Part shown: positions 1-64,000 of the stretch, piece by piece | How the letters are laid out: every line of letters begins with the position of its first letter | Position numbering within the stretch: position 1 is the stretch's first letter | Source of the DNA: Patescibacteria group bacterium | Lineage (GTDB): Bacteria; Patescibacteriota; Patescibacteriia; UBA11705; DATKZF01 | DNA: 64,000 nucleotides | Direction: 5' to 3' | Assembly: GCA_049319825.1 (NCBI GenBank) | Contig: JBMORT010000006.1 | Location: 166,340 to 230,339 of the forward strand | Made by a program: the position numbers and the translations under genes | Notes under the pieces: generated by a model | What the model saw: the letters and a program-made list of their open reading frames with translations, nothing else | Databases searched by the model: none | What the model was told of the DNA's origin: nothing

Positions 1-2
1 CT

Positions 3-164
3 CCGGACAAGCATTTGGTGGAAATAATCGAAGTGCCTGATCATCCGTTTTTCGTGGGCACGCAGTTTCACCCGGAATTCAAATCGAGGCCGTTTAACGG
101 TCATCCGCTGTTCAATGCTTTTGTGAAAGCGAGCATAGAGAATGCGGAGAAGGGGATGCTGTGA
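3..164 (+). CDS. pyrG: CTP synthase, C-terminal fragment (glutamine amidotransferase domain); 5' end lies outside the window
   Basis: Frame-3 translation ...[53 protein letters not shown] ending at TGA 162-164. The FHPEFKSRP motif is characteristic of the PyrG C-terminus. Confidence 0.8.
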
Positions 165-333
165 ATCTAAATTCCAAAAAACAAATTTCAAATAACAAAT
201 AATTTTCAAATTCAAATGATCAAATGACCCTTTGACCCGGCTGAGGGCGGGCTAAAATGGGTTTTGAAAATTGGAATTTCGATCATTGACGCTTATTTGT
301 CATTTGGGGCTTGTAATTTGTTATTTCACTTAA

Positions 334-357
334 GGGGTCGCTTGCCCCGTTTTTTAT
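334..357 (+). terminator. rho-independent terminator (GGGGTCGCTTGCCCC hairpin plus T-run) after pyrG
   Basis: GC hairpin followed by GTTTTTTAT. It sits immediately 5' of repeat copy 1. Confidence 0.5.
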
Positions 358-550
358 TTGGCCGCCAGTTTCAATCAGATCTCTCGACTCCGCTACGCGT
401 AGCCTGCCCCGAGCCTTGGCCTGAGCGTAGTCGAGGGGCTCGAGATGACAGTTTAGGGCGGCCAAAGAATCTAGCAGATTTCTCCATTGCGCTCGTCGCC
501 CTCGGCCTTGCTCGGGCTCCTCGCTGCAGTCGAAATGACAAAAAGGGGGA
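352..550. repeat. copy 1 of a ~190-bp palindromic intergenic element (GGCCGCC...GGCGGCC core)
   Basis: About 117 nt (352 to ~468) are identical to 1795 to ~1911. The tail diverges and the shared 3' end is GTCGAAATGACAAAARGKGGGA. The element starts in the T-run of the preceding terminator. Confidence 0.85.
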
Positions 551-639
551 TGGCCGCTTGACGGCATTTATCGCTTATGTTAATCTTTACTGAAGTTCTT
601 TGACATACCCCAAATCGGCAAAGCCGAAAGGAGGCGCGA

Positions 640-1425
640 ATGAGCCGAACACTCAAAGTATTTTTGAGTTGTCTAATCGGTTCCGGGATCGGAACATTCA
701 TCGCACTGTCAGTGAATTCATGGTTCTGGTGGACCGGCGCCCTGGTCGGCGGCCTGATCGGATACTTGTCCTATGAATTCAAGAAAGTGGTGGCCGCGAT
801 TCCAAAGGCTTGGAGAGCGGCGAGTAATTGGACGCCGAATCGATTGTTCTGGAAAACATATCTTGCAGTCGGCGGATACATCTTTCATCTTGCTTTTGCT
901 TCTTTGATGGTTTGTCTTATCATGACGACACCGGGTAGCAATTTACATGTATGGATTACATTATCGGCAGTTGCGGCAATTTTCTTTGGTGTGACATTAG
1001 GTGCCGGCGTAGTCGGAGAATGTTCTGATGAGCAGCTTCAGGCAATTCTTAAGCTTAGTAAAAAATTGTATCTCAATTACAATGTGGTTTCCGTGACAGT
1101 ACTGCTGGCATATCATCTAATCATTTCAATCAGATACGTGCCGAGAGCGGTTTGGGTGGCCATGCGAAGCGTGGGCCGAGCCGGAATGGTTTTGGGACGA
1201 TTTTTCAAACATCTTTTCCTTTTCATCCATTCGGAAATCCGGCTGCTGTGCGCCATTGACTCGCTGTGCGGCGTGATCAGCGGCTATCTCATTAGCCGCG
1301 CATACTCGCTCAGCCTTTTGGCAGGCGTGCTGGTCGGCATGGCAGCGGGCGCATTGCTCGGACTGGTCAATTACCAGCTTGTAAGCGTTCGAGTGCTGAA
1401 AGTCGCACCGAAAAGGAACAATTAG
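640..1425 (+). CDS. hypothetical polytopic membrane protein
   Basis: 261-aa ORF with multiple hydrophobic helices and an AAGGAGG-like RBS (GAAAGGAGGCGCGA ATG). GC is higher than in flanking DNA. It lies between the two repeat copies. Confidence 0.6.
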   Translation: MSRTLKVFLSCLIGSGIGTFIALSVNSWFWWTGALVGGLIGYLSYEFKKVVAAIPKAWRAASNWTPNRLFWKTYLAVGGYIFHLAFASLMVCLIMTTPGSNLHVWITLSAVAAIFFGVTLGAGVVGECSDEQLQAILKLSKKLYLNYNVVSVTVLLAYHLIISIRYVPRAVWVAMRSVGRAGMVLGRFFKHLFLFIHSEIRLLCAIDSLCGVISGYLISRAYSLSLLAGVLVGMAAGALLGLVNYQLVSVRVLKVAPKRNN

Positions 1426-1447
1426 GTTTTGAGAATGAGAGGCTGAT

Positions 1448-1762
1448 ATGAAGCAGACGAAAACCACCGTTGTCTCCAGGAAGTATATGATTCAATGCGC
1501 GCTTGAGTGGTTTGGATTCATTTTGCATGTTTTGTTTATTTCAGCATTATGGATTGGAATAATTGGCGGTGAAGTTTTACTCATGTATTATTTGATAAGT
1601 GATTGGTCGAAAATAACCGCTGAGATGATTTTAAGTGGTTGCTGTTTCATGCTGATAGGGCTAAGCGGTGTTGTGATGTTGCTGACATTCTTAAACGATG
1701 ATGTTTTGCAACATTATGCTGAGTTTAAAATGTGGCTACACTCATTAAAGCCTGAGAAATAA
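1448..1762 (+). CDS. hypothetical small membrane protein
   Basis: 104-aa ORF with 3 predicted TM helices. It starts 23 nt after the upstream gene and is followed by terminator 1774-1800. Confidence 0.5.
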   Translation: MKQTKTTVVSRKYMIQCALEWFGFILHVLFISALWIGIIGGEVLLMYYLISDWSKITAEMILSGCCFMLIGLSGVVMLLTFLNDDVLQHYAEFKMWLHSLKPEK

Positions 1763-1773
1763 GTAAAATAAAT

Positions 1774-1800
1774 CCGCAAAGCAAGTTTGCGGTTTTTTAT
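1774..1800 (+). terminator. rho-independent terminator (CCGCAAAGCAAGTTTGCGG plus T-run)
   Basis: Perfect hairpin plus TTTTTTAT. It directly precedes repeat copy 2. Confidence 0.6.
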
Positions 1801-1980
1801 TTGGCCGCCAGTTTCAATCAGATCTCTCGACTCCGCTACGCGTAGCCTGCCCCGAGCCTTGGCCTGAGCGTAGTCGAGGGGCTCGAGATGACAGTTTAGG
1901 GCGGCCAAAGATTCTGGCGGATTTTTCCATTCCGCCCCTCGATGAACTCGGGGATCCAGTCGAAATGACAAAAGGTGGGA
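1795..1980. repeat. copy 2 of the ~190-bp palindromic intergenic element
   Basis: See copy 1. The two copies bracket the two-gene membrane cassette. Confidence 0.85.
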
Positions 1981-1996
1981 TTAGTTTTTTGTGTGA

Positions 1997-2914
1997 TTAT
2001 TCAAACGCCAATTCAATTAATTTGTCCAAAAATTTCGGATAAGAATAGCCGGCAGCGGCTGCTGCTTTGGGAACCAGCGAGGCATCGGTCATGCCCGGAA
2101 TAGTATTTATTTCCAAAAAATAAATTTGATTGTCTGCGGTGACGATAAAATCAGATCTGGACAGGCCGCGGCAGCCTAAAGTCTGATGGGCGAGCAGAGC
2201 TTGGCGCTGGAGCTCTTTGGCCAGCGCTTCATCGATCGGCGCCGGGCAGATTTCTTCGCAGAATTTGGAATCGTATTTAGCTATATAATCGAAGAATTCG
2301 GTTTTCGGCCTGATCTCGATCACGGGCAAGGCTTGCGGATCATTATTGCCCAATATGGCTACTGTTTCTTCCACTCCTTTAATAAATTCCTCGACCAGCA
2401 CAGCTTGTTTGTATTGCTTTATATTCTTGATGGCGCTTTCAAGCTCATCGTCGGTTTTAACAATGTAAGTCCCTAAGCTTGACCCGCCGGCAACCGGCTT
2501 TAGCACCATCGGAGTGTTAAAGCTTTTTTTAATTTGCGCAATGTCGAGTGTTAAATAATCAAAAATTTTTCCTTGAGGCATTTTAATATCTGTTAATTTT
2601 TCCAATAAAGACTTGGCCAGTTGCTTGTTAAGCGCAATTGACATCGCTTCAACATCTGAAAAAGTAAACTTTAACCCGAGAGTTTTTAAAAAACCTTGGA
2701 CAGTCCCGTCTTCTCCGAAAGTGCCGTGAAAAACCGGCATTACTACATCGAATTTTTTATAATCAGACAGAAATTTATCCAGGTCTACAGGAAAATCAAA
2801 ATATTCCTTGTGATACTTTGACTCATCAAGGTTTTCGAATACTTTTTTTGATGAAATGAGGCTGACTTCACGCTCTGATGAATCTCCTCCTCCGAGAACG
2901 GCGATATTTAGCAT
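1997..2914 (-). CDS. ddl: D-alanine--D-alanine ligase (ATP-grasp)
   Basis: N-terminus LGGGDSSEREVSLISSKKV, an ATP-grasp core and a C-terminal PGMT...SL.P motif. Length is 305 aa. Confidence 0.9.
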   Translation of the reverse strand: MLNIAVLGGGDSSEREVSLISSKKVFENLDESKYHKEYFDFPVDLDKFLSDYKKFDVVMPVFHGTFGEDGTVQGFLKTLGLKFTFSDVEAMSIALNKQLAKSLLEKLTDIKMPQGKIFDYLTLDIAQIKKSFNTPMVLKPVAGGSSLGTYIVKTDDELESAIKNIKQYKQAVLVEEFIKGVEETVAILGNNDPQALPVIEIRPKTEFFDYIAKYDSKFCEEICPAPIDEALAKELQRQALLAHQTLGCRGLSRSDFIVTADNQIYFLEINTIPGMTDASLVPKAAAAAGYSYPKFLDKLIELAFE

Positions 2915-3042
2915 ATATTTGGAAATTAGTTGTTTAGAAATTGGAAAATAGTGTTAGAAAATAGAAGTTTGAAAATGGTAATTAAACTAATTTCAATTTT
3001 CCAATTTCCATTACTAATTTCTGTTTTCCAAACAACGATTTT

Positions 3043-4200
3043 CTATTGAAATAATTTAACTTCCGCTTTCCCGATTGCGTCCATAACCAGTGTATCAATT
3101 TCCATATTTTTTTCAAATTTTTCCACATTCTCAAGCTTACCGCGAGTTTGGGGATGCTTGGCCACCAAGTATGAGCAGCAGTCAGCGTAGGGGAGAATGG
3201 AAATTTCATAAGTGCCGATTTTTTCGGCCAGATCAACGGTTTCCTGCTTGTTCATGCCGATTATTGGACGCAAAATAAGAGAATCCGACGCTTGGCTGAT
3301 TAAAATCATGTTTTCCAAAGTCTGCGACGCCACCTGACCTAAGTTATCGCCGGTAACCAAAGCCTTGGCTTTTTCCTTCTTTCTGATTTCTTCTGCCAAT
3401 CGGTGCATGAATCTTCTGTAGACTATCATTCGATAAGAGCTTTCCGTATTGGCGATTATTTGTTTTTGGATGTCGGCAAAGGGGACGGTATAGAGCTTGA
3501 TCGGCCTTTGATATTCTGAAAGCTTGGCGGCCAGCTTTTCAATTTTATCTTGGGCTTGTTTGGAGACAATGGTTTTATTTTGCGCGTGAAACAATAGCAC
3601 CTGAGCGCCGCGCTTCATCATCATATAGGCGGCGACCGGGCTGTCGATGCCGCCGGACATCATGCAGATTACTTTGCCCGAGCTGCCGGTCGGCAGGCCG
3701 CCGGGGCTTTGAATCTTATGTCCAAAAACATAAGCCGTGTCTTTGGATATTTCAATGCCGATCAGCAGTTCCGGTTTGGTGGCGTTTACGCCCATTTTCG
3801 TCTCGTCTTTGATAAATCCACCGACCCGGCGGTTGATCTCCGTTGAATTGAGCTTAAATGATTTATCCGAGCGGCTGGTTTGTATTTTGAAGGTGGATAC
3901 CTTATTTGTTCGGCAAATTTGCAGCGCGCAATTTTTGAGTTCAGTCAATTCGCGCTGGCATTGAAAACCAAGCGCCGCGTTGGCAATGCCGGGAATCTTT
4001 GACATACGCTCAGTCAATTCCATGGCCTGAGTCTGATTTTTAAAATAAACAACAACCTTGCCTTCTTTGGCCAGAATTGCTATATATTCGGAGCGATTTA
4101 ATTGATTTTTAATGTTTTCGATTAAGATTTTTATGAAAAATTTCTTATTTTTTCCTTTTAAAATCAATTCTCCGTAATGAAGGATAATCAGCGGTTTCAT
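3043..4200 (-). CDS. thiI: tRNA 4-thiouridine(8) synthase / tRNA sulfurtransferase ThiI
   Basis: PP-loop SGGIDSPVAAYMMMKRG, an N-terminal THUMP-like region, 385 aa. Confidence 0.9.
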   Translation of the reverse strand: MKPLIILHYGELILKGKNKKFFIKILIENIKNQLNRSEYIAILAKEGKVVVYFKNQTQAMELTERMSKIPGIANAALGFQCQRELTELKNCALQICRTNKVSTFKIQTSRSDKSFKLNSTEINRRVGGFIKDETKMGVNATKPELLIGIEISKDTAYVFGHKIQSPGGLPTGSSGKVICMMSGGIDSPVAAYMMMKRGAQVLLFHAQNKTIVSKQAQDKIEKLAAKLSEYQRPIKLYTVPFADIQKQIIANTESSYRMIVYRRFMHRLAEEIRKKEKAKALVTGDNLGQVASQTLENMILISQASDSLILRPIIGMNKQETVDLAEKIGTYEISILPYADCCSYLVAKHPQTRGKLENVEKFEKNMEIDTLVMDAIGKAEVKLFQ

Positions 4201-4892
4201 ATTGGATATTTGGTGAATCTAATTTTTATCAATTCCCCGAAAGTTTTAAAGAAGTCAAGCGGCTTGACCTTGGATTCCGGAGAATTGATCCAGGTAACCG
4301 GAATTTCCTTGGCTGAGTATAGCTTTTTTTTAGCCAAATATAAAATTTCCATGTCAAAAGCCCAGCGGTTGATTTTTTGCAAGCCAAACAGATCTTTGGC
4401 TACTTCGCCTCGGAAAATTTTAAATCCGCATTGAGTATCTTTTAATTTCAATCCCAAAATTATTCTGATCATTTTATTGCCAATATAAGTGATAATATTT
4501 CTGTGCCATGGCTGTTTCACTTGAATTTCACTGCCGATAGAGTGTCGCGAGCCGATCAGGATGTCATATTGTTCTTTTTTATGCCAAAATTTATCCAGCT
4601 CCTCGATCGGCGTGGAATTGTCAGCATCAGTGAATAAAATATATTTGCCTTGCGCGGCCTCGACGCCGGTCCTAACGGCCGCGCCTTTGCCTTGGTTTTC
4701 AGCATGCCGCAGCAGATTGCATTTTTTTATATTTTCAACGATCGGGATTGTTTGATCGGTTGATCCGTCATCGACCACGATTACTTCATAATCAATTTGC
4801 CGTTTATTAAGATAATGAAAAATTTTCGGCAGAGTAGAGCCGATTCTTTTTTCTTCATTATAAACGGGAATGATCACTGAGAGTTCGGGCAT
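4197..4892 (-). CDS. family-2 glycosyltransferase (dolichyl-phosphate sugar synthase-like)
   Basis: SVIIPVYNEE...VVDDGSTD...DADNS motifs. It overlaps thiI by 4 nt. Confidence 0.8.
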   Translation of the reverse strand: MPELSVIIPVYNEEKRIGSTLPKIFHYLNKRQIDYEVIVVDDGSTDQTIPIVENIKKCNLLRHAENQGKGAAVRTGVEAAQGKYILFTDADNSTPIEELDKFWHKKEQYDILIGSRHSIGSEIQVKQPWHRNIITYIGNKMIRIILGLKLKDTQCGFKIFRGEVAKDLFGLQKINRWAFDMEILYLAKKKLYSAKEIPVTWINSPESKVKPLDFFKTFGELIKIRFTKYPI

Positions 4893-4896
4893 AAAT

Positions 4897-6144
4897 TTAT
4901 TGTTTAAAACGCAGCGCTTCTATCGGATCGAGGTCAGCGGCCTTTTTCGCCGGATATAAGCCGAAAATGAGGCCGACGATAAAGGAAAACCCGACTGCCA
5001 AAATGATCGATACCACTGACAAGCTGAATGCCCAGCTATAGCCGGCTGATTGCGCTACGACGCTCACCAGATATGACAGGCCGGCGCCGAGGGCAAAGCC
5101 GATCGTCCCGCCCAGCAAGGTTATTATCATGGCTTCAAACAGAAATTGCGATAGAATGTCTGATTTTTTCGCGCCGATAGCTTTGCGCAGCCCGATTTCA
5201 AAAGTTCTTTCCACCACAGCAACGTACATTACATTCATAATGCCCACCCCGCCGACCAAAAGCGATATGCCGGCGATGGCGATCAACAGCAATGTGACGG
5301 CGCTGACGATGGTATTTATTAAATCTTGGGCCTCTTTCATGGTGGTGACCTGAAAATCTTCTTTTTCCGGCGTCGCCGCGTCATGGCGGTCGCGCATTAT
5401 ATATTTAATTTCCTCGGCGGTTTCATCGATGTTCGCGGGATCACTGACTTCGGTGATTATCGCCGAGACATAATTTATTCCGAGCATTTTTTTCTGCATC
5501 GTATTGATCGGAATGTATAAAAGATTATCGAAGTCGAAAAACATCACGCCGCCGCGCGGCGCCATTACTCCGATCACCCGATAATTGTCTTTGCCGATTT
5601 TTAAATTTTTTCCGATCACTTCATCGTCGCCAAAAAAACGATCTTTAACTTTCGCGCCGATAACCGCCACCTTGCCCGCGCCGCTGTTCGCTTCTTCGTC
5701 GAAAAAGCTGCCTTCGGCAATATTACTTTTATCGATCTCGATGTAGCTGGGGGATACGCCGTAAATCAGCAGCTGGGCTCGTTCATTGTCTCGCTTGATC
5801 ACTTGTTGTCCGATATTGGCGGCGTAAGCGTTTTTGATGTTGGGAATTTTTTGTATTTCTTTCATGTCATCAATCGTCAGTGTGGTGATCGCCACGCCGG
5901 TGGCCAGGGCGGTGGCTTGTTCAGTTTGCGATTTGCTGGAAGTGGGTACTTTGACTTCAATATTGATCCAGTTATCTCCAAAGGCGGCGAGTTCTCCCAT
6001 GATCAGGCCTTTCATGCCTTGGCCGGCGGAAATTACGGTAATGACCGCCGCTATGCCGATGACAATGCCTAAAATGGTCAGCAATGTTCTGGATTTGTTG
6101 ACCTTAAGGTTGGTGAGGGCAATTTTTAAATTTGAAACAATCAT
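4897..6144 (-). CDS. ABC transporter permease, MacB/FtsX family (YknZ-like), paralog 1
   Basis: N-terminal TM helix, a periplasmic MacB_PCD-like domain and a C-terminal FtsX 4-TM bundle. 415 aa. Confidence 0.85.
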   Translation of the reverse strand: MIVSNLKIALTNLKVNKSRTLLTILGIVIGIAAVITVISAGQGMKGLIMGELAAFGDNWINIEVKVPTSSKSQTEQATALATGVAITTLTIDDMKEIQKIPNIKNAYAANIGQQVIKRDNERAQLLIYGVSPSYIEIDKSNIAEGSFFDEEANSGAGKVAVIGAKVKDRFFGDDEVIGKNLKIGKDNYRVIGVMAPRGGVMFFDFDNLLYIPINTMQKKMLGINYVSAIITEVSDPANIDETAEEIKYIMRDRHDAATPEKEDFQVTTMKEAQDLINTIVSAVTLLLIAIAGISLLVGGVGIMNVMYVAVVERTFEIGLRKAIGAKKSDILSQFLFEAMIITLLGGTIGFALGAGLSYLVSVVAQSAGYSWAFSLSVVSIILAVGFSFIVGLIFGLYPAKKAADLDPIEALRFKQ

Positions 6145-6310
6145 GAAATTGAGTTTACGAGATTACCACGAAGTGGTCACTTGGTGACAAGATCCGACTT
6201 ACAAGATTATACAGATTACAAGATACGCAAGAGTATGCTAATCGAGGTCTTGATATCTTGTATAGCTGTACAGCGATCTGGTCCCGAAGGGATCCCTCGT
6301 AGATTCAAAA
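6145..6310. repeat. TACAAGAT / ATCTTGTA word-repeat array inside the efflux operon (between the two permease paralogs)
   Basis: GACAAGAT, TACAAGATTA and TTACAAGATA occur as direct copies and ATCTTGTATA inverted. A GGGATCCC palindrome is also present. Confidence 0.7.
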
Positions 6311-7552
6311 TTATTCATACCGTAGCGCCTCAATCGGATCGATTTTTGAAGTTTTGAGCGCCGGATAGAGTCCGAATACCAGTCCGATCAGTGATGACAC
6401 GCCCAATCCCAGCGCTATCGATTGCAGCGATACCACGAAATCCCAGTCGTAATTAAGATAGTTGGCGACCGCGGCCACCGCGCCGGAAAAAGCGGTTCCG
6501 ATAATAATGCCGATAGCGCCGGCGACTAAAGTTATTACCACGGTCTCCACCAAAAATTGGGTGATCAGGTGAATGTTTCTGGCGCCGACGGCTTTTCTCA
6601 GACCAATTTCCCTGATTCTTTCATTGACGGCGATCAACATGATATTCATGATGCCGATGCCACCGACGACCAAGGCTAAGCCGCCGACCGCAGCAAGAAA
6701 AAATTTGAGCGCGTCCGTTATGGTAGTGACAATGTCCAGGGCTTGAGCAGAAGATCGGACTGAAAAATCATCGTCGGTCGGGTCATCGATGTTGTGCTGT
6801 TCGCGCAATGTTTGTTTAATTTCTTCAATGCTTTGATCGACATACGCGGTATCGTCAATCTTTACTCTGATTAATGTGACATGGTTCACGCCGAGCAACA
6901 GTTTTTGCGCCGTTGCCAGCGGAATAAAAATTTTATTGTCCTGATTTTCCAGACCGACCACGCCGCGTTCCTTCATTACTCCGATTACCTTGAAAGCCGA
7001 CTTTTCGATTTTGATGGTTTCACCGATCGGATCTTGATCGCCGAATAAATCTTCGGCCATTGTCGGCCCCAAAACGACCATTCGGGAAATGCTTCTTTCC
7101 TCGGATTCGTCGAAGAATCGGCCTCGGGCGACTTCGGCTTCCTCGACGGTGGTGTAGTTGGCCGTGGTGCCGGTATAAGTTGATTGAGCGCTGACGTCTC
7201 GCCAGCTGATGGTGCCTTGGCCGGTAATGTAGGCCGCCGCGGCCAGCGCGTGCTCGACATTTTGTCTTTTTTCCAAGGCGAGCGCGTCTTCGTACTTAAG
7301 CGTGGTAATGATAATCCCGAATACCGACGCCGGCGGGCCGGACTCGTCGCTTGATCCCGGCAGGACGCCGATCAGATCAGTGCCGAAATTTTTAATTTGG
7401 TTGATAATCAGGCTCTGCGCGCCGGCGCCGACAGACATGATGATAATAATCGCCGTGATGCCGATAACCAGTCCGAGCATTGTTAAAAAAGAACGAACCT
7501 TATTCGCTCTTAAATTGTTGAGTGATATTTTTATGGCATCGCGAAATTCCAT
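6311..7552 (-). CDS. ABC transporter permease, MacB/FtsX family, paralog 2
   Basis: Same architecture as 4897..6144, 413 aa, with a C-terminal motif similar to the paralog. Confidence 0.85.
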   Translation of the reverse strand: MEFRDAIKISLNNLRANKVRSFLTMLGLVIGITAIIIIMSVGAGAQSLIINQIKNFGTDLIGVLPGSSDESGPPASVFGIIITTLKYEDALALEKRQNVEHALAAAAYITGQGTISWRDVSAQSTYTGTTANYTTVEEAEVARGRFFDESEERSISRMVVLGPTMAEDLFGDQDPIGETIKIEKSAFKVIGVMKERGVVGLENQDNKIFIPLATAQKLLLGVNHVTLIRVKIDDTAYVDQSIEEIKQTLREQHNIDDPTDDDFSVRSSAQALDIVTTITDALKFFLAAVGGLALVVGGIGIMNIMLIAVNERIREIGLRKAVGARNIHLITQFLVETVVITLVAGAIGIIIGTAFSGAVAAVANYLNYDWDFVVSLQSIALGLGVSSLIGLVFGLYPALKTSKIDPIEALRYE

Positions 7553-7773
7553 AAATTGATATTACAAGATGACGAGATTTACTGTACAAGATGGTACGAG
7601 ATGACTTTTATATCAGGGCGAAATTTATAATCCGAATACCCCGAAATGCGGCTAATGCAGAATTTAAAATTCGAGCTTCGATACCGATAACCATCATTGT
7701 TATGTGCTCCATCACGCGTTCGCGAAAGACGTGATCCATGCTCCATGATACGGGATCCAGGATATCATCGCTT

Positions 7774-8502
7774 TTACTTCACAAACTGTCCGTTTTTGGC
7801 GCTGCGGCGTGCGTGATCATGGTTGTCTTGCATGGCGATGCCATCGCGAACCATGATGATTCTTTCCGCGTATTCGGCCGTGTACTTTTCGTGAGTCACC
7901 AAAATTATGGTGTGCCCCTCGTCGTATAAATCTTCGATTAATTCCATGATTTTGCCGCCGGTTTTACTGTCCAGATTGCCCGTGGGCTCGTCGGCCAGAA
8001 TCAATGAAGGCTCATTGACCAGCGCTCGGGCGATGGCCACTCTTTGCTTTTCGCCGCCGGACAATTGGTTTGACAGGTAATTCATACGATGTTCCAAACC
8101 GACGGCAACGGCCGCTTTTTTGGCCATTGCCAGTTTGTTGCCCTTCTTCTTGCTATATATAAGAGGCAGTTTGATATTATCAATGACTGTGGTGCGGGGA
8201 AGCAGGTTAAAGCTTTGAAAAACAAAACCGATTTCATTGTTTCTCATGTCCGCTAGATCGTCGTCGGATAATTGGCTGACATCTTTGCCTTTGAATTTAT
8301 ATTTTCCAGCAGTTGGCCGATCCAGAAATCCGATGATGTTCATCAGCGTCGATTTTCCCGATCCGGACGGCCCCATAATGGCCACGAATTCGCCTTGGTT
8401 GATGGTGATATTGATGCCATGCAAAACTTTAGTAACAATATCTTCATTATGATATTCCTTTGTAATATCAATCATTTCGATGAGTGGTTTTGATTTAGCC
8501 AT
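7774..8502 (-). CDS. ABC transporter ATP-binding protein (MacB/LolD/YknY-like)
   Basis: Walker [10 protein letters not shown], signature [15 protein letters not shown] and Walker [12 protein letters not shown]. Confidence 0.9.
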
Positions 8503-8769
8503 AGATTTTTAGAAGGCTTGAGGGGGCTTAAGAGGGCTTGAGAAGGCTGAGAGGGAAAGAGGGCAAAACCGTATTGTCGATATTCGGAAATCGTAATCGA
8601 AGTTGGAAAATCGAAATTCGTTTCAAGCGAGTTTCGAATATCGAATTTCCAAACCAATTTCGAGTTTCGACATAACGAATTTCGTCTATCGTATTTCGTG
8701 TCTCGTATTTCGTCTTTCGTGTTTCGTGTTTCGTGTATCACATCTCGCATTTCTTATTCCAACAATCCG
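8503..8769. repeat. low-complexity spacer: GGCTTGAGRGGGC units, then CGAAWTTCG units, then a TTTCGTSTT x8 tandem run
   Basis: Visible directly. It lies between the HlyD-like gene and the ABC ATPase gene, inside the operon on the minus strand. Confidence 0.7.
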
Positions 8770-10587
8770 TTATTCATTTTTTATAAAGGTAATCACCTCA
8801 TCGCCTTCACTCAAACCGGAGACTATTTCGGTATTTGAATCGCCTTTTAGCCCGGTTTCGACCTCGACTTCTTCAATGTTGCCGTTCTTTAAGACGCGAA
8901 CGATTTTTTTACCGTTTTGGGAAATGATGGCGCGGTGCGGCACGGCCAGCACATTTTCTTTTTTATCAGTGGTAATGACAACATTGGCCGTCATGCCCGG
9001 CTTGATATCTTTTTCTGATTTTTCGGTGAAGATCAGTTTGATTTTATAATAAATCACCCCGGCGATTTCCGTTTCCGCCGGCTCAATGAATATTACCTTG
9101 GCCTGAAAAATCAAGTCGTCTCCATAAGCGTCGAGAGTAACCTCGGCGAGGTCGTCCAGTTCGACTTTGGCGATATCAGTTTCAGATATATCCAAATCGA
9201 TTTGGGGACTGTCCGTGATGATAGCGGTCATCGGCGCGCCAGCGGCAACATTTTCGCCGATTTGATGCTCCATTTTGGAAACGACGCCATCGACCGGAGC
9301 GATTATTTGAGTTTTTCTATAAGATGAACTGGCTGAATTTAAATTCGCCCGCGCGCGGTTGATTTCCGCTCTTAGCCCGGCCAAATCAACTTCTCTTGGG
9401 TCGGAGGTCAGCCGGTTGAGATCTGCCTCGGCGGCCAAAAGAGAGCTTTCTTTGGCTTTAACACCCAGCTTGGCCGATGCGATCGCATTTTCAGATTCTA
9501 CGGTAACGGTTTGCAGGTTTTGCGATGCCGCTTGATAGTCCTGATCGGCGAGATTATAGGAATTTATGGCCGAATTCAGGGCTTGTTTATAGGATTCCAA
9601 AGTACTGATACCGCTGCGGACGCTGGTTTTAGCGGTATCAACGTTAGCGACAAGCGCATCCAGCTCTGATTGCTTAAAATCAAAAGCTGTCCCGGCGCTT
9701 TCCAGCACCAGCCGCGTGCTGTATAAACATTTATCTATTTGCAAAAAAGCGGAGTCGACCAGATCGATCGCTTGATCGATATCGTTTTGCGGCGAGGTGA
9801 TTGTCAGTCGCTGATAATAATCATCGGCGTCATCGTAGAGTCGCATTGATTCCGGGCAATCGCGAAACGCATTGTTCCAGACCTGCCGGTCAATCGTTAA
9901 ATATTTTTCAAAATCATCATTAATACCGGGTTCGTCGAAGCCAATGACCGAGTCGGCGGTCTGTAGGCCATTAAAAATCGTCAGCAAACTGTTGCCGAGC
10001 TGGATGAAAATATTATTGTAAGCATCTTTGACTTTTTGGCTCAGCTCAGCCGAGTCGTCAATCAGTTCGAGATTAAGCTTGGCTTTTTCCAAAGATACCT
10101 CGGCGTTTTTAATATTTTGTTCCGCTGATTTGGTAACGGACAGCAAGTCATTTTGGGCGGTTTCCAGCGCCACCGATGCGATCGCCACATTTGCTTTGGC
10201 GATATCGATATCCTGGTTGGTGGCGCCGGCCAATTTTAAATTAAGCGCCGCTTGGGCAGCGTCCAGGGCGGCCTGAGCCGCGCTGACTGATGCCGCTTGA
10301 TCTTGCGACTCCAATTCAGCGATAATCGCTTGGGAGCTGACTTTTTGTCCTATCGAATAATTGATTCGGCCGACAATGCCGCTGGTCTGAAATCCCAGCT
10401 CAATATCCGGGTCGCTGACCACTTTACCGGTCTCGGAAACGGTCTGAAGCAGGGTTTGGCGTTCGGCCTTGACCGTATTGTATTCTTCTTGTTTCGGCGC
10501 CCTGGATTTAGCAATGATAGAAATCACGACGATAATTACGATGATTGCTAAAACAATCCAAAAGCTTTTTCTTTTGAATATTGACAT
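8770..10587 (-). CDS. periplasmic adaptor / membrane-fusion protein, HlyD/MacA/YknX family
   Basis: N-terminal TM helix, a very long coiled-coil hairpin region and a C-terminal beta-barrel/MPD region. It sits upstream of the ATPase and the two permeases. Confidence 0.8.
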   Translation of the reverse strand: MSIFKRKSFWIVLAIIVIIVVISIIAKSRAPKQEEYNTVKAERQTLLQTVSETGKVVSDPDIELGFQTSGIVGRINYSIGQKVSSQAIIAELESQDQAASVSAAQAALDAAQAALNLKLAGATNQDIDIAKANVAIASVALETAQNDLLSVTKSAEQNIKNAEVSLEKAKLNLELIDDSAELSQKVKDAYNNIFIQLGNSLLTIFNGLQTADSVIGFDEPGINDDFEKYLTIDRQVWNNAFRDCPESMRLYDDADDYYQRLTITSPQNDIDQAIDLVDSAFLQIDKCLYSTRLVLESAGTAFDFKQSELDALVANVDTAKTSVRSGISTLESYKQALNSAINSYNLADQDYQAASQNLQTVTVESENAIASAKLGVKAKESSLLAAEADLNRLTSDPREVDLAGLRAEINRARANLNSASSSYRKTQIIAPVDGVVSKMEHQIGENVAAGAPMTAIITDSPQIDLDISETDIAKVELDDLAEVTLDAYGDDLIFQAKVIFIEPAETEIAGVIYYKIKLIFTEKSEKDIKPGMTANVVITTDKKENVLAVPHRAIISQNGKKIVRVLKNGNIEEVEVETGLKGDSNTEIVSGLSEGDEVITFIKNE

Positions 10588-10663
10588 AAAGTAAAATTCT
10601 ATTATATTCTATCAGTTATTTTGATTTTTGTAAAATAAAATGGGTGTATGAAAACAGCTGGAG

Positions 10664-10691
10664 TTGACAATTTTTGTGCTTATTATATAAT
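10664..10691 (+). promoter_or_regulatory. near-consensus sigma70-type promoter (TTGACA-16-TATAAT)
   Basis: TTGACA at 10664-10669 and TATAAT at 10686-10691. It lies ~118 nt upstream of the ATG at 10810. The leader contains the hairpin CATCTTCCCAGGAAGATG. Confidence 0.45.
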
Positions 10692-10809
10692 TCTTATCCC
10701 TGATCGGTGATGTTCATCTTCCCAGGAAGATGAAATAACCGCCGGTCAAAGGAAGCGTCTCCCAGGAGGCGCGGCTTCAGAGAGCTTCTCAAACCAAAAG
10801 GAGGCCGAC

Positions 10810-11874
10810 ATGGCAGAGAAGCAAGTGCCTGAAGAACAGCAGTTTGAGTTCCTTAGACAAAAACTCCTCGGCAACGAGGCGTTCGGCCGAGTCCGCGGAA
10901 CGCTCGGGCTAATCCCGGATGACGAGCTCGGAATTTTGGGAACCGCTCTGGCAGCGTCAGAATCACCGACGAATTTTTGCCAGCGCTGGGACCAGGTCAG
11001 TTCTGATCTGCGCGTTTTCGGCAATATGTTGGCATGTTTCAATCGCGACGGCTGGGAAGCTGCTTCGCGTGAATTGACCAGAACTCTTCTGGACAAGACG
11101 TATCGACTTCCGGGCGAAACCGTACCGCTGCATGAAACAGAGCCGGTGACAGTGGTGGTGTTCGATTTTTCCAGAACGCTCACCATGATTCGCTGGATTC
11201 GTTGCGCGCATTGGGGCGACTTGAATGATTATATTAGAGAGATTAATGATGACAGGGAAAGTGTGGCGGTCAAGGGCGATTGGTTTGAAAGAAATATTCC
11301 GCGACAGCTAACCATTCAGCTATATGAAAGTTTTCCGGATTTGTTTAGGTATATCCGCGAGGGATCCGGGGAGTATGACTACTTGGATTTGGTACAATCA
11401 TACCGTAATCATGCGCTCGGTGATATTGACACGTCACAGTTATCGAAAATCGGATATTTTCTCAGGCTGGCCTGGCAGACATATAATGTGCGTTTTGCGA
11501 TAGCTGGACTTTGTCTCGGTTACTTTTGCCGCACTGATCAAGCTGAAGTTCTGTCTCGCTTTTCACGGCAGCAGCAAAATAGGATCGCCACCTGGACAGT
11601 GCGGCTGCCTAGGGTATTATTAGAGGAGCAGAAAATTTCTTCGTTATGGATCGGATTTCATCCGGAGCAGGTACATGAAGATTGGAAAAATGTCTCTAAT
11701 GTATATGCCAGCCTCGGCTGTTCAAATGGTTATGGAGTTGTCGTAATGAATGGTAAATATTATGATCCCTTACGGGATCACACGAGCCGCTACCATAAGA
11801 AATTCAGCTCCCAAAATGTAACTTTAGACGATATTAATGAGCAGCTGGCGTTCGAGCTGGAGATCGTCAGATAA
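10810..11874 (+). CDS. hypothetical protein (no recognised domain)
   Basis: 354-aa ORF with a strong RBS (AAAAGGAGG-6-ATG) and GC noticeably above its neighbours. Confidence 0.6.
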   Translation: MAEKQVPEEQQFEFLRQKLLGNEAFGRVRGTLGLIPDDELGILGTALAASESPTNFCQRWDQVSSDLRVFGNMLACFNRDGWEAASRELTRTLLDKTYRLPGETVPLHETEPVTVVVFDFSRTLTMIRWIRCAHWGDLNDYIREINDDRESVAVKGDWFERNIPRQLTIQLYESFPDLFRYIREGSGEYDYLDLVQSYRNHALGDIDTSQLSKIGYFLRLAWQTYNVRFAIAGLCLGYFCRTDQAEVLSRFSRQQQNRIATWTVRLPRVLLEEQKISSLWIGFHPEQVHEDWKNVSNVYASLGCSNGYGVVVMNGKYYDPLRDHTSRYHKKFSSQNVTLDDINEQLAFELEIVR

Positions 11875-11982
11875 TATTTTTTAGGAAATGAAAATTCATT
11901 TCCTTTTTTAATTGAAATAATTCTGACTGCCGCTGATAAAAAAACCGCCTCTTTTGCAAAGAGGCGGTTAGGCGATAATGCG

Positions 11983-12999
11983 CTATTTTTTCCAGAAATA
12001 TTTGATGAATTTCCAGCTGTATTTGACAATGACCAGCAATATCAGCAGATACAGAGCGATCTGCACGACGCGAAGGAGCACCGTGACCAGCGTGACCGTG
12101 ACGCCCTGAGCGACGTCGTTTATATCATTGACGAATTTTTTAATGGCCGCCTTCCAGGCGTCTTTTAGATTTTCACCGTCAATGAATTTATCTTCGATTA
12201 TGTTGACGTGAAAGTAAGTGTATTCCAGCCGGTCGAGCTGAACGGCCTTTGATCGCGAGATCATGTCGAGCTGGGAATTGACATTGATGCGCTCCTGTGT
12301 CAGCCTCTCGATAATGGCGATTTTGCTGTCGATAATTTTGGCCAGCGTCTCGACATCCTGGACGCGCGTGGCCAAGGCGGTGATATTGTCATAAGCGGCC
12401 ATGGCTTTGTTCAAAGTTTCATCAATCGACTCCAATTTCTTCTCGAGAATATCAATCTCGCTGGTATAGTCTTCGATTATGTTTTTAATGGTGTAGGTGC
12501 TCTCGGTAAGCTCTTTGGGATCGGTTGAATTGATGATGTCCAGAATCTGGCTGACGCTGTCTTTTTTTACTTTAAAGATGTAATTGCAGCCTTGATCATA
12601 CTCATTGGCGCTCTCGAAGATGACGTCCTCTCGGGCTTTGAGATCGGTGATGAGCGCGCAAGTTTTATCCAGCTCGCGGGTTTCGATCATCGCGTAATAT
12701 TCCGTCACTTCATATTCTTCCGCGTCGCTGCCGGTTGTGGTGCTCGGGACAGGAGCGATATTTCTTTCCGATAATCCGATAGGCTCCATGGCGGGATAGC
12801 CGATTCCACTTTTATAATCGTATCCGGTGGAGCTTTGAGGGTAAACATCATAGCCGTAATCTCTGTTTTTCAAGACAGTATTAATTGATGTGCCAATCAG
12901 GCGGAAAGCGACCACCAGCAAGAAAATGGCGACAATGGCGACGCCGGCGATTTTGAAAATATTCGCGGCGGTCAGATTGTGTTTTTTGAAGAAGTCCAT
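11983..12999 (-). CDS. DUF4349-like membrane protein (TM - coiled-coil - TM)
   Basis: N-terminal TM helix, a central coiled-coil and a C-terminal hydrophobic helix plus basic tail. This architecture is typical of DUF4349. Confidence 0.5.
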   Translation of the reverse strand: MDFFKKHNLTAANIFKIAGVAIVAIFLLVVAFRLIGTSINTVLKNRDYGYDVYPQSSTGYDYKSGIGYPAMEPIGLSERNIAPVPSTTTGSDAEEYEVTEYYAMIETRELDKTCALITDLKAREDVIFESANEYDQGCNYIFKVKKDSVSQILDIINSTDPKELTESTYTIKNIIEDYTSEIDILEKKLESIDETLNKAMAAYDNITALATRVQDVETLAKIIDSKIAIIERLTQERINVNSQLDMISRSKAVQLDRLEYTYFHVNIIEDKFIDGENLKDAWKAAIKKFVNDINDVAQGVTVTLVTVLLRVVQIALYLLILLVIVKYSWKFIKYFWKK

Positions 13000-13223
13000 A
13001 AATTTTGTATATATTAAATTTTAGCTGCTGTATACATTATATCAATTGGCAGGGAGGGAGACAATATCGTTTAAAATAAAAAAAGCCCAGAAGGCTTATT
13101 GGCTTGCCAGCCGTAGCTTCAGCGAAGGCTGGCTCGGGGGCAGGGATTTCCGCCTACGCCCTCGCTAGCTCGGGCTTCGGCGGACAGGCGAACCGGTTTA
13201 TCGTCGGGGTTCTCATCCCTGTA

Positions 13224-13250
13224 AATAAAAAAAGACCCGCAAGGTCGTCT
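13224..13250 (-). terminator. rho-independent terminator downstream of tRNA-Gln (minus strand)
   Basis: Minus-strand hairpin AGACC-TTGCG-GGTCT followed by TTTTTTTATTT. Confidence 0.5.
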
Positions 13251-13277
13251 GGCTCGCCACGTCGTTCGCGAACGACG

Positions 13278-13351
13278 TGGCTCGGGGACAGGGATTCGAA
13301 CCCCGATAGCCAGGACCAAAACCTGGAGTCCTACCATTAGACGATCCCCGA
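13278..13351 (-). tRNA. tRNA-Gln (anticodon TTG), CCA encoded
   Basis: Hand-folded. Acceptor stem TCGGGGA/TCCCCGA, D-stem GTCT/GGAC, anticodon stem CCAGG/CCTGG, loop TTTTGGT, T-arm CGGGG-TTCGAAT-CCCTG, discriminator G and a 3' CCA. Length 74 nt. Confidence 0.85.
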
Positions 13352-13634
13352 ATGTAAGAAATTGGAAATTGGAAACTAGAAATTATAATTTTAAAAATTT
13401 CAAAAACTACAAATATTATACTGGATAAAGAAAGTTTTGTCAAACAATTTTAGCTTTACTTTTCCCTTCGTTTATAGTAAAATTAGACTTGATTATATTG
13501 TGATTTGGATTAAATTATTTAAATTTTCAATTGCGTGATGAGAAAAATTAATAAATAAAAATCTCATTGAAACGCTAACAAGAATAGCTAATGTTCTAAA
13601 TGTTGGCACTGATGATTTAATAAAATAAAAAAAC

Positions 13635-14387
13635 ATGGCAGAACTAACCACAATTGAAAAACAGATTCTTGAAAAGCTCTTTCAAATGGGCGGTGGTTAC
13701 GTTTTAAATTTTTCTGACAGAACAATGGGTGAATTTTTCAGAGACGATGTTGGACTAGATATTTACACTCAGAAATACAATTACGCAAGCGGCTCAAAAG
13801 CCAATCGTATGCGTGGTCTATGGTTAAAAGCAGACAATAAAACGGTAGGAAACTCTATATTAAAACTTATTGAATACATTGAAAGTCAAATTTTGATTGA
13901 TGAACTTTCCCGTGATGATTTTCCCGAAGATAGAATAAAGGCCGCCAAAGAGATAGTTGACAAATTGTTAGGGAAAAAGAGTAAGCCAAAAGATAGTAAA
14001 TCGAAAGCTACTTTTAAAAATGGCAATATTAACATTACTTTACAAAAAGATATTTTTGATCATGTCCAAAAATTATTGAATAGCGGGCATTATTTCAATG
14101 CAGTCGAAGAAGCATACAAAATTGTTAGAAAAAAACTAAAAGATATTACTGGAAAAGAAAAAGCGACGGACGCTTTTAACAGTTCAAATTATGAAAAAAT
14201 TTTTGGCCATCAGCCTGTAGAGCAAGCTGAGAAAGATTTTTTTGAGGGCGTAAAATTTTTACATATGTCTATTCAATTTTTACGAAATGAGAAAGCGCAT
14301 ACGCCAGCGCGTGATTTGGACAAAAATTTAGCAATTCATTATATATCGCTCGCCAGTTTAGCGTATGATTTAATCACTAGAAAGTGA
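13635..14387 (+). CDS. HEPN-domain protein, TIGR02391/Abi-like (putative abortive-infection RNase)
   Basis: The C-terminal domain carries the Rx4H HEPN motif (FLRNEKAHT) in a TIGR02391-like context (GHYFNAVEEAYKIVRKKL). It is the first gene of the AT-rich island. Confidence 0.6.
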   Translation: MAELTTIEKQILEKLFQMGGGYVLNFSDRTMGEFFRDDVGLDIYTQKYNYASGSKANRMRGLWLKADNKTVGNSILKLIEYIESQILIDELSRDDFPEDRIKAAKEIVDKLLGKKSKPKDSKSKATFKNGNINITLQKDIFDHVQKLLNSGHYFNAVEEAYKIVRKKLKDITGKEKATDAFNSSNYEKIFGHQPVEQAEKDFFEGVKFLHMSIQFLRNEKAHTPARDLDKNLAIHYISLASLAYDLITRK

Positions 14388-14393
14388 ATTATT

Positions 14394-15422
14394 ATGGCAC
14401 ATAAACACTTACACAAGGCAGGCCGTGCGAAGAATGATGAGTTTTATACCCAGCTCGTTGACATTGAAAAAGAGCTTAAATACTACAAAGAACAATTCCG
14501 TGGCAAGGTTGTGTACTGTAATTGCGATGATCCTTTTGAAAGTAATTTTTTCAAGTATTTCGCTGCCAATTTTAATGCATTAGGACTCAAGAAACTCATC
14601 ACAACGAGTTACAATAAATCACCGATTGCAGGTAGACAGTTGCCCTTGTTTGAAATGGAGGGGTTGAAATCTATAAAGCCTATAGACGCAGAGCCCTACA
14701 AAATTGAAATAAATGAAGTATCCGATATTAACAACGATGGCGCGATAAATCTCGAAGACGTTGAACAATTAATAAAGCATGAGAAAAACATCGCAACCCC
14801 CTTGCGTGGTAACGGTGATTTCCGCAGTGACGAGTGTATTGAGCTACTCAAGCAAGCCGATATAGTCGTGACTAACCCTCCATTTTCACTATTCCGTGAG
14901 TATGTCGCCCAGCTTGTGAAATATAAAAAAAAGTTTTTGATTATAGGTAATACAAATGCCCTAACTTATAAAGAGATTTTTAAATTAATTAAAGAGAATA
15001 AATTCCGCACTGGCTATACCAATTTTAATGTAGGTATGTTTTTTGTTGTACCAGACGATTGGGAACATTTTCACCATGTCGATAAAGATGGCAAAAAAAT
15101 TGCGCGAGTCTCAACATCATGCTGGTTTACAAATCTTGAAGTTGAAAAACACAAGGAAGATATCATTCTTTACAAAAAATATACACCCGAAGAGTATCCA
15201 AAATATGACAACTATAATGCAATCAATGTAAATAAATACACAGATATTCCCTATGATTACACTGGGTATATTGGCGTACCAATCACTTTTATCGATAAAT
15301 ATAATCCTGAACAGTTTGAAATAGTGAGATTTCGAAAAGGTAATGATGATAAAGACTTATCAATAAATGGAAAATATACCTATTTTAGAATTATTATAAA
15401 AAATAAGAAAGTTAAAAAATAA
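14394..15422 (+). CDS. DNA N6-adenine methyltransferase, EcoRI-methylase-like family
   Basis: N-terminal KNDEFYTQ...VVYCNCDDPFESNFFKYF and catalytic motif IV TNPPFS. The resemblance to M.EcoRI is recalled from memory, not searched. Confidence 0.7.
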   Translation: MAHKHLHKAGRAKNDEFYTQLVDIEKELKYYKEQFRGKVVYCNCDDPFESNFFKYFAANFNALGLKKLITTSYNKSPIAGRQLPLFEMEGLKSIKPIDAEPYKIEINEVSDINNDGAINLEDVEQLIKHEKNIATPLRGNGDFRSDECIELLKQADIVVTNPPFSLFREYVAQLVKYKKKFLIIGNTNALTYKEIFKLIKENKFRTGYTNFNVGMFFVVPDDWEHFHHVDKDGKKIARVSTSCWFTNLEVEKHKEDIILYKKYTPEEYPKYDNYNAINVNKYTDIPYDYTGYIGVPITFIDKYNPEQFEIVRFRKGNDDKDLSINGKYTYFRIIIKNKKVKK

Positions 15423-15423
15423 T

Positions 15424-16533
15424 ATGAAAATAGAGCTTCATCAAATTCCAATTGGCAAAGTCATCGCCGGTTACAAGGATAGCGCCGAAGAAGGTGTCGT
15501 GGCTTATGACGGTAAGCTTGATATTCGCCCAAAGTATCAGAGAGAATTTGTGTACAATGAAAAACAGCGCAATGCCGTGATTGAAACCGTTAAGCAAAAC
15601 TTCCCGCTCAACGTAATGTACTGGATGGTTCGCGAAGACGGTGGCTATGAAATGCTGGACGGTCAGCAACGTACCATCAGTATTGGGCAGTATGTGAATG
15701 GTGACTTCTCGCTCGAAAATCGTTTTTTCCATAATTTAACACCTGAAGAACAAGATCAGATTTTGGATTATGAATTAATGATTTACTTTTGTGAAGGTAC
15801 GGATAAGGAAAGATTAGATTGGTTTAAAACAATCAATATAGCCGGTGAAAAATTAACCGACCAAGAAATTCGTAATGCGGTTTACACAGGGCCGTGGCTT
15901 TCTGACGCTAAATTGAAGTTTAGCAAAACACAGTGTGCGGCATATCGTTTAGCGACCGACGGCGGAAAGTTAGTCAGCGGTTCTCCAATCCGTCAAGAAT
16001 ATTTAGAAGCCGCGCTTTCATGGATAAACAACGGCGAAGTTGCGGATTACATGGCGAAGCATCAGCACAACAAAAATGCTAATCAGTTGTGGGAATATTT
16101 CCAAGATGTCATTGCGTGGGTGCGTAAAACTTTTCCAAATTACCGAAAAGAAATGGCAAGCGTAAATTGGGGCGAATTATACAACAAATTCAAAAAAAAG
16201 AAGCTAAACGCCGAAAAACTAGAAGCCGAAATTGCCAAGTTAATGCAGGATGAGGATGTAACAAAAAAATCTGGCATATATCCTTATGTACTCACAGGAG
16301 AAGAAAAACACCTTTCTATTCGCGCGTTCACCGACAAAATGAAGCGGGAAGCATACGAGCGGCAAAAAGGTGTTTGCCCTTGGTGCAAAAAAGAGAAGAA
16401 AGAAAAACAAAAATGGGAAATTGAAGAAATGGAAGCCGACCATATTAAGCCTTGGCACGAGGGCGGAAAAACAACCGCAGAGAATTGCCAAATGTTATGC
16501 AAACAAGATAACCGAACTAAATCGGGGAAGTAA
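15424..16533 (+). CDS. DUF262 (ParB/GmrS-like, DGQQR motif) N-domain fused to a C-terminal HNH nuclease
   Basis: DGQQRT motif and a C-terminal CPWC...ADHIKPWHEGGKTTAENCQMLCKQDN HNH motif. The start is 2 nt after the methyltransferase stop. Confidence 0.8.
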   Translation: MKIELHQIPIGKVIAGYKDSAEEGVVAYDGKLDIRPKYQREFVYNEKQRNAVIETVKQNFPLNVMYWMVREDGGYEMLDGQQRTISIGQYVNGDFSLENRFFHNLTPEEQDQILDYELMIYFCEGTDKERLDWFKTINIAGEKLTDQEIRNAVYTGPWLSDAKLKFSKTQCAAYRLATDGGKLVSGSPIRQEYLEAALSWINNGEVADYMAKHQHNKNANQLWEYFQDVIAWVRKTFPNYRKEMASVNWGELYNKFKKKKLNAEKLEAEIAKLMQDEDVTKKSGIYPYVLTGEEKHLSIRAFTDKMKREAYERQKGVCPWCKKEKKEKQKWEIEEMEADHIKPWHEGGKTTAENCQMLCKQDNRTKSGK

Positions 16534-16640
16534 AAATTGGAATAGGGTGTGTATAATTTTCTTTACATGACTCTTGACAAAAAATTCTACATCGCTTACA
16601 ATGGAGGTGTAAGTATTATTAAATAATTTCCATTAACACT

Positions 16641-16853
16641 ATGGATAGAAAACGAAAAGCAGACCACGAAAAAATAAAGAAAATTTTAGAAAAACGTGGT
16701 TATAAAAACGGTGAACCACCACGTGGATATGAGGTGCACCACATCAAACCACTTGCAGAAGGCGGAAAGGATACACCTAAAAATATTCGGGTAATAAAAA
16801 TAATAAAACACAAACAAATACACGCTAATCGTAAAGAAAGAAGTAAAATTTAA
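16641..16853 (+). CDS. mini HNH endonuclease (70 aa)
   Basis: The motif EVHHIKPLAEGGKDTPKNIRV...H resembles the HNH core of the upstream gene (HIKP-EGGK-T--N). Confidence 0.6.
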   Translation: MDRKRKADHEKIKKILEKRGYKNGEPPRGYEVHHIKPLAEGGKDTPKNIRVIKIIKHKQIHANRKERSKI

Positions 16854-16855
16854 TT

Positions 16856-17623
16856 ATGTTTGGAAAATTTATCCAACATCAACGTACCAAGCGAAATATG
16901 ACACAGGAATATCTTGCGTCAGAGCTTGATATGTCTCGTCCCACTTATTTACAGATTGAACGCGGGGAGCGAGAGCTTACGATTTCCGAAGCAAAAAAGC
17001 TGGCGGCTCTTTTTGACATGCCGCTTGAAAATTTTCTTGCTGCCAGAGAACCAAAACGAAGTGTTGCCATTGAAAAAGAATCGGTAAAAAAAACTGAAGA
17101 CTTGCAGATTCGCGTTACAGAAAAAAACCTTGATAAATTCAAGCAGGTTTTGCTTTATGTTTTGAATAAGGTTGGTGGCAAGCCAAATGTTGGTGAAACA
17201 GTTTTGCATAAACTTCTTTATTTTATCGATTTTGACTACTACGAGAAGTTTGAAGAAAACTTAATGGGTGCAACTTATATCAAAAATCATCACGGTCCCA
17301 CTTCTATCGAGCTCGGCACAATTATAGAGGAAATGCAGACGCAGGGTGAGTTAGAAGCTGTAAAGAGTCAGTATTTTAAGTATTTACAAAAAAAGTATCT
17401 GCCGCGAAAACGTCCTAATCTCGATATTCTTTCCGCGCGAGAAATTGAGCACATTGATGATGTACTTGCTCGTCTTTCAGACAAAAATGCTGCGGAAATA
17501 GAAAATTATTCACACGAGGACATTCCTTGGAAATCTGCGCAGGACGGCAAGCCGCTTTCTTACGAGAGCGTTTTCTACCGCGACGAGCGATACTCCGTAA
17601 GAAACTATGACGATAAACTTTAA
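16856..17623 (+). CDS. HTH-XRE + Panacea/SocA (DUF4065) domain protein, PanA-type antitoxin candidate
   Basis: N-terminal XRE HTH (MTQEYLASELDMSRPTYLQIERGER). Panacea-like core VGGKPNVGETVLHKLLYFIDFDYYEKFEENLMGATYIKNHHGP. Starts 3 nt after the mini-HNH stop. Confidence 0.65.
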   Translation: MFGKFIQHQRTKRNMTQEYLASELDMSRPTYLQIERGERELTISEAKKLAALFDMPLENFLAAREPKRSVAIEKESVKKTEDLQIRVTEKNLDKFKQVLLYVLNKVGGKPNVGETVLHKLLYFIDFDYYEKFEENLMGATYIKNHHGPTSIELGTIIEEMQTQGELEAVKSQYFKYLQKKYLPRKRPNLDILSAREIEHIDDVLARLSDKNAAEIENYSHEDIPWKSAQDGKPLSYESVFYRDERYSVRNYDDKL

Positions 17624-17951
17624 TGAGCTTCCCGAATTTCAAAAAGAATTCAAGCGGCTTGGCAAAAAATATAAATCTCTCCCCGATGACTTGCAAGAAT
17701 TCTGCAATGTGGTTTCTGTTGTTCCGCTTGGCAATAGTAAACATTTTAACATCATTACCCAAACTAAACTTTTTTGCATTATAAAAGCTCGCTTGTTCTG
17801 TAGATATTTGAAAGGAACCTCGCTCCGCATTATTTATTCTTATTTTGAGCAGAAACAATGTATTGAATTTATTGAATTATATTTTAAAGGTGATAAAGAA
17901 ACCGAAGATCGTGATAGAATAAAAGAATATTTGAAAAATAATCAGAACTAA
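17607..17951 (+). CDS. RelE/ParE-superfamily toxin-like protein
   Basis: 114 aa with a ...KARLFCRYLKGTSLRIIYSYFEQKQCIEFIELYFKGDK pattern. It overlaps the Panacea gene by 17 nt. Confidence 0.45.
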   Translation: MTINFNELPEFQKEFKRLGKKYKSLPDDLQEFCNVVSVVPLGNSKHFNIITQTKLFCIIKARLFCRYLKGTSLRIIYSYFEQKQCIEFIELYFKGDKETEDRDRIKEYLKNNQN

Positions 17952-18113
17952 CCCCACCCACCACCCTATAATTTTGTAGCCCCGCAAAAAAATCAGATCG
18001 CTCCCCTGCAGTCTTTTTTCATTTGTAAAAGTAAATCAACAGAAACTTATCTCGGCTTGTCTCGCTTGTTCAGTATGCTATAATCAAATAGCCTAATCAT
18101 TAACAAAAAATTT

Positions 18114-18512
18114 ATGAAAGGATTCTTCGCAAACATTGAGCGGGACACGATGGAAAATGAAAATTTCCGCAAAGTATTATACACCTCAAAGCACAGCCAG
18201 CTGGTTTTGATGGCTTTGCAGCCAAATGAAGAAATCGGCATGGAAGTGCATCCGGACAATGACCAGTTTTTCCGGTTTGAAAAGGGAACTGGCAAAGTCA
18301 TTATTGACGGCAATGAATATGAAGTCACTGACGGCTCAGCCATCGTGGTGCCGTCCGGCGCTCAGCATAATGTCATAAACACATCAAATGCTGAGCCTCT
18401 TAAGCTGTACACCATATATTCACCGGCGCATCATAAGGACCAAATCGTGCGCGCGACCAAAGAAGAAGCCATGGCGCAGGAAGCGGAATTTGACGGGATG
18501 ACCACTGAATAA
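18114..18512 (+). CDS. cupin-domain protein
   Basis: Cupin motifs GMEVHPDNDQFFRFEKGTGKVIIDG and VVPSGAQHNVINT. The true start may be the internal Met at about 18150. A TGCTATAAT extended -10 lies upstream. Confidence 0.75.
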   Translation: MKGFFANIERDTMENENFRKVLYTSKHSQLVLMALQPNEEIGMEVHPDNDQFFRFEKGTGKVIIDGNEYEVTDGSAIVVPSGAQHNVINTSNAEPLKLYTIYSPAHHKDQIVRATKEEAMAQEAEFDGMTTE

Positions 18513-18549
18513 TATAAAATGAAAAAGCAGCCGAGTGTCGGTTGCTTTT

Positions 18550-19137
18550 TTAATACTTGGAGAAGTTTGTTCCTTTTGGCAGCGGCGACTGAACTTCGAT
18601 CGCCATGCCGGTTGGCCGTCCGGCTCGATCAGCTTTGAATTTAGCGCGGAAATATTGGCCGAAGAGGCGTGATTGGGCGGCCAGGCGACGGGAAATATGC
18701 CATTTGGCACCGCCGTAATCGGACGATATTGGCTTAAAGTAGAACAACCCATCGTGTTTGATCAATTCCCCGGCCACCCAGCAACAAGCAGGAGCATTGT
18801 CTTTTCCCATGGCGATCAAGTCGATCAGCCCAAATATCCGGCTTCTGATTTCCAGCTCATTATCATCGCACAAGTGAGCGGGTTTTCGGGAAAGCTCATA
18901 GCCGCGGGCAATGGCAGCTCGGGCATTATGGAAAGATTCTTCTTTTGTGTTGCCTCGGCCCCATGTCCGGTCGCGGATTTTACAGAGCACGATATTCTCC
19001 GTATCTTTTTCAAAATCGATTTTGGTCATTTTTGAAAAGTAATATCTCCGGCCGTTTACGCCAATCCGGATTCGGGATATAGATTTCATGAGTGCCTCCG
19101 CCTCCGATGTTATCTGAAGATTGTAGCTACTGAGCAA
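18550..19137 (-). CDS. hypothetical protein (weak HNH_2-like PAHLCDDNELEIRSRIFGLIDL segment)
   Basis: 195-aa ORF. The nuclease resemblance is weak and unverified. Confidence 0.45.
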   Translation of the reverse strand: MLSSYNLQITSEAEALMKSISRIRIGVNGRRYYFSKMTKIDFEKDTENIVLCKIRDRTWGRGNTKEESFHNARAAIARGYELSRKPAHLCDDNELEIRSRIFGLIDLIAMGKDNAPACCWVAGELIKHDGLFYFKPISSDYGGAKWHISRRLAAQSRLFGQYFRAKFKADRAGRPTGMAIEVQSPLPKGTNFSKY

Positions 19138-19328
19138 TGTTTTGTCAATCGGGAATGACTATTTGGAAAATAGTCTGAAGAGCTTAAACAATTTTTGAAA
19201 ATTTGTGCTATAATGTTGGAGTATGCTGAATTTCGAACCAGAAAGCCATCGTTATTCAGCAATTTACAATTAATGATTAGCCATCAATTTGTAATAATTT
19301 AAAAAATAACATTCGTAATATCGTAATT

Positions 19329-19679
19329 ATGCAGAACCTACAAGAAATTTTTGAAAGAATTCAAAAAGCCAAAGACAAGCAAAAAGAATTGAAAAAAATG
19401 TATAAAGAATCGTTGGAACAGACCCCGGGCTATAAAGACGCGGTCGAGGAAGCCAAATCGTCCCGCGATAAAAAAAAGCAGCTGGAAAATCAGGTGCGCC
19501 AGGATTTCGCCAAAGAGTTCGAAGAGCTTGAAGACCTGAAGGCGGATATTCAAACTGATATTGAATTGATGTCCGACTTGGCGCTGAACAAGCTAGTGAA
19601 AGGGGAGGCGGTCGAGATCACCGATAAAGACAACAATAATTACGAGCCGGTGTTTACGGTCAGATTCAAGAAAATTTAA
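19329..19679 (+). CDS. hypothetical coiled-coil protein
   Basis: 116-aa K/E-rich helical ORF with an extended -10 (TGTGCTATAAT) upstream and a bidirectional terminator downstream at 19687-19706. Confidence 0.5.
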   Translation: MQNLQEIFERIQKAKDKQKELKKMYKESLEQTPGYKDAVEEAKSSRDKKKQLENQVRQDFAKEFEELEDLKADIQTDIELMSDLALNKLVKGEAVEITDKDNNNYEPVFTVRFKKI

Positions 19680-19721
19680 TCAAAAAAACCGCGACTTAAG
19701 GCGGTTTTTATTTTTAAAAAA

Positions 19722-21662
19722 TTATTGGCTTTGGTATGTTTTGATGAATTCCAGAGTTTTCTTTTGAGTCTCCATTGCTTGTTGGGCAGACCGCTCATGT
19801 GGAGCAATCAGTTCCGACATCGACGATTTATCTGATAAAAAATTCATTTCGTCCAGCGCCCGTCGAGCCGCCGCGACATGAACTAAAATTTCATCGCAAG
19901 ACGAAATGATCGTCTGCGTCCAAAAAATTTCCTGCAGGGCGGGCAGCTGAGCTTTAATGTTTATCGACCTTTTTGGCACCTTTTCTCTCCATGCAGAGAG
20001 CAGAAAGGCGCCGGTCGCGCTGATGTGGCCTTTTTTCAAATCATCTTCCCAATCGTGCGCGTCGTCGTTCAACTGTTTGGCGATGATGTAGTGTTTAAAA
20101 AATTCCATCAAATTTCTTATTTCCGGGCTCTCTTTTTCAAATCCTTGCAGCAACAGGATGGCCACCGGCCCGAGCGCGTGGCCGAGCGATCGTTCGGCCA
20201 GTTTGGAATAATCTTGAAAATCGGGCAACTGGTCGGGAATATGCAGGGTGGCGTCCACCACCAGCGCGCGGCAGTTTTGGATTTCCCATGAATTGGCATT
20301 GTCCAGATTTTTCATAGTTTCATGAAAGATTTCGGCGATCTGCTTATTTTTCTCGGACAGCTTCAGGTAAATGCCGGTAAGCTCGCGCAGGCAGAGTGTG
20401 CCGGTGGGCAAGAGCCGCGGATCGCCTTCATCGTCCAAAAAATCATCAAATACGGTGTAAGCGGTCCAGCCGAGCAGATTAGCCACTCCCAGCTTGACGA
20501 TATCGCTGTCATCGATTTTATTTTTTTCGGATAAACATTGATAAAAATAATAAGGCAGCAGCACCACTTGTTTGTCTTGGTCGGCGCGGATCATCTTTTC
20601 CAAAACCGGCAGAGAAATTTTTTCCGTATCGGCGGGGAACATCTTTTTCGTGTCCGCGATGATTTTTTCGTAGATGCCAATTTGTTTTTCATCGACGTGT
20701 ATCGTTTTTGTTGAATTAGCGGCGGATATAAATTTAAATAGCGCTTCCAGGCAAAAGGCGCCGGTCAAAGCTCTCGCTCCGGAAAAATGGGTCTGGCCGT
20801 CTATGGCCGGATCAATGCAGAAAGCCTGTGCCGGCCAGGCTCCGTTTGCCTGAGCGGAAAGTATGAAATCAACGGAATTTCGGTGCGGCTTAAGCGCTTC
20901 TCCCAGATTGGCCAGGCTGGAAATCGCCAAGGCGGTGTCTAGGGAGTTCTCGTTCCATGAGCCATTTTCTTTTTTATTTTTTAAAATATAATCGATTAAA
21001 GCATTTTTTTTGCGGCCTCGATAAAACCTTGAGATAAAATAAATAATCGGCCAGGGAGTCGGGTAGTATGGGGATGTGAATTTTTTTTGATCAATGGAGT
21101 CTTCCGCCATGATCACGATATTGGGAAGTTCGACATCATTTAACGATAGAAAATACGCGACGTTGCTGTTCACTGCCAAATCAATGTCTTGCCAGACCCG
21201 ATCTTCGGTGGCCGGAACCAGCCAAGTGCGGTAAGGGCCGCCTTCTTTGGATTCGACGGCAGTCAACAGGGCGACGATCATCGCCAATGCTTGCCCGTCA
21301 ATTATTTCCGGATCATATTTTTGCAGCGCGGCCAAGGCGCAAAATGTGTCGTCCAGGTCATCCGGGTAGGGCAGTAAGCGGGCTTCTTTAGAATCGCGCG
21401 CCCAGTAATTAAAAGACCAGTGGTCGCTTTTATTTTTACATAAAAATTCAGCCAGTCCGGATTTTACCGCCTTGAGAGTTGAATTTTCGTCTAGCTCGTT
21501 TAAGGCGGATAGAATCAGCGCGCTGGTAAAAATCGGCTGATATGTTTTCGCCCGGGTAAAGTCGTCGGCATCGGCTGTAGAAAAACCAAAAAATGAGCCG
21601 TCAGAGTTTTGCTCATTTTTAAGATATTCGATTCCGTTTTTAATGGAGTTATGTATGTTCAT
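19722..21662 (-). CDS. two-domain isoprenoid protein: N-terminal prenyltransferase/squalene-hopene-cyclase-like alpha-toroid fused to a C-terminal DDxxD isoprenoid-synthase-like domain
   Basis: N-domain has QW-like repeats (EQNSDGSF, KENGSW) and a DLDDT motif (cf. the SHC DxDDTA motif). C-domain has VFDDFLDDEGD (DDxxD-like) and NDDAHDWEDD (NSE/DTE-like). The ATGA overlap with the histidine kinase stop indicates translational coupling. Confidence 0.55.
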   Translation of the reverse strand: MNIHNSIKNGIEYLKNEQNSDGSFFGFSTADADDFTRAKTYQPIFTSALILSALNELDENSTLKAVKSGLAEFLCKNKSDHWSFNYWARDSKEARLLPYPDDLDDTFCALAALQKYDPEIIDGQALAMIVALLTAVESKEGGPYRTWLVPATEDRVWQDIDLAVNSNVAYFLSLNDVELPNIVIMAEDSIDQKKFTSPYYPTPWPIIYFISRFYRGRKKNALIDYILKNKKENGSWNENSLDTALAISSLANLGEALKPHRNSVDFILSAQANGAWPAQAFCIDPAIDGQTHFSGARALTGAFCLEALFKFISAANSTKTIHVDEKQIGIYEKIIADTKKMFPADTEKISLPVLEKMIRADQDKQVVLLPYYFYQCLSEKNKIDDSDIVKLGVANLLGWTAYTVFDDFLDDEGDPRLLPTGTLCLRELTGIYLKLSEKNKQIAEIFHETMKNLDNANSWEIQNCRALVVDATLHIPDQLPDFQDYSKLAERSLGHALGPVAILLLQGFEKESPEIRNLMEFFKHYIIAKQLNDDAHDWEDDLKKGHISATGAFLLSAWREKVPKRSINIKAQLPALQEIFWTQTIISSCDEILVHVAAARRALDEMNFLSDKSSMSELIAPHERSAQQAMETQKKTLEFIKTYQSQ

Positions 21663-23128
21663 ATAGATTTTTCGATCGTTCCATGAATAGTGAATATCGA
21701 GCCGCGGCCTTTTTCGCTGTTAACCGAGATCGATCCGCTAAAATCGTTTTCGATTATTTTTTTCACGGTGGTCAGTCCGATGCCCGTGCCCTTGCCGATC
21801 GGTTTGGTAGTGTAAAGCGGCTCGAATATCTTTTCCAGATTCTCCGGCTCGATACCGCAGGCAAAGTCCTGAATGGATATGGCAAATCTGGCATCTTGTT
21901 TAGTCAGCGTGATAATTATTTTTTTGCCGGGCGTGTCGACTCCTTCATAGGCATCAATGGCGTTAGATATCAGGTTGGTGATGATTTGATTGAATTTGAG
22001 CGGATTGCCGAAAGTAAAAATTTCTTTTTCGGCATTGAATTCAATGCTGATTTTTTGTTTTCTGGCTTGATATTCCAGGACATCAATCGAATTTTCTATT
22101 TCTTCATTTAACGAGAATGTTTCTTTTTGTTCTTGCTGGCTGTATTGCTTTTTAATCGCTTGAATGAATTTTTCCAGTTTTCTGCTGGCGCTGAGCGCTC
22201 GTTGCAGGCACGATTTGGTTTCGCTGACATTTTCTTTTTGGTCATCGTTGACCTGGCTGAGATTAAGCGAGATGGCGGTCAGGGGACTGGCCAGATCGTG
22301 GAACAGCCCGGATGACAGGCGGCCGAATTCCGCGAAGCGGTCCATTTGGGTCATTTTTTCGATCTGTGCCTGCTTTAATTCTTTGGTGCGCTCGTCAACT
22401 CTGATTTCCAGCAGGTCGCGTTCTTTTTTTAATTCCGCTTCTGATTTTCGCGCGCGGCGCAAGGATTTTTCAATTTCTCGGTTAAAGAGCCAAGAGACGA
22501 TTGAGATGATTATTAATGTCACGACAATTATGATTATGTCTTCTGTTTTAGCAGTCGAGTCGTCAGCCCAATATAAGTCGGGATGAATAATATTTTTATC
22601 TTGTAAATAAGCAAGAAAAAATAGTATAGCTGATATTATCAATGTGATCACATAAGCGAATTTGGTATTGATTAATATTCCAGCCATAATTATGACTAGT
22701 GCGTATATTAACAGGCCTAATGGTAAATCCACTCCCCATATCACAAGGTTGTATGTTGCGGCTATTAAATATATAATTATTAAAATGTATGATGCCAATC
22801 GAGCGTATCCTTTTCTAGATAATAGATAGAGAGAAAAAAAACCAATAAAAATAAAAAATAGAAGGGCTGGAGGCGCGCCATAGTAGTTCGGTCTAAATAT
22901 TAGATATCCGCGAACCGTAATTAAAAACGCAAGAAAGGATAAAAAGGTTGAGCCGGAAACGATTATGTTTAAAATAAATTCCCGTCTGCTTAGATCTTCA
23001 TTTTTAGATTTGGGCTGTATTTCAGATAATAAAAAATGGACACACTTCTTTACTAGCAATGAAATGCGTTTTATCGTCTGACCTTTATTATCAGTGGATG
23101 TGTCCATTTTTTGTATTATTGGTACCAA
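21659..23128 (-). CDS. sensor histidine kinase (multi-TM sensor, HisKA H-box, HATPase_c)
   Basis: Six or more N-terminal TM helices, H-box FHDLASPLTAI and a G-box GTGIGLTTVKKII. The 5' end may be the TTG at 23128 or the ATG at 23107. Confidence 0.85.
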   Translation of the reverse strand: MVPIIQKMDTSTDNKGQTIKRISLLVKKCVHFLLSEIQPKSKNEDLSRREFILNIIVSGSTFLSFLAFLITVRGYLIFRPNYYGAPPALLFFIFIGFFSLYLLSRKGYARLASYILIIIYLIAATYNLVIWGVDLPLGLLIYALVIIMAGILINTKFAYVITLIISAILFFLAYLQDKNIIHPDLYWADDSTAKTEDIIIIVVTLIIISIVSWLFNREIEKSLRRARKSEAELKKERDLLEIRVDERTKELKQAQIEKMTQMDRFAEFGRLSSGLFHDLASPLTAISLNLSQVNDDQKENVSETKSCLQRALSASRKLEKFIQAIKKQYSQQEQKETFSLNEEIENSIDVLEYQARKQKISIEFNAEKEIFTFGNPLKFNQIITNLISNAIDAYEGVDTPGKKIIITLTKQDARFAISIQDFACGIEPENLEKIFEPLYTTKPIGKGTGIGLTTVKKIIENDFSGSISVNSEKGRGSIFTIHGTIEKSI

Positions 23129-23333
23129 GGTTTGGCGGATCCAGCCAAGCTCACGGCCAAAGCGCTTAATACACCCATGTTTCTGGCGCTTTTGCTGGTC
23201 AAGAGCTTTTTAATCAAATTTTTCATATTAATCTCCTGCTGCTTTGATGATCAAAGCATATTAGTTTGGCTGAGCCCACGACCTTTTTTGAATAAGCCCA
23301 GCAATTGTATCAGATGTTTTATAAAAAATAAAG

Positions 23334-24371
23334 TTATTTTTGCCGATTGACCACGAATTCGATCGCTTGCTCTATCAGCCGTTTAGCGGATTGATCCGGC
23401 AGATTTTTTGAGTATCCGCTGAATAAATCCGATGCCTGTTTGGCATATTGCCGCGCCAGATTTTTCGCGTAATCCATGCTTCCATATTTATGCATTAGCT
23501 CAAGCACTTTTTTGATTTCGTCTTCGGTTTTTGATTCTCGGTTTTTTACGAATATTTCAGTGATCGTTTGTTTCTCTTTGGCGTCGGCGCTTCGGAGCAG
23601 GTGGCCGAGTATCAGCGTGCGCTTGCCTTCCCAGATGTCGCCGGCGAATTCTTTGCCTTGGTTTTGCGATGTTTCGGTGACATTCATGACGTCATCGAAT
23701 ATTTGAAAGGCCAGTCCGAACGGCAATGTCCATTCTTCGATTTTGTTCATTGTTGAAATTGATCCGTAACCGGCGATGATGGCGGCCAGCTGCGTCGGCG
23801 CGGTGGTGGTGTAGGCCGCTGTTTTTTTCGATACCATGTTCAGGTATTCAACTTCGGAGACTTCAACGATTTTATTTTTTATCCAATTAAGCTCCATGAA
23901 CTGCCCTTCGGTGGTGGTCATCAGCGTTTCATTGAATTTGTCAAAAATTTCAAACCCGGTATCGCCGCGGTGATTTCTTGCAATATCGCCGATCATTTTC
24001 CACATTATCAAATGCAGCGCGTCACCGGCGTTAATGGCCGCTTCTTCGCCGTACATCAAATTCAGTGATAGCCGGTGCCGACGTTCCAGCGAGTGGTCTT
24101 CCACGTCGTCGTGAATCAGCAGCCAGTCTTCGGAAATCTGCAGCGCCGCCGCAATCGGCAGGGCGTCCTGCTCGCGGCCGCCGTGGAGTCTGGCCGAGAG
24201 CATCAGCAGCGCCGGTCGAAAATATTTGCCTTGCCGATGGGGATATTCATTGATCATCCGGTGATACGGATAGTTCGATTCCGCCGGCAAATATTTTTTT
24301 ACCTGATTCCACACCGCCTTTTTGTTTTCATCCAAAAAATTCAATAATTCATTTTCAGTTGTAGTTTCCAT
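23334..24371 (-). CDS. trans-polyprenyl diphosphate synthase (GGPP/FPP synthase family)
   Basis: FARM LLIHDDVEDHSLERR and SARM FQIFDDVMNV motifs. 345 aa. Confidence 0.9.
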   Translation of the reverse strand: METTTENELLNFLDENKKAVWNQVKKYLPAESNYPYHRMINEYPHRQGKYFRPALLMLSARLHGGREQDALPIAAALQISEDWLLIHDDVEDHSLERRHRLSLNLMYGEEAAINAGDALHLIMWKMIGDIARNHRGDTGFEIFDKFNETLMTTTEGQFMELNWIKNKIVEVSEVEYLNMVSKKTAAYTTTAPTQLAAIIAGYGSISTMNKIEEWTLPFGLAFQIFDDVMNVTETSQNQGKEFAGDIWEGKRTLILGHLLRSADAKEKQTITEIFVKNRESKTEDEIKKVLELMHKYGSMDYAKNLARQYAKQASDLFSGYSKNLPDQSAKRLIEQAIEFVVNRQK

Positions 24372-24460
24372 AATTACATTTTACGGAGTTCATTATAAAT
24401 TTTTAATAAATTTTTTTTAAAAATAAAAATGCCTTAAATAAGGCATTTTTAAATTATATT

Positions 24461-25135
24461 TTATCTTTTCACGTCCAGCTTGTAGCCTCTGCCCGGTATG
24501 GTGTGGATAAGTTTAGGTTTGCTTTTGACATCAATTTTTTTTCTCAGGCTTAAGATGTGAGATTCAATGGTGTTGGAAAACGGATCAGCGTCCACGTCCC
24601 AGACATGCTCCATGATCATGGCGCGCGACAGCACCTGCTGTTTATTCTTGAGCAAATATTCGAGAAGCATGAATTCTTTTCTTGTTAAATATATTTCTTT
24701 TTGTCCGCGCTTCACCAAATGCTTTTTAGGATCGACTGTCAGATCTTCAAATTCCAAAACTTCGTTTTCAATCACTCTCGGCCGCCGGAGCAGCGCTCTG
24801 ATTCTGGCCAGCAGCTCTTCTATTGAATACGGCTTGGTTAAGTAATCGTCGGCGCCCATATTGAAAAGCTCGACCTTGGTCGGTATCTCCGTTTGCACCG
24901 ACAAGACGAGTATCGGAAAATTTTTACCGGCTTCCCTGATATCTCGGCAGACCTCCTGGCCGGATTTATTGGGCATGATCAGATCCAAGATGACCAGATC
25001 ATAGTCATTGGTTCTGGCCAAAAAAGAGCCTTTTTCGCCATCTTCGGCCGTGTCCACGATAAAGCACTCGGATTCTAGCCCGGCTTTTAAAAATTCTCTG
25101 ATGTCTTTTTCATCTTCGACTACTAAAATTCTCAT
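24461..25135 (-). CDS. OmpR-family response regulator
   Basis: Receiver MRILVVEDE...DLVILDLIMP plus a winged-helix trans_reg_C domain. Confidence 0.9.
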   Translation of the reverse strand: MRILVVEDEKDIREFLKAGLESECFIVDTAEDGEKGSFLARTNDYDLVILDLIMPNKSGQEVCRDIREAGKNFPILVLSVQTEIPTKVELFNMGADDYLTKPYSIEELLARIRALLRRPRVIENEVLEFEDLTVDPKKHLVKRGQKEIYLTRKEFMLLEYLLKNKQQVLSRAMIMEHVWDVDADPFSNTIESHILSLRKKIDVKSKPKLIHTIPGRGYKLDVKR

Positions 25136-25278
25136 ATGATTGATGCGGAAAAAAGATTATTGATATTATAATGGAAATTTTTTTATAAAACAAATACAAA
25201 TGATTTAACATTTTTTTATTTTTTATTTAGGGTCGATTTGGTTTAATTTCTTTATTATTATTTAATTGAATCGATAAA

Positions 25279-25998
25279 ATGATTAGCAGAAAAAAATTAA
25301 AATTTTCCATGTCCATATTATGCGTTGTTGGATCGGCCGATATTTTTGAAAATAAGTTTGGCGTGTTTCAGCGAACCGGAAACAGCACGGATATGATAGT
25401 TTGCGGCCGCCGCGCCGCCAATCAACTCATTAGCGATATTAACGGCCGTCTGAAAAAGTGCTACAATATCATAATTTTTGATTGCCCGATTGATAATGAC
25501 ATTGCCAAACACGTGATTAAGCGGATCAGAAGCGTCACCGATACTCCGATATTATTCGCGTTGTCAGAAAAAGATCCGAAATTCGCTGCTGAAATCATCG
25601 ATTGCGGGGCGGACATGGTGATCGGCAAAAAATTCAGCTCTAGCGAATTGATCGCGCGAGTGAATTCATTGATGACGCGGTCAACGCGTTTGAATTTTAA
25701 ATTTTGCTGGGCGGAAATAGGACGATTGAGAATTGATTTGAGGAATCGAATCGTGGAGGTTGAGGGAAAGACCGTGCATCTGACAAAAGCGGAATATCGA
25801 TTATTGTCCCATCTGTTGATTAACTGCGGGCGTATCGTTAAGAAATCCGAGCTTATCAAATATCTTAATAAAAGCGATCTGGAGCGGGCTGATCATCTTT
25901 TAAACATGCATATATCTAATATTAGAAAAAAACTTGGCGGGATAGTGGAAATTTCATCGATTTCCAAGGAAGGTTTTTATATCAAGGAGACAAAATGA
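25279..25998 (+). CDS. OmpR-family winged-helix regulator with a degenerate (pseudo-)receiver domain
   Basis: The C-terminal trans_reg_C domain is clear (VHLTKAEYRLLSHLLINCGRIV). The N-domain is receiver-like but the acidic pocket and Asp spacing are non-canonical (IIIFDCPIDN). Confidence 0.6.
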   Translation: MISRKKLKFSMSILCVVGSADIFENKFGVFQRTGNSTDMIVCGRRAANQLISDINGRLKKCYNIIIFDCPIDNDIAKHVIKRIRSVTDTPILFALSEKDPKFAAEIIDCGADMVIGKKFSSSELIARVNSLMTRSTRLNFKFCWAEIGRLRIDLRNRIVEVEGKTVHLTKAEYRLLSHLLINCGRIVKKSELIKYLNKSDLERADHLLNMHISNIRKKLGGIVEISSISKEGFYIKETK

Positions 25999-26038
25999 AT
26001 TTGGGAGGCCCGCGATTCGTGAAATCGCAGGCCGCCGG

Positions 26039-26245
26039 TCAGCCCGTTCGTTTGAGCAGAATTCGATCGCTTTCATCCCAGCCAAGAACCAAATCCTCCG
26101 GATCCAGCCGGCCGATCATTCGGCGGCTGATATGTGGACAACTTTCTTCGGCGGTTTGGCAGAAAGTACAGCGTCCGATGAGAGCTTGTCTTGGACAGGG
26201 TGGATTGTTTTCCACCAAGAAACAAGCGTACATGGCCGTTTTCAT
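26039..26245 (-). CDS. small Cys-containing protein (68 aa), hypothetical
   Basis: Strong RBS (CAGGAGGTTCGC-ATG). Codon usage resembles neighbours, unlike the overlapping plus-strand ORF. Contains CPRQ...CTFCQ...CPH cysteines. Divergent from the HD-GYP gene. Confidence 0.45.
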   Translation of the reverse strand: MKTAMYACFLVENNPPCPRQALIGRCTFCQTAEESCPHISRRMIGRLDPEDLVLGWDESDRILLKRTG

Positions 26246-26437
26246 GCGAACCTCCTGCGTGAAATGGCGATTTACTTACAATATATATCTATTTTATAAA
26301 TTGAAATATAAGAAAAAAATAAAGTTTTTATCACGAAAAAATTGAATAATATTTCATATTTTTTTTATTTGGCTGATATTACTATTTGATTATAGTGAAA
26401 TCAGATCATTGACATGCAAAAAAGGAGGGGAGTGGAA

Positions 26438-27403
26438 ATGGCGGGACCAGGCAGAGTCAACGGCGATTTCAATGACATGTTCAAATTTTTGCCTGAAGCG
26501 ATATTGGTAATCGACCCGCAGGGAAATATTTTGGCCAGCACGTACAATCTCAATGGATTATTCGGCTACGCGTCAACAGCCAGTTTGAGCGGCATGAGCC
26601 TGTTTGATTTTGTGGCGCCGATTGAGCGGACGCAGGTGGAAATCGATTTGAATCAGGTGATTGGCGGCGAAGACGGCTGCGATCATTTGTATCTTCATGT
26701 CCGAAAAAATCAAACACTGTTTTCCGCGCGCTGGAAGGTGAGCGTCTGTCGGGACGAAACCGATGATCCGAAACTGCTGCTGATATCGATCAGAGAAAAA
26801 AGCGTTTATGCGAGTGTCGAGCAAAATAATTTGATTGAAAATGTCATTCGAGCGGTCGCGTATGTCATCGAGATGAGAGATAAATACACGGCCAGACATC
26901 AGCGACGAGTGGCGCAGCTGGCCCACCAAGTCGGCCGGATTATGGCTCTGCCGCGAAGCGAGATCGTTTTGATTCACATGGAATCGCTGATTCATGATAT
27001 CGGTAAAATTTGCGTGCCGGCGGAATATCTAAGCAAGCCGGATCGATTGACCGACGCGGAATTCGGAGTGATCAGAGCTCATCCGTCCGCGGGTCGCGAT
27101 ATTTTGGAAACCCTTGATTGCCCGGCGTCGATGATCGCGGCCGTGTTTGAGCACCATGAACGGCTCGACGGCAGCGGATACCCAAGAGGTATCGCCGGCG
27201 AACAAATTTGCGCATCGGCGAAAATATTGGCTGTCTGCGATGTGGTGGAGGCGATTTCGTCTCATCGGCCGTATCGGCCGGCGCTGGGGCTGGATCGAGC
27301 GCTCGAAGAAATCACCCAAGGTCGGGGCGTTCTGTACGAAAGCCAATTGGTCGACGCTTGCGTGGAGATATTCACCAAAAATAATTTTAAGTTTTGTCAG
27401 TAA
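26438..27403 (+). CDS. PAS-domain HD-GYP phosphodiesterase (c-di-GMP signalling)
   Basis: HD-GYP core HQRRVAQLAHQVG...HDIGK...HHERLDGSGYPRG with an N-terminal PAS-like region. I place the start at ATG 26438, preceded by AAGGAGGGGAGTGGAA. The ORF-track start at 26414 lies inside the RBS. Confidence 0.85.
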   Translation: MAGPGRVNGDFNDMFKFLPEAILVIDPQGNILASTYNLNGLFGYASTASLSGMSLFDFVAPIERTQVEIDLNQVIGGEDGCDHLYLHVRKNQTLFSARWKVSVCRDETDDPKLLLISIREKSVYASVEQNNLIENVIRAVAYVIEMRDKYTARHQRRVAQLAHQVGRIMALPRSEIVLIHMESLIHDIGKICVPAEYLSKPDRLTDAEFGVIRAHPSAGRDILETLDCPASMIAAVFEHHERLDGSGYPRGIAGEQICASAKILAVCDVVEAISSHRPYRPALGLDRALEEITQGRGVLYESQLVDACVEIFTKNNFKFCQ

Positions 27404-27410
27404 GGTTGTC

Positions 27411-27689
27411 GTGGTTGCCGAACCCGCTACGGTAGTCGATACGGATCTTTCTTTATGCGAGCAGTGCGACCGCGCATTGGTTTGCGCGGTGTGCGGTCGC
27501 CGGCTCTGCCACCCAATCGATGCGGTCAACTGTTTCGCCGCCGAACGTTACAGCAGCCTGTTCGAAAGCGAATGCGTCGATTGTTACGAATCGTATCAAG
27601 AGGCGCTTAGAAGCTGGACCTGCTTTAGCTTCGGCATTTCTCCTCGGCGGTCCGATCAAAATTTGAAACTTATAAAGCAAGATACATAA
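27411..27689 (+). CDS. possible small Cys-rich (zinc-ribbon-like) protein, GTG start
   Basis: CEQCDRALVCAVCGRRLCHPIDAVNCFAAERYSSLFESECVDCYESY has 9 Cys. TAAGG lies upstream of the GTG. It sits directly downstream of the HD-GYP gene. Uncertain. Confidence 0.3.
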   Translation: MVAEPATVVDTDLSLCEQCDRALVCAVCGRRLCHPIDAVNCFAAERYSSLFESECVDCYESYQEALRSWTCFSFGISPRRSDQNLKLIKQDT

Positions 27690-27743
27690 ATCTTGCTTTT
27701 TTAAAATTATTAATTTTTTTGATATACTGATTATAAGAATCTT

Positions 27744-28583
27744 ATGAAAAAAACAAAAATAAAAAAATGGAATTTCATTTACGTTTTGTTTCTTATCATT
27801 TTAACTTTGTTTTTGCCGTTATTGGTTTCGATTGATGTCAGCAGCATCTGGCTGATCGCGTTGGGCACTTTTTTGATGTTTATTTTCGTGCTCTGGCACG
27901 CATTGCTGAAATTCGGAGTGAAAAATTCCATGATATTTTTAGGGCTGAGCTTGATAATCAGCTTCTTGGCCGAATATTTCGGAGTCAACTGCGGGTATAT
28001 GTTCGGCGGCGGCTATCATTATGCCGATTATTTGATGCCCAAACTGCTTGGCGTGCCAGTGCTGGTGATCATCATGTGGCTGGCGATCATTTACATTTGC
28101 TACCAGCTGGCCGAGCATATTACTGATTTTAGTTTTAAAAAACAGACGCCGCTTGGCCGAAAATTTATTGTCAGCGCCGCGGCTTCTTTGCTGACCGCGC
28201 TGGCTGCGGTCGCCTGGGATCTGACCATGGATCCGCTGGCGGTTTCCGCCGGCTGGTGGACTTGGGCAGCGGATCATGCGGGATCGCGATTATTAGGAGT
28301 GCCGGTCGGCAATTTCATGGGCTGGGTGATCGTCTCTTTCGCCATCGTTTTAATTTACAAATTATTTATCGAAACAGAGACCAAGGAAAAGGAAAGCCGC
28401 TTCGAATTCGCGCCGGCGATCGCTTATGGACTTTTATGGCTGGATACCTTTGTCTGGGCGATTCAATATGATCGAAGCGATTTGGCGATTTTATCGGCCA
28501 TGGTCATGTGGCCGCTGTTACTGATCACGGTTATAAAATACTTGGTTAATAAATTCAATTTGCCGAAGCAATATAAGCGATGA
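27744..28583 (+). CDS. polytopic membrane protein, possibly DUF422 / carotenoid-biosynthesis-associated membrane protein family
   Basis: 6-7 TM helices with WDLTMDPLAVSAGWWTW and GVPVGNFMGWV motifs, which I recall as typical of PF04240-like proteins. The family assignment is tentative. Confidence 0.45.
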   Translation: MKKTKIKKWNFIYVLFLIILTLFLPLLVSIDVSSIWLIALGTFLMFIFVLWHALLKFGVKNSMIFLGLSLIISFLAEYFGVNCGYMFGGGYHYADYLMPKLLGVPVLVIIMWLAIIYICYQLAEHITDFSFKKQTPLGRKFIVSAAASLLTALAAVAWDLTMDPLAVSAGWWTWAADHAGSRLLGVPVGNFMGWVIVSFAIVLIYKLFIETETKEKESRFEFAPAIAYGLLWLDTFVWAIQYDRSDLAILSAMVMWPLLLITVIKYLVNKFNLPKQYKR

Positions 28584-28599
28584 AATTTTTTAATCCGAT

Positions 28600-29931
28600 A
28601 TGCCCAAAAAAAACAATCAAGCCTGGGTTGTCGCCGTCACTATGGGTTATGGCCATCAGCGCGCCGCCTACCCGTTGAAGGATATCGCCTGCGACCAAAT
28701 CATTACCGCCAATGATTATCCCGGTATTCCCAAAAAAGATGAAAAGGTCTGGCGCCGGAGTCGGTCTTTTTATGAATTTGTGTCGCGGCTCAAGCATATT
28801 CCCGCTTTGGGCACCAGTATTTTTAATTTTTACGATAAACATTTTCAATCAATCGATCCGTTTTATCCGCGCCGCGACTTATCCGCCGCCTCCTTTCAGC
28901 TCAAGCAGATTTATCGATTGATGGCCGGCGGCTGGGGCCGGCATCTTGTCGATTATTTGAATTGCGCCGATATTCCGATGATCACCACGTTTTTCGTGCC
29001 CGCTTTTTTTGCCGAGTTCCATCATTTTAGAAATGACATTTACGTGGTGGCCACCGATACCGATGTCTCCAGAACCTGGGCACCGCTCGAGCCGAAAAAA
29101 AGTCGGATAAAATATTTCGCGCCGACCAAAAGAGTGGTTGATCGGTTGGTAGAATACGGTATTAAAAAAGAAAATATATTTTTAACCGGTTTTCCGCTGC
29201 CCAAAGAAAATATCGATGGCCGGAACATGACCACCCTCAAGCGTTCGCTGGGTCGAAGGATCTGCAATCTTGATCCACAGAACATTTATCGTCATAAATA
29301 CTCAAATACCATCAATGACAATTTGCCGGCCGGCTGCGTGCCCAAAACCTCGAGCGCGCCCCTGACCATCACTTTCGCGGTCGGCGGCGCCGGCGCTCAG
29401 CGTGAAATCGGCGGAGCGATCGTTTGGGCACTGAAAAATAAGATAGCCAAGGGCCTGGTGAAAATAAATTTGGTGGCCGGAGTCAGAAATGAAATTTATA
29501 AATATTTTGAAGCGGTTTTAAAAAAACATCAATTGATGAGCGATAAAAGCAAGGCGAATATCATTTATTCGACAGATTTTCAGCAATACATCAAGGAATT
29601 CAATCAAGCATTGATCACCACCGATATTTTATGGACCAAGCCCAGTGAATTGTCTTTTTATTGCGGACTCGGCATTCCGATTATCATGGCTCCGCCGGTG
29701 GGCGCGCAAGAAACATTTAACCGCATGTGGCTGGCATCGATCGGCGCCGGTATGGATCAGCTCGATCCGCAGTATGCCAATCAATGGCTGTTCGACTGGC
29801 TGGATTCAGGCTGGCTGGCCGAAGCGGCCATGGAAGGTTATCTCGATGCCCATAAATTCGGTACTAAAACCATCGAGTCGATCATTTCCGGCAAGATCAA
29901 GAAGGCGGAGGAGTTGCCGCAGCTAATGTAG
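28600..29931 (+). CDS. GT-B fold glycosyltransferase (MurG / MGDG-synthase / UgtP-like, GT28-type)
   Basis: N-terminal TMGYGHQRAAYPL glycine-rich loop and a C-terminal MurG-like donor-binding region SELSFYCGLGIPIIMAPPVGAQETFN. Confidence 0.65.
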   Translation: MPKKNNQAWVVAVTMGYGHQRAAYPLKDIACDQIITANDYPGIPKKDEKVWRRSRSFYEFVSRLKHIPALGTSIFNFYDKHFQSIDPFYPRRDLSAASFQLKQIYRLMAGGWGRHLVDYLNCADIPMITTFFVPAFFAEFHHFRNDIYVVATDTDVSRTWAPLEPKKSRIKYFAPTKRVVDRLVEYGIKKENIFLTGFPLPKENIDGRNMTTLKRSLGRRICNLDPQNIYRHKYSNTINDNLPAGCVPKTSSAPLTITFAVGGAGAQREIGGAIVWALKNKIAKGLVKINLVAGVRNEIYKYFEAVLKKHQLMSDKSKANIIYSTDFQQYIKEFNQALITTDILWTKPSELSFYCGLGIPIIMAPPVGAQETFNRMWLASIGAGMDQLDPQYANQWLFDWLDSGWLAEAAMEGYLDAHKFGTKTIESIISGKIKKAEELPQLM

Positions 29932-30192
29932 GCAGTAGGCAATAGGCAGTAGGCGATAGAGTTTGTTGTATAAAAAATTTGACCATCAAATTTATGTTGG
30001 AAGCGTTTAAAAAAATGACGTTTTTAACTGTTTAAGCCGAGCGCGCGCTCGGTTTTTTTTTGAACTTGATAAAAGGCGCGGTTTTGTGTAAGATACCTTG
30101 ATTTGGCCAAGACTTCGATTTAATATGGTTAAATTCAGTGTTGGCCAAATCGGCTCGCACCTTGACAATCGATCATGGAGAGGAGTTAGGCC

Positions 30193-33100
30193 ATGAGAAG
30201 ATTGGTCGCCGGCACAGTGATCCTGCTTTTCATTATTTTGAAGAGTTCCCAGAGTTTGGCCGGTTATGATTTTATCGTTGTTGAACCAGCCGCAGCGGAA
30301 TATTCTCCCGGAGAAGAAATTACTTTCCATTTCGCATTTTACTTTATCCAAATGGGCATCACTTGCGCCACCATCAGCGGCAGTGTCTATAATGAAAGCG
30401 GCGGTCTGATCGACGCGGCCACGCAGGGGATCGCCAGCGATGGCTCGTATCATCTTTACGCGTACGCGAACGCTCCCAGTGGTTACGGAGTGCACATTTT
30501 TGAAATGATGTTTCATGTTCAGCTTTGTCCGGGATGGCAATTTTCAGACGGTAGCACCAGTATTTCTTACTCCGAGGACATTTTGATTGAGATCGCTGGT
30601 TCAGCAACCAATTCGGACGTCGAGAGCGATATTGATTTGTATGATGAAGATATTTGGGAAGAAATCGGTGACGGAGACGATGTCTTTGAGGTCGGAGAAA
30701 GAATTTGTTTTGAAATCGAGCTGGAAAACGACAGCAGTTCCGATTCGTATGACATCGATGCGGTTTACACCTACAGCAGCGGAGCTGACGTGGATTGGAA
30801 TGATGATGACTGCGGCGTTGATTTCACGTTATCGGAATTGGATGAAGATTGGGTCGATGATGATTTTTGTTTCACTGCCCGGGAGTTGGGCAGAGTCAAG
30901 GTGGAGATTTATGTGAAATTGGAAGGTGCCGCCACTTTGTATAACGTTGATTCTTTTCATATTGATATCGTCTGTCAGCCATCCTGGAGCTGCACGAACT
31001 GGTCAAGCTGCGCCAATTGCTTTCAGACGCGCGTTTGCACCGATTCGCATAATTGCGGCACGACCAGCGGTAAGCCGGCCGAATCCCAGTCTTGCGGTAT
31101 TTTTCCCAATCAGTGTGATCCGTTCGGCAGTCTCTGCGACGGCAACGTGGCCTACGACTGCTTGTACGACAGCTACAATTGCTACTATTACAAATCCAAT
31201 CAGCAGACCTGTCTTTACGGCTGCAGCTTCGGTGAATGCGCGTCCGCGACCGAATGCGCATACACAGATTGTTACTTGGATGATTTGTGGTGCCATAACA
31301 GCGCCGGCATTCGAACGTATATCGGGCAGGACTGCGGAGCACTGCAAGAAGTTGAATATGAATTCATCTGCGATGGAATCGAGCGTTGGGCAATCGCGCA
31401 TGAAACCAACAGAGGTTGTCAATCTGGTCAATGCTATGTCAGTTTGCATGACAGTTCGTATTACTTGGAAACATGTTCCCAGCAATGCGCGAATGGTCAA
31501 TGCGTAAATCCCGATTGTTTGTACACCGCTTGCCTGAATAATGATTTATGGTGCTACAATTCTGCCAATCAGCCGCAGTATCTGGCTGAAGATTGCGGCA
31601 ATGCCAGCGGCACGTCCACGATCAGCGCCGTGTACTGCTCGGAGACCGGAGATTTGGTGAAGCTGAAGAGTTACTCCACCCGCTGTTGCGCCAATGGCGC
31701 TTGCGGCTGGTGCTTTCAATATAATTACGAGCAGGTGCAGGTGGAATGCCCAGCCGGTTGCGATCCGGACACTGATCAATGTTTGGCCTGCGTGCCGGCA
31801 TTCGATTGCTATCAGGCGCAGGTTTGTTTGTCGGATGATACTCAGGAGTACCAGTGCGACGACTTGCTTTGCGGCCAGCCGTCTTACACGGAAATCAGGC
31901 CATGCCAGTATTGCGATGAAAAGTGCGCGCTGGGAGAAAGCTACTGCGCCGGAAATACGGCGTTCACTTGCGTGTCGGTCGGCGGCTGTGATACTGATTG
32001 GCAGTCCGCCTTCTGCGGTTACAGCGAAGAAATTGAGGGAGAGCCGTATTGCAGCGGAAACAATGTAATGAAAGACACTACTGCTACCGATCGCTGGTGC
32101 GCTGACGGAGCGTGCCAACAAGAAATTTCGATCAACGCTGAGGCAATCGCTGATTGCGGTGTTGATACCTCTTTTTCAACCATGCCGTATTGCTTGAACG
32201 ATGACGTTGTATTTGATGACGTCGAAATTTTCAGAGGTTGCTCGAGCGGATCATGCTATGAAGATGAAACCAGCGAATCGCAGATTTTAATGGCATGTGG
32301 CGAGGATACGACAATCAGCGGTGTTAAGTCATGCAACAGCGATGGGAACGCAACTTTTGGCGATATTCACATTGTCAGGGGTTGTGAAAACGCTCAATGC
32401 CACGAGTACCCGATTCAGGATTATTTTGCGGAATTTGTTTGCCCCTGTGGCTGTGATGACGGCGATTGTCTGCCGTGCGACGGCTGCGACTATTTAGACT
32501 GCGGAACCAGCGAGTTCCACTCAACTCTTCCTTACTGCCATCAAGGCAAGGTTGTGTTTGATAATATCAATATCGAGCGCGGCTGCGCTGATTCAGCATG
32601 TTTCGCTGTTGACAACAGCCAGTATTATCAATTGCTCGATGATTGCGGCACCGATGAAATCAATACCAATGTCGCTTTTTGCCGCGATGGTAATATCGCG
32701 GTGGGAAATTCCGGCTATATTCGAGGCTGCAGCGATGCCCAGTGCTATGAAGAATCGATTGACTATGTGGCTTTTATTATCTTGTGCGAATGCGGATGTT
32801 CCGAAGCAGCTTGCCTGCCGTGTTATGAAGCATGCGTCAGTTTGCGTTGCAATCCGGAAGACGGCAATGTCTGGTGCTATGACAGCTGGGGACAGGCGAC
32901 ATCTCTGGAAACAGATTGCGCTCAGAATGAGGTTTGCCTTGGCGGAATTGAATACGATGCCGAGTGCGTTGAACTAATTGCCCCGGTTTGTGATCAGTTT
33001 GGCGTTGGTATTGATCAAACAATCTATCGAGCAGCAGACCGTTTTCCTCTGACTCGAACATTAACCTTGGAGCTTAAGGGATTTTTTGTATATGATGTAG

Positions 33101-35655
33101 ATCATTTTGAATGGTTTATTGATGGAGGCTTAATTCCTGACATTACCTTTGTGCCAGATTACGAGTTTACTTTTAATGACTACGGACAATACGTGTATTT
33201 TGTGCGCATTGTCCATAAAGAAAATAGTTGCATAACCGAGGGCTTCATCAATATTAATGTTGTTAAGCCTTATGAGTTGTTTGACATTTTTGATCTGGAT
33301 GTTATTTTTGAAAATCAAGAGCAAGGCAAGCATATTATTTCACTTGAGCTTCCTTCCCATGATTTCGTGGTATTTAAGGTTAACGGCGGGGCAGGACCGT
33401 TTACTTTGAGCTGTTTTTACGACATGGGCAATCCTGACCCAATCGAAATTTATGCAGCGAAAGATCTAGGAAATGTCTATTATTTATTCAATCAGGGCAC
33501 GCACATCCCTTGTTATTCTGGAAACACATTGTATTTAGATGAGGGCATTTGGCATGTCCGGATTGAAACTGGGGAAGTGATAAATAATATCATCACTTTG
33601 GAATCAAGCTTTCATCTTGACCATGAGCGTTATGCAACACAAAAATACCGAAAAGGACGGTTTTATTGGGGAGCGCTTTCTGGTGTGTGTGAGAATGATT
33701 CCGATGTCTTTTGCACCACTGGAGATATTTTAAATTTGCCAGCGGGTTTTATTCCTGTAGTAGGCGATTCAATTGATGTTTTTCAGGCAATTATAAATAT
33801 GGGCATTTACGCCCAAAAGGAGCTGGATTTAAATATTATTCGGTTGAATTCTGATTCAGAAAAGCAAGAATTTTTGCAGGCCGGAGCGTTTGCCTCAATT
33901 GCCGCGCTGACTCCGTTTATCACTAACAAAATGGTCAGGTTTGTGGCTGATGGCAATTTGTTAAATCTGGTAAAAAATGAAAAAGGTACCAGAGGAGCAA
34001 TTGACTATATCAGCTATCAGCAAGTGGCTGCCAGAGGAAGCTTGAGAATTGACAATAATGAGTTTCATCAGGATATTTTATCAAGCGAATACAATTCGTT
34101 CTCCCTGAAATTAAAAACATTTTCTGACGGAGTTGATCCGCTGTTCAAATTTGATGAAAGCTTAAAAGAAATTATGGATGAAATTGATGAGGCTGTTATT
34201 GATGTAAAACAACAAATTAAAAACAGCAATGACTTGCCAAGGATCCAGGAACACATTTTGCAGGAGTTTGGTGAAGAAGTGGACATTGATCATGTTCCAG
34301 CCACTGATTTAATCAGATATTATGATACAGATCCTGAACTAACACTTTCAGGAACTTTAAGCGAAGATGTTGCATATATCAGAGAAGGCATTGCCTCGCT
34401 TTTTGCCAGGGCAACTGCTAATCAAGCTGACATGATATTAAAGCCAGCTGGAGCTTTTGAGCGGATTGACAATGTTTATGTGCTTTTTCCCTCTAAATCA
34501 AATCTTAATCAGGTATTTCCATTGCAGGTAGGCATTAAAACGCCTTATGACCCGGTAATCGTAAGAAAAGAACATGCCGGCAGATACATTGATCTTGAAA
34601 CAGGATTTGTATATGTGGAAGGCATTAATACCTTTATTACAAAAGAGATTGATTTTGTTGCAGAGATTGAAGGCACGAATGAAATAATTGCTTTTGAATT
34701 CAAATGGGGGCGTTCAGATGATAAACAGGCAGCAAGAACTTTTGCGACTTTAAAGAAGTTATTCCCTGATAAAAAGATAAATGTAATAAACAATGCTAAT
34801 TTAAGAGATCCCACATTAACTGGAAACAGATTATGGGCAGAATCAAATATTGATTCTGATTATGTGATATATACAAATGATCCGAGTTCAATCACTCCCA
34901 CCGCAGACTTTCAAATAAATACGCCCTTTGAAATTTTCTGCGAGAATGGGCAAAATCTTGTGCCGATTCGGATTACAGCCACCAAACTGATCGACAGCTT
35001 GTGGTGCGTTAATCAGGAGAGTCAACAGCGGTACGATCAGTTTTACGAAAAAGAAGGGGAATATGTGTTGGCGGTCGCGCCAGCCGATCCGTACGGGATG
35101 GTCGCGTACAGCTGCCAAGCCACCAGCGCCGACGGCGATCAAGCGTCGGACGTGGTCACATTAATCGGATCGAAAATTCATATTCCTGAAGATGAAGACG
35201 CCAATCACAGGTTTGTCATGGCGATCGCCCCGCGATTTCCGTTAGCCGGGGAAAAAATCGAGATTGAGATTTACTCGCTCGATAAAAGCTGTTTAACCGA
35301 TGTCGATTGTCAGATTAGCGGCGCCGCTATCAGCGATAAAAGAATGAAAGTCAGACTTAAAGTGGATGATATCGAATTTCAGCATGATGGCCAGGTCACT
35401 TATGACTTCTTGGATTGCCGCGAGTATGATTTCATGTTCAATATGATCAAATCCGGACCGAATATTGTTTCCTGCACCGGCCGGTTCCTGGACGGATATT
35501 CGTTGACGCTGGAAGAAGAGGTGAATGTTCCTGTCGATCAAATCCAGCGTGTTCATAAAAGTTCTTGCCAAGTCGGGCAAGGCGTTGGCCAGCCGCTCTG
35601 GCTGACCTTGCTGGCGCTGTGGCTTTTGCCCCGGCGCCGAAAGTCCAAAATCTAA
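30193..35655 (+). CDS. giant (1820 aa) secreted Cys-rich repeat protein with C-terminal sorting-signal-like tail
   Basis: Signal peptide MRRLVAGTVILLFIILKSSQSLAG. There is an acidic region, about 700 aa of tandem Cys-rich modules (recurring ...CG.D....C......RGC..AQC...), a Cys-poor aromatic-rich region and a C-terminal tail ...CQVGQGVGQPLWLTLLALWLLPRRRKSKI. A strong RBS GGAGAGGAG precedes it and terminator 35664-35691 follows it. Confidence 0.85.
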   Translation: MRRLVAGTVILLFIILKSSQSLAGYDFIVVEPAAAEYSPGEEITFHFAFYFIQMGITCATISGSVYNESGGLIDAATQGIASDGSYHLYAYANAPSGYGVHIFEMMFHVQLCPGWQFSDGSTSISYSEDILIEIAGSATNSDVESDIDLYDEDIWEEIGDGDDVFEVGERICFEIELENDSSSDSYDIDAVYTYSSGADVDWNDDDCGVDFTLSELDEDWVDDDFCFTARELGRVKVEIYVKLEGAATLYNVDSFHIDIVCQPSWSCTNWSSCANCFQTRVCTDSHNCGTTSGKPAESQSCGIFPNQCDPFGSLCDGNVAYDCLYDSYNCYYYKSNQQTCLYGCSFGECASATECAYTDCYLDDLWCHNSAGIRTYIGQDCGALQEVEYEFICDGIERWAIAHETNRGCQSGQCYVSLHDSSYYLETCSQQCANGQCVNPDCLYTACLNNDLWCYNSANQPQYLAEDCGNASGTSTISAVYCSETGDLVKLKSYSTRCCANGACGWCFQYNYEQVQVECPAGCDPDTDQCLACVPAFDCYQAQVCLSDDTQEYQCDDLLCGQPSYTEIRPCQYCDEKCALGESYCAGNTAFTCVSVGGCDTDWQSAFCGYSEEIEGEPYCSGNNVMKDTTATDRWCADGACQQEISINAEAIADCGVDTSFSTMPYCLNDDVVFDDVEIFRGCSSGSCYEDETSESQILMACGEDTTISGVKSCNSDGNATFGDIHIVRGCENAQCHEYPIQDYFAEFVCPCGCDDGDCLPCDGCDYLDCGTSEFHSTLPYCHQGKVVFDNINIERGCADSACFAVDNSQYYQLLDDCGTDEINTNVAFCRDGNIAVGNSGYIRGCSDAQCYEESIDYVAFIILCECGCSEAACLPCYEACVSLRCNPEDGNVWCYDSWGQATSLETDCAQNEVCLGGIEYDAECVELIAPVCDQFGVGIDQTIYRAADRFPLTRTLTLELKGFFVYDVDHFEWFIDGGLIPDITFVPDYEFTFNDYGQYVYFVRIVHKENSCITEGFININVVKPYELFDIFDLDVIFENQEQGKHIISLELPSHDFVVFKVNGGAGPFTLSCFYDMGNPDPIEIYAAKDLGNVYYLFNQGTHIPCYSGNTLYLDEGIWHVRIETGEVINNIITLESSFHLDHERYATQKYRKGRFYWGALSGVCENDSDVFCTTGDILNLPAGFIPVVGDSIDVFQAIINMGIYAQKELDLNIIRLNSDSEKQEFLQAGAFASIAALTPFITNKMVRFVADGNLLNLVKNEKGTRGAIDYISYQQVAARGSLRIDNNEFHQDILSSEYNSFSLKLKTFSDGVDPLFKFDESLKEIMDEIDEAVIDVKQQIKNSNDLPRIQEHILQEFGEEVDIDHVPATDLIRYYDTDPELTLSGTLSEDVAYIREGIASLFARATANQADMILKPAGAFERIDNVYVLFPSKSNLNQVFPLQVGIKTPYDPVIVRKEHAGRYIDLETGFVYVEGINTFITKEIDFVAEIEGTNEIIAFEFKWGRSDDKQAARTFATLKKLFPDKKINVINNANLRDPTLTGNRLWAESNIDSDYVIYTNDPSSITPTADFQINTPFEIFCENGQNLVPIRITATKLIDSLWCVNQESQQRYDQFYEKEGEYVLAVAPADPYGMVAYSCQATSADGDQASDVVTLIGSKIHIPEDEDANHRFVMAIAPRFPLAGEKIEIEIYSLDKSCLTDVDCQISGAAISDKRMKVRLKVDDIEFQHDGQVTYDFLDCREYDFMFNMIKSGPNIVSCTGRFLDGYSLTLEEEVNVPVDQIQRVHKSSCQVGQGVGQPLWLTLLALWLLPRRRKSKI

Positions 35656-35663
35656 AGTAACTT

Positions 35664-35691
35664 AACCAAGAATCATATTCTTGGTTTTTTA
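35664..35691 (+). terminator. rho-independent terminator after the giant Cys-rich gene
   Basis: Hairpin AACCAAGAAT-CAT-ATTCTTGGTT followed by TTTTTTATT. Confidence 0.6.
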
Positions 35692-35986
35692 TTAAAATTT
35701 TTCACCCCCAGTGTCAGGCGAGAGGAGCTAGCTTGTGCATTTTTCCAATTTCGCCTTGCGGCGATCCCGACAGGTCGGGACAAAAGTTTTTTGGGGGGGG
35801 GCTTCAAATGCGTGGCGACGATTGCGTTTATGCATCGCGCGTCGGGCAATGAAGCCCACCCAAACCCCCTTTGCTGCCCCCGAGCGTAGCATTCGTCAAT
35901 ATGCAATGTCTTGCAAGATAACAACCGCCGGCATTGCTGGTGGGTTTCATTGTTTTTTTTGTTCCTTTTCCTTATAATAATGGTAT

Positions 35987-37255
35987 ATGAAAAAAACACT
36001 GCATCAATTGCCTTCCGGCGCGAAATTGATTTTAGTCCCAAATAAAAGCACTCAGGCTGTTTCCGTGATGGTCATCTTCGGCGTCGGCTCTCGGCATGAA
36101 CACAAAAAAATCAACGGCATTTCCCACTTTATTGAACACTTAATGTTTAAGGGCACCACTAAGCGCCCGACCACGCTGGATATTTCAAAGGCGCTGGATC
36201 GAGTCGGCGCCGAATTCAATGCCGGCACGGCGAAAGATTGGACCGCCTATTACATCAAAGTCGATAATCAGCACGTTGAGCTGGCAATGGACGTAATTTC
36301 GGACATGATCATGAATTCTAAATTCGACCAAACCGAAATCGATCGGGAGCGGGGAGTGATCATCGAAGAGATCAACATGTACGAAGATAATCCGATGATG
36401 TATATCGAGGATTTGCTGGAGCAGGTTGTTTTTGACGGCAATACGCTCGGCTGGCAAATCAGCGGTCCGCGATCGGTAATCAGAAATGTCAGTCGCCAAG
36501 ATATTTTGGATTATAAGAATTTATTTTATCAGCCAAACAACGCCGTCATCTGCGTGGCCGGTAATTTCCCCGACGATATTTTGGCTAAGGTCCGGGAATA
36601 TTTCACTTTTCCCAAATCAACCGATAAAATTCCGGATTTTCAGCCGTTCGAGTTTAACCAAAGTGAGCCGCGGCTGAAAATTAAAAACCAAAAAACCGAA
36701 CAAGCTCAGTTGGCGTTTGGCTTTCCCGGATACGGCTATAAAGATAATCGAGTTCACGCCTTGTATTTATTGGCGGTCATTTTAGGCGGCAACATGAGTT
36801 CACGACTTTTCATTAATATCCGCGAGCGACAAGGCTTGTGCTATTTTATAAGAAGCTACATCAATATTTATCAAGATACCGGTTGTCTGGTAATTCAGTC
36901 CGGATTGGATACAAAGCGCATTGAACAGTCCATTGAGCTTATTTTGGAGGAACTTAAGAAAGTCAGCGAAGAAGGCGTCAGCCAAACAGAGCTTAGCGAA
37001 GCCAAAGATTTTATAAAAGGCAAGGTTATTTTGCATTTGGAAAATTCGTCCGACCTGGCGGAATGGTACGCCAAGCAGGAAATATTGACCGATGAATCGC
37101 TCTCACCGGAAGATAAGTTCAAGCTGTTTGACCAAGTGACGGTCGAAGACATCCAAAAGGCGGCCAAGGAAATTTTTCGCACCGAATGTATTAATCTGGC
37201 GCTGATCGGGCCGTTTGACGGCGGGGATCAGTTTAAAAAATTATTAGATTTGTAA
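35987..37255 (+). CDS. M16-family zinc peptidase (insulinase/pitrilysin-like)
   Basis: Inverted zinc motif HFIEHLMFKGT (HxxEH) and a two-domain M16 architecture. 422 aa. Confidence 0.85.
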   Translation: MKKTLHQLPSGAKLILVPNKSTQAVSVMVIFGVGSRHEHKKINGISHFIEHLMFKGTTKRPTTLDISKALDRVGAEFNAGTAKDWTAYYIKVDNQHVELAMDVISDMIMNSKFDQTEIDRERGVIIEEINMYEDNPMMYIEDLLEQVVFDGNTLGWQISGPRSVIRNVSRQDILDYKNLFYQPNNAVICVAGNFPDDILAKVREYFTFPKSTDKIPDFQPFEFNQSEPRLKIKNQKTEQAQLAFGFPGYGYKDNRVHALYLLAVILGGNMSSRLFINIRERQGLCYFIRSYINIYQDTGCLVIQSGLDTKRIEQSIELILEELKKVSEEGVSQTELSEAKDFIKGKVILHLENSSDLAEWYAKQEILTDESLSPEDKFKLFDQVTVEDIQKAAKEIFRTECINLALIGPFDGGDQFKKLLDL

Positions 37256-37354
37256 ATTGTCTCGATGCCAATGTACTAATGAATACTAATTATGCGAATT
37301 GGCAAAATTAGTATCATTAGCATAATTCGCATATTCTCATCGATACATTCATAT

Positions 37355-38074
37355 ATGAAAAAACTATTCATCGCCAACTGGAAAATGAATCTTGGTTTTC
37401 GACAAAGCGTGGCTTTGGCTCAAAAATATAAATTATTGGCCGATAAGAAATTTAAATTGGCGATCGCGCCCGGTTTTCCGATGCTCAAAGCCATCAAACA
37501 GCTTGGCTTTGATGTGGCCGCTCAAAATTGCTCGGCTTGGGCGTCGGGCGCTCACACCGGTGAAGTATCATGTGATTTGCTAAAGGAACTCGGCTGCCGC
37601 TATGTGATCATCGGCCATTCGGAGCGGCGGATTGAACTTGGGGAATCGAACGAATTGATAAATAAAAAAATGGCGCAAGCGGTTTTATCGAAATTAACTC
37701 CAGTACTCTGCTTTGGCGAGAAAAAAAATCAGCTGAAAAACAGGGAAAAAGTGATTGTCGAACAGATTAAAACCGCGCTCAATCTGGTCAAACCCACCAA
37801 ATTGATATTGGCCTATGAACCGGTTTGGGCCATCGGCAGCGGTTATAATTGTTCGGCCGACGAAGTGAATCGGGTATATCAGTTTGTTCGTGATCTGATC
37901 GTGAATTTATCCGGCCAAACATTTTTTGATAAAAATGTTGACTTTCTTTACGGCGGCAGCGTCGATTCGAAAAATATTAAGGCATATGCCAATCAAAAAT
38001 TTTTAGCTGGTTTATTGGTGGGCAAATCCAGTTTGAATATAAAAGAAACGGTGAAAATGGCCAATTGGCTTTGA
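37355..38074 (+). CDS. tpiA: triosephosphate isomerase
   Basis: FIANWKMN, IIGHSERR and AYEPVWAIGSG motifs. The start is placed at MKKLFIANWKMN. The ORF-track ORF begins earlier at 37292 in the same frame. Confidence 0.9.
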   Translation: MKKLFIANWKMNLGFRQSVALAQKYKLLADKKFKLAIAPGFPMLKAIKQLGFDVAAQNCSAWASGAHTGEVSCDLLKELGCRYVIIGHSERRIELGESNELINKKMAQAVLSKLTPVLCFGEKKNQLKNREKVIVEQIKTALNLVKPTKLILAYEPVWAIGSGYNCSADEVNRVYQFVRDLIVNLSGQTFFDKNVDFLYGGSVDSKNIKAYANQKFLAGLLVGKSSLNIKETVKMANWL

Positions 38075-38149
38075 CAAAATTTGGATAAATTGATAGCCTG
38101 AAAAGCAAAGGTTAATTAAGATAATATGGTTATCTTTTTTTTATAACAT

Positions 38150-39040
38150 ATGCTGCTGACATGGATTTTAATCGGAATCATCGCCGCTTGCCTGGGAGCA
38201 ATCGTTTTTTTGATCATTCGAAAAATTCCGCAAGTCAAGACGCTTGATATTTCTACCGTTCCCAAGGAAAAGGAGCAGCGGGTGAAAGAAAAAATATTGA
38301 TTGACCGTTTGAGAAGAAAAACTTCTAAAAGCAAGGAAGTGATGCTTAAAGGCCTGTTACCTTCATTCGCCAAATTTTCGGAAGGTTTGAAGAGCATTTA
38401 TCGCAAGGCTCAGGACCTGGAAAAAAAATATAAGCGCGAGGAAGTTAAATCCGAAGATGTAAATTCTCCGGAGTTCAAAAAGAAAATTGATAAATTGTTG
38501 TCCGATGCCGCCGATGACGCCAAAAGAGAAGAGTTTGAAGAAGCGGAAAAGAAGTTTATAGAAATAGTCAGTATCGCGCCACAAGAAAAGAGAGCCTATA
38601 AAGGACTGGGTGACTTGTATTTCAAGAAGAAAGAATATAAGCAGGCACTGGAAACTTATAAATTCGTTTTAAAATTGGATATCAAAGGCAGCGAGGAGGT
38701 GGTGCGCGAGGAAAACGGGCAAAAGGTTCAGGTGTTTTCCAACAGCATTGATTTAGCCGATGACCATGTGGATATCGGGGAGGTGTGCCTGGCGCTTGAA
38801 AAAATTGATCAGGCCGTTGATTCATTTAAAAAGGCGGTTTCACTCGAGCCGAATAATCCTCGCAATTTGGATTTGTTGATCGATGCCAGCATTAAATCGG
38901 GCAATAAAGTTTTGGCGGTGGAAGCGTTGAATGCTTTGAAGAGGATTAATCCTGAAAATCAAAAACTTCGCGAATACGATGATTTGATCGTCGAAATGAA
39001 GCTTTCGAAAAAAAACAAGGGCATGAATTATTTGTGGTGA
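38150..39040 (+). CDS. TPR-repeat membrane-anchored protein, hypothetical
   Basis: N-terminal TM helix, a K/E-rich coiled region and TPR-like units (YKGLGDLYFKKKEYKQALETYKFVLKLD). Confidence 0.55.
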   Translation: MLLTWILIGIIAACLGAIVFLIIRKIPQVKTLDISTVPKEKEQRVKEKILIDRLRRKTSKSKEVMLKGLLPSFAKFSEGLKSIYRKAQDLEKKYKREEVKSEDVNSPEFKKKIDKLLSDAADDAKREEFEEAEKKFIEIVSIAPQEKRAYKGLGDLYFKKKEYKQALETYKFVLKLDIKGSEEVVREENGQKVQVFSNSIDLADDHVDIGEVCLALEKIDQAVDSFKKAVSLEPNNPRNLDLLIDASIKSGNKVLAVEALNALKRINPENQKLREYDDLIVEMKLSKKNKGMNYLW

Positions 39041-39166
39041 TATTGTTTTTTTATAACGGATATTTTATAATTAATACTGCTGGTTTTTTGACGTTATCGC
39101 TCCCGCCGACGCTCTGCTAGCCTTGGCGGGCAGGCAATTGGCAGAGTTTCGAAATTTACAAAACAT

Positions 39167-39242
39167 GCCGTTGTAGCTCAGTTGGTAGAGCAACTCCATG
39201 GTAAGGAGTAGGTCACCGGTTCAAGTCCGGTCAACGGCTCCA
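39167..39242 (+). tRNA. tRNA-Thr (anticodon GGT), CCA encoded
   Basis: Hand-folded. Acceptor GCCGTTG/CAACGGC, D-arm GCTC-AGTTGGTA-GAGC, anticodon arm ACTCC-ATGGTAA-GGAGT, T-arm ACCGG-TTCAAGT-CCGGT, discriminator T plus CCA. Confidence 0.9.
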
Positions 39243-39249
39243 TTCAAAA

Positions 39250-39510
39250 ATTGCAAAACCCTAAATGAAAAATGCAAAGAAAGAGTATAAAACTTAAAGA
39301 TCCCGTGTCCCTGAGGGGACTTTTTAAAACAGCGACAGCTGGCCTTTCTGCGGCGGCATTCTCTATGGTAAGTAAGTACGTCATCGGTTCACCCCGAACC
39401 AGAGCCTCGCTATGCTTGGCACGGTTCAGGGGAGTAGTCCGATCGTTGGATTTTAATTAAGAATTACAAGTGAAATTGTTGATTCTCGTTGAAGCGAGAC
39501 GTTTTTTTTT
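39250..39510 (+). ncRNA. candidate structured non-coding transcript between tRNA-Thr and the giant gene, ending in a terminator
   Basis: The region lacks a convincing ORF and is moderately GC-rich. It has local hairpins (GTCCCTGAGGGGAC, GGTTCACCCCGAACC) and ends with a rho-independent terminator TCTCG-TTGAAG-CGAGA plus T9 at 39484-39510. No known RNA family was recognised. Confidence 0.3.
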
Positions 39511-39676
39511 AAAAAAAACAAATAAAAAAGGCCCAGGCGCAGGACTTTTTATGTATAAAATATTTATCAACAAAGACGCTGCCATAGCGACAGCAATAAA
39601 TTGAATTTTATGTTATAATAAATACAGTTACTAATGATGAATAATTATTTGAGTTTATCTTCTAAAAAAAGGGAAA

Positions 39677-42600
39677 ATGCTTTCTACAGTTTTTAAAATT
39701 AAAATTTTGAAAAAAAGTTTTTATCGATTTAAAAAGATAATATTTGTAATGTTGTCGTCTTTTATCGTTTTTTTTGCGTCTTTTTTGCAATTTGACATTA
39801 ATTCAGCCATGGCTGCCGATTCCGGATTTCAAAATCCCACGGCCAATGCGGCCGTGACCAGCGGCGCCGGAGACAATAACGGTTATCAGACAAGCCCCAC
39901 CAATGCTTACGCTGACGGAGGAGGAACGGCCATTGACTCAAACAGCGGCTCGAACACCAATGATACTTGCGCCAGCGCCGGAGCGGACAAGCACATTTGG
40001 AGCAATTTTAATTTCAATATACCGCTCGGTTCGAGCATTGACGGCATCGAGCTGCGTCAGGATTTATCGGTGGACAGTCTCAGCGATAGTCCTTTTACAT
40101 GCGTTGCTCTGTCGTGGGACGGCGGAACAACTTGGACTGCCTATAAAATCGCGTCTTTAAGCACCACCTCCGAAACGACATACACCTTTGGGAATGGAAC
40201 TGACAATTGGGGCAGATCGTGGAGTGGGGGAGAATTAAGTAACGCCAATTTTAGAGTGATGATCGCCAATGGAGATACCAATAACGCCAGATCCAGACGG
40301 GATTTTTCTCTTGATTGGATTGCTCCAAAAATTTATTATACTCCACCGACCCTGAATCAATCTGGCTATCGCCTATTTAATAATGCCGATTCCGCCAATG
40401 TGGGCAGTCCGTTGGCCGCGCTTAATTCGGCAGCTCAATTATCTTCGGGAAATGATAATTTCAGGTTGAGGCTGCTGTTGCATGACAGCGGGGTTAATTT
40501 GCCTCTGGCCGGTGATAATTTTAAACTGCAATATGTCGATAAAGGCGTGGGTACTTGCGCCGCTCCCAGTGGAGGCACTCCGGCCTCATACACTGATGTC
40601 ACCGCCGCGACAGCGATTGCTTACAGCAATAACCCGACACCGGCTGACGGCAGCGCTTTAATTGCCAATGCCAATGATCCCAGCCATGGTGCTGACGCGG
40701 TTATCAATCAGACATACGAAGAATTGAATAATTTTACAAATTCCCAAGCTCCGGTCGCGGTTGGTCAGGATGGCCTGTGGGATTTTTCTTTAAAGGATAA
40801 TACCGCGCCGGACGATAAAACATATTGTTTCCGAGTGGTGAAATCAGATGGATCTTTATTAAACGCATATTCGGTTTATCCTGAAATAATGACCGCTGAA
40901 GGCCCGCCCGTGTTAATGAGCGTCGTTGCCAGCGATCCGGACAATTGGGACAGCGTTCTCAGCAATTGGGATAGGCTGACTTTGCTTTTTAATAAAAGCA
41001 CCAATGCTCCGCAGGCCGGAACCAAGACCCAAATTGACGGCTTGATTAATTTTGCCAATCCGCTGGGTGCGAATTATTCAGGCATTTGGCAGACAACTAA
41101 TTTTATCGATGATACGTTGCGAATCACGGTTATCAGCGCCCTAGGCGGCAGTTTAAATATCGGCAATTTGATTTCAATAATCGCGGACGGCACTGAAGAT
41201 TTGAAAAATCAATCGGAGACATCTCCCGCTTCAACGACTTCCGGGAATGTCACCGGTAATTGGGGCTTCCAAAAGGCCTATTACGCCTGTGATGCGGTCG
41301 ATCAGGTATCATACATGGATGTCAATCTCGGAGCTTCTTCAAAGACCTTGTTGGGTAATCTTGGCGCGGCCAACGTTGAAGCCATTGTTTATGATTACAA
41401 TACGCAGACTTTATACGGCGCCAACGCCGGTCAATTGGGCACAATCAACCAAAGCACCGGTGCTTTTTCCGCCTTGCCGAATCCCATCGGCTCCGGCAAC
41501 GGCTCTCTCGGGGTTTTGGCTTTCAATGATGTTGACGGTCTGGCATTTGACCCTTGGACCAGCGTTTTATACGGCACGGTCAGGCGTGATCCGGGCAAGG
41601 ATTTATTGATAAAAATCAATCCGGCTACCGGCGCCAGAATCGCGAATGCATTCGGTACCGGAGTGGATTATGTGGTCATTGATGAAACGGGGGTGTTTGA
41701 CGATGTGGATGATATTAGCATCAACCCCCTCGACGATAAAATGTACACCATTGGCAATCAAGGTCATTTAACGGAAGACCAGCTTCTAATCATCAATAAA
41801 TTAACTGGTGCGATCAGTGTTCAGGCGAATTTCGGCATTATTCCCGGTTATGACATTGAAGGCATGGCCTTTTCCAGCGATGGTCGAATGTGGGGGACGC
41901 GCGGCGTGCCCAATGAATTAGTGCAGGTTATTTACAACACCAACCCTCCAACTATTACCGGCAATGTCAGTTTGGCTCCGGGTTGCGGCGATCCGGAAGG
42001 AATAGACTTCCAGATTACTTCTACCAACACGGTTACCGGAAGGGTCTGGGATGATTTGGACACGGACGGCGTTTTGGACGGCGGGGAACCGGGGTTGGCC
42101 AATGTTACCGTACGGTTATACAAAGATTTAAATAGCAATGGACTGGCGGACAGCCTCGATCTTTTAATTCAATCAAAAGTTACCGATGTTAGCGGAAATT
42201 ATACATTCAAATTTTTGGCTCTTGACGATTTTGTTTTGGAAATCGATGATTCTTCTTTGCCTTCCGGCTACGGGCTGACCACGGATAATTTGGAGGTAGC
42301 GGCTTTCACTTCGATGGGGGAGCTTGATGAAAATAATAATTTCGGCGCTGTTGCCGGTTCTGATTGCGACGGCGACGGCATTCCTGATTTTATTCAGGGG
42401 GTCGGAATAAACGATTTCGATGGAGACACGGTAATCGACAGCTGTGATTTGGACGTGGATAATGACGGCATATTGAATGCGATGGAAAGTTCCAATGATC
42501 GGGATGGTGATTCAATTCCAAATTTTAGAGATGTGGATTCGGATAACGACGGCATCCCTGATGCCAGGGAAGCCAATAGCGGCGTTGCGCCGACCGGTTA

Positions 42601-45600
42601 TAATATCAGTTTGGGATATATGACCGGCACGGATACGGACGGTGACGGTTTACTCGATCAGGTGGACAGCCTGCCGGCCGTTCAGTATGGCGCCAGCGCG
42701 TCTACTTTGCCGATACCCAATACCGATTCGGACGCAGTCCGCGATTTTCTTGACGGGGATTCTGATAATGACGGCATTTTAGACATCATCGAAGCCGGCG
42801 GCGCTGACAGCGATGGAGACGGCGAGATAGACAGTTTCACCGATGTCAACGGTGATGGGTATCATGACCCGCTGAATACATCACCGTTACCGTTACCCAA
42901 TACCGATATTTCAGGAAAGCCTAACTATCTTGATTTGGATTCAGACGGGGATGGTCTGCCTGATTTTAGAGAAGGTCAGTCAACGGCCAGTTACCATGTG
43001 CCGCTGATAATAAGTGATGCTGATGGCAACGGTATCATTGACGCTTATGACAAATCAGCGGGCGGGAATCCTATCGTGCCGGTGGATACAGACAGCGATG
43101 GCATTCCGGATTATCGCGATTTGGACACCGATAATGACAGTCTTACGGATATCAGTATCGGCGAGGGACACGCCAGCGCCACTTTGGTCGGAGCGGATAC
43201 CGATTCGGATGGTATTGATAACGGTTTTGATACCAATAATTCTCCCTCATATTATTTTTTAAATAATACCGCGGTGACCGATAATCCGCCGCCAAATACT
43301 TTCGGCACTTCAGAGTATAACTGGCGCGAGTTTGACGCCGTGCCCTCAGCTGATTTATCTTTGGATAAATTGGTAGACAATAGCGCGCCCAATGTCGGAG
43401 ACACCATTACCTATACCATCACCGTTTCCAATGCCGGGCCGAATAACGCCACCAATGTATCAGTCGTTGATTTATTGCCGGCCGGAGTGACATATTCGAG
43501 CGCGACGCCTTCTCAGGGCAGTTACAATAATATTTCCGGAGTATGGACTGTTGGAACGATTAATAACGGATCGACCGCCAGTTTGCAGATTTCAGCCACG
43601 GTGAATGTCGGAACCGGCAATTCAACAATATCAAATTCGGCTCAGGTTTCAGCGTCTGATCAGGCAGATCCCGATTCGACTCCGAATAACAATATGCCGC
43701 TCGAAGATGATCAAGACAGTGATGACATCGACGTTCAGGCGGCCGATTTATCTTTGGTTAAGATTGTCGATAATGTCACGCCAAATGTTGGGGATATTGT
43801 GAAATACACGATAACCGTTTCCAATGGCGGTCCGGATACGGCCACAAATGCGGTGGTCAAGGATATTTTGCCGGTTGGTGTTACTTATTCCAGTGATAAT
43901 CCGTCGCAAGGAAGTTATAATTCAGGTACGGGCCTATGGACGATTGGCACAATAAATAATGGTGCTAATGCTGTTTTGGAAATCAATGCGGATGTTGATA
44001 CCGGAACGGGCGGCACTACTATTGATAATACCGCTGAAGTATATTCCGTTGATCAAGAAGATCCTGATTCGACCCCAGATAATAATGTCCCTGCCGAAGA
44101 TGACCAGTCGAGCGTTTCAATTACGGTCGAGTCGGCCGATGTCGCCATTACCAAAACGGACGCGGCAGATCCGGTGACCTTGGGCAATAACATTCAATAC
44201 GATGTGACAGTCACCAATAACGGTCCGTCGGACGCGACCAATGTTGATGTGACCGACACATTGCCGGCGGGGGTGACGTATGTCAGCGCCACGCCAAGTC
44301 AGGGAAGTTGTTCGGAATTGGCCGGAACAGTGACGTGTAATTTGAATACCATCAATAATGGCAATAGCGCGACCATCACCATAATCGTCACGCCAACCTC
44401 CAGTGGAAGTTTTACCAATAATATTTCAGTGACGGCCACGGAAAGCGATCCGACGCCGGGCAATAATTCAGATAGCGAAGATACGACAGTCGGAGACGTT
44501 GCTGATTTGTCTTTGACCAAAACTGTCGATATTTCAAATCCAAACGTGGGGGACATGATTACCTATACTATTACCGTTTCCAATGCCGGCGCGGGAAATG
44601 CGACCGGAGTTTCCGTCAAAGATATTTTACCGGCTGGCGTTACGTATTCGAGCGACACTCCTTCTCAGGGTACTTATAATTCGGTTACCGGTGTTTGGAC
44701 ATTGGGCAGTATCGCTAACGGCGCCAGCGCTATCTTGCAGATCAGCGCCATTGTGGATGCAGGCTCTGCCGGAAGCAGCATTGCCAATATTGCTCAAGTA
44801 TCAGCGTCAGACCAGCCCGATCCTGATTCTACCCCAAATAACAATGCTCCGGCCGAAGATGATCAGGACAGCGCTTCCATTACCGTGCAATCAGCTGATT
44901 TGTCTTTAACAAAAACTGTTGATAATGCCGCGCCAAATGAGGGAGATACCATTCAATACACAATTATTCTAAATAATAGTGGACCGGACAATGCGGAAAA
45001 TGTTTCCGTGAAAGATTTGTTGCCGGTCGGAGTGACATATTCTTTTGATATTCCTTCTCAGGGAACATACGATTCAATCACCGGCATTTGGAACATCGGT
45101 AATGTTATTGGTTTAGCCAGCGCCACGCTTCAAATAAGCGCCACAGTCGATATCGGCTCAGCTGGAATTCCCATTGTTAATACAGCGGAAGTGATTGCCA
45201 GCGATCAGGAAGATCCTGATTCGACTCCGAATAATGATGTTCCGGCCGAAGACGATCAAGACAGCGTCATTATAAATTCCAGCGGCGCGGATTTGGAATT
45301 AACCAAGACAGACAGCATTGATCCGATCTACCTGGGGTCAAATATCCTTTATAATATTGCCGTTCTAAATAATGGACCGGCAGACGCCACCGGCGTGATC
45401 GCCACTGACAGCTTACCGGCCGGAGTGACATATGTCAGCGCCACTCCGAGTCAGGGAGCCTGCGCGGAAGCCGCGGGGATGATTACATGCAATTTGAATA
45501 ATATCAGCAATGGCAGCAGTGCGACGATTGCCATTACGGTTATACCGTTGTCTGACGGGATTTATGCGAATAGCGCTTCAGTGTCAGCTTCGGAATCAGA

Positions 45601-48109
45601 TCCGCTGCCCGCCAATAACAGCGATAATGAAAATACGACGGTCGATCCGGTCAGTGATTTATCATTGACAAAGATCATTGATAATAATAATCCAAGTATT
45701 GGAAATTCGATTAAGTATACTTTAACTCTATTAAATTCCGGTCCCAGTCAAGCGACTAATGTGTTTATTAAAGATTTATTGCCGGCGGGCCTGACTTACG
45801 TCGGTAATACACCGTCTCAGGGAACATATGATTCACTGACAGGCGAATGGACGGTCGGAGTCGTTAATAGCGGCGCCAGCGCCACTTTGGAAGTGAGCGC
45901 GACGGTTAACAGCGGCACGGCCGGGCAAGTGATTAATAATACCGGAGAAGTTATTGCCTGCGATCAACATGATTCTGACTCGACTCCCAATAATAATCTG
46001 CCGGCTGAAGATGACCAAGCGAGCGTTAGTTTAACCGTAAAATCCGGTGGCGGCGGCGGTGGCGGTGGCGGTGGCGGATCTGTTCCTCCGGCAGCCTGCG
46101 TGGCGATTTCCGGCGCGAATTCATCATTAAAAATCAATAATGGCGCTGAAAAAACGGATAGTTTAAGCGTACTGTTAAACTTGTCTTATTCCACCGCTAC
46201 TTCGGTGATGTTTAGCGAGAATTCCGATTTTACCGGCGCTTCTTCTCAGCCGGTATCGGGCAGTTTGCCTTTTTCACTCAGTTCGGGAGCGGGAGAAAAA
46301 AAGGTTTACGCCAAATTATCGAATCAGTGTTCGAGTGTTACTGTTGCTGATACCATTTTATATGAATTGCCCGAATCCGAGGAATGCATCGTTAATTGTG
46401 ACCAAATTACTTATAAACTTTATATTGTCAATCCAGACGGTACCGAGAGGCACGCGGGAACCAATTATGTTCAGCAGGAGCAAGTCGCGGACGGCATTGT
46501 ATTATATAAATTCGAAGACAAAGGCTTGGATTTTGATTATAACGACGTCTTTGTTCAGGTAGACGACCGCAATTGTTCCGGTGTAAAGTTTAGCGTCACC
46601 CGAGAGCTGGAAGCAAGCTGGCACCATCAGATAGGAGTCAATATTTTTTACCAAGGGAAGCTGTCAAAACATATTTTACTCTGGTCGGATTCTCACACTT
46701 CATTCGGAAATGAAAGGACGTATGATTTTTCAACCGACCAGAGTCTCTGCGAAGAGTCAATCGAGCCGATCGAAGAGCCGGAGATCGAGCCTGAACCGGA
46801 AGTGCCAGTCGAGTGCGTCGTTGACTGCGACAAAGTCAAGTTTGATCTATTCATTGTCAATCCCGACGGCACCGAGAGACATTCTGGTACCAGGTTTGTC
46901 GAGGAAGAAAAGGTTTCCGACGGTGTGATATTATATAAATTCGAAGATAAAGGCGAAGATTTTGATTACAATGATGTATTCGTGCAGGTGGACCGTCGCG
47001 ATTGCGCCAATGTGATTTTCAGCGTTACCAAAGAGCTCGAAGCCAGCTGGCATCATCAAATAAAAGTCAGATTATCCGGCAATGGAATAGTCGGCGGCGC
47101 CATCACTCTGTGGCCCGATTCCCACATGTCGTTTGGCAATGAGCGGTCGCTCGATGTTTCCGCCGATCAGAGTCTTTGCCAGCAGTGCGTAACTGATTGC
47201 CAAAGAGTGACTTACGATTTATACATTGTTAATCCTGACGGTACCGAGAGGCGCATGAACAGCCGTTATGCTCAGATTGAAGATCAGGGCAATGGCGTGA
47301 TTTTGGTGAAATTTGAAGACAAGGGAAATGACTTCGATTACAATGACGTTTTAATAAAAGTTGACAAGAGCACTTGTGAAATTATCAAAGTGACTTCGCT
47401 TCAGCTGGAAGCCGGTTGGCATCATCAGATAAAAATCAAGCTGCTGTATGACGGGATCGAGCGAAATGACGTTTTGCTTTGGGCTGATTCGCATCTGTCA
47501 GTGGATCAGTCGAAAGAGGTGAATTTGACCGATTACTCTCGGCTCTGTGAAGTTGATTTGCTGGATAAAGTGGAACAGGCCGCGGTTACAGTTTTTGAGC
47601 ATATTAATTTTTTGGGCAGGTCTCAGACTTTCGTCGCCGGTCAAAAAGTGCCTGAGCTGACTGTTTTTTCTTTCAATAATTTAATATCATCCGTGAAAAT
47701 CGTAGGCAATGCGGCGGTAGATTTTTTCACTGAGGCGTTGTACTCTGGCAGATCAGAGCGTTTTAGCCAAGACGACTTTGATTTAAGAAATAATTCTATC
47801 GGAAACGATACGGTGACGTCGCTTCAAGTGTCTTTACGCGCTCAAAATATTCCATCCGCATCGGCCGCAGCGCTCCGCTGCGGCGGAAATGTTGTCTTCA
47901 GCGAAATGACAGCCGGCGATCAGGGATCGAATGTTGTCTCGCTTCAGGAATTGTTGAAATGTTTGGGATTTTTTCCCCAAGGTCAGCCAGCTACCGGATA
48001 TTTCGGACCGGTTACGGAGAATGCGCTTAAAAATTTTCAGCTGTCAAATGGGATTGAGCCATCCGGGTATTTGGATCAGGCGACCCTGAGCGCGATCAAT
48101 GATTTATAA
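39677..48109 (+). CDS. giant (2810 aa) multi-domain surface protein / putative adhesin
   Basis: N-terminal signal/anchor helix. Aspartate-rich Ca-binding DxDxDG(I/L)xD repeats are TSP3-like (about aa 880-1200). About 8 tandem DUF11 repeats follow (LSLDKLVDN...VTYSS..PSQG...G.W..G). Then come a poly-Gly linker (GGGGGGGGGGGS), 3 tandem DUF4114-like repeats (VNPDGTER...FEDKG.DFDYNDV...WHHQI) and a beta/gamma-crystallin-like domain (VFEHINFLGRSQTF). The C-terminus is a PG_binding_1 domain (LQELLKCLGF...GYFGPVTENALKNFQ). Confidence 0.9.
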   Translation: MLSTVFKIKILKKSFYRFKKIIFVMLSSFIVFFASFLQFDINSAMAADSGFQNPTANAAVTSGAGDNNGYQTSPTNAYADGGGTAIDSNSGSNTNDTCASAGADKHIWSNFNFNIPLGSSIDGIELRQDLSVDSLSDSPFTCVALSWDGGTTWTAYKIASLSTTSETTYTFGNGTDNWGRSWSGGELSNANFRVMIANGDTNNARSRRDFSLDWIAPKIYYTPPTLNQSGYRLFNNADSANVGSPLAALNSAAQLSSGNDNFRLRLLLHDSGVNLPLAGDNFKLQYVDKGVGTCAAPSGGTPASYTDVTAATAIAYSNNPTPADGSALIANANDPSHGADAVINQTYEELNNFTNSQAPVAVGQDGLWDFSLKDNTAPDDKTYCFRVVKSDGSLLNAYSVYPEIMTAEGPPVLMSVVASDPDNWDSVLSNWDRLTLLFNKSTNAPQAGTKTQIDGLINFANPLGANYSGIWQTTNFIDDTLRITVISALGGSLNIGNLISIIADGTEDLKNQSETSPASTTSGNVTGNWGFQKAYYACDAVDQVSYMDVNLGASSKTLLGNLGAANVEAIVYDYNTQTLYGANAGQLGTINQSTGAFSALPNPIGSGNGSLGVLAFNDVDGLAFDPWTSVLYGTVRRDPGKDLLIKINPATGARIANAFGTGVDYVVIDETGVFDDVDDISINPLDDKMYTIGNQGHLTEDQLLIINKLTGAISVQANFGIIPGYDIEGMAFSSDGRMWGTRGVPNELVQVIYNTNPPTITGNVSLAPGCGDPEGIDFQITSTNTVTGRVWDDLDTDGVLDGGEPGLANVTVRLYKDLNSNGLADSLDLLIQSKVTDVSGNYTFKFLALDDFVLEIDDSSLPSGYGLTTDNLEVAAFTSMGELDENNNFGAVAGSDCDGDGIPDFIQGVGINDFDGDTVIDSCDLDVDNDGILNAMESSNDRDGDSIPNFRDVDSDNDGIPDAREANSGVAPTGYNISLGYMTGTDTDGDGLLDQVDSLPAVQYGASASTLPIPNTDSDAVRDFLDGDSDNDGILDIIEAGGADSDGDGEIDSFTDVNGDGYHDPLNTSPLPLPNTDISGKPNYLDLDSDGDGLPDFREGQSTASYHVPLIISDADGNGIIDAYDKSAGGNPIVPVDTDSDGIPDYRDLDTDNDSLTDISIGEGHASATLVGADTDSDGIDNGFDTNNSPSYYFLNNTAVTDNPPPNTFGTSEYNWREFDAVPSADLSLDKLVDNSAPNVGDTITYTITVSNAGPNNATNVSVVDLLPAGVTYSSATPSQGSYNNISGVWTVGTINNGSTASLQISATVNVGTGNSTISNSAQVSASDQADPDSTPNNNMPLEDDQDSDDIDVQAADLSLVKIVDNVTPNVGDIVKYTITVSNGGPDTATNAVVKDILPVGVTYSSDNPSQGSYNSGTGLWTIGTINNGANAVLEINADVDTGTGGTTIDNTAEVYSVDQEDPDSTPDNNVPAEDDQSSVSITVESADVAITKTDAADPVTLGNNIQYDVTVTNNGPSDATNVDVTDTLPAGVTYVSATPSQGSCSELAGTVTCNLNTINNGNSATITIIVTPTSSGSFTNNISVTATESDPTPGNNSDSEDTTVGDVADLSLTKTVDISNPNVGDMITYTITVSNAGAGNATGVSVKDILPAGVTYSSDTPSQGTYNSVTGVWTLGSIANGASAILQISAIVDAGSAGSSIANIAQVSASDQPDPDSTPNNNAPAEDDQDSASITVQSADLSLTKTVDNAAPNEGDTIQYTIILNNSGPDNAENVSVKDLLPVGVTYSFDIPSQGTYDSITGIWNIGNVIGLASATLQISATVDIGSAGIPIVNTAEVIASDQEDPDSTPNNDVPAEDDQDSVIINSSGADLELTKTDSIDPIYLGSNILYNIAVLNNGPADATGVIATDSLPAGVTYVSATPSQGACAEAAGMITCNLNNISNGSSATIAITVIPLSDGIYANSASVSASESDPLPANNSDNENTTVDPVSDLSLTKIIDNNNPSIGNSIKYTLTLLNSGPSQATNVFIKDLLPAGLTYVGNTPSQGTYDSLTGEWTVGVVNSGASATLEVSATVNSGTAGQVINNTGEVIACDQHDSDSTPNNNLPAEDDQASVSLTVKSGGGGGGGGGGGSVPPAACVAISGANSSLKINNGAEKTDSLSVLLNLSYSTATSVMFSENSDFTGASSQPVSGSLPFSLSSGAGEKKVYAKLSNQCSSVTVADTILYELPESEECIVNCDQITYKLYIVNPDGTERHAGTNYVQQEQVADGIVLYKFEDKGLDFDYNDVFVQVDDRNCSGVKFSVTRELEASWHHQIGVNIFYQGKLSKHILLWSDSHTSFGNERTYDFSTDQSLCEESIEPIEEPEIEPEPEVPVECVVDCDKVKFDLFIVNPDGTERHSGTRFVEEEKVSDGVILYKFEDKGEDFDYNDVFVQVDRRDCANVIFSVTKELEASWHHQIKVRLSGNGIVGGAITLWPDSHMSFGNERSLDVSADQSLCQQCVTDCQRVTYDLYIVNPDGTERRMNSRYAQIEDQGNGVILVKFEDKGNDFDYNDVLIKVDKSTCEIIKVTSLQLEAGWHHQIKIKLLYDGIERNDVLLWADSHLSVDQSKEVNLTDYSRLCEVDLLDKVEQAAVTVFEHINFLGRSQTFVAGQKVPELTVFSFNNLISSVKIVGNAAVDFFTEALYSGRSERFSQDDFDLRNNSIGNDTVTSLQVSLRAQNIPSASAAALRCGGNVVFSEMTAGDQGSNVVSLQELLKCLGFFPQGQPATGYFGPVTENALKNFQLSNGIEPSGYLDQATLSAINDL
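43330..46030 (+). repeat. DNA-level tandem array of about 8 DUF11-repeat coding units (~375-390 bp each) inside the giant gene
   Basis: Recurring nucleotide blocks such as GATTTATCTTTG..., CCGGATTCGACTCC/CCTGATTCGACTCC and GAAGATGATCAAG are visible by eye. Boundaries are approximate. Confidence 0.6.
46370..47560 (+). repeat. 3 tandem DUF4114-like coding repeats (~390-420 bp) inside the giant gene
   Basis: TGTGACCAAATTACTTATAAACTTTATATTGTCAATCCAGACGGTACCGAGAGGCAC recurs as ...GTCAATCCCGACGGCACCGAGAGACAT and ...GTTAATCCTGACGGTACCGAGAGGCGC. Confidence 0.65.
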
Positions 48110-48198
48110 GATTTTAACTGATAAAAAAGAAGTTTTTTTCGCTTCTTTTTATTTTTTTTTGACGCGTGATATAATTAATGATGAACCGGGCATAAAAT

Positions 48199-49503
48199 AT
48201 GATTTTATTTGACTATAAAAAAAATTGCGGATTAAATTCTAAACGAATTGAAAAGACCGCGGGCGAATTGTCAAGCTACAAAAATGAATTAAAAATGATT
48301 TCTAAAAAAAGAGATTATCTCTCGGCGGAATCGTCAATCCGGCTGCCGGCTGATTTATATATTGTAAAGCATGTCAAAGCTTTGGCGAAAAGGTTTGACG
48401 GCAGAAGCTTGAAATATATCATGCTGGTCGGCATTGGCGGATCAAATTTGGGCGCCAAGGCGGTTTATGAAGCTCTTTACAGCAAATTCGACTGGCTTGA
48501 TGAAAAGAGGATGCCTAAAATTATTTTCCTGGATACTGTGTCTTCGGAAAAAATGAAATTGGCATTTACTTTATCGAAATCAATCAAGCGGCCGGATGAA
48601 TTGCTGATCATTGCCACCAGCAAATCAGGAACGACCGTGGAGACGGTTGCCAATCTGGAGGTAATTGTCAATCATTTTCAAAGAAAATTTAAAAATATCC
48701 GTGAGCGAATCGTTTTTATCACTGACCAGGATTCTGCGCTTTGGGATATGGCAATAAAAAAAGACATTCACAAGCTGCCGATTCCCGCGGCAGCGGGCGG
48801 ACGCTATTCGGTTTTTTCCGCGGCCGGACTTTTCCCGCTTCATCTGGCGGGAATAAATATTGACGAGCTGCGCCAAGGAGCGCGGCAGGCGGTTAAAGAC
48901 TGCACCTCGGGTTTGTTCGCTAACCCGGCTTTAGTCAGCGCCGCGCTGACCTATTTGCAGTATAAAAGAGGCTGCGTCATTTTCAATAATTTCTTTTTTA
49001 ATCCCGAATACGAGTCGATCGGCAAATGGCAGCGTCAGCTGATGGCTGAAAGCCTGGGCAAAAAGAAAAATTTAAAAGGAAAAGTCGTCAGAGCCGGCAT
49101 CACGCCGATGGTTTCCGTCGGATCGACAGACCTTCATTCCATGGCCCAGCTTTATTTCGGCGGACCGAAAAATATTTTTACCAATTTTATTTACAGCAAA
49201 AGCCGGGGCGAAATTTATCTGCCCAAAAATTTAAAATTTGCCGGCTTGGCCGAGGGCATTAACGGTAAAAGCCTGGAGAGTTTAATGACCGCGATTTACA
49301 GCGGGGTAAAGACAGCTTATCAAAAAAATAAAATGCCTTTCGCGGCCGTTGAGCTCGCCGCGACTGAAAAAAACATCGGCTATTATCTGCAATTTAGAAT
49401 GATCGAAATGATGTATCTGGCAAAATTAATGGATGTAAACGCCTTTGACCAGCCCGGAGTGGAAGATTATAAAAGAGAAATAACGGAATTGTTGAACAAA
49501 TAG
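48199..49503 (+). CDS. pgi: glucose-6-phosphate isomerase (short form)
   Basis: PGI signatures AAGGRYSVFSAAG and VNAFDQPGVEDYK, plus an N-terminal IGIGGSNLGAKAV motif. 434 aa. Confidence 0.8.
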   Translation: MILFDYKKNCGLNSKRIEKTAGELSSYKNELKMISKKRDYLSAESSIRLPADLYIVKHVKALAKRFDGRSLKYIMLVGIGGSNLGAKAVYEALYSKFDWLDEKRMPKIIFLDTVSSEKMKLAFTLSKSIKRPDELLIIATSKSGTTVETVANLEVIVNHFQRKFKNIRERIVFITDQDSALWDMAIKKDIHKLPIPAAAGGRYSVFSAAGLFPLHLAGINIDELRQGARQAVKDCTSGLFANPALVSAALTYLQYKRGCVIFNNFFFNPEYESIGKWQRQLMAESLGKKKNLKGKVVRAGITPMVSVGSTDLHSMAQLYFGGPKNIFTNFIYSKSRGEIYLPKNLKFAGLAEGINGKSLESLMTAIYSGVKTAYQKNKMPFAAVELAATEKNIGYYLQFRMIEMMYLAKLMDVNAFDQPGVEDYKREITELLNK

Positions 49504-49557
49504 GCTTTGTTGTTGACATTTTATGCCAATTTGATATAATACTGTCTATTAAATTAT

Positions 49558-49643
49558 GGGTCGGTACCAAAGTGGTCAACTGGGGCAGACTGTAAATCTG
49601 CTGGCGCAAGCCTTCGGAGGTTCGAATCCTTCCCGGCCCACCA
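49558..49643 (+). tRNA. tRNA-Tyr (anticodon GTA), type-II long variable arm, CCA encoded
   Basis: Hand-folded. Acceptor GGGTCGG/CCGGCCC, anticodon arm GCAGA-CTGTAAA-TCTGC, long variable arm TGGCGCAAGCCTTCGG, T-arm GGAGG-TTCGAAT-CCTTC, discriminator A plus CCA. Terminator hairpin GCTGGCAGGCCAGC plus T-run at 49666-49689. Confidence 0.9.
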
Positions 49644-49883
49644 GCCTTCGCTCCTTCGGAGCTTCGGCTGGCAGGCCAGCTTGCTTTTTAGCTAAGTTGG
49701 TAAATTATAAATTCAGCCAAGAGGCTGTTTTTTTTAATAAAAACAAGGACTATTTGATAACGGCAATAAAAGATGAAAATGATTGCCAACAGGTAATTAT
49801 TATGTTATTATCATGAAGTCCTTTGACATTTAAATACGCTTAGCGGCTGTTGAGACCTTGAAATAAAGGTTTCAGCAAGCTGA

Positions 49884-50957
49884 GTGTCCGAACCCGAACG
49901 GAGCAGGAGCATGGAATGCACGGGTCGTAGTGTCTGCTGGACGCTGATAGTTGCGGTTATCACTTGCGGATGTTCGGTGTCGACCACGAGAGGCGATGCC
50001 CAATTGGAAAAAGACCTGTCATATATCGACGATGCTCAAAGCGATACCATTCCCGTTGACGATTTATTGTACAATTATAATGACACTGTCAATGACAGTG
50101 ATCATGAAATAGTCGAAGACTGTGCCGATCCGGGTGATCAAATTGAATTGAATGATTTTGCAACCATTGAAGCGGTGACAGAAATCGATGGGGTGGAAAT
50201 TTCACTGGAAACTGAAGTGGAACCGGATAGCTGCCACCCTGCGTGCCAAGGTCGCCAGTGCGGCCCGGACGGTTGTGGCAGTGAATGCGGTATTTGCTCA
50301 GATGATCAAATTTGCCTTGACGGCCAGTGCGCTTGCGAGAGTGTTGATTGCGACGACCAATGCTGCGATGCAAAGGAAGTATGCTTCCACGGCCAGTGTT
50401 GTCTTGCTGATTGCGCCTTTGCCGAATGCGGCTCGGACGGTTGTGGAGGAATGTGCGGTGATTGCATCGCCGATGAAATTTGTCACCCGACCGATCGCAT
50501 TTGCGTGGCGGTCACCACCAGCGTTCATATCTCGGGAAATCTCGACAAAAGAGATTTCTTTATGGTCGAAGAGTTCGATCCAGCAAATCCTTATGGCAGT
50601 TCGAATTATGCGATGTCATTCAATATTCGCGACGCCTCCAACAAACTTGTTGAGGCGATGATTTTTTTCGGGAAGTACGGAGACAATTTATGGGAATGGA
50701 ACATCGTGGTTGACGGCCAGACTCAATCATCCGGCATCGCCGGTGAAAACATCGTTTTGGGAAACGGTCAATTGTATTTTGATAATGATGGAGAATTGAT
50801 TCCGAACATGGAGCTGGATTTTATTACTGTTAACCCGGCCAATGCCTTGCCGACTACCATTTTCATTGATTTTGGCTATGATCAAGTCAGTTTTTTCAGT
50901 GTCACTCAGTACTCGAATTTATACACTCTGGATGTTGTAGTGTATCCTGATCTGTAA
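49884..50957 (+). CDS. secreted Cys-rich protein, hypothetical
   Basis: N-terminal hydrophobic signal (SVCWTLIVAVITCGCS) and a Cys-dense core (CQGRQCGPDGCGSECGICSDDQICLDGQCACESVDCDDQCCD...CGSDGCGGMCGDC). RBS GGAGCAGGAGC. Confidence 0.6.
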   Translation: MSEPERSRSMECTGRSVCWTLIVAVITCGCSVSTTRGDAQLEKDLSYIDDAQSDTIPVDDLLYNYNDTVNDSDHEIVEDCADPGDQIELNDFATIEAVTEIDGVEISLETEVEPDSCHPACQGRQCGPDGCGSECGICSDDQICLDGQCACESVDCDDQCCDAKEVCFHGQCCLADCAFAECGSDGCGGMCGDCIADEICHPTDRICVAVTTSVHISGNLDKRDFFMVEEFDPANPYGSSNYAMSFNIRDASNKLVEAMIFFGKYGDNLWEWNIVVDGQTQSSGIAGENIVLGNGQLYFDNDGELIPNMELDFITVNPANALPTTIFIDFGYDQVSFFSVTQYSNLYTLDVVVYPDL

Positions 50958-50963
50958 AGTGCC

Positions 50964-52784
50964 ATGTGCCGCGGGCGAAAGCAGGTCGCTTTCAAACCCG
51001 CAATCAACAGCGCCAGGAAAGGTGGAAACCCCATGAGAAAAACGCTGGTTGCGCTGATCGCATTTCTATTTTGTGCCAACGCTTATGCTTATGATGTTCA
51101 TCCGTATCAGCACATGGAAGATCCGATTTTCGTCAATGTCACGGATCCGGTAAACCTTCCCATTCTCGAAGATACCATCATCATGGCCGATGACAGCATC
51201 ATTATTGCCGTTGCCGAGAATCGATCCGGCACGGCAAATGACGGTATTTATATTTATCGTTCGATTGATGGCGGGCAGAGTTGGACATATCAATCAAAGG
51301 TTGGCGGCGGGCAGTTTCCGTAAAGAAAGCATGTCTCGTTCGCTCGCTATGGAAACACCTTGTATATGCTGCATACCAATGTGAATGATTTAACCAATTG
51401 TTCTGAAAATCATCATTATCCTTATTTTTCACGAAGCACCGATTTTGGAGCTACTTGGGTTCACAAAGGCGCAATCACCGCGCTAAGTACCACTGATTGC
51501 GATCACAATTTTAAGGGAAAATTACAATTGCTTGTCAGCCCGGTCAGCCATTATTTGGTGGCCGCATATTCTGGCACACAAACAAAGATCAATCAGGGCT
51601 CAGTCAAGCCCAGGTACATCATCACACGAACCAGTACCGATGGCGGGGATAATTGGTATCCGGAAAATCAATTTGTCTCTCAGTGGGATTCATCTGCCAT
51701 TGAGCTACTTGATTTGGAGTTTGCTGATAATGATTATTTGGTATTGGTTCATGGGGCGTTTGACGCAACCAGTGAAACCGCTCATGTTTACGCGGATGTT
51801 TCCGCCAACTATGGCGTGTATGATTATGATTATGATTCGGCGATTCTAACCAGCAATTATAGCTCCAACCACCATGCGACATCGGTTACCGGTGGGGACG
51901 CTCAATTCTATGTGGATCAATCCGGAAACAAATCCGTCAAAATCGTTTTTTCCACGGAGGACGACTATCGGTACTCGGAATTGAAATATACCACAATCCT
52001 CGGCTGGTATTTTGATGACGTGGATGGACATCCAGGTTATACTCCCAATTATGTTCTTGGTTATACGCCATTGGGAGGAGCGGCGTTATATAATTGTGTC
52101 AAAGATCCTCACTTGACGGTTGGAACGGAAAACGCTTTGGTTTTGAGTTACAGATATGATACTTATACCGATGATGTTGTCGGTTCGAATATCTATTTTA
52201 AGAGAATCGATTTGCCAAGGCTGCTAACCAATCGTCTCAACAATGAATTCGGTTCCCTTGCCTCGTACAATGACCGGCAATTCCGGGTGCTGAGATTCGT
52301 CGGAAACAGACTATACGGATTTTACACCGATTATGGATATCGGGACACAGCCAATGATGTCAAGGAATTGCGAATCGGGCTGACTGTCTCTGATCCGAAC
52401 AAAGAAGACGACATTCCCGGGTATCAGGATAATATCGTCGTTCGATTTTTGGATGATACTGTTTTTTCGGAAACATTGACCGGCGGTGCAGCGGTCGCTT
52501 GGCGATACGGCAATTTCTCCAATCCGTTCCCCGGCCGGCCAGTGAAAGTCGACATGTGGTTGGAGTACACCTCTCTCGAGCCGGGCGGCGGTTCGCAAAT
52601 TTTGGAAAACGTCGCCTGGAACGACGTTTTATTGGACATGTCCAGCCAAGGCAGTATCAGCGTGGAGAAGCTCTATTTCGGCGGTATCCAGGAAGGCACG
52701 ACCTTGTTGACCGTGCACATCGGCGATGTGGACACTCACACGTCGTGGAGCTCCGACTCCTTTGTGTTCACGCTGGCGTTTTAA
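50964..52784 (+). pseudogene. BNR/Asp-box repeat (sialidase-fold-like) secreted protein interrupted by a single in-frame TAA at 51321-51323
   Basis: ORFs 50964..51323 and 51360..52784 are in the same frame and separated only by the TAA. Asp-box motifs SIDGGQSW (before the stop) and STDFGATW, TSTDGGDNW (after) continue the same repeat series. There is an N-terminal signal peptide. Confidence 0.55.
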
Positions 52785-52800
52785 TTTGATTATTCATTAG

Positions 52801-52827
52801 GGACGAAACCATGTTTCGTCCTTTTTT
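52801..52827 (+). terminator. rho-independent terminator (GGACGAAACCATGTTTCGTCC plus T-run)
   Basis: Perfect 8-bp stem plus T6, immediately after the BNR gene. Confidence 0.65.
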
Positions 52828-52918
52828 AATGTTAAAATCGAGATAATCGGCGCGCTTAGATGCGCGAGCCGGTTTATGCTATAATGTAATCAATCAAACC
52901 CCTGATAATAAGAAGATT

Positions 52919-55900
52919 ATGCCAGACAAAAAATTCATTGACGAAAAAATAAAGGCGGGAGTGGAGGAATACGAGGAAGAGAAAAAGGCTAAACAAGAAG
53001 AATTGGCCAAAGAGGCGGATGAAGCCATCAGTGCCATGTTTTCGGCAGAGGCTGCGACAAATGATTCTGTTATCGAGCAATTGAAAAAGATCCCAAACAG
53101 CAAAAAGGATCAGTATTTTGCCGCTTTACTGAGAGTCCATGAACACGCGTTATTTTTTTTGCAGGCGTTCAGCGGCTTGAGCGCGCGTTCGCAAAAATAT
53201 TTGGCGGAATTCATTGAGAAACAGGGCTATATCGATACTTCTCAGATCAATAATATTTTCAATGCTTTTAATGAAATAACCGATCGTCAACTCCGAAGAT
53301 GGATTTTTGAATATGTGCCTCCGCGACAGATATTGAAGTATAAATCAAAACTGCCGGATTTATCTGAGCAGAAATTGCTGTCTTTGGTCGAGGTCCGAAA
53401 TTTTTCCAGAAAAGATTTGGATTGGCCGGTAATTCTCGAATATATAGAATATTTTCCCTCGATCGACAGAAAAACGGTGATTGATAAAATTATCTCCAGG
53501 TATTCGATTGATCAATACATACGCCTATTATTTATAAAAAAGGACGCGCTTGGCATCACTGTCGAGGAATTGCTCGAATTACTATTTTCCAATAAAAATT
53601 TTTATTCAATTTGCGACAGCTTAGATTTGATTGATCCCAAATACCATCAGCAAATAGCCGATACCCTGTGTGAAACTGATAGCGGAGCCGCAGTGGCATT
53701 GAGAAGCGCGGCACTATTTAAAAATGTTGACGGAGAGAAAATTTTAAGAAAAGTGATTAATGATTATAATGAGGATCAATGGGGGTTGGGCAGAATAATT
53801 GATTCTTTTCAATCAGTCGCCAAGGCATGGGGCCGGCAAATTCCGAAAGAGATCGTCGAACAGATATTCGATAAAGATTATCTTGCTTTAGCCGGGAACA
53901 TCGATGAATTGGGCGATAACGCTGACAAAGAGAAACTTGAAGAAAAATTATGGAATAATCGAGAATTTAAAATACTCATAACAACTTGTCGATCTTATGG
54001 AATTGTACCGGACGCAAAATTCGCTGAAAGATTAATTAGCAACGATGGCGCCGTAGAAGTTTTGGACAATATCAAGCATTTCGATTTATTGCCGAGAGCC
54101 GTTTATTTGGAATTGGAAGGGATCTCTCCCAAAAGAACATACGCCTCATTGCATCATTTCGAAGGTTTAAATAAGGACGACGTGTTTCGAGCCATGACAG
54201 GATCGGTTAATGAGGATATTGTGCACAAGATAATAAAAGATTTCCAAAATTTCGAAGGATTGAATCTCGATTACGAATTCGCCGAGCGTTTGATCGGAAC
54301 GGGATACATCGGCGTCTTATACAAATATTTGAACCAATTTCAAGAATTAACCCCTCATGTTATAACTGAATTGGCTCTTTCAGACGCGCAGTTGGTAAAA
54401 TCCGGTGATTCTGATCTGGAGTTTTTTCTCCGTGAACTAAATCAGTTTCAATCTTTAGATGAAAAAGATTATCAATCGATAGCCAATAAAATTTTGCGCA
54501 GCCGCCATCCGCGTTTATTGGCGACTTTCGCGAACCGATTCATCGGAAAAATTCCGGATAAAGATTTTCAGCTCATCGTGGAAAAGTTGATTGGGAAAGG
54601 AGAGGCGGCATCCGTGTGCTGGAATTGGAATAGCATCGCCCGCGCGAAACTTGATTATTCGAAAATCGCCGGATTATTGATAGATGCCGGAGCTTTCGCG
54701 CATGTCGCCGAGCATAGAGAGTTTTATCCAGCGATACAAAAAGACCGCGGGCTCGCGGAAAAAATTTGGGATGGATTTTTAAATTGTAACGAATGGGAGT
54801 TATACCAAGTGTCACAAATGGAAGAAATTGACAGCTTATTTAAAACTCCAATCGACAAAAATTTTAGGCGAGCATTTGAAATCGTCGGATACTCCCTGAC
54901 AAAAGAGATTTATGAAACGATAAAAAAAATAAAAGACGGATCGCTCGAAAAAGATGAAATGGATAATCTGGGCGTCACGGAAATCGGTGATAAAGGCCTG
55001 CGGCAGCTCAATGAACGCTTGAATGCTTTTAAAACGGAAATTTTGAAAGACGAATTCGACCCGTCGATTATGGAGAAATCAACGCTGTTGCGGCAATATT
55101 TCAAGCAATACGTCAATTTTAAAAATAGTCAGTTTGGCGAGCACGGTGACGAGGAATTCGGAGCAATATTGGATGTTTATGTTTATTCCAGAAGGAGAAG
55201 GGATTTCAGGCCGCTTCCTGAATATTTTACACCGAGCGGAAAGGTGATGGTTCTCCAAGCGAACCGGAAGAACCAGGATGCCTTTGAATATTCAAAGCCG
55301 TTCAAGGATCGTTATCAATCAATGAAAGCGTCGCTAGCTGAGGCGATTCGCATGCTTGATAATAAAAATTCCGAGATTGAACTGCTGGCAATGATCGAAC
55401 GCATAAGGATGGAAGTGATAAGTAATTTCCGAGAAAAGTTATCCAAAGCCGCGGATAATCCCCGGGCGATGGGAAATTTACAAAAAAACATCAGCGATTT
55501 AGAGACGCTGAATCTAAATGGCATAAGCGAATTCCAAGAAAATTTTGCAGTTTTGTCGCCATATAAAGAATTTCATAACGCGCTCAGACAAATGGCTTTT
55601 TATTTGGCGCTTCTTAAATTCGAGAATTTTAAAAATCGGGCCCGATCGATCGCCACTCAAGACGAGCCGGATTTTGATGATATCGGTTGGATGATAAATT
55701 TTATCGAAAACATTGTCAACGAAGAAACCTGGGGAGAAATTCTCAATAATAACAAGGCGATCAAGGCATTTCGATCATTGACGAATATTAAAGCATTGGA
55801 GGAAGAATTTTCCAGAGCGCAAAATCAGAAGTCCGATAAAAAGACAGCGCTGGAATTCGTGCCGACGCGAGGGATTCTAATGGAATTTTCCGGACATATA

Positions 55901-56344
55901 TCAGATGCTTGCTGGGCTTCAACGTACAGGAGCATTGCCAGCGCCTTTCCTAATTTTATTGCTGTCATAATCAGGCAAAACATGGGAACAAAATTCGAGA
56001 GGCTGGCCGGCGCCAGCATGTTGATAGAAACGGAAGCGTCCGACAGAACGCCGCTGCTGGTGATCAGAGGATTAAATCCGATAGAGAATTCAATCAATTC
56101 ATTGCAAGTTCAGGATTTTTTTAAAAAATTTGTCGAATATGCGAAAGAGTTGGCTAAAAAAGGCGGCCGAAGATTGGGCATCGTCATCGATGATCACTCT
56201 GGCGGCTCCGCCACCAATAGGCCAGTTTTATTTGAATATTTGGAGGGATTAGCATCGGAATTAACTCCGATCCGTTTACGCACGAAAAGCGATACGACTT
56301 TCAACGGCTACGATATTGTGGACAATACTTTCCTGTTGGACTAG
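52919..56344 (+). CDS. large (1141 aa) predominantly alpha-helical hypothetical protein
   Basis: Long ORF with no recognised catalytic motif. An extended -10 (TGCTATAATG) lies upstream and nagZ follows within 7 nt. Confidence 0.65.
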   Translation: MPDKKFIDEKIKAGVEEYEEEKKAKQEELAKEADEAISAMFSAEAATNDSVIEQLKKIPNSKKDQYFAALLRVHEHALFFLQAFSGLSARSQKYLAEFIEKQGYIDTSQINNIFNAFNEITDRQLRRWIFEYVPPRQILKYKSKLPDLSEQKLLSLVEVRNFSRKDLDWPVILEYIEYFPSIDRKTVIDKIISRYSIDQYIRLLFIKKDALGITVEELLELLFSNKNFYSICDSLDLIDPKYHQQIADTLCETDSGAAVALRSAALFKNVDGEKILRKVINDYNEDQWGLGRIIDSFQSVAKAWGRQIPKEIVEQIFDKDYLALAGNIDELGDNADKEKLEEKLWNNREFKILITTCRSYGIVPDAKFAERLISNDGAVEVLDNIKHFDLLPRAVYLELEGISPKRTYASLHHFEGLNKDDVFRAMTGSVNEDIVHKIIKDFQNFEGLNLDYEFAERLIGTGYIGVLYKYLNQFQELTPHVITELALSDAQLVKSGDSDLEFFLRELNQFQSLDEKDYQSIANKILRSRHPRLLATFANRFIGKIPDKDFQLIVEKLIGKGEAASVCWNWNSIARAKLDYSKIAGLLIDAGAFAHVAEHREFYPAIQKDRGLAEKIWDGFLNCNEWELYQVSQMEEIDSLFKTPIDKNFRRAFEIVGYSLTKEIYETIKKIKDGSLEKDEMDNLGVTEIGDKGLRQLNERLNAFKTEILKDEFDPSIMEKSTLLRQYFKQYVNFKNSQFGEHGDEEFGAILDVYVYSRRRRDFRPLPEYFTPSGKVMVLQANRKNQDAFEYSKPFKDRYQSMKASLAEAIRMLDNKNSEIELLAMIERIRMEVISNFREKLSKAADNPRAMGNLQKNISDLETLNLNGISEFQENFAVLSPYKEFHNALRQMAFYLALLKFENFKNRARSIATQDEPDFDDIGWMINFIENIVNEETWGEILNNNKAIKAFRSLTNIKALEEEFSRAQNQKSDKKTALEFVPTRGILMEFSGHISDACWASTYRSIASAFPNFIAVIIRQNMGTKFERLAGASMLIETEASDRTPLLVIRGLNPIENSINSLQVQDFFKKFVEYAKELAKKGGRRLGIVIDDHSGGSATNRPVLFEYLEGLASELTPIRLRTKSDTTFNGYDIVDNTFLLD

Positions 56345-56350
56345 CTTTTT

Positions 56351-57445
56351 ATGAAAAAGCGATTTATCTTTTTGTTTATCATTGCCGCCGCTGCCGCAGC
56401 GCTTGTTTATTTTTATCAAAATAAAGTAGTACAGCAAGAAGCGCGGCCGGATAAAATCCCTCAAATAATCGACAGCATGACGCTTGAAGAAAAAGTCGGA
56501 CAAATGCTGGTGGTCGGTTTTTGGGGAGAGGACGCTTCCTATGCCGCTGACATGATCCAGACGTATAATGTCAGCGGAGTGATTTTAATGAAATATAATA
56601 TGGGCGATCGCCAGCAATTGATCAAACTGATCAATGACATGCAGAGCATTTCGAAATACCCGTTGTTTATTTCCGCTGATCAGGAAGGAGGCCTCGTTAC
56701 CAAAGTTCAAGTTGAAGGAGTAAAAGAATTCACTGCCCAGTCAGGAATTAAAAGCGCGGAGCAGGCTTATCAGGTCGCGTTTGACCGGGGCAAAGAACTA
56801 AAAGAGCTCGGCTTTAATATAAATTTTTCGCCAATGCTCGATTACATTACCGATAAAAATTCATTTTTATACAGCCGGGCTTTTCGGGGATCGCTTGATG
56901 ATTTCGGCGAGTTTGGAAAACAAATGGTTTCAGGCTACCAAGACGCGGGTATCAGCGCGACAGTCAAGCATTTTCCCGGCCATGCCAATGATTCAATTGA
57001 CTCTCATGAAAATTTACCGGCAATTAATTGGACAAAGGTTGAATTCGATGAAAACATTCCTCAATTTAAAAAAGCTCTTGAAGCTGATCCGGATTTGGTC
57101 ATGGTCGGCCATATCAAGTATCCCAATATCGATCCTGACAATCCGGCCAGTTTGTCGCCGATTATTATTCAGGATATTTTGCGCGGGCAATTAAATTATC
57201 AAGGCATAATAATCACTGATGATATGGAGATGGGGGCGCTCATGGAGAATTATTCAGTCAAAGACGCGGCAATCAAAGCGGTTCAGGCCGGCTGCGACCT
57301 GCTTTTGTATGTCAGCACCAAGGAAAATCAAGTCAAAGCCTATAAGGTCATCTTGGAAGCGGTCCGGCGAGGTGAGATTGAAGAGTGGAGGATCGATGAG
57401 AGCGTGAGGAGAATATTTGAGAGGAAATTTCTGATTTCGAATTGA
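56351..57445 (+). CDS. nagZ: beta-N-acetylhexosaminidase, glycoside hydrolase family 3
   Basis: GH3 N-domain motifs LFISADQEGGLV and KHFPGHANDSIDSHENLP. N-terminal TM/signal. 364 aa. Confidence 0.85.
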   Translation: MKKRFIFLFIIAAAAAALVYFYQNKVVQQEARPDKIPQIIDSMTLEEKVGQMLVVGFWGEDASYAADMIQTYNVSGVILMKYNMGDRQQLIKLINDMQSISKYPLFISADQEGGLVTKVQVEGVKEFTAQSGIKSAEQAYQVAFDRGKELKELGFNINFSPMLDYITDKNSFLYSRAFRGSLDDFGEFGKQMVSGYQDAGISATVKHFPGHANDSIDSHENLPAINWTKVEFDENIPQFKKALEADPDLVMVGHIKYPNIDPDNPASLSPIIIQDILRGQLNYQGIIITDDMEMGALMENYSVKDAAIKAVQAGCDLLLYVSTKENQVKAYKVILEAVRRGEIEEWRIDESVRRIFERKFLISN

Positions 57446-57594
57446 CCTAATTTCTAAATAATGTCCAATTCCCAATTTCCAGTTTCAATTTTTATTCGTA
57501 ATTATTTGTAATAAAACGATCATGGTCGTTATTCGTAATTTCCCAATTTCCAATTTTTCGTTTCCAATTTCCAAAATAAAAACCGGCCACAAGT

Positions 57595-58233
57595 TTATGG
57601 TCGGTGTTTTTTTGCGAGTTCGATCAGCTCGACTCGAGTGATGTCGAACATATCTTCGAATTGTTTATTTGATAAGAACATGTTCTTTTTCTGAGGTGTG
57701 ACCCTCTTTGATCGAAGGAAAATCAATCTGCCGCGAAGAAGTTTGGGTGAAAACATTAAATAAGAAGGATTTTCTCTGATATAGAAATTCATTTCTTCAA
57801 ATAAGCAAAGCAGGGCGATTGTGCGCTCAGCCGTGTAGCCGAGGATTGACGGCAGTTTGACAACCATTTTGATAACATCATCTTTGGCAAAGCCAAATTC
57901 AATCAAATTCTGAAGTAAAGAATTGCTGCGCTCAGCCGTGCAGCTGAGGATTGCCGGCATTTTAATAACCATTTTGATAACATCATCTTTGTCAAAGCCA
58001 AAGTCAATTAAATTCTGAAGCAAGCCATTGGTGCGCTCAGCCGTGAAGCCGAGGATTGCCGGCAGTTTGATAACCATTTTAATCAAGTCGTCTTTATCAA
58101 AGCCAAAGTCTTCCAGGGCTTTCAGATGTTTTACTATGGTTTCGGCCGGAATGATGTATTGTTTATCAATGTCAGCGATATCAATGCCGTATTCAGCTGA
58201 AATTGCAGCCTGTTCCGGGTAATCGGTTGCCAT
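57595..58233 (-). CDS. mTERF-like helical-repeat protein (bacterial)
   Basis: Three or more tandem ~32-aa repeats LQNLIDFGFDKDDVIKMVIKMPAILSCTAERSN / LQNLIEFGFAKDDVIKMVVKLPSILGYTAERT match the mTERF pattern (L..LGF....I.K.V...P.IL..S.E). The repeats are also near-identical at DNA level (~96-bp units at about 57840-58130). Confidence 0.5.
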   Translation of the reverse strand: MATDYPEQAAISAEYGIDIADIDKQYIIPAETIVKHLKALEDFGFDKDDLIKMVIKLPAILGFTAERTNGLLQNLIDFGFDKDDVIKMVIKMPAILSCTAERSNSLLQNLIEFGFAKDDVIKMVVKLPSILGYTAERTIALLCLFEEMNFYIRENPSYLMFSPKLLRGRLIFLRSKRVTPQKKNMFLSNKQFEDMFDITRVELIELAKKHRP

Positions 58234-58554
58234 CGGTTTTTCTCCGGTTTGTTTGTCAATGAACCTGAAAGATTAACATACGAAGCGGCGGCTGTCAAGG
58301 TTGGGAATCTGTTATGTGTTTCATGATCCATGTTCCATGATACGCGCTCCATGATTTTGACTAATTTTTAAGAATATGATATATTTTTGATACATGATTT
58401 CATGGCCTATTGATCCCTGCTCCATGATCCATGATTCATGACTAATTCATTAAATCACACATACTTTCCTTGGCTAATTTATGCCAAAAATTAACATTCC
58501 TCCCACCATGCGGGCAGTTGATTTGGGAAAGTAGCGGTTAAAAGGAACAAATTT

Positions 58555-59286
58555 ATGGAAATCCCAAGTCTTTTGGACATGCTGAAAGCCGGTGTTCATT
58601 TTGGACATCAGTCAGGCAAATGGCACCCGAAAATGAAGCCTTATATTTACGGCCAAAGAAACGGCGTGCACATCATTAATCTGGAAACAACTCAAACCAA
58701 GCTTGAAGAAGCTTTTAATTTCGTTAAGGAAACTGTGGCCAATGGTGGCACGGTTCTTTTTTTGGGCACAAAAACCCAGGCCAAGGAAATCGTGCGCGAG
58801 GCTGCACGATCTTGCGGCATGCCGTTTATCGTCGAACGCTGGCTGGGCGGCACATTCACCAATTCCGCGACAATTTTGAGGTTAATCAAGAAGTACCAGC
58901 GGATGAAAAATGAATTTGAAAGCGGTGATTGGCAAAAATACACGAAAAAAGAAAGATTGGTCAAAGAACGTGAATTAAAGAAGCTCGATGTTTTGATCGG
59001 CGGTTTAGCCGGCATGGATAAACTGCCTGACGCCATTTACATAGTGGACATCAGAGAAGAAAAAACCGCGGTACTCGAATCGAGAAAAGTCAAAATTCCA
59101 ATTGTGGCCATTTGCGATACCAATGTCAATCCCGAATTGACCGCTTATCCGATCCCGGCCAATGACGACGCGGTTAAATCAATAGAGCTGATCACCAATT
59201 TGATAGCGCAGGCGGTGAATGAGGGTAAGAAAGAAGTGAAGCCGGCGGAGAAGCCCAAAGCTAAACCTGAAATGGTTAAACAATAA
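58555..59286 (+). CDS. rpsB: 30S ribosomal protein S2
   Basis: GVHFGHQSGKWHPKMKPYIYGQRNGVHIINL plus conserved central and C-terminal S2 blocks. Confidence 0.95.
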   Translation: MEIPSLLDMLKAGVHFGHQSGKWHPKMKPYIYGQRNGVHIINLETTQTKLEEAFNFVKETVANGGTVLFLGTKTQAKEIVREAARSCGMPFIVERWLGGTFTNSATILRLIKKYQRMKNEFESGDWQKYTKKERLVKERELKKLDVLIGGLAGMDKLPDAIYIVDIREEKTAVLESRKVKIPIVAICDTNVNPELTAYPIPANDDAVKSIELITNLIAQAVNEGKKEVKPAEKPKAKPEMVKQ

Positions 59287-59412
59287 AAAAATAATTTGTG
59301 GTTACGACGTTATGACGTTAAAAACGTTACGACGTTAAAACGTTACGATGTTATAATTGAAAACGTGACGATGATGATTTCATAACCTCATAACCTGGTA
59401 ACTTATATTCAT

Positions 59413-60000
59413 ATGGTCGACTTACAACAAGTGGCGAAATTGCGGCAGCAAACCGGCTGCGGCATCAATGATTGCCGAAACGCGCTGGAAGAAGCCGGTG
59501 GCGATTCAGAAAAAGCCCAGGAAATTTTAAGAAAAAAAGGCGAGCTGAAAGCGGCGAAAAAATCGGCAGAAAGAGAAACCAAAGAAGGCATTGTCTACGC
59601 TTATATTCATCCCAATCAAAAAATCGGCGCGATGATCGAGCTGGACTGTGAAACCGATTTCGTGGCCAGAAACGAAGAATTTCGGGAATTGGCCAAAGAT
59701 TTGGCCATGCAGATCGCGGCCACCAATCCTTTATATCTGAAACCGGAAGACGTGCCGGAAGAAATGGTAAACAAAGAAAAAGAAATTTATCGCGAACAGC
59801 TTTTGGCCGAATCGAAGCCGGACAATATAATCGATAAGATAATGTCAGGCAAACTGGAGAAATGGTACGAAGAGATTTGTCTGATGAAACAGCCGTTCAT
59901 CAAGGACGAGGATATAACGATTGATAAGCTGATTCAATCGAAAATTGCCAAGATCGGCGAAAAGATCGAGATTGATCATTTTGTTAGGTTTGAAGTTTAA
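59413..60000 (+). CDS. tsf: elongation factor Ts (short form)
   Basis: UBA-like N-terminus AKLRQQTGCGINDCRNALEEAGGDSEKA and an EF-Ts core. 195 aa. Confidence 0.95.
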   Translation: MVDLQQVAKLRQQTGCGINDCRNALEEAGGDSEKAQEILRKKGELKAAKKSAERETKEGIVYAYIHPNQKIGAMIELDCETDFVARNEEFRELAKDLAMQIAATNPLYLKPEDVPEEMVNKEKEIYREQLLAESKPDNIIDKIMSGKLEKWYEEICLMKQPFIKDEDITIDKLIQSKIAKIGEKIEIDHFVRFEV

Positions 60001-60127
60001 AATGACGAGTGATTATACAAGATTACAAGATATCGAGTACAAGATTATACTGATTACAAGATGTACAAGATAATTTATGGTATCTTGTATATCTCGTACC
60101 GTGATCTTGTAATCTTGTAGATTCAAT
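60001..60127. repeat. TACAAGAT x5 direct followed by ATCTTGTA x3 inverted (tsf-PSP1 spacer)
   Basis: TATACAAGATTACAAGATATCGAGTACAAGATTATACTGATTACAAGATGTACAAGATAA ... GGTATCTTGTATATCTCGTACCGTGATCTTGTAATCTTGTAG. Confidence 0.75.
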
Positions 60128-60985
60128 ATGAAGAAAGTTGTCGGTATAAAATTCAACAGCTGGGACAAAACATATTATTTCGATCCGGGAGATCTTGAAC
60201 TGGCCAAGAACGATTACGTCGTGGTGGAGACGCAATTCGGTTTGGATTTGGGTAAATTAGTGGAATTCAAAAACATTGAAGACACCGAGCTTAAGGAATC
60301 GGCCGAGATCAAGCCTGTGTTGCGTAAGGCCAACAAGCAAGATTTGGATAAATTGATTGAAATCAAGCAAAAAACGGAGGAAGCGGAAGCATTATGCAAG
60401 AAATTGATAAAAAAGCATGATTTGCCCATTAAATTGGTTGATGTTCATGTTCATCTGGATTTCGGCCGCATGACCTTTGCCTTTATCGCCGACGGCCGGG
60501 TGGATTTTCGCGAATTACTCAAAGATTTGAATAAAAATTATAAAACCAATATCAGGCTCCAGCAGCTGGGAATTCGAGATGAGTCGAAAATGCTGGCGGA
60601 TATCGGCTGTTGCGGCCAGAAAGTCTGCTGTCGGACATTTTTAAAGGAATTGGGCAATGTCACTTCCGAATACGCTGAAATGCAGCAGGTTTCGCATCGT
60701 GGTTCAGAGCGGCTTTCCGGGCTTTGCGGCCGGCTGAAGTGTTGCCTGGCTTATGAGAAAGATCTGTATGAATCGCTGATGAAAAAATTTCCGGCCATCG
60801 GATCCAAAGTAAAAACGAAAATGGGCAAAGGCGAAGTGGTGGGGCAGCATATTCTGAAAGAGACAGTCGATGTCGTTTTAGCTGACTCGGAAAATCACTC
60901 TTCTGTGGAAATCAAACTCGAAGACATCGAACCGGCGCCCATGGAGCGCGCCAAGCATTTTATCGGCAAAGGAAATCGCCATTAA
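60128..60985 (+). CDS. PSP1 C-terminal domain protein (RicT/YaaT-like)
   Basis: PSP1 domain with the cysteine signature GCCGQKVCCRTFL...RLKCCLAYE. Confidence 0.8.
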   Translation: MKKVVGIKFNSWDKTYYFDPGDLELAKNDYVVVETQFGLDLGKLVEFKNIEDTELKESAEIKPVLRKANKQDLDKLIEIKQKTEEAEALCKKLIKKHDLPIKLVDVHVHLDFGRMTFAFIADGRVDFRELLKDLNKNYKTNIRLQQLGIRDESKMLADIGCCGQKVCCRTFLKELGNVTSEYAEMQQVSHRGSERLSGLCGRLKCCLAYEKDLYESLMKKFPAIGSKVKTKMGKGEVVGQHILKETVDVVLADSENHSSVEIKLEDIEPAPMERAKHFIGKGNRH

Positions 60986-61012
60986 AATAAAAAAAATTAT
61001 TTCGTTTGTTTT

Positions 61013-62044
61013 ATGAAAGAAAAATTAAAAAAATTAAAACAACAAATTAAGTCGGAAATCGACAAAGTGGTCGATTTGGATGAGCTTATTAAAATCGAAA
61101 AAAAATATCTTGGCCGAAAAGAAGGCGAGCTGAGCACCGTGCTCAAGCAATTAAAGGATTTTACCAACGAAGAAAGAAAGGATATCGGCCGTTTGGCCAA
61201 TCAGATAAAGGAAGATCTGTTGGTATTGGTGTCGTCCAGAAAAAAGAAGTTAACTGAAAAATCGGTCGCAAAAAGTCTGGAAAAAGAGTGGATCGACATT
61301 TCTTTGCCGACCGAAAAAAAAGAAATCGGCCATATTCATCCGATTTTTTTAGTGGCTTATGAATTGGAGGATTTATTTAAAAGTATGAATTTTATGGTGC
61401 TGGATGGCCCGGAACTCGAATCCGATTATTTTAATTTTCAGGCGGTGAACATTCCGGCGGAACACCCCGCTCGGGAAATGCAGGATACTTTTTATATAAA
61501 AAACGACAAATCAAAGCTGGTGCTGCGCACCCATACTTCGTCGGTGCAGGTGCGGGCAATGCTGAAATACGGCGCGCCGCTGCGGGCGATTATTCCCGGC
61601 AGAGTATTTCGCTACGAAGCGCTGGACGCCTCGCATGAAAACACTTTCGATCAGCTCGAGGGCATGGTGATCGATGAAAATATTTCCATCGCCAATCTGA
61701 TCGCCACCATGAAAAATTTACTCAAGGGAATTTTTAAAAAAGAAATCACCGTTCGTTTGCGTCCGGGATTTTTTCCGTTTGTCGAACCGGGATTCGAACT
61801 GGACATGAAATGCTCCATTTGCGATGGCGCCGGCTGCAGCGTGTGCAAGCATTCGGGCTGGGTGGAGGTTTTACCCTGCGGGCTGATTCATCCGAACGTT
61901 CTTAAAGCCGGCGGCTTGGACCCGGAAAAATGGTCCGGTTTCGCGTTCGGCTTGGGTCTGACCAGATTGGTGATGATGCGCTATGGCATCGAGGACATCA
62001 GACATTTTAACAGCGGCGATCTAAGATTTTTGAAACAATTTTAA
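61013..62044 (+). CDS. pheS: phenylalanine--tRNA ligase alpha subunit
   Basis: Class II aaRS motifs: FRYEALDASHENTFDQLEGMVID, GWVEVLPCGLIHPNVL, GFAFGLGLTRL. Confidence 0.95.
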   Translation: MKEKLKKLKQQIKSEIDKVVDLDELIKIEKKYLGRKEGELSTVLKQLKDFTNEERKDIGRLANQIKEDLLVLVSSRKKKLTEKSVAKSLEKEWIDISLPTEKKEIGHIHPIFLVAYELEDLFKSMNFMVLDGPELESDYFNFQAVNIPAEHPAREMQDTFYIKNDKSKLVLRTHTSSVQVRAMLKYGAPLRAIIPGRVFRYEALDASHENTFDQLEGMVIDENISIANLIATMKNLLKGIFKKEITVRLRPGFFPFVEPGFELDMKCSICDGAGCSVCKHSGWVEVLPCGLIHPNVLKAGGLDPEKWSGFAFGLGLTRLVMMRYGIEDIRHFNSGDLRFLKQF

Positions 62045-62049
62045 TTGAT

Positions 62050-62892
62050 ATGAATGAGGCCAGATTTGCTGCGCTTGGACCGAAGCCGTCGGCGTCGAGC
62101 TTGGCCAAAGCGCGGGAATTTTACCATTTTAAAGAGCGTGTTGAAAACAAAACTTGGGAGCAAATAATCGATGAAGTTTCCTCGTCCGCCGATGCGATTA
62201 TCAGTAAAAGAAAAAAAGAATTGCTCCAAAGCATGAATCCAACCGATTTTTTGGCGTCAATGCCCAAAAGCGGTTTTGGTCAATTGCGCGATTATTCGAC
62301 ATTTCGAGGCTGTATATTCGAATCACTTGTCAATCAGGAAATGAATGATGAGGAAGAAAATGGCCTGCTGGGAAATTTTATTTTACATTGTTTGAAAAAT
62401 CCAAGACTTCTAGGCATAGACGAAAAAATGCTTCAAAATCCCGATCATCTGGGGGTGGTGGTGGATGCCGAGAGAAATATCGCCTATATCAAAGGTATGT
62501 ATGAGGTGAAGATCGCCACCTTCGGCCCCAGGAGCCGCCGGCAGCTGAGCAGTTTTTATAAAAATTTGGCGGTCATCGCCGAAAAGATAAATGCGGAATT
62601 GCGGCGGCTGAAAGAGGAATTTAATTTTGATTTTATTCCCGATGGCGGTGTCGTGTTAAAATCCTTTGAGGAAATCGATAAGTTCGTGGTGGTTCCGTTG
62701 GCTGTTTTGGAAAAGAAAAAACACGCGTTGGAGAAAAAAAGGTTTTCGCTCAAAGAACAAGGCTGGGGGCTGCGCCAATCTGTCTTTACCAATAGAAATA
62801 TCGGTGAATTAACAGCTTTTTTAATGAATTATTACGAGCAGCACAAGGAAGAAATAGATAAAAAAAGAAAATCAAATAAATTAAGTACGTAA
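62050..62892 (+). CDS. hypothetical protein inserted between pheS and pheT
   Basis: 280-aa ORF tightly packed 6 nt after pheS and 2 nt before pheT. No recognised motif. Confidence 0.55.
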   Translation: MNEARFAALGPKPSASSLAKAREFYHFKERVENKTWEQIIDEVSSSADAIISKRKKELLQSMNPTDFLASMPKSGFGQLRDYSTFRGCIFESLVNQEMNDEEENGLLGNFILHCLKNPRLLGIDEKMLQNPDHLGVVVDAERNIAYIKGMYEVKIATFGPRSRRQLSSFYKNLAVIAEKINAELRRLKEEFNFDFIPDGGVVLKSFEEIDKFVVVPLAVLEKKKHALEKKRFSLKEQGWGLRQSVFTNRNIGELTAFLMNYYEQHKEEIDKKRKSNKLST

Positions 62893-62893
62893 T

Positions 62894-64000
62894 ATGAATA
62901 TCTCAATCAATTGGCTGAAAAAATACGTTAATCTCGACGACCTCAGCCCCAAAGAGATCGCCAATAAATTGACGATGTCGACGGTGGAAGTGGAAAGCGT
63001 CGAGCCGGTGGCCAAGATGCTCGAAAACGTTTTCGTCGGCAGAATCGAACAAGTGATGGCTCATCCGAATGCCAACAAACTCCGTCTGGCCGATGTCAAT
63101 TTGGGAAATGAAACGGTCAGAGTCGTTTGTGGCGGCACGAATTTGGAATCGGGCATGCTGGTCGCGTTGGCCAAGCCGGGAGCCAAAATACTGTGGCACG
63201 GCGAAGGCGAACCGGTCAGGCTTGAACCGACGGATATCAGAGGAGAAAAGAGTTTCGGCATGATTTGCGCTGCCGACGAGATCGGGTTGGCCGGAATTTA
63301 CAGCCATCCGTTTGGCCAGATTTTGGATTTGAGCGAAGAAAAATTGACGGTCGGCGATCCGCTGGCCAAAGCTTTGGAATTGGACGATTACGTGGTTGAA
63401 ATAGACAATAAATCGTTGACCAATCGTCCGGATTTATGGAGCCATTTCGGCATCGCCCGCGAATTGGCCGCAATTTTCGGCCGTCAGCTCAAAGAAATTT
63501 CATTTCAAAAAATTAAAGACGGCAAAGGCGTTGATTTGAAAATAAGGGTTGAAAATCCTGAATTATGCCCGGCTTACCACGCCGTGGCGATTGCCAATAT
63601 CAAAGTCGGCCCTTCTCCCAAATGGTTAAAGCAAGCATTGCAGTCGATCGGTCAGAAATCGATCAATAATATAGTCGACGTCACCAATTACGTCATGTTT
63701 GAAATCGGCCAGCCGATTCACGCCTTTGACGCGGCGAAATTGAAAACCCCCGAAGTGATAATCAGACTGGCTCAGAATGGCGAAAAGATAACGACGATCG
63801 ACGAGCAGACCAGGAAACTGTCTGAGCAAATGCTGGTCATTGCCGACCAGGAAAGCCCCATCGCTTTGGCCGGCATTATGGGTGGACGCGATTCGGAAAT
63901 TTCCGACGCCACTTCGACGATTATCATTGAGTCCGCCACGTTCGAGCCGACGACCATCAGAAAGACATCGCTGCGCCAAGGCCTCCGAACCGAGGCATCG
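62894..64000 (+). CDS. pheT: phenylalanine--tRNA ligase beta subunit, N-terminal part (3' end outside the window)
   Basis: ATG at 62894. Translation MNISINWLKKYVNLDDLSPKEIANKLTMSTVEVESVE... gives an N-terminal tRNA-binding (EMAP-like) domain followed by the B3/B4 region. No stop occurs before the window end, so the ORF is absent from the ORF track. Confidence 0.9.
   Translation, partial: MNISINWLKKYVNLDDLSPKEIANKLTMSTVEVESVEPVAKMLENVFVGRIEQVMAHPNANKLRLADVNLGNETVRVVCGGTNLESGMLVALAKPGAKILWHGEGEPVRLEPTDIRGEKSFGMICAADEIGLAGIYSHPFGQILDLSEEKLTVGDPLAKALELDDYVVEIDNKSLTNRPDLWSHFGIARELAAIFGRQLKEISFQKIKDGKGVDLKIRVENPELCPAYHAVAIANIKVGPSPKWLKQALQSIGQKSINNIVDVTNYVMFEIGQPIHAFDAAKLKTPEVIIRLAQNGEKITTIDEQTRKLSEQMLVIADQESPIALAGIMGGRDSEISDATSTIIIESATFEPTTIRKTSLRQGLRTEAS

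What the first reader, a model, noticed from the sequence alone, without database searches (positions are those of the whole stretch)
30193..35655. 1820-aa secreted protein with ~700 aa of novel tandem Cys-rich modules and a C-terminal tripartite sorting-signal-like tail
After a signal peptide and an acidic region there are about 12 tandem modules of ~50-60 aa. Their cysteine framework is regular (...CG.D.......C......(I/V).RGC..(A/S).C...) and matches no domain I recognise.

The protein ends in ...SSCQVGQGVGQP-LWLTLLALWLL-PRRRKSKI. That is a Cys/Gly-rich motif, a hydrophobic helix and a basic tail. This layout is the hallmark of C-terminal protein-sorting signals processed by sortase-like enzymes (LPXTG, GlyGly-CTERM/rhombosortase, MYXO-CTERM, PEP-CTERM). 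None of the canonical motifs is present.

In a reduced-genome organism a protein of this size is a major investment, probably host- or surface-interaction related.
Basis: partly seen in the sequence, partly recalled or inferred. Interest (0 to 1): 0.7.

Follow-up and report, generated by a model that had tools for sequence, protein, structure and literature searches.

The report
Giant cysteine-rich surface protein, Patescibacteria
This is a real 1820-residue exported protein of an uncultured Patescibacteria bacterium, from a family of only seven known sequences, with a stalk of unclassified disulfide-rich modules and a cysteine-containing C-terminal anchor that resembles, but does not qualify as, the MYXO-CTERM class of sorting signals.

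Summary
The ORF, signal peptide, acidic region, cysteine framework and tail are all present as described. The module count needs correcting. Residues 261-935 hold 85 Cys in about 19 small modules of five kinds. Only seven are the described CG..C..RGC..C unit (47-48 aa).

Exhaustive searches find seven family members. All end in an invariant Cys, 7-12 small polar residues, a short hydrophobic stretch and a basic tail. These tails give only sub-threshold hits, and only to Cys-type sorting-signal models (MYXO-CTERM, JDVT-CTERM). Changing Cys to Ser weakens or removes the hits; ordinary membrane tails give none.

No second protein carries the tail and no sorting enzyme appears in any DNA I could reach. 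The gene is monocistronic. Processing therefore remains unproven.

All six full-length relatives have a central HExxH...E module. In this protein a roughly 720-residue segment with no homologue anywhere occupies that position, at a syntenic locus.

Verdict: a new variant of known kinds (large Cys-rich surface proteins of candidate phyla radiation bacteria; Cys-type C-terminal anchors). Moderate interest.

The parts
30034..30094 (+). Terminator-like hairpin of the upstream gene (30034-30055), then a promoter-like site (30066-30094, TTGATA-17-TAAGAT)
   Evidence: Consensus scan. A pattern match only.
30177..30185 (+). Shine-Dalgarno-like GGAGAGGAG, 7 nt before the ATG at 30193
   Evidence: Read directly from the sequence.
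30193..35655 (+). Whole ORF, 1820 aa plus stop codon
   Evidence: identical to P0001 in NCBI and Logan.
30193..30261 (+). Signal peptide, residues 1-23 (MRR / LVAGTVILLFIIL / KSSQSLA)
   Evidence: Sequence layout. Hydrophobic window at residues 4-22. N-terminal hydrophobic segments are also present in all the full-length relatives, though in P0009 it lies below the hydropathy threshold used. Inferred; no signal-peptide predictor was available.
30262..30972 (+). N-terminal acidic domain, residues 24-260. Shared only with the syntenic orthologue P0002
   Evidence: 36% identity to P0002 over residues 1-382. D+E counts. Absent from P0004, P0007, P0008 and P0009.
30973..32997 (+). Cys-rich region, residues 261-935: 85 Cys in about 19 modules, in the order A1 B1 C1 D1 E C2 D2 E A2 B2 D3 D4 D5 E D6 D7 E C3 plus a 4-Cys end piece
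   Evidence: Module map, profile search, C-D-E units in relatives.
30973..31113 (+). A1 module (CxPSWSCxxWSxCxxxxQTRxCTDSxNCGTTSGKPAExQSC). A second, weaker copy A2 lies at 31780-31911
   Evidence: 53% identity over 81 aa to the otherwise unrelated 1191-aa protein P0003. The resemblance to thrombospondin type-1 repeats is my recollection. Pfam gives no hit.
31255..31785 (+). Two consecutive C-D-E units (residues 355-531), used for the structure model
31330..31473 (+). D1 module (residues 380-427)
   Evidence: Profile E 2.7e-17.
31591..31737 (+). D2 module (residues 467-515, 6 Cys)
   Evidence: Profile E 3.2e-13.
32011..32433 (+). D3, D4 and D5 modules in tandem (residues 607-747)
   Evidence: Profile E 2.6e-19, 1.2e-21 and 2.5e-18.
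32497..32781 (+). D6 and D7 modules in tandem (residues 769-863)
   Evidence: Profile E 2.1e-21 and 1.4e-17.
32998..35163 (+). Orphan central segment, residues 936-1657. No homologue anywhere. It occupies the place of the HExxH...E module of the relatives
   Evidence: phmmer of residues 621-1820 against 1.84 billion representatives gave no hit on this part. BLAST and hhalign against the relatives' centres were negative. No Pfam, NCBIfam, PHROGs or PDB hit. The single-sequence AlphaFold model failed, pLDDT 36.8.
34642..34731 (+). Candidate PD-(D/E)xK-like motif (EIDFVAEIEGTNEIIAFEFKWG; D1486, E1499, K1501)
   Evidence: Sequence pattern plus a weak Pfam DUF234 hit, E=0.1, 13.5 bits against a cut-off of 22.5. 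A lead only.
35164..35556 (+). Conserved C-terminal domain, residues 1658-1788
   Evidence: 30% identity to P0002. Hit to P0005 over residues 1663-1817, E 2.2e-6. Alignments.
35557..35652 (+). Tripartite tail, residues 1789-1820: Cys1792 (35566-35568), polar spacer QVGQGVGQP, hydrophobic LWLTLLALWLL (35596-35628), basic RRRKSKI (35632-35652)
   Evidence: Cys invariant in 7 of 7 relatives. MYXO-CTERM TIGR03901 15.2-15.6 bits against a cut-off of 20. Controls.
35664..35686 (+). Terminator-like hairpin (10-bp stem, then a T-run) 9 nt after the stop codon
   Evidence: a pattern match. Together with the upstream signals it suggests a monocistronic unit.

Best explanation
The gene encodes a Sec-exported giant cell-surface protein of a Patescibacteria (candidate phyla radiation, CPR) bacterium. 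It belongs to a very small family of seven known sequences.

Shown:
- An N-terminal signal-peptide-like segment.
- An acidic N-terminal domain.
- A 675-residue region of small Cys-rich modules of five types. The only two units modelled are predicted to be all beta-hairpin.
- A C-terminal conserved domain.
- A tail made of an invariant Cys, a polar spacer, a short hydrophobic segment and a basic end.

Inferred mechanism:
- After export the tail acts as a stop-transfer element. The basic end stays in the cytoplasm and the whole protein stays on the outer face of the cytoplasmic membrane.
- The disulfide-stabilised modules form a long, rigid, protease-resistant stalk. It projects the N-terminal domain away from the cell for attachment or recognition.
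- The central segment is the working module nearest the membrane.

All six full-length relatives have a putative gluzincin-type metalloprotease motif (HExxH...E) at that central position. In this protein, at a syntenic locus, an unrelated orphan segment has replaced it. The family therefore behaves as a fixed scaffold with an exchangeable centre.

The tail belongs by architecture to the Cys-type tripartite class (MYXO-CTERM, JDVT-CTERM). I put the chance that the Cys is modified and the helix removed by a CPBP-type protease at about 0.35. I put the chance that the helix is kept as a permanent anchor at about 0.45. The confidence below is for the surface-anchored scaffold reading as a whole.
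For: ORF and composition.

Family size and architecture. These are two word-based searches, one exhaustive phmmer over 1.84 billion representatives and one metagenome scan. Together they give seven sequences.

Modules.

Model of two C-D-E units: all beta, pLDDT 77.7.

Tail:
- The Cys is invariant in 7 of 7 sequences despite about 20% identity in the neighbouring domain.
- Tail identity is at least that of the preceding 150 residues in 8 of 8 pairs.
- The only NCBIfam hits that reach the Cys are to Cys-type C-terminal models: MYXO-CTERM 15.6 bits against a cut-off of 20, GC_trans_RRR 15.3 against 15.85, JDVT-CTERM 17.2 against 27. Weaker hits to other C-terminal models cover only the hydrophobic-basic part.
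- Cys-to-Ser lowers or removes these hits. Three ordinary C-terminal membrane tails from the window and a shuffled tail give none.

Synteny with the P0002 locus (DUF6938 gene, giant gene, M16 peptidase, TIM, TPR).

HExxH and a downstream invariant Glu in the centre of five full-length relatives (the sixth, P0005, is a fragment lacking that region), absent here.

Own promoter-like site, ribosome-binding site and terminator.

Large Cys-rich extracellular proteins, proposed to act in attachment and variable between strains, are already described for CPR bacteria (PMC4736985).
Against: - No experiment and no localisation predictor was available. Surface location is inferred from the signal peptide, the Cys content and the tail.
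- The hydrophobic core of the tail is only 11 residues, short for a permanent bilayer-spanning helix. This favours a transient, processed anchor.
- Stalk rigidity and disulfide pairing are inferred. Model coordinates could not be inspected.
- The function of the N-terminal domain and of the orphan centre is unknown. The single-sequence model failed.
- The metalloprotease reading of the relatives' centre rests on a motif only, with no Pfam or PDB match.
Confidence: 0.6

Rival explanations
1. The tail is a true, processed sorting signal, a Patescibacteria version of the Cys-type C-terminal systems. Cys1792 is lipidated at the outer membrane face. A CPBP/Rce1-like intramembrane protease (a myxosortase analogue) encoded elsewhere in the genome removes the helix and basic tail. 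The protein is left lipid-anchored.
For: - The tripartite layout with an invariant Cys is kept across very divergent relatives.
- The hydrophobic core is short, 11-16 residues.
- The tail is more conserved than the adjacent domain.
- The sub-threshold hits that depend on the Cys are all to Cys-type C-terminal models.
- The mechanism is established for MYXO-CTERM and MrtX (PMC11980579; 10.1101/2023.06.07.544157).
Against: - No hit reaches a curated cut-off.
- All tails come from homologous proteins, so common descent alone could explain their similarity.
- No unrelated protein carries the tail in 280 kb of window and loci sequence, which includes some overlapping loci.
- Single-target systems such as JDVT-CTERM have the protease next door. 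Here no CPBP gene lies in the 64-kb window, in the 10 kb reached beyond its downstream end, or within 10 kb in five relatives' loci. The gene is monocistronic.
[quoted passage not shown] I did not establish that this organism has either.
Confidence: 0.35
2. The tail is just a permanent C-terminal transmembrane anchor (type I topology). The nearby Cys is conserved for another reason, for example a disulfide with the last domain.
For: - Only one protein per accessible genome region carries the tail, and no sorting enzyme was found (and the Pfam surveys).
- Most of the weak model score comes from the hydrophobic-plus-basic part, which survives Cys-to-Ser at 12.4 bits.
Against: - The strictly hydrophobic run is 11 residues in this protein.
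- The Cys and the small-residue spacer are conserved where the neighbouring domain is not.
- Ordinary membrane tails from the same window do not hit any C-terminal sorting model.
Confidence: 0.45
3. The protein is a polymorphic toxin or contact-dependent effector. The exchangeable centre would be a toxin module, here possibly a PD-(D/E)xK nuclease and in relatives a zinc protease, delivered to a host or competitor cell.
For: - The centre has been replaced by non-homologous sequence at a syntenic locus.
- A D..ExK motif is present with a weak DUF234 hit.
- The stretch FIPVVGDSIDVFQAI resembles pre-toxin motifs. This is my recollection and was not tested.
Against: - The variable module is internal, not C-terminal.
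- No candidate immunity gene follows. The next gene is a conserved M16 peptidase in both loci, and the gene is monocistronic.
- No toxin family hit appears in Pfam, NCBIfam or PHROGs.
Confidence: 0.1

Closest known systems
MYXO-CTERM sorting domain (TIGR03901, TIGR03382) with myxosortase MrtX; prototype substrate TraA of Myxococcus xanthus
   Same: - The tail has the same tripartite layout: a Cys-containing motif, a short hydrophobic helix and an Arg/Lys cluster at the extreme C-terminus.
- The best-scoring NCBIfam model for the window protein's tail is MYXO-CTERM.
- As I recall it, TraA has an N-terminal variable domain, Cys-rich repeats and the tail. That overall plan is the same as here.
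- Surface-tethered metallopeptidases with this tail are known (NF038112 gave a weak tail hit to P0009).
   Different: - The score is below the cut-off (15.6 against 20).
- The motif is SSC here, with no GCGC.
- The organism is a Patescibacteria bacterium, not Myxococcota.
- No multi-protein tail family and no CPBP protease were seen in reachable DNA.
- The Cys-rich modules share no detectable sequence similarity with known Myxococcus Cys-rich repeats (no NCBIfam or Pfam hit).
JDVT-CTERM with MrtJ (a dedicated one-substrate, one-protease pair)
   Same: - It is a Cys-type tripartite tail on what may be the only substrate in the genome.
- The tail of relative P0009 scores 17.2 bits against this model.
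   Different: - The cut-off is 27 bits.
- The near-invariant Asp-Pro inside the helix (10.1101/2023.06.07.544157) is absent.
- No adjacent CPBP gene is present in any of six loci.
Large cysteine-rich extracellular proteins of CPR bacteria (Peribacteria; PMC4736985)
   Same: The size class matches (average 1655 aa there). So do the high Cys content, the signal peptide, the lack of annotation, the proposed attachment role and the variation between related genomes.
   Different: That paper defines a descriptive class, not a homologous family. The C-D-E module set, the HExxH centre and the Cys-type tail are not described there. I did not test sequence relatedness to those proteins.
Eukaryote-type Cys-rich repeats (EGF, furin-like, thrombospondin type-1)
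   Same: These are also small disulfide-rich extracellular modules in tandem. The A module has a W..WS.C...Q.R.C pattern that recalls thrombospondin type-1 repeats; this is my recollection.

Membership tests
MYXO-CTERM (TIGR03901 / TIGR03382) | HMM score at or above the curated cut-off | tested here: not met
   Window tail 15.2-15.6 bits against 20. Best relative P0004 scores 15.3 against 15.85 on TIGR03382.
MYXO-CTERM (TIGR03901 / TIGR03382) | Tripartite C-terminus with an invariant Cys in the signature motif | tested here: met
   Cys conserved in 7 of 7 family members, followed by a polar spacer, a hydrophobic run and a basic end.
MYXO-CTERM (TIGR03901 / TIGR03382) | Tail shared by many otherwise unrelated proteins of one genome | tested here: inconclusive
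   No other ORF with the tail in the window, in 10 kb beyond it, or in the relatives' loci (280 kb in all).
MYXO-CTERM (TIGR03901 / TIGR03382) | Cognate CPBP-family myxosortase (MrtX, MrtC or MrtP) in the genome | not testable with these tools
   No PF02517 hit among window ORFs of 120 aa or more or in neighbouring genes of five loci. Whole genomes could not be read.
JDVT-CTERM / MrtJ | HMM cut-off, the Asp-Pro motif in the helix, and an adjacent CPBP protease gene | tested here: not met
   No hit for the window tail; 17.2 against 27 for P0009. No DP in LWLTLLALWLL. No adjacent protease gene.
LPXTG / sortase | LPXTG-like motif before the helix, and a sortase gene | tested here: not met
   No such motif in the tail. 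No LPXTG_anchor hit for the native tails. No sortase Pfam hit in the window.
GlyGly-CTERM / rhombosortase and PEP-CTERM / exosortase | GG or PEP signature and a model hit at or above the cut-off | tested here: not met
   No GlyGly-CTERM hit. PEP_CTERM scores 11.6-11.9 against 16 for two relatives only, covering just the hydrophobic-basic part. No PEP motif.
Known Cys-rich repeat families (EGF, furin-like, TSP1, Myxococcus Cys-rich repeat) | Sequence-profile or fold match | tested here: not met
Polymorphic toxin systems | Variable toxin at the extreme C-terminus with an adjacent immunity gene | tested here: not met
   The variable segment is internal (residues 936-1657). The downstream gene is a conserved M16 peptidase in both syntenic loci. 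A terminator-like hairpin follows the stop codon.
PD-(D/E)xK nuclease fold (central segment) | Profile or fold match plus the catalytic D...(D/E)xK | tested here: inconclusive
   Motif D1486-x12-E1499-x-K1501 is present. Pfam DUF234 gives only 13.5 bits against 22.5. The structure model is unusable, pLDDT 36.8.
Gluzincin-type metallopeptidase (family centre) | HExxH plus a downstream Glu | tested here: not met
   Present and invariant in P0002, P0004, P0007, P0008 and P0009. No HExxH anywhere in the window protein.

The most novel reading that the evidence does not exclude
Patescibacteria possess their own Cys-type C-terminal sorting system. A giant scaffold protein would be lipidated at a membrane-proximal Cys and released from its helix by a distant CPBP-like protease. 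This would happen in a cell that I assume, from general knowledge of CPR bacteria, lacks the outer membrane and type II secretion route used by MYXO-CTERM. The scaffold would carry an exchangeable central effector: a zinc protease in most lineages and an orphan, possibly nuclease-like, module here. That module would be used at the interface with a host cell.
Probability: 0.15. Interest if true: 0.7.

Novelty: new variant of a known kind. Interest (0 to 1): 0.42.

Why it matters
CPR bacteria are thought to live attached to other cells, and their large unannotated surface proteins are the obvious candidates for that contact.

This family offers three concrete handles:
- A set of disulfide-rich modules with no known sequence family and, for the units modelled, no matching fold.
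- A C-terminal anchor that extends the Cys-type sorting-signal architecture to a new phylum and, probably, a new envelope type.
- An orthologous, syntenic gene pair in which the central third has been swapped for unrelated sequence.

If the tail is processed, it would broaden the reach of CPBP-type sorting proteases. If it is not, this remains one more large Cys-rich CPR surface protein, of a kind already noted in the literature.

Tried and rejected
1. Known Cys-rich families. Pfam and NCBIfam were run on the whole protein and on seven sub-regions at E<=10, and PDB by phmmer. Nothing was found.

3. Identity of the central segment. All attempts failed:
- Exhaustive phmmer.
- PHROGs.
- PDB.
- hhalign against the relatives' centre.
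- Single-sequence AlphaFold, pLDDT 36.8.

4. Profile of the relatives' HExxH centre against PDB. No hit.

5. More family members. Results by search:
- C-terminal profile search: only P0005.
- GTDB genomes: only the P0002 genome; the window's own MAG is not in that collection.
- Metagenome scan: only copies of P0004, P0007 and P0009 plus one 2-kb Cys-rich fragment.

6. A dedicated sorting enzyme or partner next to the gene. None is present in six loci. The small downstream ORFs of three relatives are unrelated to each other and lack membrane segments, apart from a signal-peptide-like N-terminus in one.

7. Diversity-generating retroelement or recent duplication. There are no DNA repeats in or matching the gene, and the Pfam surveys returned no reverse-transcriptase hit.

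8. Cys parity as a test for one free Cys. Counts are inconsistent across the family, so this is uninformative.

9. Walking along the contig. This was not possible, because only window-encoded proteins may be looked up. One look-up gave 10 kb downstream. The upstream one returned only a 1.4-kb contig.
Full report
**1. Observation**

The ORF at 30193..35655 (+) is intact and encodes 1820 aa. The identical sequence is recorded from an NCBI MAG labelled 'Patescibacteria group bacterium' (ACOZBH_03150, 365-kb contig) and from an independent Logan assembly. That argues against a private assembly error.

The gene has its own signals:
- the terminator of the upstream gene (30034-30055);
- a promoter-like site (30066-30094);
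- a GGAGAGGAG ribosome-binding site 7 nt before the ATG;
- a 10-bp hairpin plus T-run 9 nt after the stop codon (35664-35686).

It therefore looks monocistronic. These are pattern matches only.

The N-terminus has a classical signal-peptide layout. Residues 101-260 are 29% acidic. 85 of the 103 cysteines lie in residues 261-935.

**2. The Cys-rich region**

A profile built from the copies recovers seven 'D' modules of 47-48 aa with four Cys each (DCG...YC...V...I.RGC..[AS].C). Per-copy E-values run from 3e-13 to 1e-21.

The rest is made of four other module types:
- two 'A' modules;
- two 'B' modules;
- three 'C' modules (C..C...[LV]WC[YH][ND]S);
- CxCGC..xC 'E' linkers.

C-D-E forms an 88-89 aa higher-order unit that recurs in the relatives; P0004 has six in a row. 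The A1 module is 53% identical to a module in an otherwise unrelated 1191-aa protein (P0003). The region is therefore a mosaic of small modules, some shared more widely.

There are no DNA-level repeats, so the duplications are old.

Pfam, NCBIfam and PDB sequence searches of the whole protein and of sub-regions return nothing, even at E<=10.

By these tests the modules are not EGF-, furin- or thrombospondin-like. One caveat applies: the model is of medium confidence and elongated, which lowers structural scores.

**3. How rare the protein is**

Four searches were run:
- A word-indexed search of 5.8 billion clusters found one real homologue, P0002.
- An exhaustive phmmer of residues 621-1820 against 1.84 billion representatives found four other proteins at E<=1e-3.
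- A further search from P0004 added three.
- A metagenome scan added none beyond copies of these, plus a 2-kb fragment carrying D modules.

The family thus has seven known sequences: the window protein, P0002, P0004, P0005 (a fragment), P0007, P0008 and P0009. An eighth protein, P0006, shares only D modules.

**4. The tail**

All seven family members end the same way:
- a Cys preceded by small residues (SSC, NMC, NGC, DGC);
- 7-12 Gly/Ser/Gln/Thr/Asn-rich residues;
- 11-16 hydrophobic residues;
- a Lys/Arg-rich end.

The Cys is invariant although the adjacent domain falls to about 20% identity. Tail identity equals or exceeds that of the preceding 150 residues in 8 of 8 pairs, for example 85% against 59% and 43% against 17.5%. 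Hydrophobic composition inflates such figures somewhat.

Scanned alone against NCBIfam, four of the seven tails give weak hits reaching the Cys only to Cys-type C-terminal models:
- MYXO-CTERM TIGR03901, 15.6 bits (cut-off 20), for the window protein;
- GC_trans_RRR, 15.3 bits (cut-off 15.85), for P0004;
- JDVT-CTERM, 17.2 bits (cut-off 27), for P0009;
- the tail of a MYXO-CTERM-anchored family, for P0002.

Controls:
- Cys-to-Ser drops the window score to 12.4 bits and shortens the match to the hydrophobic-basic part.
- Cys-to-Ser removes the P0004 hit and lowers P0009 to 12.8 bits.
- Three ordinary C-terminal membrane tails from other window proteins hit no C-terminal sorting model.
- A shuffled tail hits nothing.

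The tail is therefore a real look-alike of the Cys-type class, with the Cys contributing about 3-4 bits. It qualifies for none of the curated families.

That class is processed by CPBP/Rce1-like intramembrane proteases (myxosortases), probably after lipidation of the Cys. This was predicted in 10.1101/2023.06.07.544157 and shown for MrtX and TraA in PMC11980579.

**5. Is it a sorting signal?**

The two classical criteria are the same tail on unrelated proteins of one genome, and a cognate enzyme. Neither could be met in the DNA I could reach.

A seven-tail HMM scores 48-56 bits on the family members. The next best ORF scores 6.8 bits, across 280 kb (window, 10 kb downstream of it, and the relatives' loci). 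Simple tail screens agree.

No ORF of 120 aa or more in the window hits sortase, CPBP, rhomboid or exosortase families. None lies within 10 kb of the gene in five relatives' loci or downstream of the window.

Dedicated one-substrate systems such as JDVT-CTERM/MrtJ have the protease adjacent; this gene does not.

Two points favour processing. The strictly hydrophobic run in the window protein is only 11 residues, short for a permanent helix. The Cys sits where the outer membrane face would be.

I rate processing at about 0.35 and a retained anchor at about 0.45.

**6. The centre of the protein**

The P0002 locus is syntenic with the window. Both have a DUF6938 gene, then the giant gene, an M16 peptidase, triosephosphate isomerase and a TPR protein, in that order. 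The two giant genes are therefore orthologues.

They align over residues 1-935 (with fewer D modules in P0002) and over residues 1658-1820. They do not align in between.

P0002, P0004, P0007, P0008 and P0009 share a homologous centre with an invariant HExxH and a Glu 24 residues after its second His. That is a gluzincin-like signature. It has no Pfam or PDB match, and in three of them it is preceded by two or three hydrophobic helices.

The window protein has no HExxH. Its residues 936-1657 show no similarity to that centre by BLAST or hhalign (probability below 1%). They have no homologue among 1.84 billion representatives.

Reading the sequence, the segment starts with beta-rich stretches (936-1155). 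A mainly helical part follows, then an alpha/beta part with a D-x12-ExK motif that weakly hits DUF234 (E=0.1). A degenerate C module lies near residue 1600. The single-sequence structure model was unusable.

The nuclease idea is a lead only. What is shown is that a conserved scaffold carries a non-homologous centre in this lineage.

**7. Mechanism, committed**

- The protein is exported by Sec.
- It is held at the outer face of the cytoplasmic membrane by the C-terminal tail, with the basic end inside the cell.
- The central module and the C-terminal domain sit near the membrane.
- The disulfide-rich beta-hairpin modules form a long stiff stalk.
- The acidic N-terminal domain sits at the distal tip, for contact with another surface.

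This matches the proposal made for large Cys-rich extracellular proteins of CPR bacteria, which also vary between close genomes (PMC4736985). It also parallels my recollection of TraA: a variable N-terminal domain, Cys-rich repeats and MYXO-CTERM.

The steps shown are the sequence features, their conservation, the synteny and the lack of known homologues. Localisation, disulfide formation, stalk function, tail processing and any catalytic activity are inferred.

**8. Rivals**

The rivals considered are a processed Cys-type sorting signal (0.35), a plain anchor (0.45) and a polymorphic toxin (0.1).

The toxin reading is disfavoured for three reasons:
- the variable part is internal;
- no immunity-like gene follows;
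- the gene is monocistronic.

An assembly chimera is unlikely, given two independent assemblies with the same protein and an unbroken frame.

**9. Verdict**

This is a new variant within two known kinds: large Cys-rich CPR surface proteins and Cys-type tripartite C-terminal anchors. Its module types are unclassified and its central segment is an orphan. Interest is moderate at 0.42. The decisive test, a whole-genome search for further tails and for a CPBP protease, is simple but could not be run here.

Noticed in passing
window 57595-58233 (-): A 212-aa protein hits Pfam mTERF (PF02536, E=1.1e-22). It is built on three tandem 105-nt repeats at 57822-58136. To my knowledge mTERF is essentially a eukaryotic organellar family, so a bacterial copy is unusual.
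   Followed up: no
window 13635-17623: A low-GC stretch (0.36-0.38 against about 0.44) carries a defence-type cluster: a Hypoth_Ymh protein, an EcoRI-type adenine methylase, a GmrSD_N+HNH endonuclease and an HTH+SocA/Panacea antitoxin-like protein. It is probably a horizontally acquired island.
   Followed up: no
window 39677-48109 (+): A second giant protein (2810 aa) has seven or more DUF11 repeats, SdrD_B and DUF4114 domains, and a C-terminal PG_binding_1 domain. It is a different way of holding a giant protein at the envelope, and it lacks the Cys-type tail.
   Followed up: partly
window 49884-50957 (+): A 357-aa protein has 27 Cys in CGxDGCGxxCGxC-type repeats followed by a FlgE_D2 domain. 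A 56-nt internal DNA repeat lies at 50259 and 50427.
   Followed up: no
window 349-498 and 1792-1941: Two 150-nt direct repeats, 95% identical, flank an orphan gene for a 261-aa protein with six hydrophobic segments (640-1425) that has no Pfam hit. This may be a small mobile or duplicated cassette.
   Followed up: no
window 52919-56344 (+); L008 17068-20843: A 1141-aa protein has no Pfam hit. Just beyond the window, a gene for a protein of 1357 aa (as called) also has no Pfam hit and runs off the fetched locus. These are more large orphan proteins in the same genome.
   Followed up: no
L001 / L006 (contig CAYPKD010000001.1): The public record holding the orthologue P0002 is titled 'uncultured Gammaproteobacteria bacterium'. 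Its locus is gene-for-gene syntenic with this Patescibacteria window. The taxonomic label of that MAG looks wrong.
   Followed up: partly
L004 8432-9835 (also L010, L011): Directly upstream of the family member P0007 lies a 467-aa membrane-anchored Cys-rich protein. The window has no counterpart.
   Followed up: no

What the first reader, a model, noticed from the sequence alone, without database searches (positions are those of the whole stretch)
39677..48109. 2810-aa modular surface giant: TSP3-like Ca-binding repeats + 8x DUF11 + Gly11 linker + 3x DUF4114-like + beta/gamma-crystallin + PG-binding
The domain series suggests a cell-wall-tethered extended fibre. A C-terminal PG_binding_1 domain would tether it to the wall. 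Calcium-rigidified aspartate repeats and Ig-like DUF11 beads would form a stalk.

The DUF4114-like and beta/gamma-crystallin-like units sit between the stalk and the PG_binding_1 domain. The membrane-distal N-terminal ~850 aa (Ser/Thr/Asn/Gly-rich, no recognised domain) may be the specific binding region.

The exact 11-Gly run and the near-identical DNA repeats (DUF11 x8, DUF4114-like x3) make this gene a likely hotspot for recombination and length variation.
Basis: partly seen in the sequence, partly recalled or inferred. Interest (0 to 1): 0.6.

Follow-up and report, generated by a model that had tools for sequence, protein, structure and literature searches.

The report
Giant wall-anchored adhesin of a Patescibacterium
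This is a real 2810-residue secreted protein of an uncultured Patescibacteria bacterium, built like a known type of bacterial fibre adhesin (sugar-binding-like head, calcium- and cross-link-stiffened stalk, cell-wall-binding foot); it is an unusual mosaic but not a new kind of thing.

Summary
The ORF (39677-48109, +, 2810 aa) is real.

Two points fail. There are seven DUF11 units, not eight. The DNA repeats are not near-identical: units are 50-68% identical and the longest exact repeat in the gene is 19 nt. The recombination-hotspot idea therefore has no sequence support apart from the 33-nt (GGY)11 tract.

New findings:
- DUF11 is now the CLIPPER isopeptide domain, and all seven units keep the Lys/Asp/Asn triad.
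- The last 676 aa form a cassette that recurs as small C-terminal wall-binding proteins in Falkowbacteria, Uhrbacteria and other Patescibacteria.
- No full-length orthologue was found; the gene is a mosaic of four module blocks.

Best reading: a non-covalently wall-anchored, Ca-dependent fibrillar adhesin. It is a new member of a known kind, of modest interest.

The parts
39611..39676 (+). Putative expression signals: extended -10-like TGTTATAAT (39611-39619) and a purine-rich AAAGGGAAA directly before the ATG
   Evidence: Read from the sequence. The consensus scan found no canonical -35/-10 pair on the + strand. Inference only.
39677..48109 (+). Whole ORF, 2810 aa plus stop. Mature protein is about 290 kDa, pI about 4.05, with 380 D+E against 115 K+R
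   Evidence: An identical product occurs in an NCBI Patescibacteria MAG (P0001) and in a Logan assembly (L001).
39677..39814 (+). Sec-type signal peptide (aa 1-46): Lys/Arg-rich n-region, hydrophobic core aa 21-37, A-M-A|A-D cleavage motif
   Evidence: Hydropathy scan shows it is the only hydrophobic segment in the protein. The region aligns with the N-terminus of homologue P0008. NCBI's TTG start at residue 37 would remove it. No signal-peptide predictor was available.
39815..40342 (+). Head module A (aa 47-222): beta-sandwich with no Pfam family. It occurs at the extreme C-terminus of many WD40/FN3 giants and at the N-terminus of others
40343..40906 (+). Head module B (aa 223-410): beta-sandwich with no Pfam family. 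Widespread, with up to 13 matched stretches of the A+B query (best stretch in module B) in one protein
40907..41281 (+). Presumed Ig-like module (aa 411-535), assigned only by homology to tandem repeats in P0017
   Evidence: AF2 did not model it (pLDDT below 50). Weakest assignment in the list.
41282..42037 (+). DUF6923-like repeat module (aa 536-787), probably a beta-propeller-type unit
   Evidence: Weak Pfam DUF6923 hit that overlaps this module only partly (about aa 496-607; E 1.5e-4, 22 bits against 27). Homologues P0169 and P0174 carry PF21959; P0013, P0006 and P0007 match at 37-43%. The fold was not modelled here.
42038..42316 (+). SdrD B-like domain (aa 788-880) with two Ca-type Asp motifs
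   Evidence: Pfam PF17210, E 7e-10, 39.5 bits against 29.7. Motifs at aa 793 and 817.
42362..43222 (+). Thirteen thrombospondin-type-3-like Ca-binding motifs (D-x-D-x-D-G-x-x-D), aa 896-1182
   Evidence: Regex scan and DNA repeat family D5. Pfam TSP_3/TSP3_bac sub-threshold. NCBIfam MtsC 'throspo3' E 1e-4. Homologue P0106 carries PF18884.
43349..46045 (+). Seven CLIPPER (DUF11, PF01345) domains, aa 1225-2123. Unit lengths are 131,131,122,131,131,122,131. Lys7/Asp41/Asn96 are invariant. Units 3 and 6 carry a Cys pair
   Evidence: Pfam 694 bits, 7 stretches. Alignment A1. Profile hit to 9IFR aligns the Lys and the Asp. Unit identities are 37-72% aa and 50-68% DNA.
46046..46078 (+). Gly11 linker encoded by (GGY)11, at the junction between stalk and C-terminal cassette
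   Evidence: A paralogue in the same MAG (P0124) has a run of nine Gly at the equivalent junction, and P0121 has PPPGPGPGPSP there.
46109..46372 (+). FN3/Ig-like domain (aa 2145-2232), the first unit of the cassette
46376..47554 (+). Three DUF4114 units (aa 2234-2376, 2377-2500, 2501-2626) with a conserved FEDxGxDxDYNDV acidic cluster and conserved Cys
   Evidence: Pfam PF13448, 54.9 bits, 3 stretches. Invariant D414/D418/D423, W447 and H449 in alignment A3. AF2 confident. Units are 41-56% identical at aa level.
47585..47842 (+). Single beta/gamma-crystallin domain (aa about 2637-2722) with two Greek-key signatures and two Ca-binding motifs
   Evidence: Profile against PDB: Protein S E 5e-9, clostrillin 2e-6, spherulin 3a 3e-5. 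Motifs FEHINFLG, FTEALYSG, NNLISS and NDTVTS. Pfam sub-threshold. AF2 pLDDT below 50.
47921..48097 (+). PG_binding_1 domain (aa 2749-2807) at the extreme C-terminus. No LPXTG motif and no C-terminal transmembrane segment

Best explanation
The gene encodes a roughly 290-kDa, very acidic, secreted fibrillar adhesin of a Patescibacteria (candidate phyla radiation) bacterium.

Proposed mechanism:
1. A Sec signal peptide is cleaved after Ala46 (inferred).
2. The mature N-terminus is a modular head. It has two beta-sandwiches whose best solved matches are mostly carbohydrate-binding modules (A, B), an Ig-like unit and a DUF6923-type repeat unit. The head most likely binds a glycan or other surface ligand on another cell or substrate (fold predicted; binding inferred).
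3. The head is held away from the cell by a stalk. The stalk consists of an SdrD-B domain, 13 TSP3-type Ca-binding motifs and seven CLIPPER domains. The CLIPPER domains keep the Lys-Asp-Asn triad that autocatalytically forms an intramolecular isopeptide bond (triad shown; bond inferred). Ca2+ and the covalent cross-links would make the stalk stiff and protease- and force-resistant.
4. A Gly11 hinge joins the stalk to a C-terminal foot: an FN3-like unit, three Ca-type DUF4114 units, one Ca-binding beta/gamma-crystallin domain and a PG_binding_1 domain.
5. The foot holds the protein non-covalently in the producer's own peptidoglycan wall, possibly with help from wall glycans (homology shown; anchoring inferred).

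The gene is a mosaic of four module blocks, each found separately in other proteins.
For: - The ORF and its identical product occur in two assemblies, named by NCBI as a Patescibacteria peptidoglycan-binding protein.
- The only hydrophobic segment is an N-terminal signal-like one, conserved in P0008.
- The A-B pair directly after a signal peptide recurs in many proteins.
- There are seven CLIPPER units with invariant K7/D41/N96; K and D align to the isopeptide Lys and the neighbouring Asp of 9IFR (PMC12617251).
- The stalk carries 13 TSP3-type motifs plus an SdrD_B domain.
- PG_binding_1 is shown by sequence and by fold.
- The crystallin domain has both Ca motifs.
- DUF4114 scores above the Pfam cut-off and has a conserved acidic cluster. 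DUF4114 has been tied to Ca-dependent function in M. xanthus PilY1.1, where sugar binding was proposed, and to experimentally shown mannose binding in Acanthamoeba AcMBP-1 (PMC9109919, PMC11934332).
- The cassette, or its DUF4114 unit, lies within 15 residues of the C-terminus in 24 of 41 homologues with varied N-terminal parts. This is the pattern expected of an anchor.
- Homologues with the same head or stalk blocks carry C-terminal anchors: Por_Secre_tail in P0013, OmpA in P0027 and in the CLIPPER reference adhesin.
- The window encodes D-Ala-D-Ala ligase, so the organism makes peptidoglycan.
Against: - There is no experimental datum: no localisation, no ligand, and no mass-spectrometric proof of isopeptide bonds.
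- The signal peptide was judged by eye, and the NCBI annotation starts 36 codons downstream.
- The Ig-like unit (aa 411-535) and the crystallin domain were not modelled confidently.
- The DUF4114 units found no clear solved-structure relative here.
- Peptidoglycan-binding domains of Patescibacteria proteins have also been proposed to grip host cells (PMC10936435), so the polarity is not proven.
Confidence: 0.6

Rival explanations
1. Reversed or bridging polarity. The C-terminal cassette (DUF4114 lectin-like units, crystallin, PG_binding_1) is the business end that grips the cell wall of a host or partner bacterium. The N-terminus would stay attached to the producer through an uncleaved signal-anchor, or the head would bind the producer's own envelope. 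The protein would then be an episymbiosis tether.
For: - Patescibacteria are typically epibionts, and highly expressed PG-binding-domain proteins have been proposed as host-attachment factors (PMC10936435).
- DUF4114 is linked to sugar binding.
- The cassette is restricted to Patescibacteria-type MAGs.
- The N-terminal hydrophobic segment is 17 residues long, which could in principle span a membrane.
Against: - The segment has a classical A-x-A cleavage motif, and module A starts right after it, as in homologues.
- Small cassette proteins (440-850 aa) are too short to bridge two cells and look like resident wall proteins.
- The cassette behaves like a promiscuous C-terminal appendage on many different passengers.
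- Known CLIPPER adhesins are anchored at the C-terminus.
Confidence: 0.2
2. The protein is not an adhesin with a specific ligand. It is a structural envelope or matrix component: a Ca-binding, wall-associated scaffold or spacer comparable to S-layer-associated or biofilm-matrix giants. It would shape the cell surface or sequester Ca2+.
For: - Extreme acidity (pI about 4.05, 380 acidic residues) and at least 20 predicted Ca sites.
- Modules A and B occur in up to 13 matched stretches of the A+B query in one protein, as structural beads might.
- The flanking genes are housekeeping (TIM, PGI, tRNAs), with no accessory adhesion or secretion genes.
Against: - The terminal placement of a distinct head made of four different modules, followed by a uniform stalk, is the fibrillar-adhesin pattern rather than a lattice-former.
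- No SLH or self-assembly domain was found.
- The Foldseek matches have TM-scores of 0.3 or below and carry little information.
Confidence: 0.15
3. Assembly chimera: the mosaic ORF is an artefact that joins fragments of different genes or genomes across repeats.
For: - No full-length orthologue was found among 5.8 billion proteins, and each block has separate best homologues.
- Both records may derive from the same sample.
Against: - The protein sequence is identical in two independently produced assemblies: a 365-kb NCBI MAG contig and a 39-kb Logan contig.
- The frame is uninterrupted for 8.4 kb, and GC is even at 0.46-0.48 across the gene.
- Internal repeats are too diverged (19 nt exact at most) to mislead an assembler.
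- The Gly-run junction is mirrored in a paralogue of the same MAG.
Confidence: 0.03

Closest known systems
Fibrillar adhesins with CLIPPER (DUF11) stalks, e.g. Acinetobacter silvestris B9T28_05395 (PDB 9IFR; Costa et al. 2025, PMC12617251)
   Same: - Signal peptide, N-terminal adhesive region, tandem CLIPPER stalk and a C-terminal peptidoglycan-binding anchor.
- The Lys/Asp/Asn isopeptide triad is conserved in every unit.
- A disulphide-type Cys pair is present in some units.
   Different: - The anchor is PG_binding_1 preceded by DUF4114 units and a crystallin domain, not OmpA-like.
- The head consists of modules A and B plus a DUF6923-like unit, not CshA-like domains.
- The host is a monoderm-like Patescibacterium, a phylum not mentioned in that survey's main text.
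- Sequence similarity to 9IFR is marginal (E 3e-3).
Gram-positive MSCRAMM / Sdr-family adhesins (SdrD B-repeats; LPXTG sortase anchoring)
   Same: An SdrD B-like Ca-binding domain, an Ig-like bead stalk, and an N-terminal ligand-binding region with a C-terminal wall attachment.
   Different: No LPXTG motif, C-terminal transmembrane segment or charged tail, so attachment would be non-covalent. There is no SD-repeat region.
Small Patescibacteria wall-binding cassette proteins (P0121, P0123, P0125, P0128; Falkowbacteria locus L003; paralogue P0124 in the same MAG)
   Same: The order of parts is the same: flexible linker, FN3-like unit, 1-3 DUF4114 units, then (crystallin) and PG_binding_1. Identity is 35-43% over aa 2137-2808.
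   Different: These proteins are 440-930 aa with a small or different N-terminal passenger. Here the passenger is a 2100-aa head plus stalk. None of them is characterised.
DUF4114-containing lectin-type modules (Myxococcus PilY1.1; Acanthamoeba mannose-binding protein AcMBP-1)
   Same: A Pfam PF13448 match with a conserved acidic Ca-type cluster.
   Different: Here the units are in triplicate next to a peptidoglycan-binding domain, not at a pilus tip or on a eukaryotic receptor. Sugar binding is untested.
Microbial beta/gamma-crystallins (Protein S, clostrillin, spherulin 3a)
   Same: A double Greek-key signature and both N/D-N/D-x-x-S/T-S Ca sites; profile E 5e-9 to 3e-5.
   Different: It is a single embedded domain in a giant surface protein. 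It scores below the Pfam gathering threshold, and AF2 did not model it confidently.

Membership tests
Fibrillar adhesin (signal peptide + adhesive region + repeat stalk + surface anchor) | N-terminal secretion signal | tested here: met
   Lys/Arg-rich n-region, 17-residue hydrophobic core and an AMA|AD motif. It is the only hydrophobic segment and is conserved in P0008. Judged by inspection; no predictor was available.
Fibrillar adhesin (signal peptide + adhesive region + repeat stalk + surface anchor) | Stalk of tandem Ig-like repeat domains | tested here: met
   Seven tandem CLIPPER/DUF11 domains (694 bits; alignment), plus SdrD_B.
Fibrillar adhesin (signal peptide + adhesive region + repeat stalk + surface anchor) | Terminal adhesive (ligand-binding) domain | tested here: inconclusive
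Fibrillar adhesin (signal peptide + adhesive region + repeat stalk + surface anchor) | Cell-surface anchoring module at the opposite end | tested here: met
CLIPPER / DUF11 (PF01345) isopeptide domain | Match to the family model above the curated cut-off | tested here: met
   694.3 bits against 24.6, 7 stretches. TIGR01451: 325 bits, 7 stretches.
CLIPPER / DUF11 (PF01345) isopeptide domain | Lys (first strand), catalytic Asp and Asn (late strand) triad | tested here: met
   K7, D41 and N96 are invariant in all 7 units. K aligns with Lys715 of 9IFR, and D with the Asp of L-N-D-T. The Asn lies beyond the HMMER-aligned stretch, at a spacing consistent with Asn806.
CLIPPER / DUF11 (PF01345) isopeptide domain | Isopeptide bond actually formed | not testable with these tools
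   Needs mass spectrometry or a crystal structure of a recombinant unit.
DUF4114 (PF13448) | Match above the curated cut-off | tested here: met
   54.9 bits against 27, three stretches, on the aa 2224-2623 segment. 44.9 bits on the whole protein.
DUF4114 (PF13448) | Conserved acidic (Ca-type) cluster | tested here: met
   FEDKGxDFDYNDV is present in all three units. D414, D418 and D423 are invariant and E413 nearly invariant across 19 sequences.
DUF4114 (PF13448) | Ca-dependent carbohydrate binding | not testable with these tools
   Known only by analogy: AcMBP-1 mannose binding was shown experimentally, and PilY1.1 sugar binding was proposed.
Beta/gamma-crystallin (PF00030) | Match above the Pfam gathering score | tested here: not met
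   21.1 bits against 25.
Beta/gamma-crystallin (PF00030) | Two Greek-key signatures (Y/F/W-x4-Y/F-x-G) and similarity to solved members | tested here: met
   FEHINFLG (aa 2640) and FTEALYSG (aa 2684). Profile E 5e-9 to Protein S, 2e-6 to clostrillin and 3e-5 to spherulin 3a.
Beta/gamma-crystallin (PF00030) | Microbial Ca-binding motif N/D-N/D-x-x-S/T-S | tested here: met
   NNLISS (aa 2667) and NDTVTS (aa 2710).
Thrombospondin type 3 repeat (PF02412 / PF18884) | Match above the Pfam gathering score | tested here: not met
   15.3 and 14.9 bits against 25.
Thrombospondin type 3 repeat (PF02412 / PF18884) | Repeated D-x-D-x-D-G-x-x-D Ca-binding motif | tested here: met
   13 copies in aa 896-1182. 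Homologous stretches in P0106 and P0027 carry PF18884 and PF02412.
PG_binding_1 (PF01471) | Sequence and fold match | tested here: met
Sortase-anchored LPXTG surface protein | C-terminal LPXTG motif + hydrophobic segment + basic tail | tested here: not met
   No LPXTG near the C-terminus and no second hydrophobic segment. The protein ends inside PG_binding_1.

The most novel reading that the evidence does not exclude
The last 676 residues (Gly hinge, FN3-like unit, DUF4114 x n, beta/gamma-crystallin, PG_binding_1) would represent a previously undescribed, Patescibacteria-restricted, Ca-dependent multivalent cell-wall-gripping cassette. It would either replace sortase/LPXTG or OmpA-type anchoring in these ultrasmall bacteria, or grip the wall of the host bacterium. 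In the second case this giant would be a two-ended, glycan-binding tether that physically links epibiont and host.
Probability: 0.2. Interest if true: 0.6.

Novelty: new member of a known kind. Interest (0 to 1): 0.3.

Why it matters
How candidate-phyla-radiation bacteria attach to surfaces or host cells is largely unknown, and they cannot be grown alone. This gene gives a concrete, well-dissected candidate.
- It has a head of uncharacterised but very widespread modules (more than 3400 cluster representatives) whose predicted fold resembles carbohydrate-binding modules.
- It would extend the predicted isopeptide-stabilised CLIPPER stalk to Patescibacteria, a phylum the 2025 survey's main text does not mention.
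- It carries a recurrent wall-binding cassette that could be expressed and tested on sacculi.

In itself it is one more modular surface giant. The value lies in the defined, testable parts rather than in a new principle.

Tried and rejected
- Whole-protein phmmer against PDB sequences found nothing. Only domain profiles worked.
- An Rfam search of the 434-nt upstream intergenic region found only a chance-level hit (E 0.89).
- A search for orthologues to compare repeat copy number found none. The best non-self hit covers 32% of the query, the stalk only. The genome-collection scan returned only cassette relatives. Copy-number variation therefore could not be assessed.
- A BLAST of the other large ORFs of the window against the giant found no shared modules.
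- The recombination-hotspot idea was rejected on DNA divergence.
- The assembly-chimera idea was considered and judged unlikely.
- AF2 failed on the Ig-like unit (aa 411-535) and on the crystallin domain because the alignments were too shallow there.
Full report
**Observation**

The window holds one uninterrupted ORF at 39677..48109 on the + strand, 2810 codons. The identical product is on record twice. One is an NCBI entry, 'MAG: peptidoglycan-binding protein [Patescibacteria group bacterium]', on a 365-kb contig. The other is a Logan assembly of SRR32167788.

NCBI starts the protein at a TTG 36 codons downstream, which removes the hydrophobic N-terminus. The upstream ATG gives a classical signal peptide: a Lys/Arg-rich n-region, a hydrophobic core at aa 21-37 and an A-M-A|A-D motif. 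This is the only hydrophobic segment in the protein. The region also aligns with the N-terminus of homologue P0008.

**Domain list**

- Pfam and NCBIfam confirm DUF11/TIGR01451, but with seven copies, not eight. The DNA repeat finder also gives seven in-register copies, with spacings 393, 393, 366, 393, 393, 366.
- PG_binding_1 (aa 2749-2807, E 5e-16) and SdrD_B (aa 788-871) are above threshold.
- DUF4114 is above threshold with three stretches.
- The Gly run is exactly 11 residues (aa 2124-2134), encoded by (GGY)11.
- TSP3 Pfam models are only sub-threshold, but the D-x-D-x-D-G-x-x-D motif occurs 13 times in aa 896-1182. Homologous stretches in other proteins carry TSP3 Pfam annotations.
- Beta/gamma-crystallin is sub-threshold in Pfam (21.1 against 25 bits). 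A profile of this segment with two homologues hits Protein S (E 5e-9), clostrillin and spherulin 3a. Both Greek-key signatures and both canonical microbial Ca motifs are present. I accept it as a crystallin domain even though AF2 did not model it confidently.

**What is wrong in the observation**

The repeats are old and diverged. CLIPPER units are 37-72% identical at protein level and 50-68% at DNA level. DUF4114 units are 41-56% and 55-60% identical. The longest exact direct repeat anywhere in the 8.4-kb gene is 19 nt. Only the 33-nt Gly tract is a near-perfect DNA repeat.

The unit-length pattern (131, 131, 122 repeated) and the pairings 1~4 and 3~6 point to an ancient duplication of a three-unit block. 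They do not indicate ongoing homogenisation.

**What the parts are**

DUF11 was renamed CLIPPER in 2025. It was shown by crystallography (9IFR) to be a CnaA-like domain with an autocatalytic Lys-Asn isopeptide bond that raises the melting temperature by about 35 degrees C and protects against proteinase K. [quoted passage not shown]

In the alignment of the seven units, K7, D41 and N96 are invariant. A profile of the seven units hits 9IFR. It aligns K7 with the isopeptide Lys715 and D41 with the Asp next to it in the structure's L-N-D-T strand. The Asn lies just beyond the aligned stretch, at a compatible spacing. Units 3 and 6 also carry a Cys pair, in line with the frequent disulphides reported for CLIPPER.

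**The N-terminal region**

The N-terminal 'domain-less' region is modular.

- BLAST mapping of the 120 best database hits shows two separately mobile modules. Module A (aa about 47-222) sits at the extreme C-terminus of many WD40/FN3 giants. Module B (aa about 223-410) occurs in tandem copies in many 1500-2400-aa proteins.
- An exhaustive HMMER search with A+B finds 3407 cluster representatives at E<=1e-3. Some have up to 13 matched stretches, and many have the A-B pair directly after the N-terminus, as here.
- AlphaFold2 with a 25-sequence alignment models both modules as beta-sandwiches. pLDDT is 89-98 for B and mostly 83-93 for the core of A.
- Next come a unit related to tandem Ig-like repeats (aa 411-535, not modelled) and a unit related to DUF6923 proteins (aa 536-787).

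**The C-terminal cassette**

The last 676 residues behave as one cassette. Proteins of 440-930 aa match aa 2137-2808 almost end to end at 35-43% identity, with the same order of parts: linker, FN3-like unit, 1-3 DUF4114 units, optional crystallin, PG_binding_1. Examples are P0121, P0123, P0125 and P0128.

A paralogue on the same MAG contig (P0124) has a run of nine Gly at exactly the equivalent junction, and P0121 has a Pro/Gly linker there. The Gly11 run is therefore a conserved hinge at a module boundary.

In 24 of 41 homologues the cassette, or its DUF4114 unit, ends within 15 residues of the C-terminus, behind very different N-terminal parts. A scan of one genome per species found relatives in MAGs labelled Falkowbacteria, Uhrbacteria and Patescibacteria. 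It also found them in MAGs with uninformative or, I suspect, mislabelled titles. One Falkowbacteria example has DUF4114 and a C-terminal PG_binding_1.

DUF4114 has a conserved FEDxGxDxDYNDV cluster here. In the literature it is linked to Ca-dependent function in PilY1.1, where sugar binding was proposed. It is also the experimentally shown mannose-binding domain of AcMBP-1.

**Mosaic nature**

No protein among 5.8 billion matches the whole length. The best non-self hit covers 32% of the query, the stalk only. Four blocks have separate best relatives:

| Block (aa) | Best relative | Identity |
|---|---|---|
| 8-596 | P0008 | 46% |
| 535-1191 | P0013 | 43% |
| Stalk (1225-2182) | P0002-P0005 | 38-41% |
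| Cassette (2137-2808) | P0121, P0123 | 39% |

An assembly chimera is unlikely. The sequence is identical in two assemblies, GC is even across the gene, the internal repeats are too diverged to mislead an assembler, and the hinge is mirrored in a paralogue.

**Context**

The flanking genes are housekeeping: an M16 peptidase, triose-phosphate isomerase, a TPR protein, tRNA-Thr, glucose-6-phosphate isomerase and tRNA-Tyr. There is no sortase, secretion system or pilus gene next to the giant. The window encodes D-Ala-D-Ala ligase, so the organism builds peptidoglycan.

**Mechanism**

The best-supported reading (about 0.6) is a Sec-secreted fibrillar adhesin. A glycan-binding-type head sits at the distal N-terminus. 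The stalk is stiffened by Ca2+ and isopeptide bonds. A Gly hinge follows. A non-covalent, probably Ca-dependent and multivalent foot sits in the producer's wall.

- Shown: the ORF, the domain identities, triad conservation, fold predictions for modules A and B and for the cassette, the recurrence and C-terminal position of the cassette, and the absence of LPXTG.
- Inferred: signal-peptide cleavage, bond formation, Ca binding, ligand class, anchoring and polarity.

The main rival (about 0.2) reverses or doubles the polarity, so that the cassette grips a host wall. This has been suggested for PG-binding proteins of other Patescibacteria. A structural or matrix role (about 0.15) and an artefact (about 0.03) complete the list.

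**Comparison and novelty**

In organisation the protein works like the CLIPPER-stalk fibrillar adhesins described in 2025. It meets the sequence-testable criteria of that class. It is not a sortase/LPXTG protein (tested, not met). The new points are:
- the phylum;
- the particular mosaic;
- the uncharacterised A/B head modules;
- the DUF4114-crystallin-PG_binding_1 foot.

I rate it a new member of a known kind, with interest 0.3.

Noticed in passing
window 13278-17623: A low-GC islet (GC 0.36-0.38 against about 0.45) lies next to tRNA-Gln. It carries a Hypoth_Ymh protein, an EcoRI-type adenine methyltransferase (E 3e-136), a GmrSD_N+HNH endonuclease and an HTH+SocA/Panacea antitoxin-like protein. 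It is probably an acquired restriction/defence island.
   Followed up: partly
window 30193-35655 (+): A second giant ORF of 1820 aa has a signal-peptide-like N-terminus, no Pfam match at 1e-3 and no similarity to the 2810-aa protein.
   Followed up: partly
window 52919-56344 (+): A 1141-aa ORF without any Pfam match lies directly upstream of a GH3 glycosidase gene (56351-57445).
   Followed up: no
window 50964-51323 and 51360-52784 (+): Two adjacent ORFs carry Asp-box/BNR-like motifs (SIDGGQSW, STDFGATW, STDGGDNW) but have no Pfam hit. They may be a diverged or split sialidase-like propeller. The preceding ORF (49884-50957) has a weak FlgE_D2 match.
   Followed up: no
window 57595-58233 (-): A bacterial protein matches the mTERF family clearly (E 1e-22). 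That family is better known from organelles.
   Followed up: no
window 39243-39676: The 434-nt intergenic region between tRNA-Thr and the giant gene has two terminator-like hairpins (39307-39320 and 39484-39499) and a GC-rich, possibly structured stretch (about 39340-39450). No Rfam family matches.
   Followed up: partly
window 39677-39787: The public NCBI annotation of this protein starts at a TTG at codon 37 (2774 aa) and so loses the signal peptide. The upstream ATG is supported by homologue P0008.
   Followed up: yes
P0124, P0122, P0126, P0131, P0132, P0134, P0136 (cassette homologues; not in window): Several cassette homologues carry a further conserved domain of about 130 aa (consensus G-x-L-I-K-G...VYY...G-K-R-H-x-F-P-N...Y-x-S-W-Y...V-x-Y-R-P-G) with no Pfam annotation. 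It sits in place of, or next to, the crystallin domain. It looks like another uncharacterised Patescibacteria wall-protein module.
   Followed up: no
modules A/B, window 39815-40906: Modules A and B have no Pfam family, either in the copy used here or in the precomputed annotations of hits made mostly of them. They nevertheless have more than 3400 cluster representatives and up to 13 matched stretches of the A+B query in one protein. They are good candidates for new family definitions.
   Followed up: partly

What the first reader, a model, noticed from the sequence alone, without database searches (positions are those of the whole stretch)
50964..52784. Single in-frame TAA (51321-51323) splitting a BNR/Asp-box repeat exported protein
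The 119-aa and 474-aa ORFs are in the same frame and separated only by one TAA. Asp-box motifs (S-x-D-G-x-x-W) continue across the break, so they were once one ~600-aa signal-peptide-bearing sialidase-fold protein.

The possibilities are a recent nonsense mutation (pseudogenisation of a glycan-binding or hydrolysing surface protein), a sequencing error, or programmed stop-codon readthrough. In the pseudogene case the downstream part might still be expressed from the internal Met at 51360.
Basis: seen in the sequence. Interest (0 to 1): 0.5.

Follow-up and report, generated by a model that had tools for sequence, protein, structure and literature searches.

The report
Stop codon splits orphan BNR-repeat gene
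A gene for an exported Asp-box (BNR) repeat protein in an uncultured Patescibacteria genome is cut in two by one in-frame TAA stop codon; this is most likely an ordinary recent knockout mutation, and no related gene exists to compare it with.

Summary
A single TAA at 51321-51323 separates two same-frame coding stretches. The first is a 96-aa piece starting at ATG 51033 (not 50964), with a strong ribosome-binding site, a signal peptide and one Asp-box. The second is a 486-codon open stretch with two more Asp-boxes, annotated from ATG 51366 as 472 aa.

The Asp-boxes lie at residues 77, 135 and 201, which is blade-like spacing, and the stop is residue 97. A weak Pfam BNR_2 match and a BLASTP alignment to a BNR protein both run across the stop. 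The BNR_2 match appears only when the pieces are joined.

TAA is the commonest stop in the window (25 of 39 genes), so the codon is not reassigned. No RNA structure or Rfam match lies nearby. An independent Logan assembly is identical over 7.4 kb, TAA included.

The ortholog test cannot be done. The gene has no homologues beyond weak Asp-box matches among about 15 billion proteins, and related genomes show no syntenic copy.

Best reading: a recent nonsense mutation, or a strain variant, in an orphan exported BNR-repeat gene. "Sialidase" is not supported: there is no RIP motif, Pfam scores are below threshold and the structure models were unusable. This is ordinary and of low interest.

The parts
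51019..51026 (+). Shine-Dalgarno-like AAGGTGGA, 7 nt upstream of ATG 51033
   Evidence: Duplex energy with the anti-SD is -9.4 kcal/mol. It is one of only about 4 strong SD sites among 39 genes.
51033..51320 (+). N-terminal fragment, 96 codons (NCBI ACOZBH_03195): signal peptide, one propeller-blade-like unit and Asp-box 1
   Evidence: Coding score is +0.34 bits/codon in this frame only.
51033..51089 (+). Predicted Sec signal peptide MRKTLVALIAFLFCANAYA (basic n-region, hydrophobic core, A-Y-A before the cleavage site)
   Evidence: Read from the sequence. Inference only; no signal-peptide predictor was available.
51261..51284 (+). Asp-box 1, SIDGGQSW (joined residues 77-84)
   Evidence: Motif scan. 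Pfam BNR stretch at residues 75-85.
51321..51323 (+). In-frame TAA (joined residue 97), followed by A
   Evidence: Identical in Logan contig SRR32167788_53744.
51324..51365 (+). 14 open codons (RKHVSFARYGNTLY) between the stop and the first ATG. They read as the first strand(s) of the next blade, not as an intergenic spacer.
   Evidence: Aligns to the matching stretch of P0002. Too short for a codon-usage signal of its own.
51366..52784 (+). C-terminal fragment, 472 codons plus stop (NCBI ACOZBH_03200). It has no signal peptide. It holds Asp-boxes 2 and 3 and about 375 aa with no recognisable domain.
   Evidence: Coding score is +0.40 bits/codon and uniform along its length.
51435..51458 (+). 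Asp-box 2, STDFGATW (joined residues 135-142)
51633..51656 (+). Asp-box 3, STDGGDNW (joined residues 201-208)
52799..52833 (+). Intrinsic-terminator-like hairpin (11 bp stem, 3 nt loop) plus T-run, 15 nt after the ORF's stop

Best explanation
A single-base substitution changed a sense codon to TAA in what was one gene. AAA, GAA, CAA, TAT, TAC, TTA and TCA are each one step from TAA. The original gene encoded a 583-aa Sec-exported protein whose N-terminal part is an Asp-box (BNR) repeat, probably a beta-propeller.

Translation from ATG 51033 now ends after 96 residues, giving a signal peptide plus roughly one blade, which cannot form a closed propeller. Any product started at TTG 51360 or ATG 51366 would lack both the signal peptide and the first blade. 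The gene is therefore most likely inactivated in the sequenced population.

The event is recent, because the 486 codons after the stop carry no second lesion and keep normal codon usage.

Shown here: the stop, the shared frame, the motifs and their spacing, alignments that cross the stop, ordinary use of TAA as a terminator, and agreement of two assemblies. Inferred: the propeller fold, export, loss of function and recency.
For: - TAA at 51321-51323 in frame with both ORFs.
- Asp-boxes at residues 77, 135 and 201 with the stop at residue 97, so the blade-like period continues through the break.
- The Pfam BNR_2 match (E 4.5e-4, residues 56-223) exists only for the joined protein. Neither fragment gives it at E<=10.
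- The BLASTP HSP of the joined protein against BNR protein P0002 spans residues 27-144 across the stop, at 41.2 bits against 35.4 bits for the N fragment alone.
- The strong SD and signal peptide are present only at the upstream start. The terminator lies only after the downstream ORF, so the layout is one transcription and translation unit.
- The same-frame coding signal is +0.34 and +0.40 bits/codon on the two sides, and GC3 is typical of the genome.
- TAA ends 25 of 39 genes, 12 of them as TAA-A, so it is a normal terminator here.
- An independent assembler (Logan, SRR32167788) gives identical sequence over 7419 nt.
- No other obviously broken gene was seen in the 64 kb window.
Against: - No ortholog exists to show an intact ancestral form.
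- The domain evidence is below Pfam's curated cut-offs (21.1 bits against 27, and 20.1 against 31.4).
- Crossing the stop adds only about 6 bits to the BLASTP alignment.
- Both AlphaFold single-sequence models were unusable (pLDDT about 30), so fold continuity is not shown structurally.
- The two assemblies probably derive from the same reads, so a read-level artefact or a minority allele is not excluded.
Confidence: 0.6

Rival explanations
1. The TAA is not the organism's fixed sequence. It is a sequencing or consensus error, or a strain-level polymorphism chosen by the assemblers, and the real or majority gene is intact.
For: This is a metagenome-assembled genome. Internal stops in assemblies are often technical and depend on coverage and assembler (PMC11017572). 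The downstream 486 codons are perfectly intact with normal codon usage, as expected if the gene is actually functional. No read data could be inspected.
Against: Two different assemblers, the one behind the NCBI MAG and the one behind Logan, give identical sequence over 7.4 kb including the TAA. The change is substitution-type in a non-repetitive context (CCG TAA AGA), not a homopolymer indel. Other genes in the window look intact.
Confidence: 0.2
2. This is an old and tolerated two-gene arrangement. A small exported 77-aa mature peptide and a separate 472-aa cytoplasmic protein are both expressed, the second by coupled re-initiation at TTG 51360 or ATG 51366.
For: NCBI annotates two separate hypothetical proteins rather than a pseudogene. 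Most genes in this genome start without an SD, so the lack of one at 51366 is no obstacle. The restart codons lie only 36-45 nt after the stop. Same-frame adjacent genes are common in the window.
Against: The blade period and the Pfam and BLASTP alignments run straight through the stop and the 14 'spacer' codons. One blade cannot close a propeller. The large piece would lose its export signal. Neither piece has a stand-alone homologue.
Confidence: 0.1
3. Programmed or leaky readthrough of the TAA produces some full-length 583-aa exported protein alongside the 96-aa product.
For: The downstream frame is fully preserved. Nothing in the data formally excludes low-level near-cognate decoding.
Against: TAA is the commonest terminator and TAA-A the commonest context in this genome. 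The flanking RNA folds no better than shuffled sequence (z = -0.5). No Rfam element was found. No suppressor-type tRNA lies in the window; it holds only Gln-TTG, Thr-GGT and Tyr-GTA. Reassignment of TAA is not known in bacteria (general knowledge).
Confidence: 0.04

Closest known systems
Asp-box (BNR) beta-propeller proteins, Pfam PF02012 / PF13088, sialidase clan (Quistgaard & Thirup 2009, PMC2716378)
   Same: Three canonical S-x-D-x-G-x-(T/S)-W boxes spaced 58-66 residues apart, each preceded by hydrophobic strand-like segments. An N-terminal signal peptide, as in many exported members. Weak BNR and BNR_2 profile matches.
   Different: Scores are below the Pfam gathering thresholds. Only the first ~210 residues show the repeat, and the remaining ~375 residues match nothing. 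There are no homologues beyond the motif among about 15 billion proteins. The fold is not confirmed.
GH33 bacterial sialidases (e.g. Micromonospora viridifaciens, PDB 1EUR/1W8N)
   Same: Local similarity around one Asp-box blade (query residues 167-237 against chain residues 31-94).
   Different: E-values are 0.17-0.6, which is not significant. No R-[ILV]-P motif occurs anywhere in the protein. No alignment was good enough to locate catalytic residues.
Nonsense-mutation pseudogenes (split genes) in bacterial genomes and MAGs
   Same: A single in-frame stop, a domain interrupted mid-way, and a downstream part that lacks its own export signal.
   Different: The usual proof, an intact ortholog, is unavailable because the gene is an orphan. 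The database annotation lists two genes rather than a pseudogene.

Membership tests
BNR/Asp-box repeat proteins (Pfam PF02012, PF13088) | Two or more Asp-box motifs S-x-D-x-G-x-T/S-W | tested here: met
   Three exact motifs at joined residues 77, 135 and 201. Consensus taken from PMC2716378.
BNR/Asp-box repeat proteins (Pfam PF02012, PF13088) | Profile score at or above the Pfam gathering cut-off | tested here: not met
   BNR 21.1 bits against a cut-off of 27. BNR_2 20.1 bits against a cut-off of 31.4, with E 2-5e-4.
BNR/Asp-box repeat proteins (Pfam PF02012, PF13088) | Beta-propeller fold with the Asp-box in the loop between strands 3 and 4 of a blade | tested here: inconclusive
   AlphaFold2 single-sequence models had pLDDT 30.2 and 29.8. 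No alignment could be built because there are no homologues.
GH33 sialidase | N-terminal (F)RIP motif, which contributes to the arginine triad | tested here: not met
   No R-[ILV]-P in the 583 residues.
GH33 sialidase | Significant sequence similarity to characterised sialidases | tested here: not met
   Best PDB match 1EUR has E 0.17 at 13.7 bits. No NCBIfam match.
Nonsense-mutation pseudogene | The in-frame stop interrupts a domain that is continuous in relatives | tested here: met
   The BNR_2 alignment at residues 56-223 and the P0002 HSP at residues 27-144 both cross residue 97. BNR_2 is found only in the joined sequence. The evidence is statistically modest.
Nonsense-mutation pseudogene | Orthologs carry an intact single ORF | tested here: inconclusive
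   No orthologs in 5.8 billion clusters, in 1.84 billion representatives, in GTDB genomes syntenic through PGI, or in JGI contigs by a DNA pattern.
Nonsense-mutation pseudogene | The stop is supported by the reads | not testable with these tools
   Only indirect support: a second assembly (Logan, SRR32167788) is identical.
Programmed stop-codon readthrough / codon reassignment | The stop codon is rarely used as a terminator, or sits in a leaky context with a stimulatory structure | tested here: not met
   TAA ends 25 of 39 genes, 12 of them as TAA-A. Fold z-score -0.5. No Rfam hit.
Programmed stop-codon readthrough / codon reassignment | The stop and the downstream frame are conserved in relatives | not testable with these tools
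   No relatives exist in the searched collections.

The most novel reading that the evidence does not exclude
The TAA is deliberately leaky or used for re-initiation. One locus would then yield a small secreted one-blade Asp-box peptide plus either a full-length exported protein or a cytoplasmic large fragment. That would be a stop-codon-based two-product gene in a Patescibacteria lineage. A milder version is that the joined protein founds a new, lineage-restricted family of Asp-box surface proteins with a novel ~375-aa C-terminal region.
Probability: 0.04. Interest if true: 0.55.

Novelty: new member of a known kind. Interest (0 to 1): 0.12.

Why it matters
It matters little beyond annotation. 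The two NCBI entries, ACOZBH_03195 (96 aa) and ACOZBH_03200 (472 aa), are better described as one interrupted gene. If the stop is real and fixed, this Patescibacteria population has recently lost one exported Asp-box repeat protein, a plausible surface or glycan-interaction factor. That fits the rapid turnover of lineage-specific surface proteins in these reduced, host-attached bacteria. The gene's complete lack of homologues limits any wider lesson.

Tried and rejected
- Ortholog comparison, sequence searches. The joined protein against 5.8 billion clusters returned only itself and one weak BNR hit. phmmer of the post-stop fragment against 1.84 billion representatives returned only itself and one weak hit.
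- Ortholog comparison, synteny and DNA. The downstream neighbour is also a singleton, so no synteny anchor exists. PGI-anchored loci from GTDB genomes reach 55% identity at best, and none has a BNR homologue within 8 kb. A DNA pattern with NNN at the stop gave 0 hits in JGI metagenome contigs.
- Structure prediction. The post-stop fragment gave pLDDT 30.2, and the joined mature protein with X at the stop gave 29.8. Both are unusable, so no fold search was run.
- Codon reassignment. Rejected, because TAA is the main terminator.
- Readthrough-stimulating RNA structure or a known RNA element. None found.
- Using absence of an SD at 51366 as evidence against restart. Rejected as uninformative, because most genes here lack an SD.
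- Sialidase assignment. Rejected for lack of the RIP motif and of any significant match.
- MAFFT alignment of the four putative blades. It aligned the Asp-boxes but was otherwise too noisy to use.

Full report
**1. The observation**

The sequence shows TAA at 51321-51323. Translating 50964-52786 in one frame gives a single internal stop...SKVGGGQFP*RKHVSFARYGNTLYMLHTN.... The mechanical ORF list gives 50964..51323 (119 aa) and 51360..52784 (474 aa, TTG start) in the same frame.

Three exact Asp-box motifs are present. SIDGGQSW lies before the stop, and STDFGATW and STDGGDNW lie after it.

Two details need correcting:
- The probable start is ATG 51033, not 50964. It has an SD-like AAGGTGGA (-9.4 kcal/mol against a window median of -0.55) and is followed directly by a typical signal peptide, MRKTLVALIAFLFCANAYA. 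NCBI and Logan both call a 96-aa product from there.
- Position 51360 is a TTG. The first ATG is 51366, which is the annotated start of the 472-aa product.

**2. Is it more than chance?**

Frame agreement alone is not. A scan for single stops flanked by at least 90 open codons on both sides finds four other cases in the window that are simply adjacent genes: 14385, 50955, 56342 and 60983.

The evidence lies in continuity of the protein:
- The Asp-boxes are at joined residues 77, 135 and 201. The spacings of 58 and 66 residues are the usual blade period, and the stop falls at residue 97 between boxes 1 and 2.
- In Asp-box propellers the motif sits between strands 3 and 4 of a blade (PMC2716378). 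The 14 codons between the stop and the first ATG (RKHVSFARYGNTLY) therefore occupy the position of the first strands of the next blade, not of an intergenic spacer.
- Pfam BNR_2 aligns to residues 56-223 (E 4.5e-4), across the stop, in the joined sequence only. Neither fragment alone gives this match even at E<=10.
- BLASTP of the joined sequence against the only remote relative found (P0002, a JGI 'BNR repeat-like domain' protein) gives an HSP over residues 27-144. It scores 41.2 bits, against 35.4 bits for the N fragment alone.
- Codon-usage log-odds favour the same frame on both sides (+0.34 and +0.40 bits/codon) and are uniform along the C fragment. GC3 is typical of the genome.
- The gene signals fit one unit: a strong SD and signal peptide only at the 5' end, and an 11-bp terminator hairpin plus T-run only after 52784.

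All these pieces of evidence are individually modest. The Pfam scores are below the gathering cut-offs.

**3. Is the stop real?**

The window comes from a Patescibacteria MAG with NCBI locus tags ACOZBH_03195 and ACOZBH_03200. A 39-kb contig assembled independently by Logan from run SRR32167788 is 100% identical over the 7419 nt fetched, TAA included.

The context (CCG TAA AGA AAG) is not a homopolymer or a repeat, and other genes in the window look intact. Assembler-specific error, which is a documented source of spurious internal stops (PMC11017572), is therefore unlikely. Because both assemblies probably use the same reads, a read-level artefact or a minority allele cannot be excluded.

**4. 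Recoding?**

TAA terminates 25 of 39 genes in the window, 12 of them in the same TAA-A context. The RNA around the stop folds no better than shuffled sequence (z = -0.5). Rfam finds only the upstream tRNA-Tyr. The window's tRNAs are ordinary: Gln-TTG, Thr-GGT and Tyr-GTA. Nothing suggests reassignment or programmed readthrough.

**5. Orthologs**

None exist in the collections available:
- The joined protein found only its own C fragment and one weak BNR hit among 5.8 billion clusters.
- An exhaustive phmmer of the post-stop fragment against 1.84 billion representatives found itself and one weak hit, P0003 at E 5e-4.
- Both annotated pieces are singleton clusters.
- The 1141-aa downstream neighbour is also a singleton.
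- PGI-anchored loci from GTDB species genomes are at most 55% identical (Uhrbacteria-like MAGs) and carry no homologue within 8 kb.
- A DNA pattern spanning the stop, with NNN at the codon, has no match in JGI metagenome contigs.

**6. What the protein is**

It is an exported protein of 583 aa. Its first ~210 residues carry three Asp-box blades, and the remaining ~375 residues match no Pfam, NCBIfam or PDB entry.

Calling it a sialidase is not justified. PDB sialidase matches have E 0.17-0.6 and there is no R-[ILV]-P motif.

Both AlphaFold2 single-sequence runs gave pLDDT of about 30, so the fold is inferred from the motifs only.

**7. Mechanism**

The most likely explanation (about 0.6) is a recent single-base nonsense mutation. 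The 96-aa product, a signal peptide plus about one blade, cannot close a propeller. Any product restarted at 51360 or 51366 would lack both the export signal and the first blade. The function is therefore probably lost.

The lesion appears recent. The 486 downstream codons carry no second lesion and keep normal codon usage.

Rivals:
- Artefact or strain variant, about 0.2.
- A tolerated ancestral two-gene arrangement, about 0.1.
- Programmed readthrough, about 0.04.

**8. Verdict**

This is a real in-frame stop splitting an orphan Asp-box repeat gene. It is an ordinary kind of event, useful mainly as an annotation correction. The interest score is low.

Noticed in passing
window 57598-58233 (-): A 212-aa protein matches Pfam mTERF (PF02536) at E 1e-22, above the gathering cut-off. 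The family is best known from organelles, so it is unusual in a Patescibacteria genome.
   Followed up: no
window 39677-48109 (+): A 2810-aa giant protein with at least 7 DUF11 repeats (694 bits) and a C-terminal PG_binding_1 domain. Probably a cell-surface protein.
   Followed up: no
window 30193-35655 (+) and 52919-56344 (+): Two large ORFs of 1820 aa and 1141 aa. The 1820-aa ORF has no Pfam match at E <= 0.001, and the 1141-aa ORF only chance-level ones (E >= 0.037, all below the curated cut-offs). The 1141-aa protein is a singleton among 5.8 billion clusters. Like the BNR gene, they appear lineage-restricted.
   Followed up: partly
window 49911-50957 (+): The gene immediately upstream encodes a Cys-rich protein with repeated CGxDGCGxxCGxC-like motifs and a C-terminal FlgE_D2-like domain (E 4.5e-7). 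It ends with TAA 50955-50957 in the same frame as the BNR ORF. It probably shares a promoter-like site at 49783-49811 with it.
   Followed up: partly
window 49513-49643 (+): tRNA-Tyr(GTA) at 49558-49643 is preceded by a perfect TTGACA-16-TATAAT promoter consensus with an extended TG, at 49513-49540.
   Followed up: no
window 14000-18000: A low-GC stretch (0.36-0.38 against about 0.44 elsewhere). It contains an HTH plus SocA/Panacea antitoxin-like gene at 16856-17623, followed by about 2 kb without long ORFs. This may be an acquired island.
   Followed up: no
whole window: Only about 4 of 39 genes have a strong Shine-Dalgarno site (starts at 640, 10810, 30193 and 51033). Most have A/T-rich leaders such as AATTTATG. 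Translation initiation in this genome seems largely SD-independent.
   Followed up: partly
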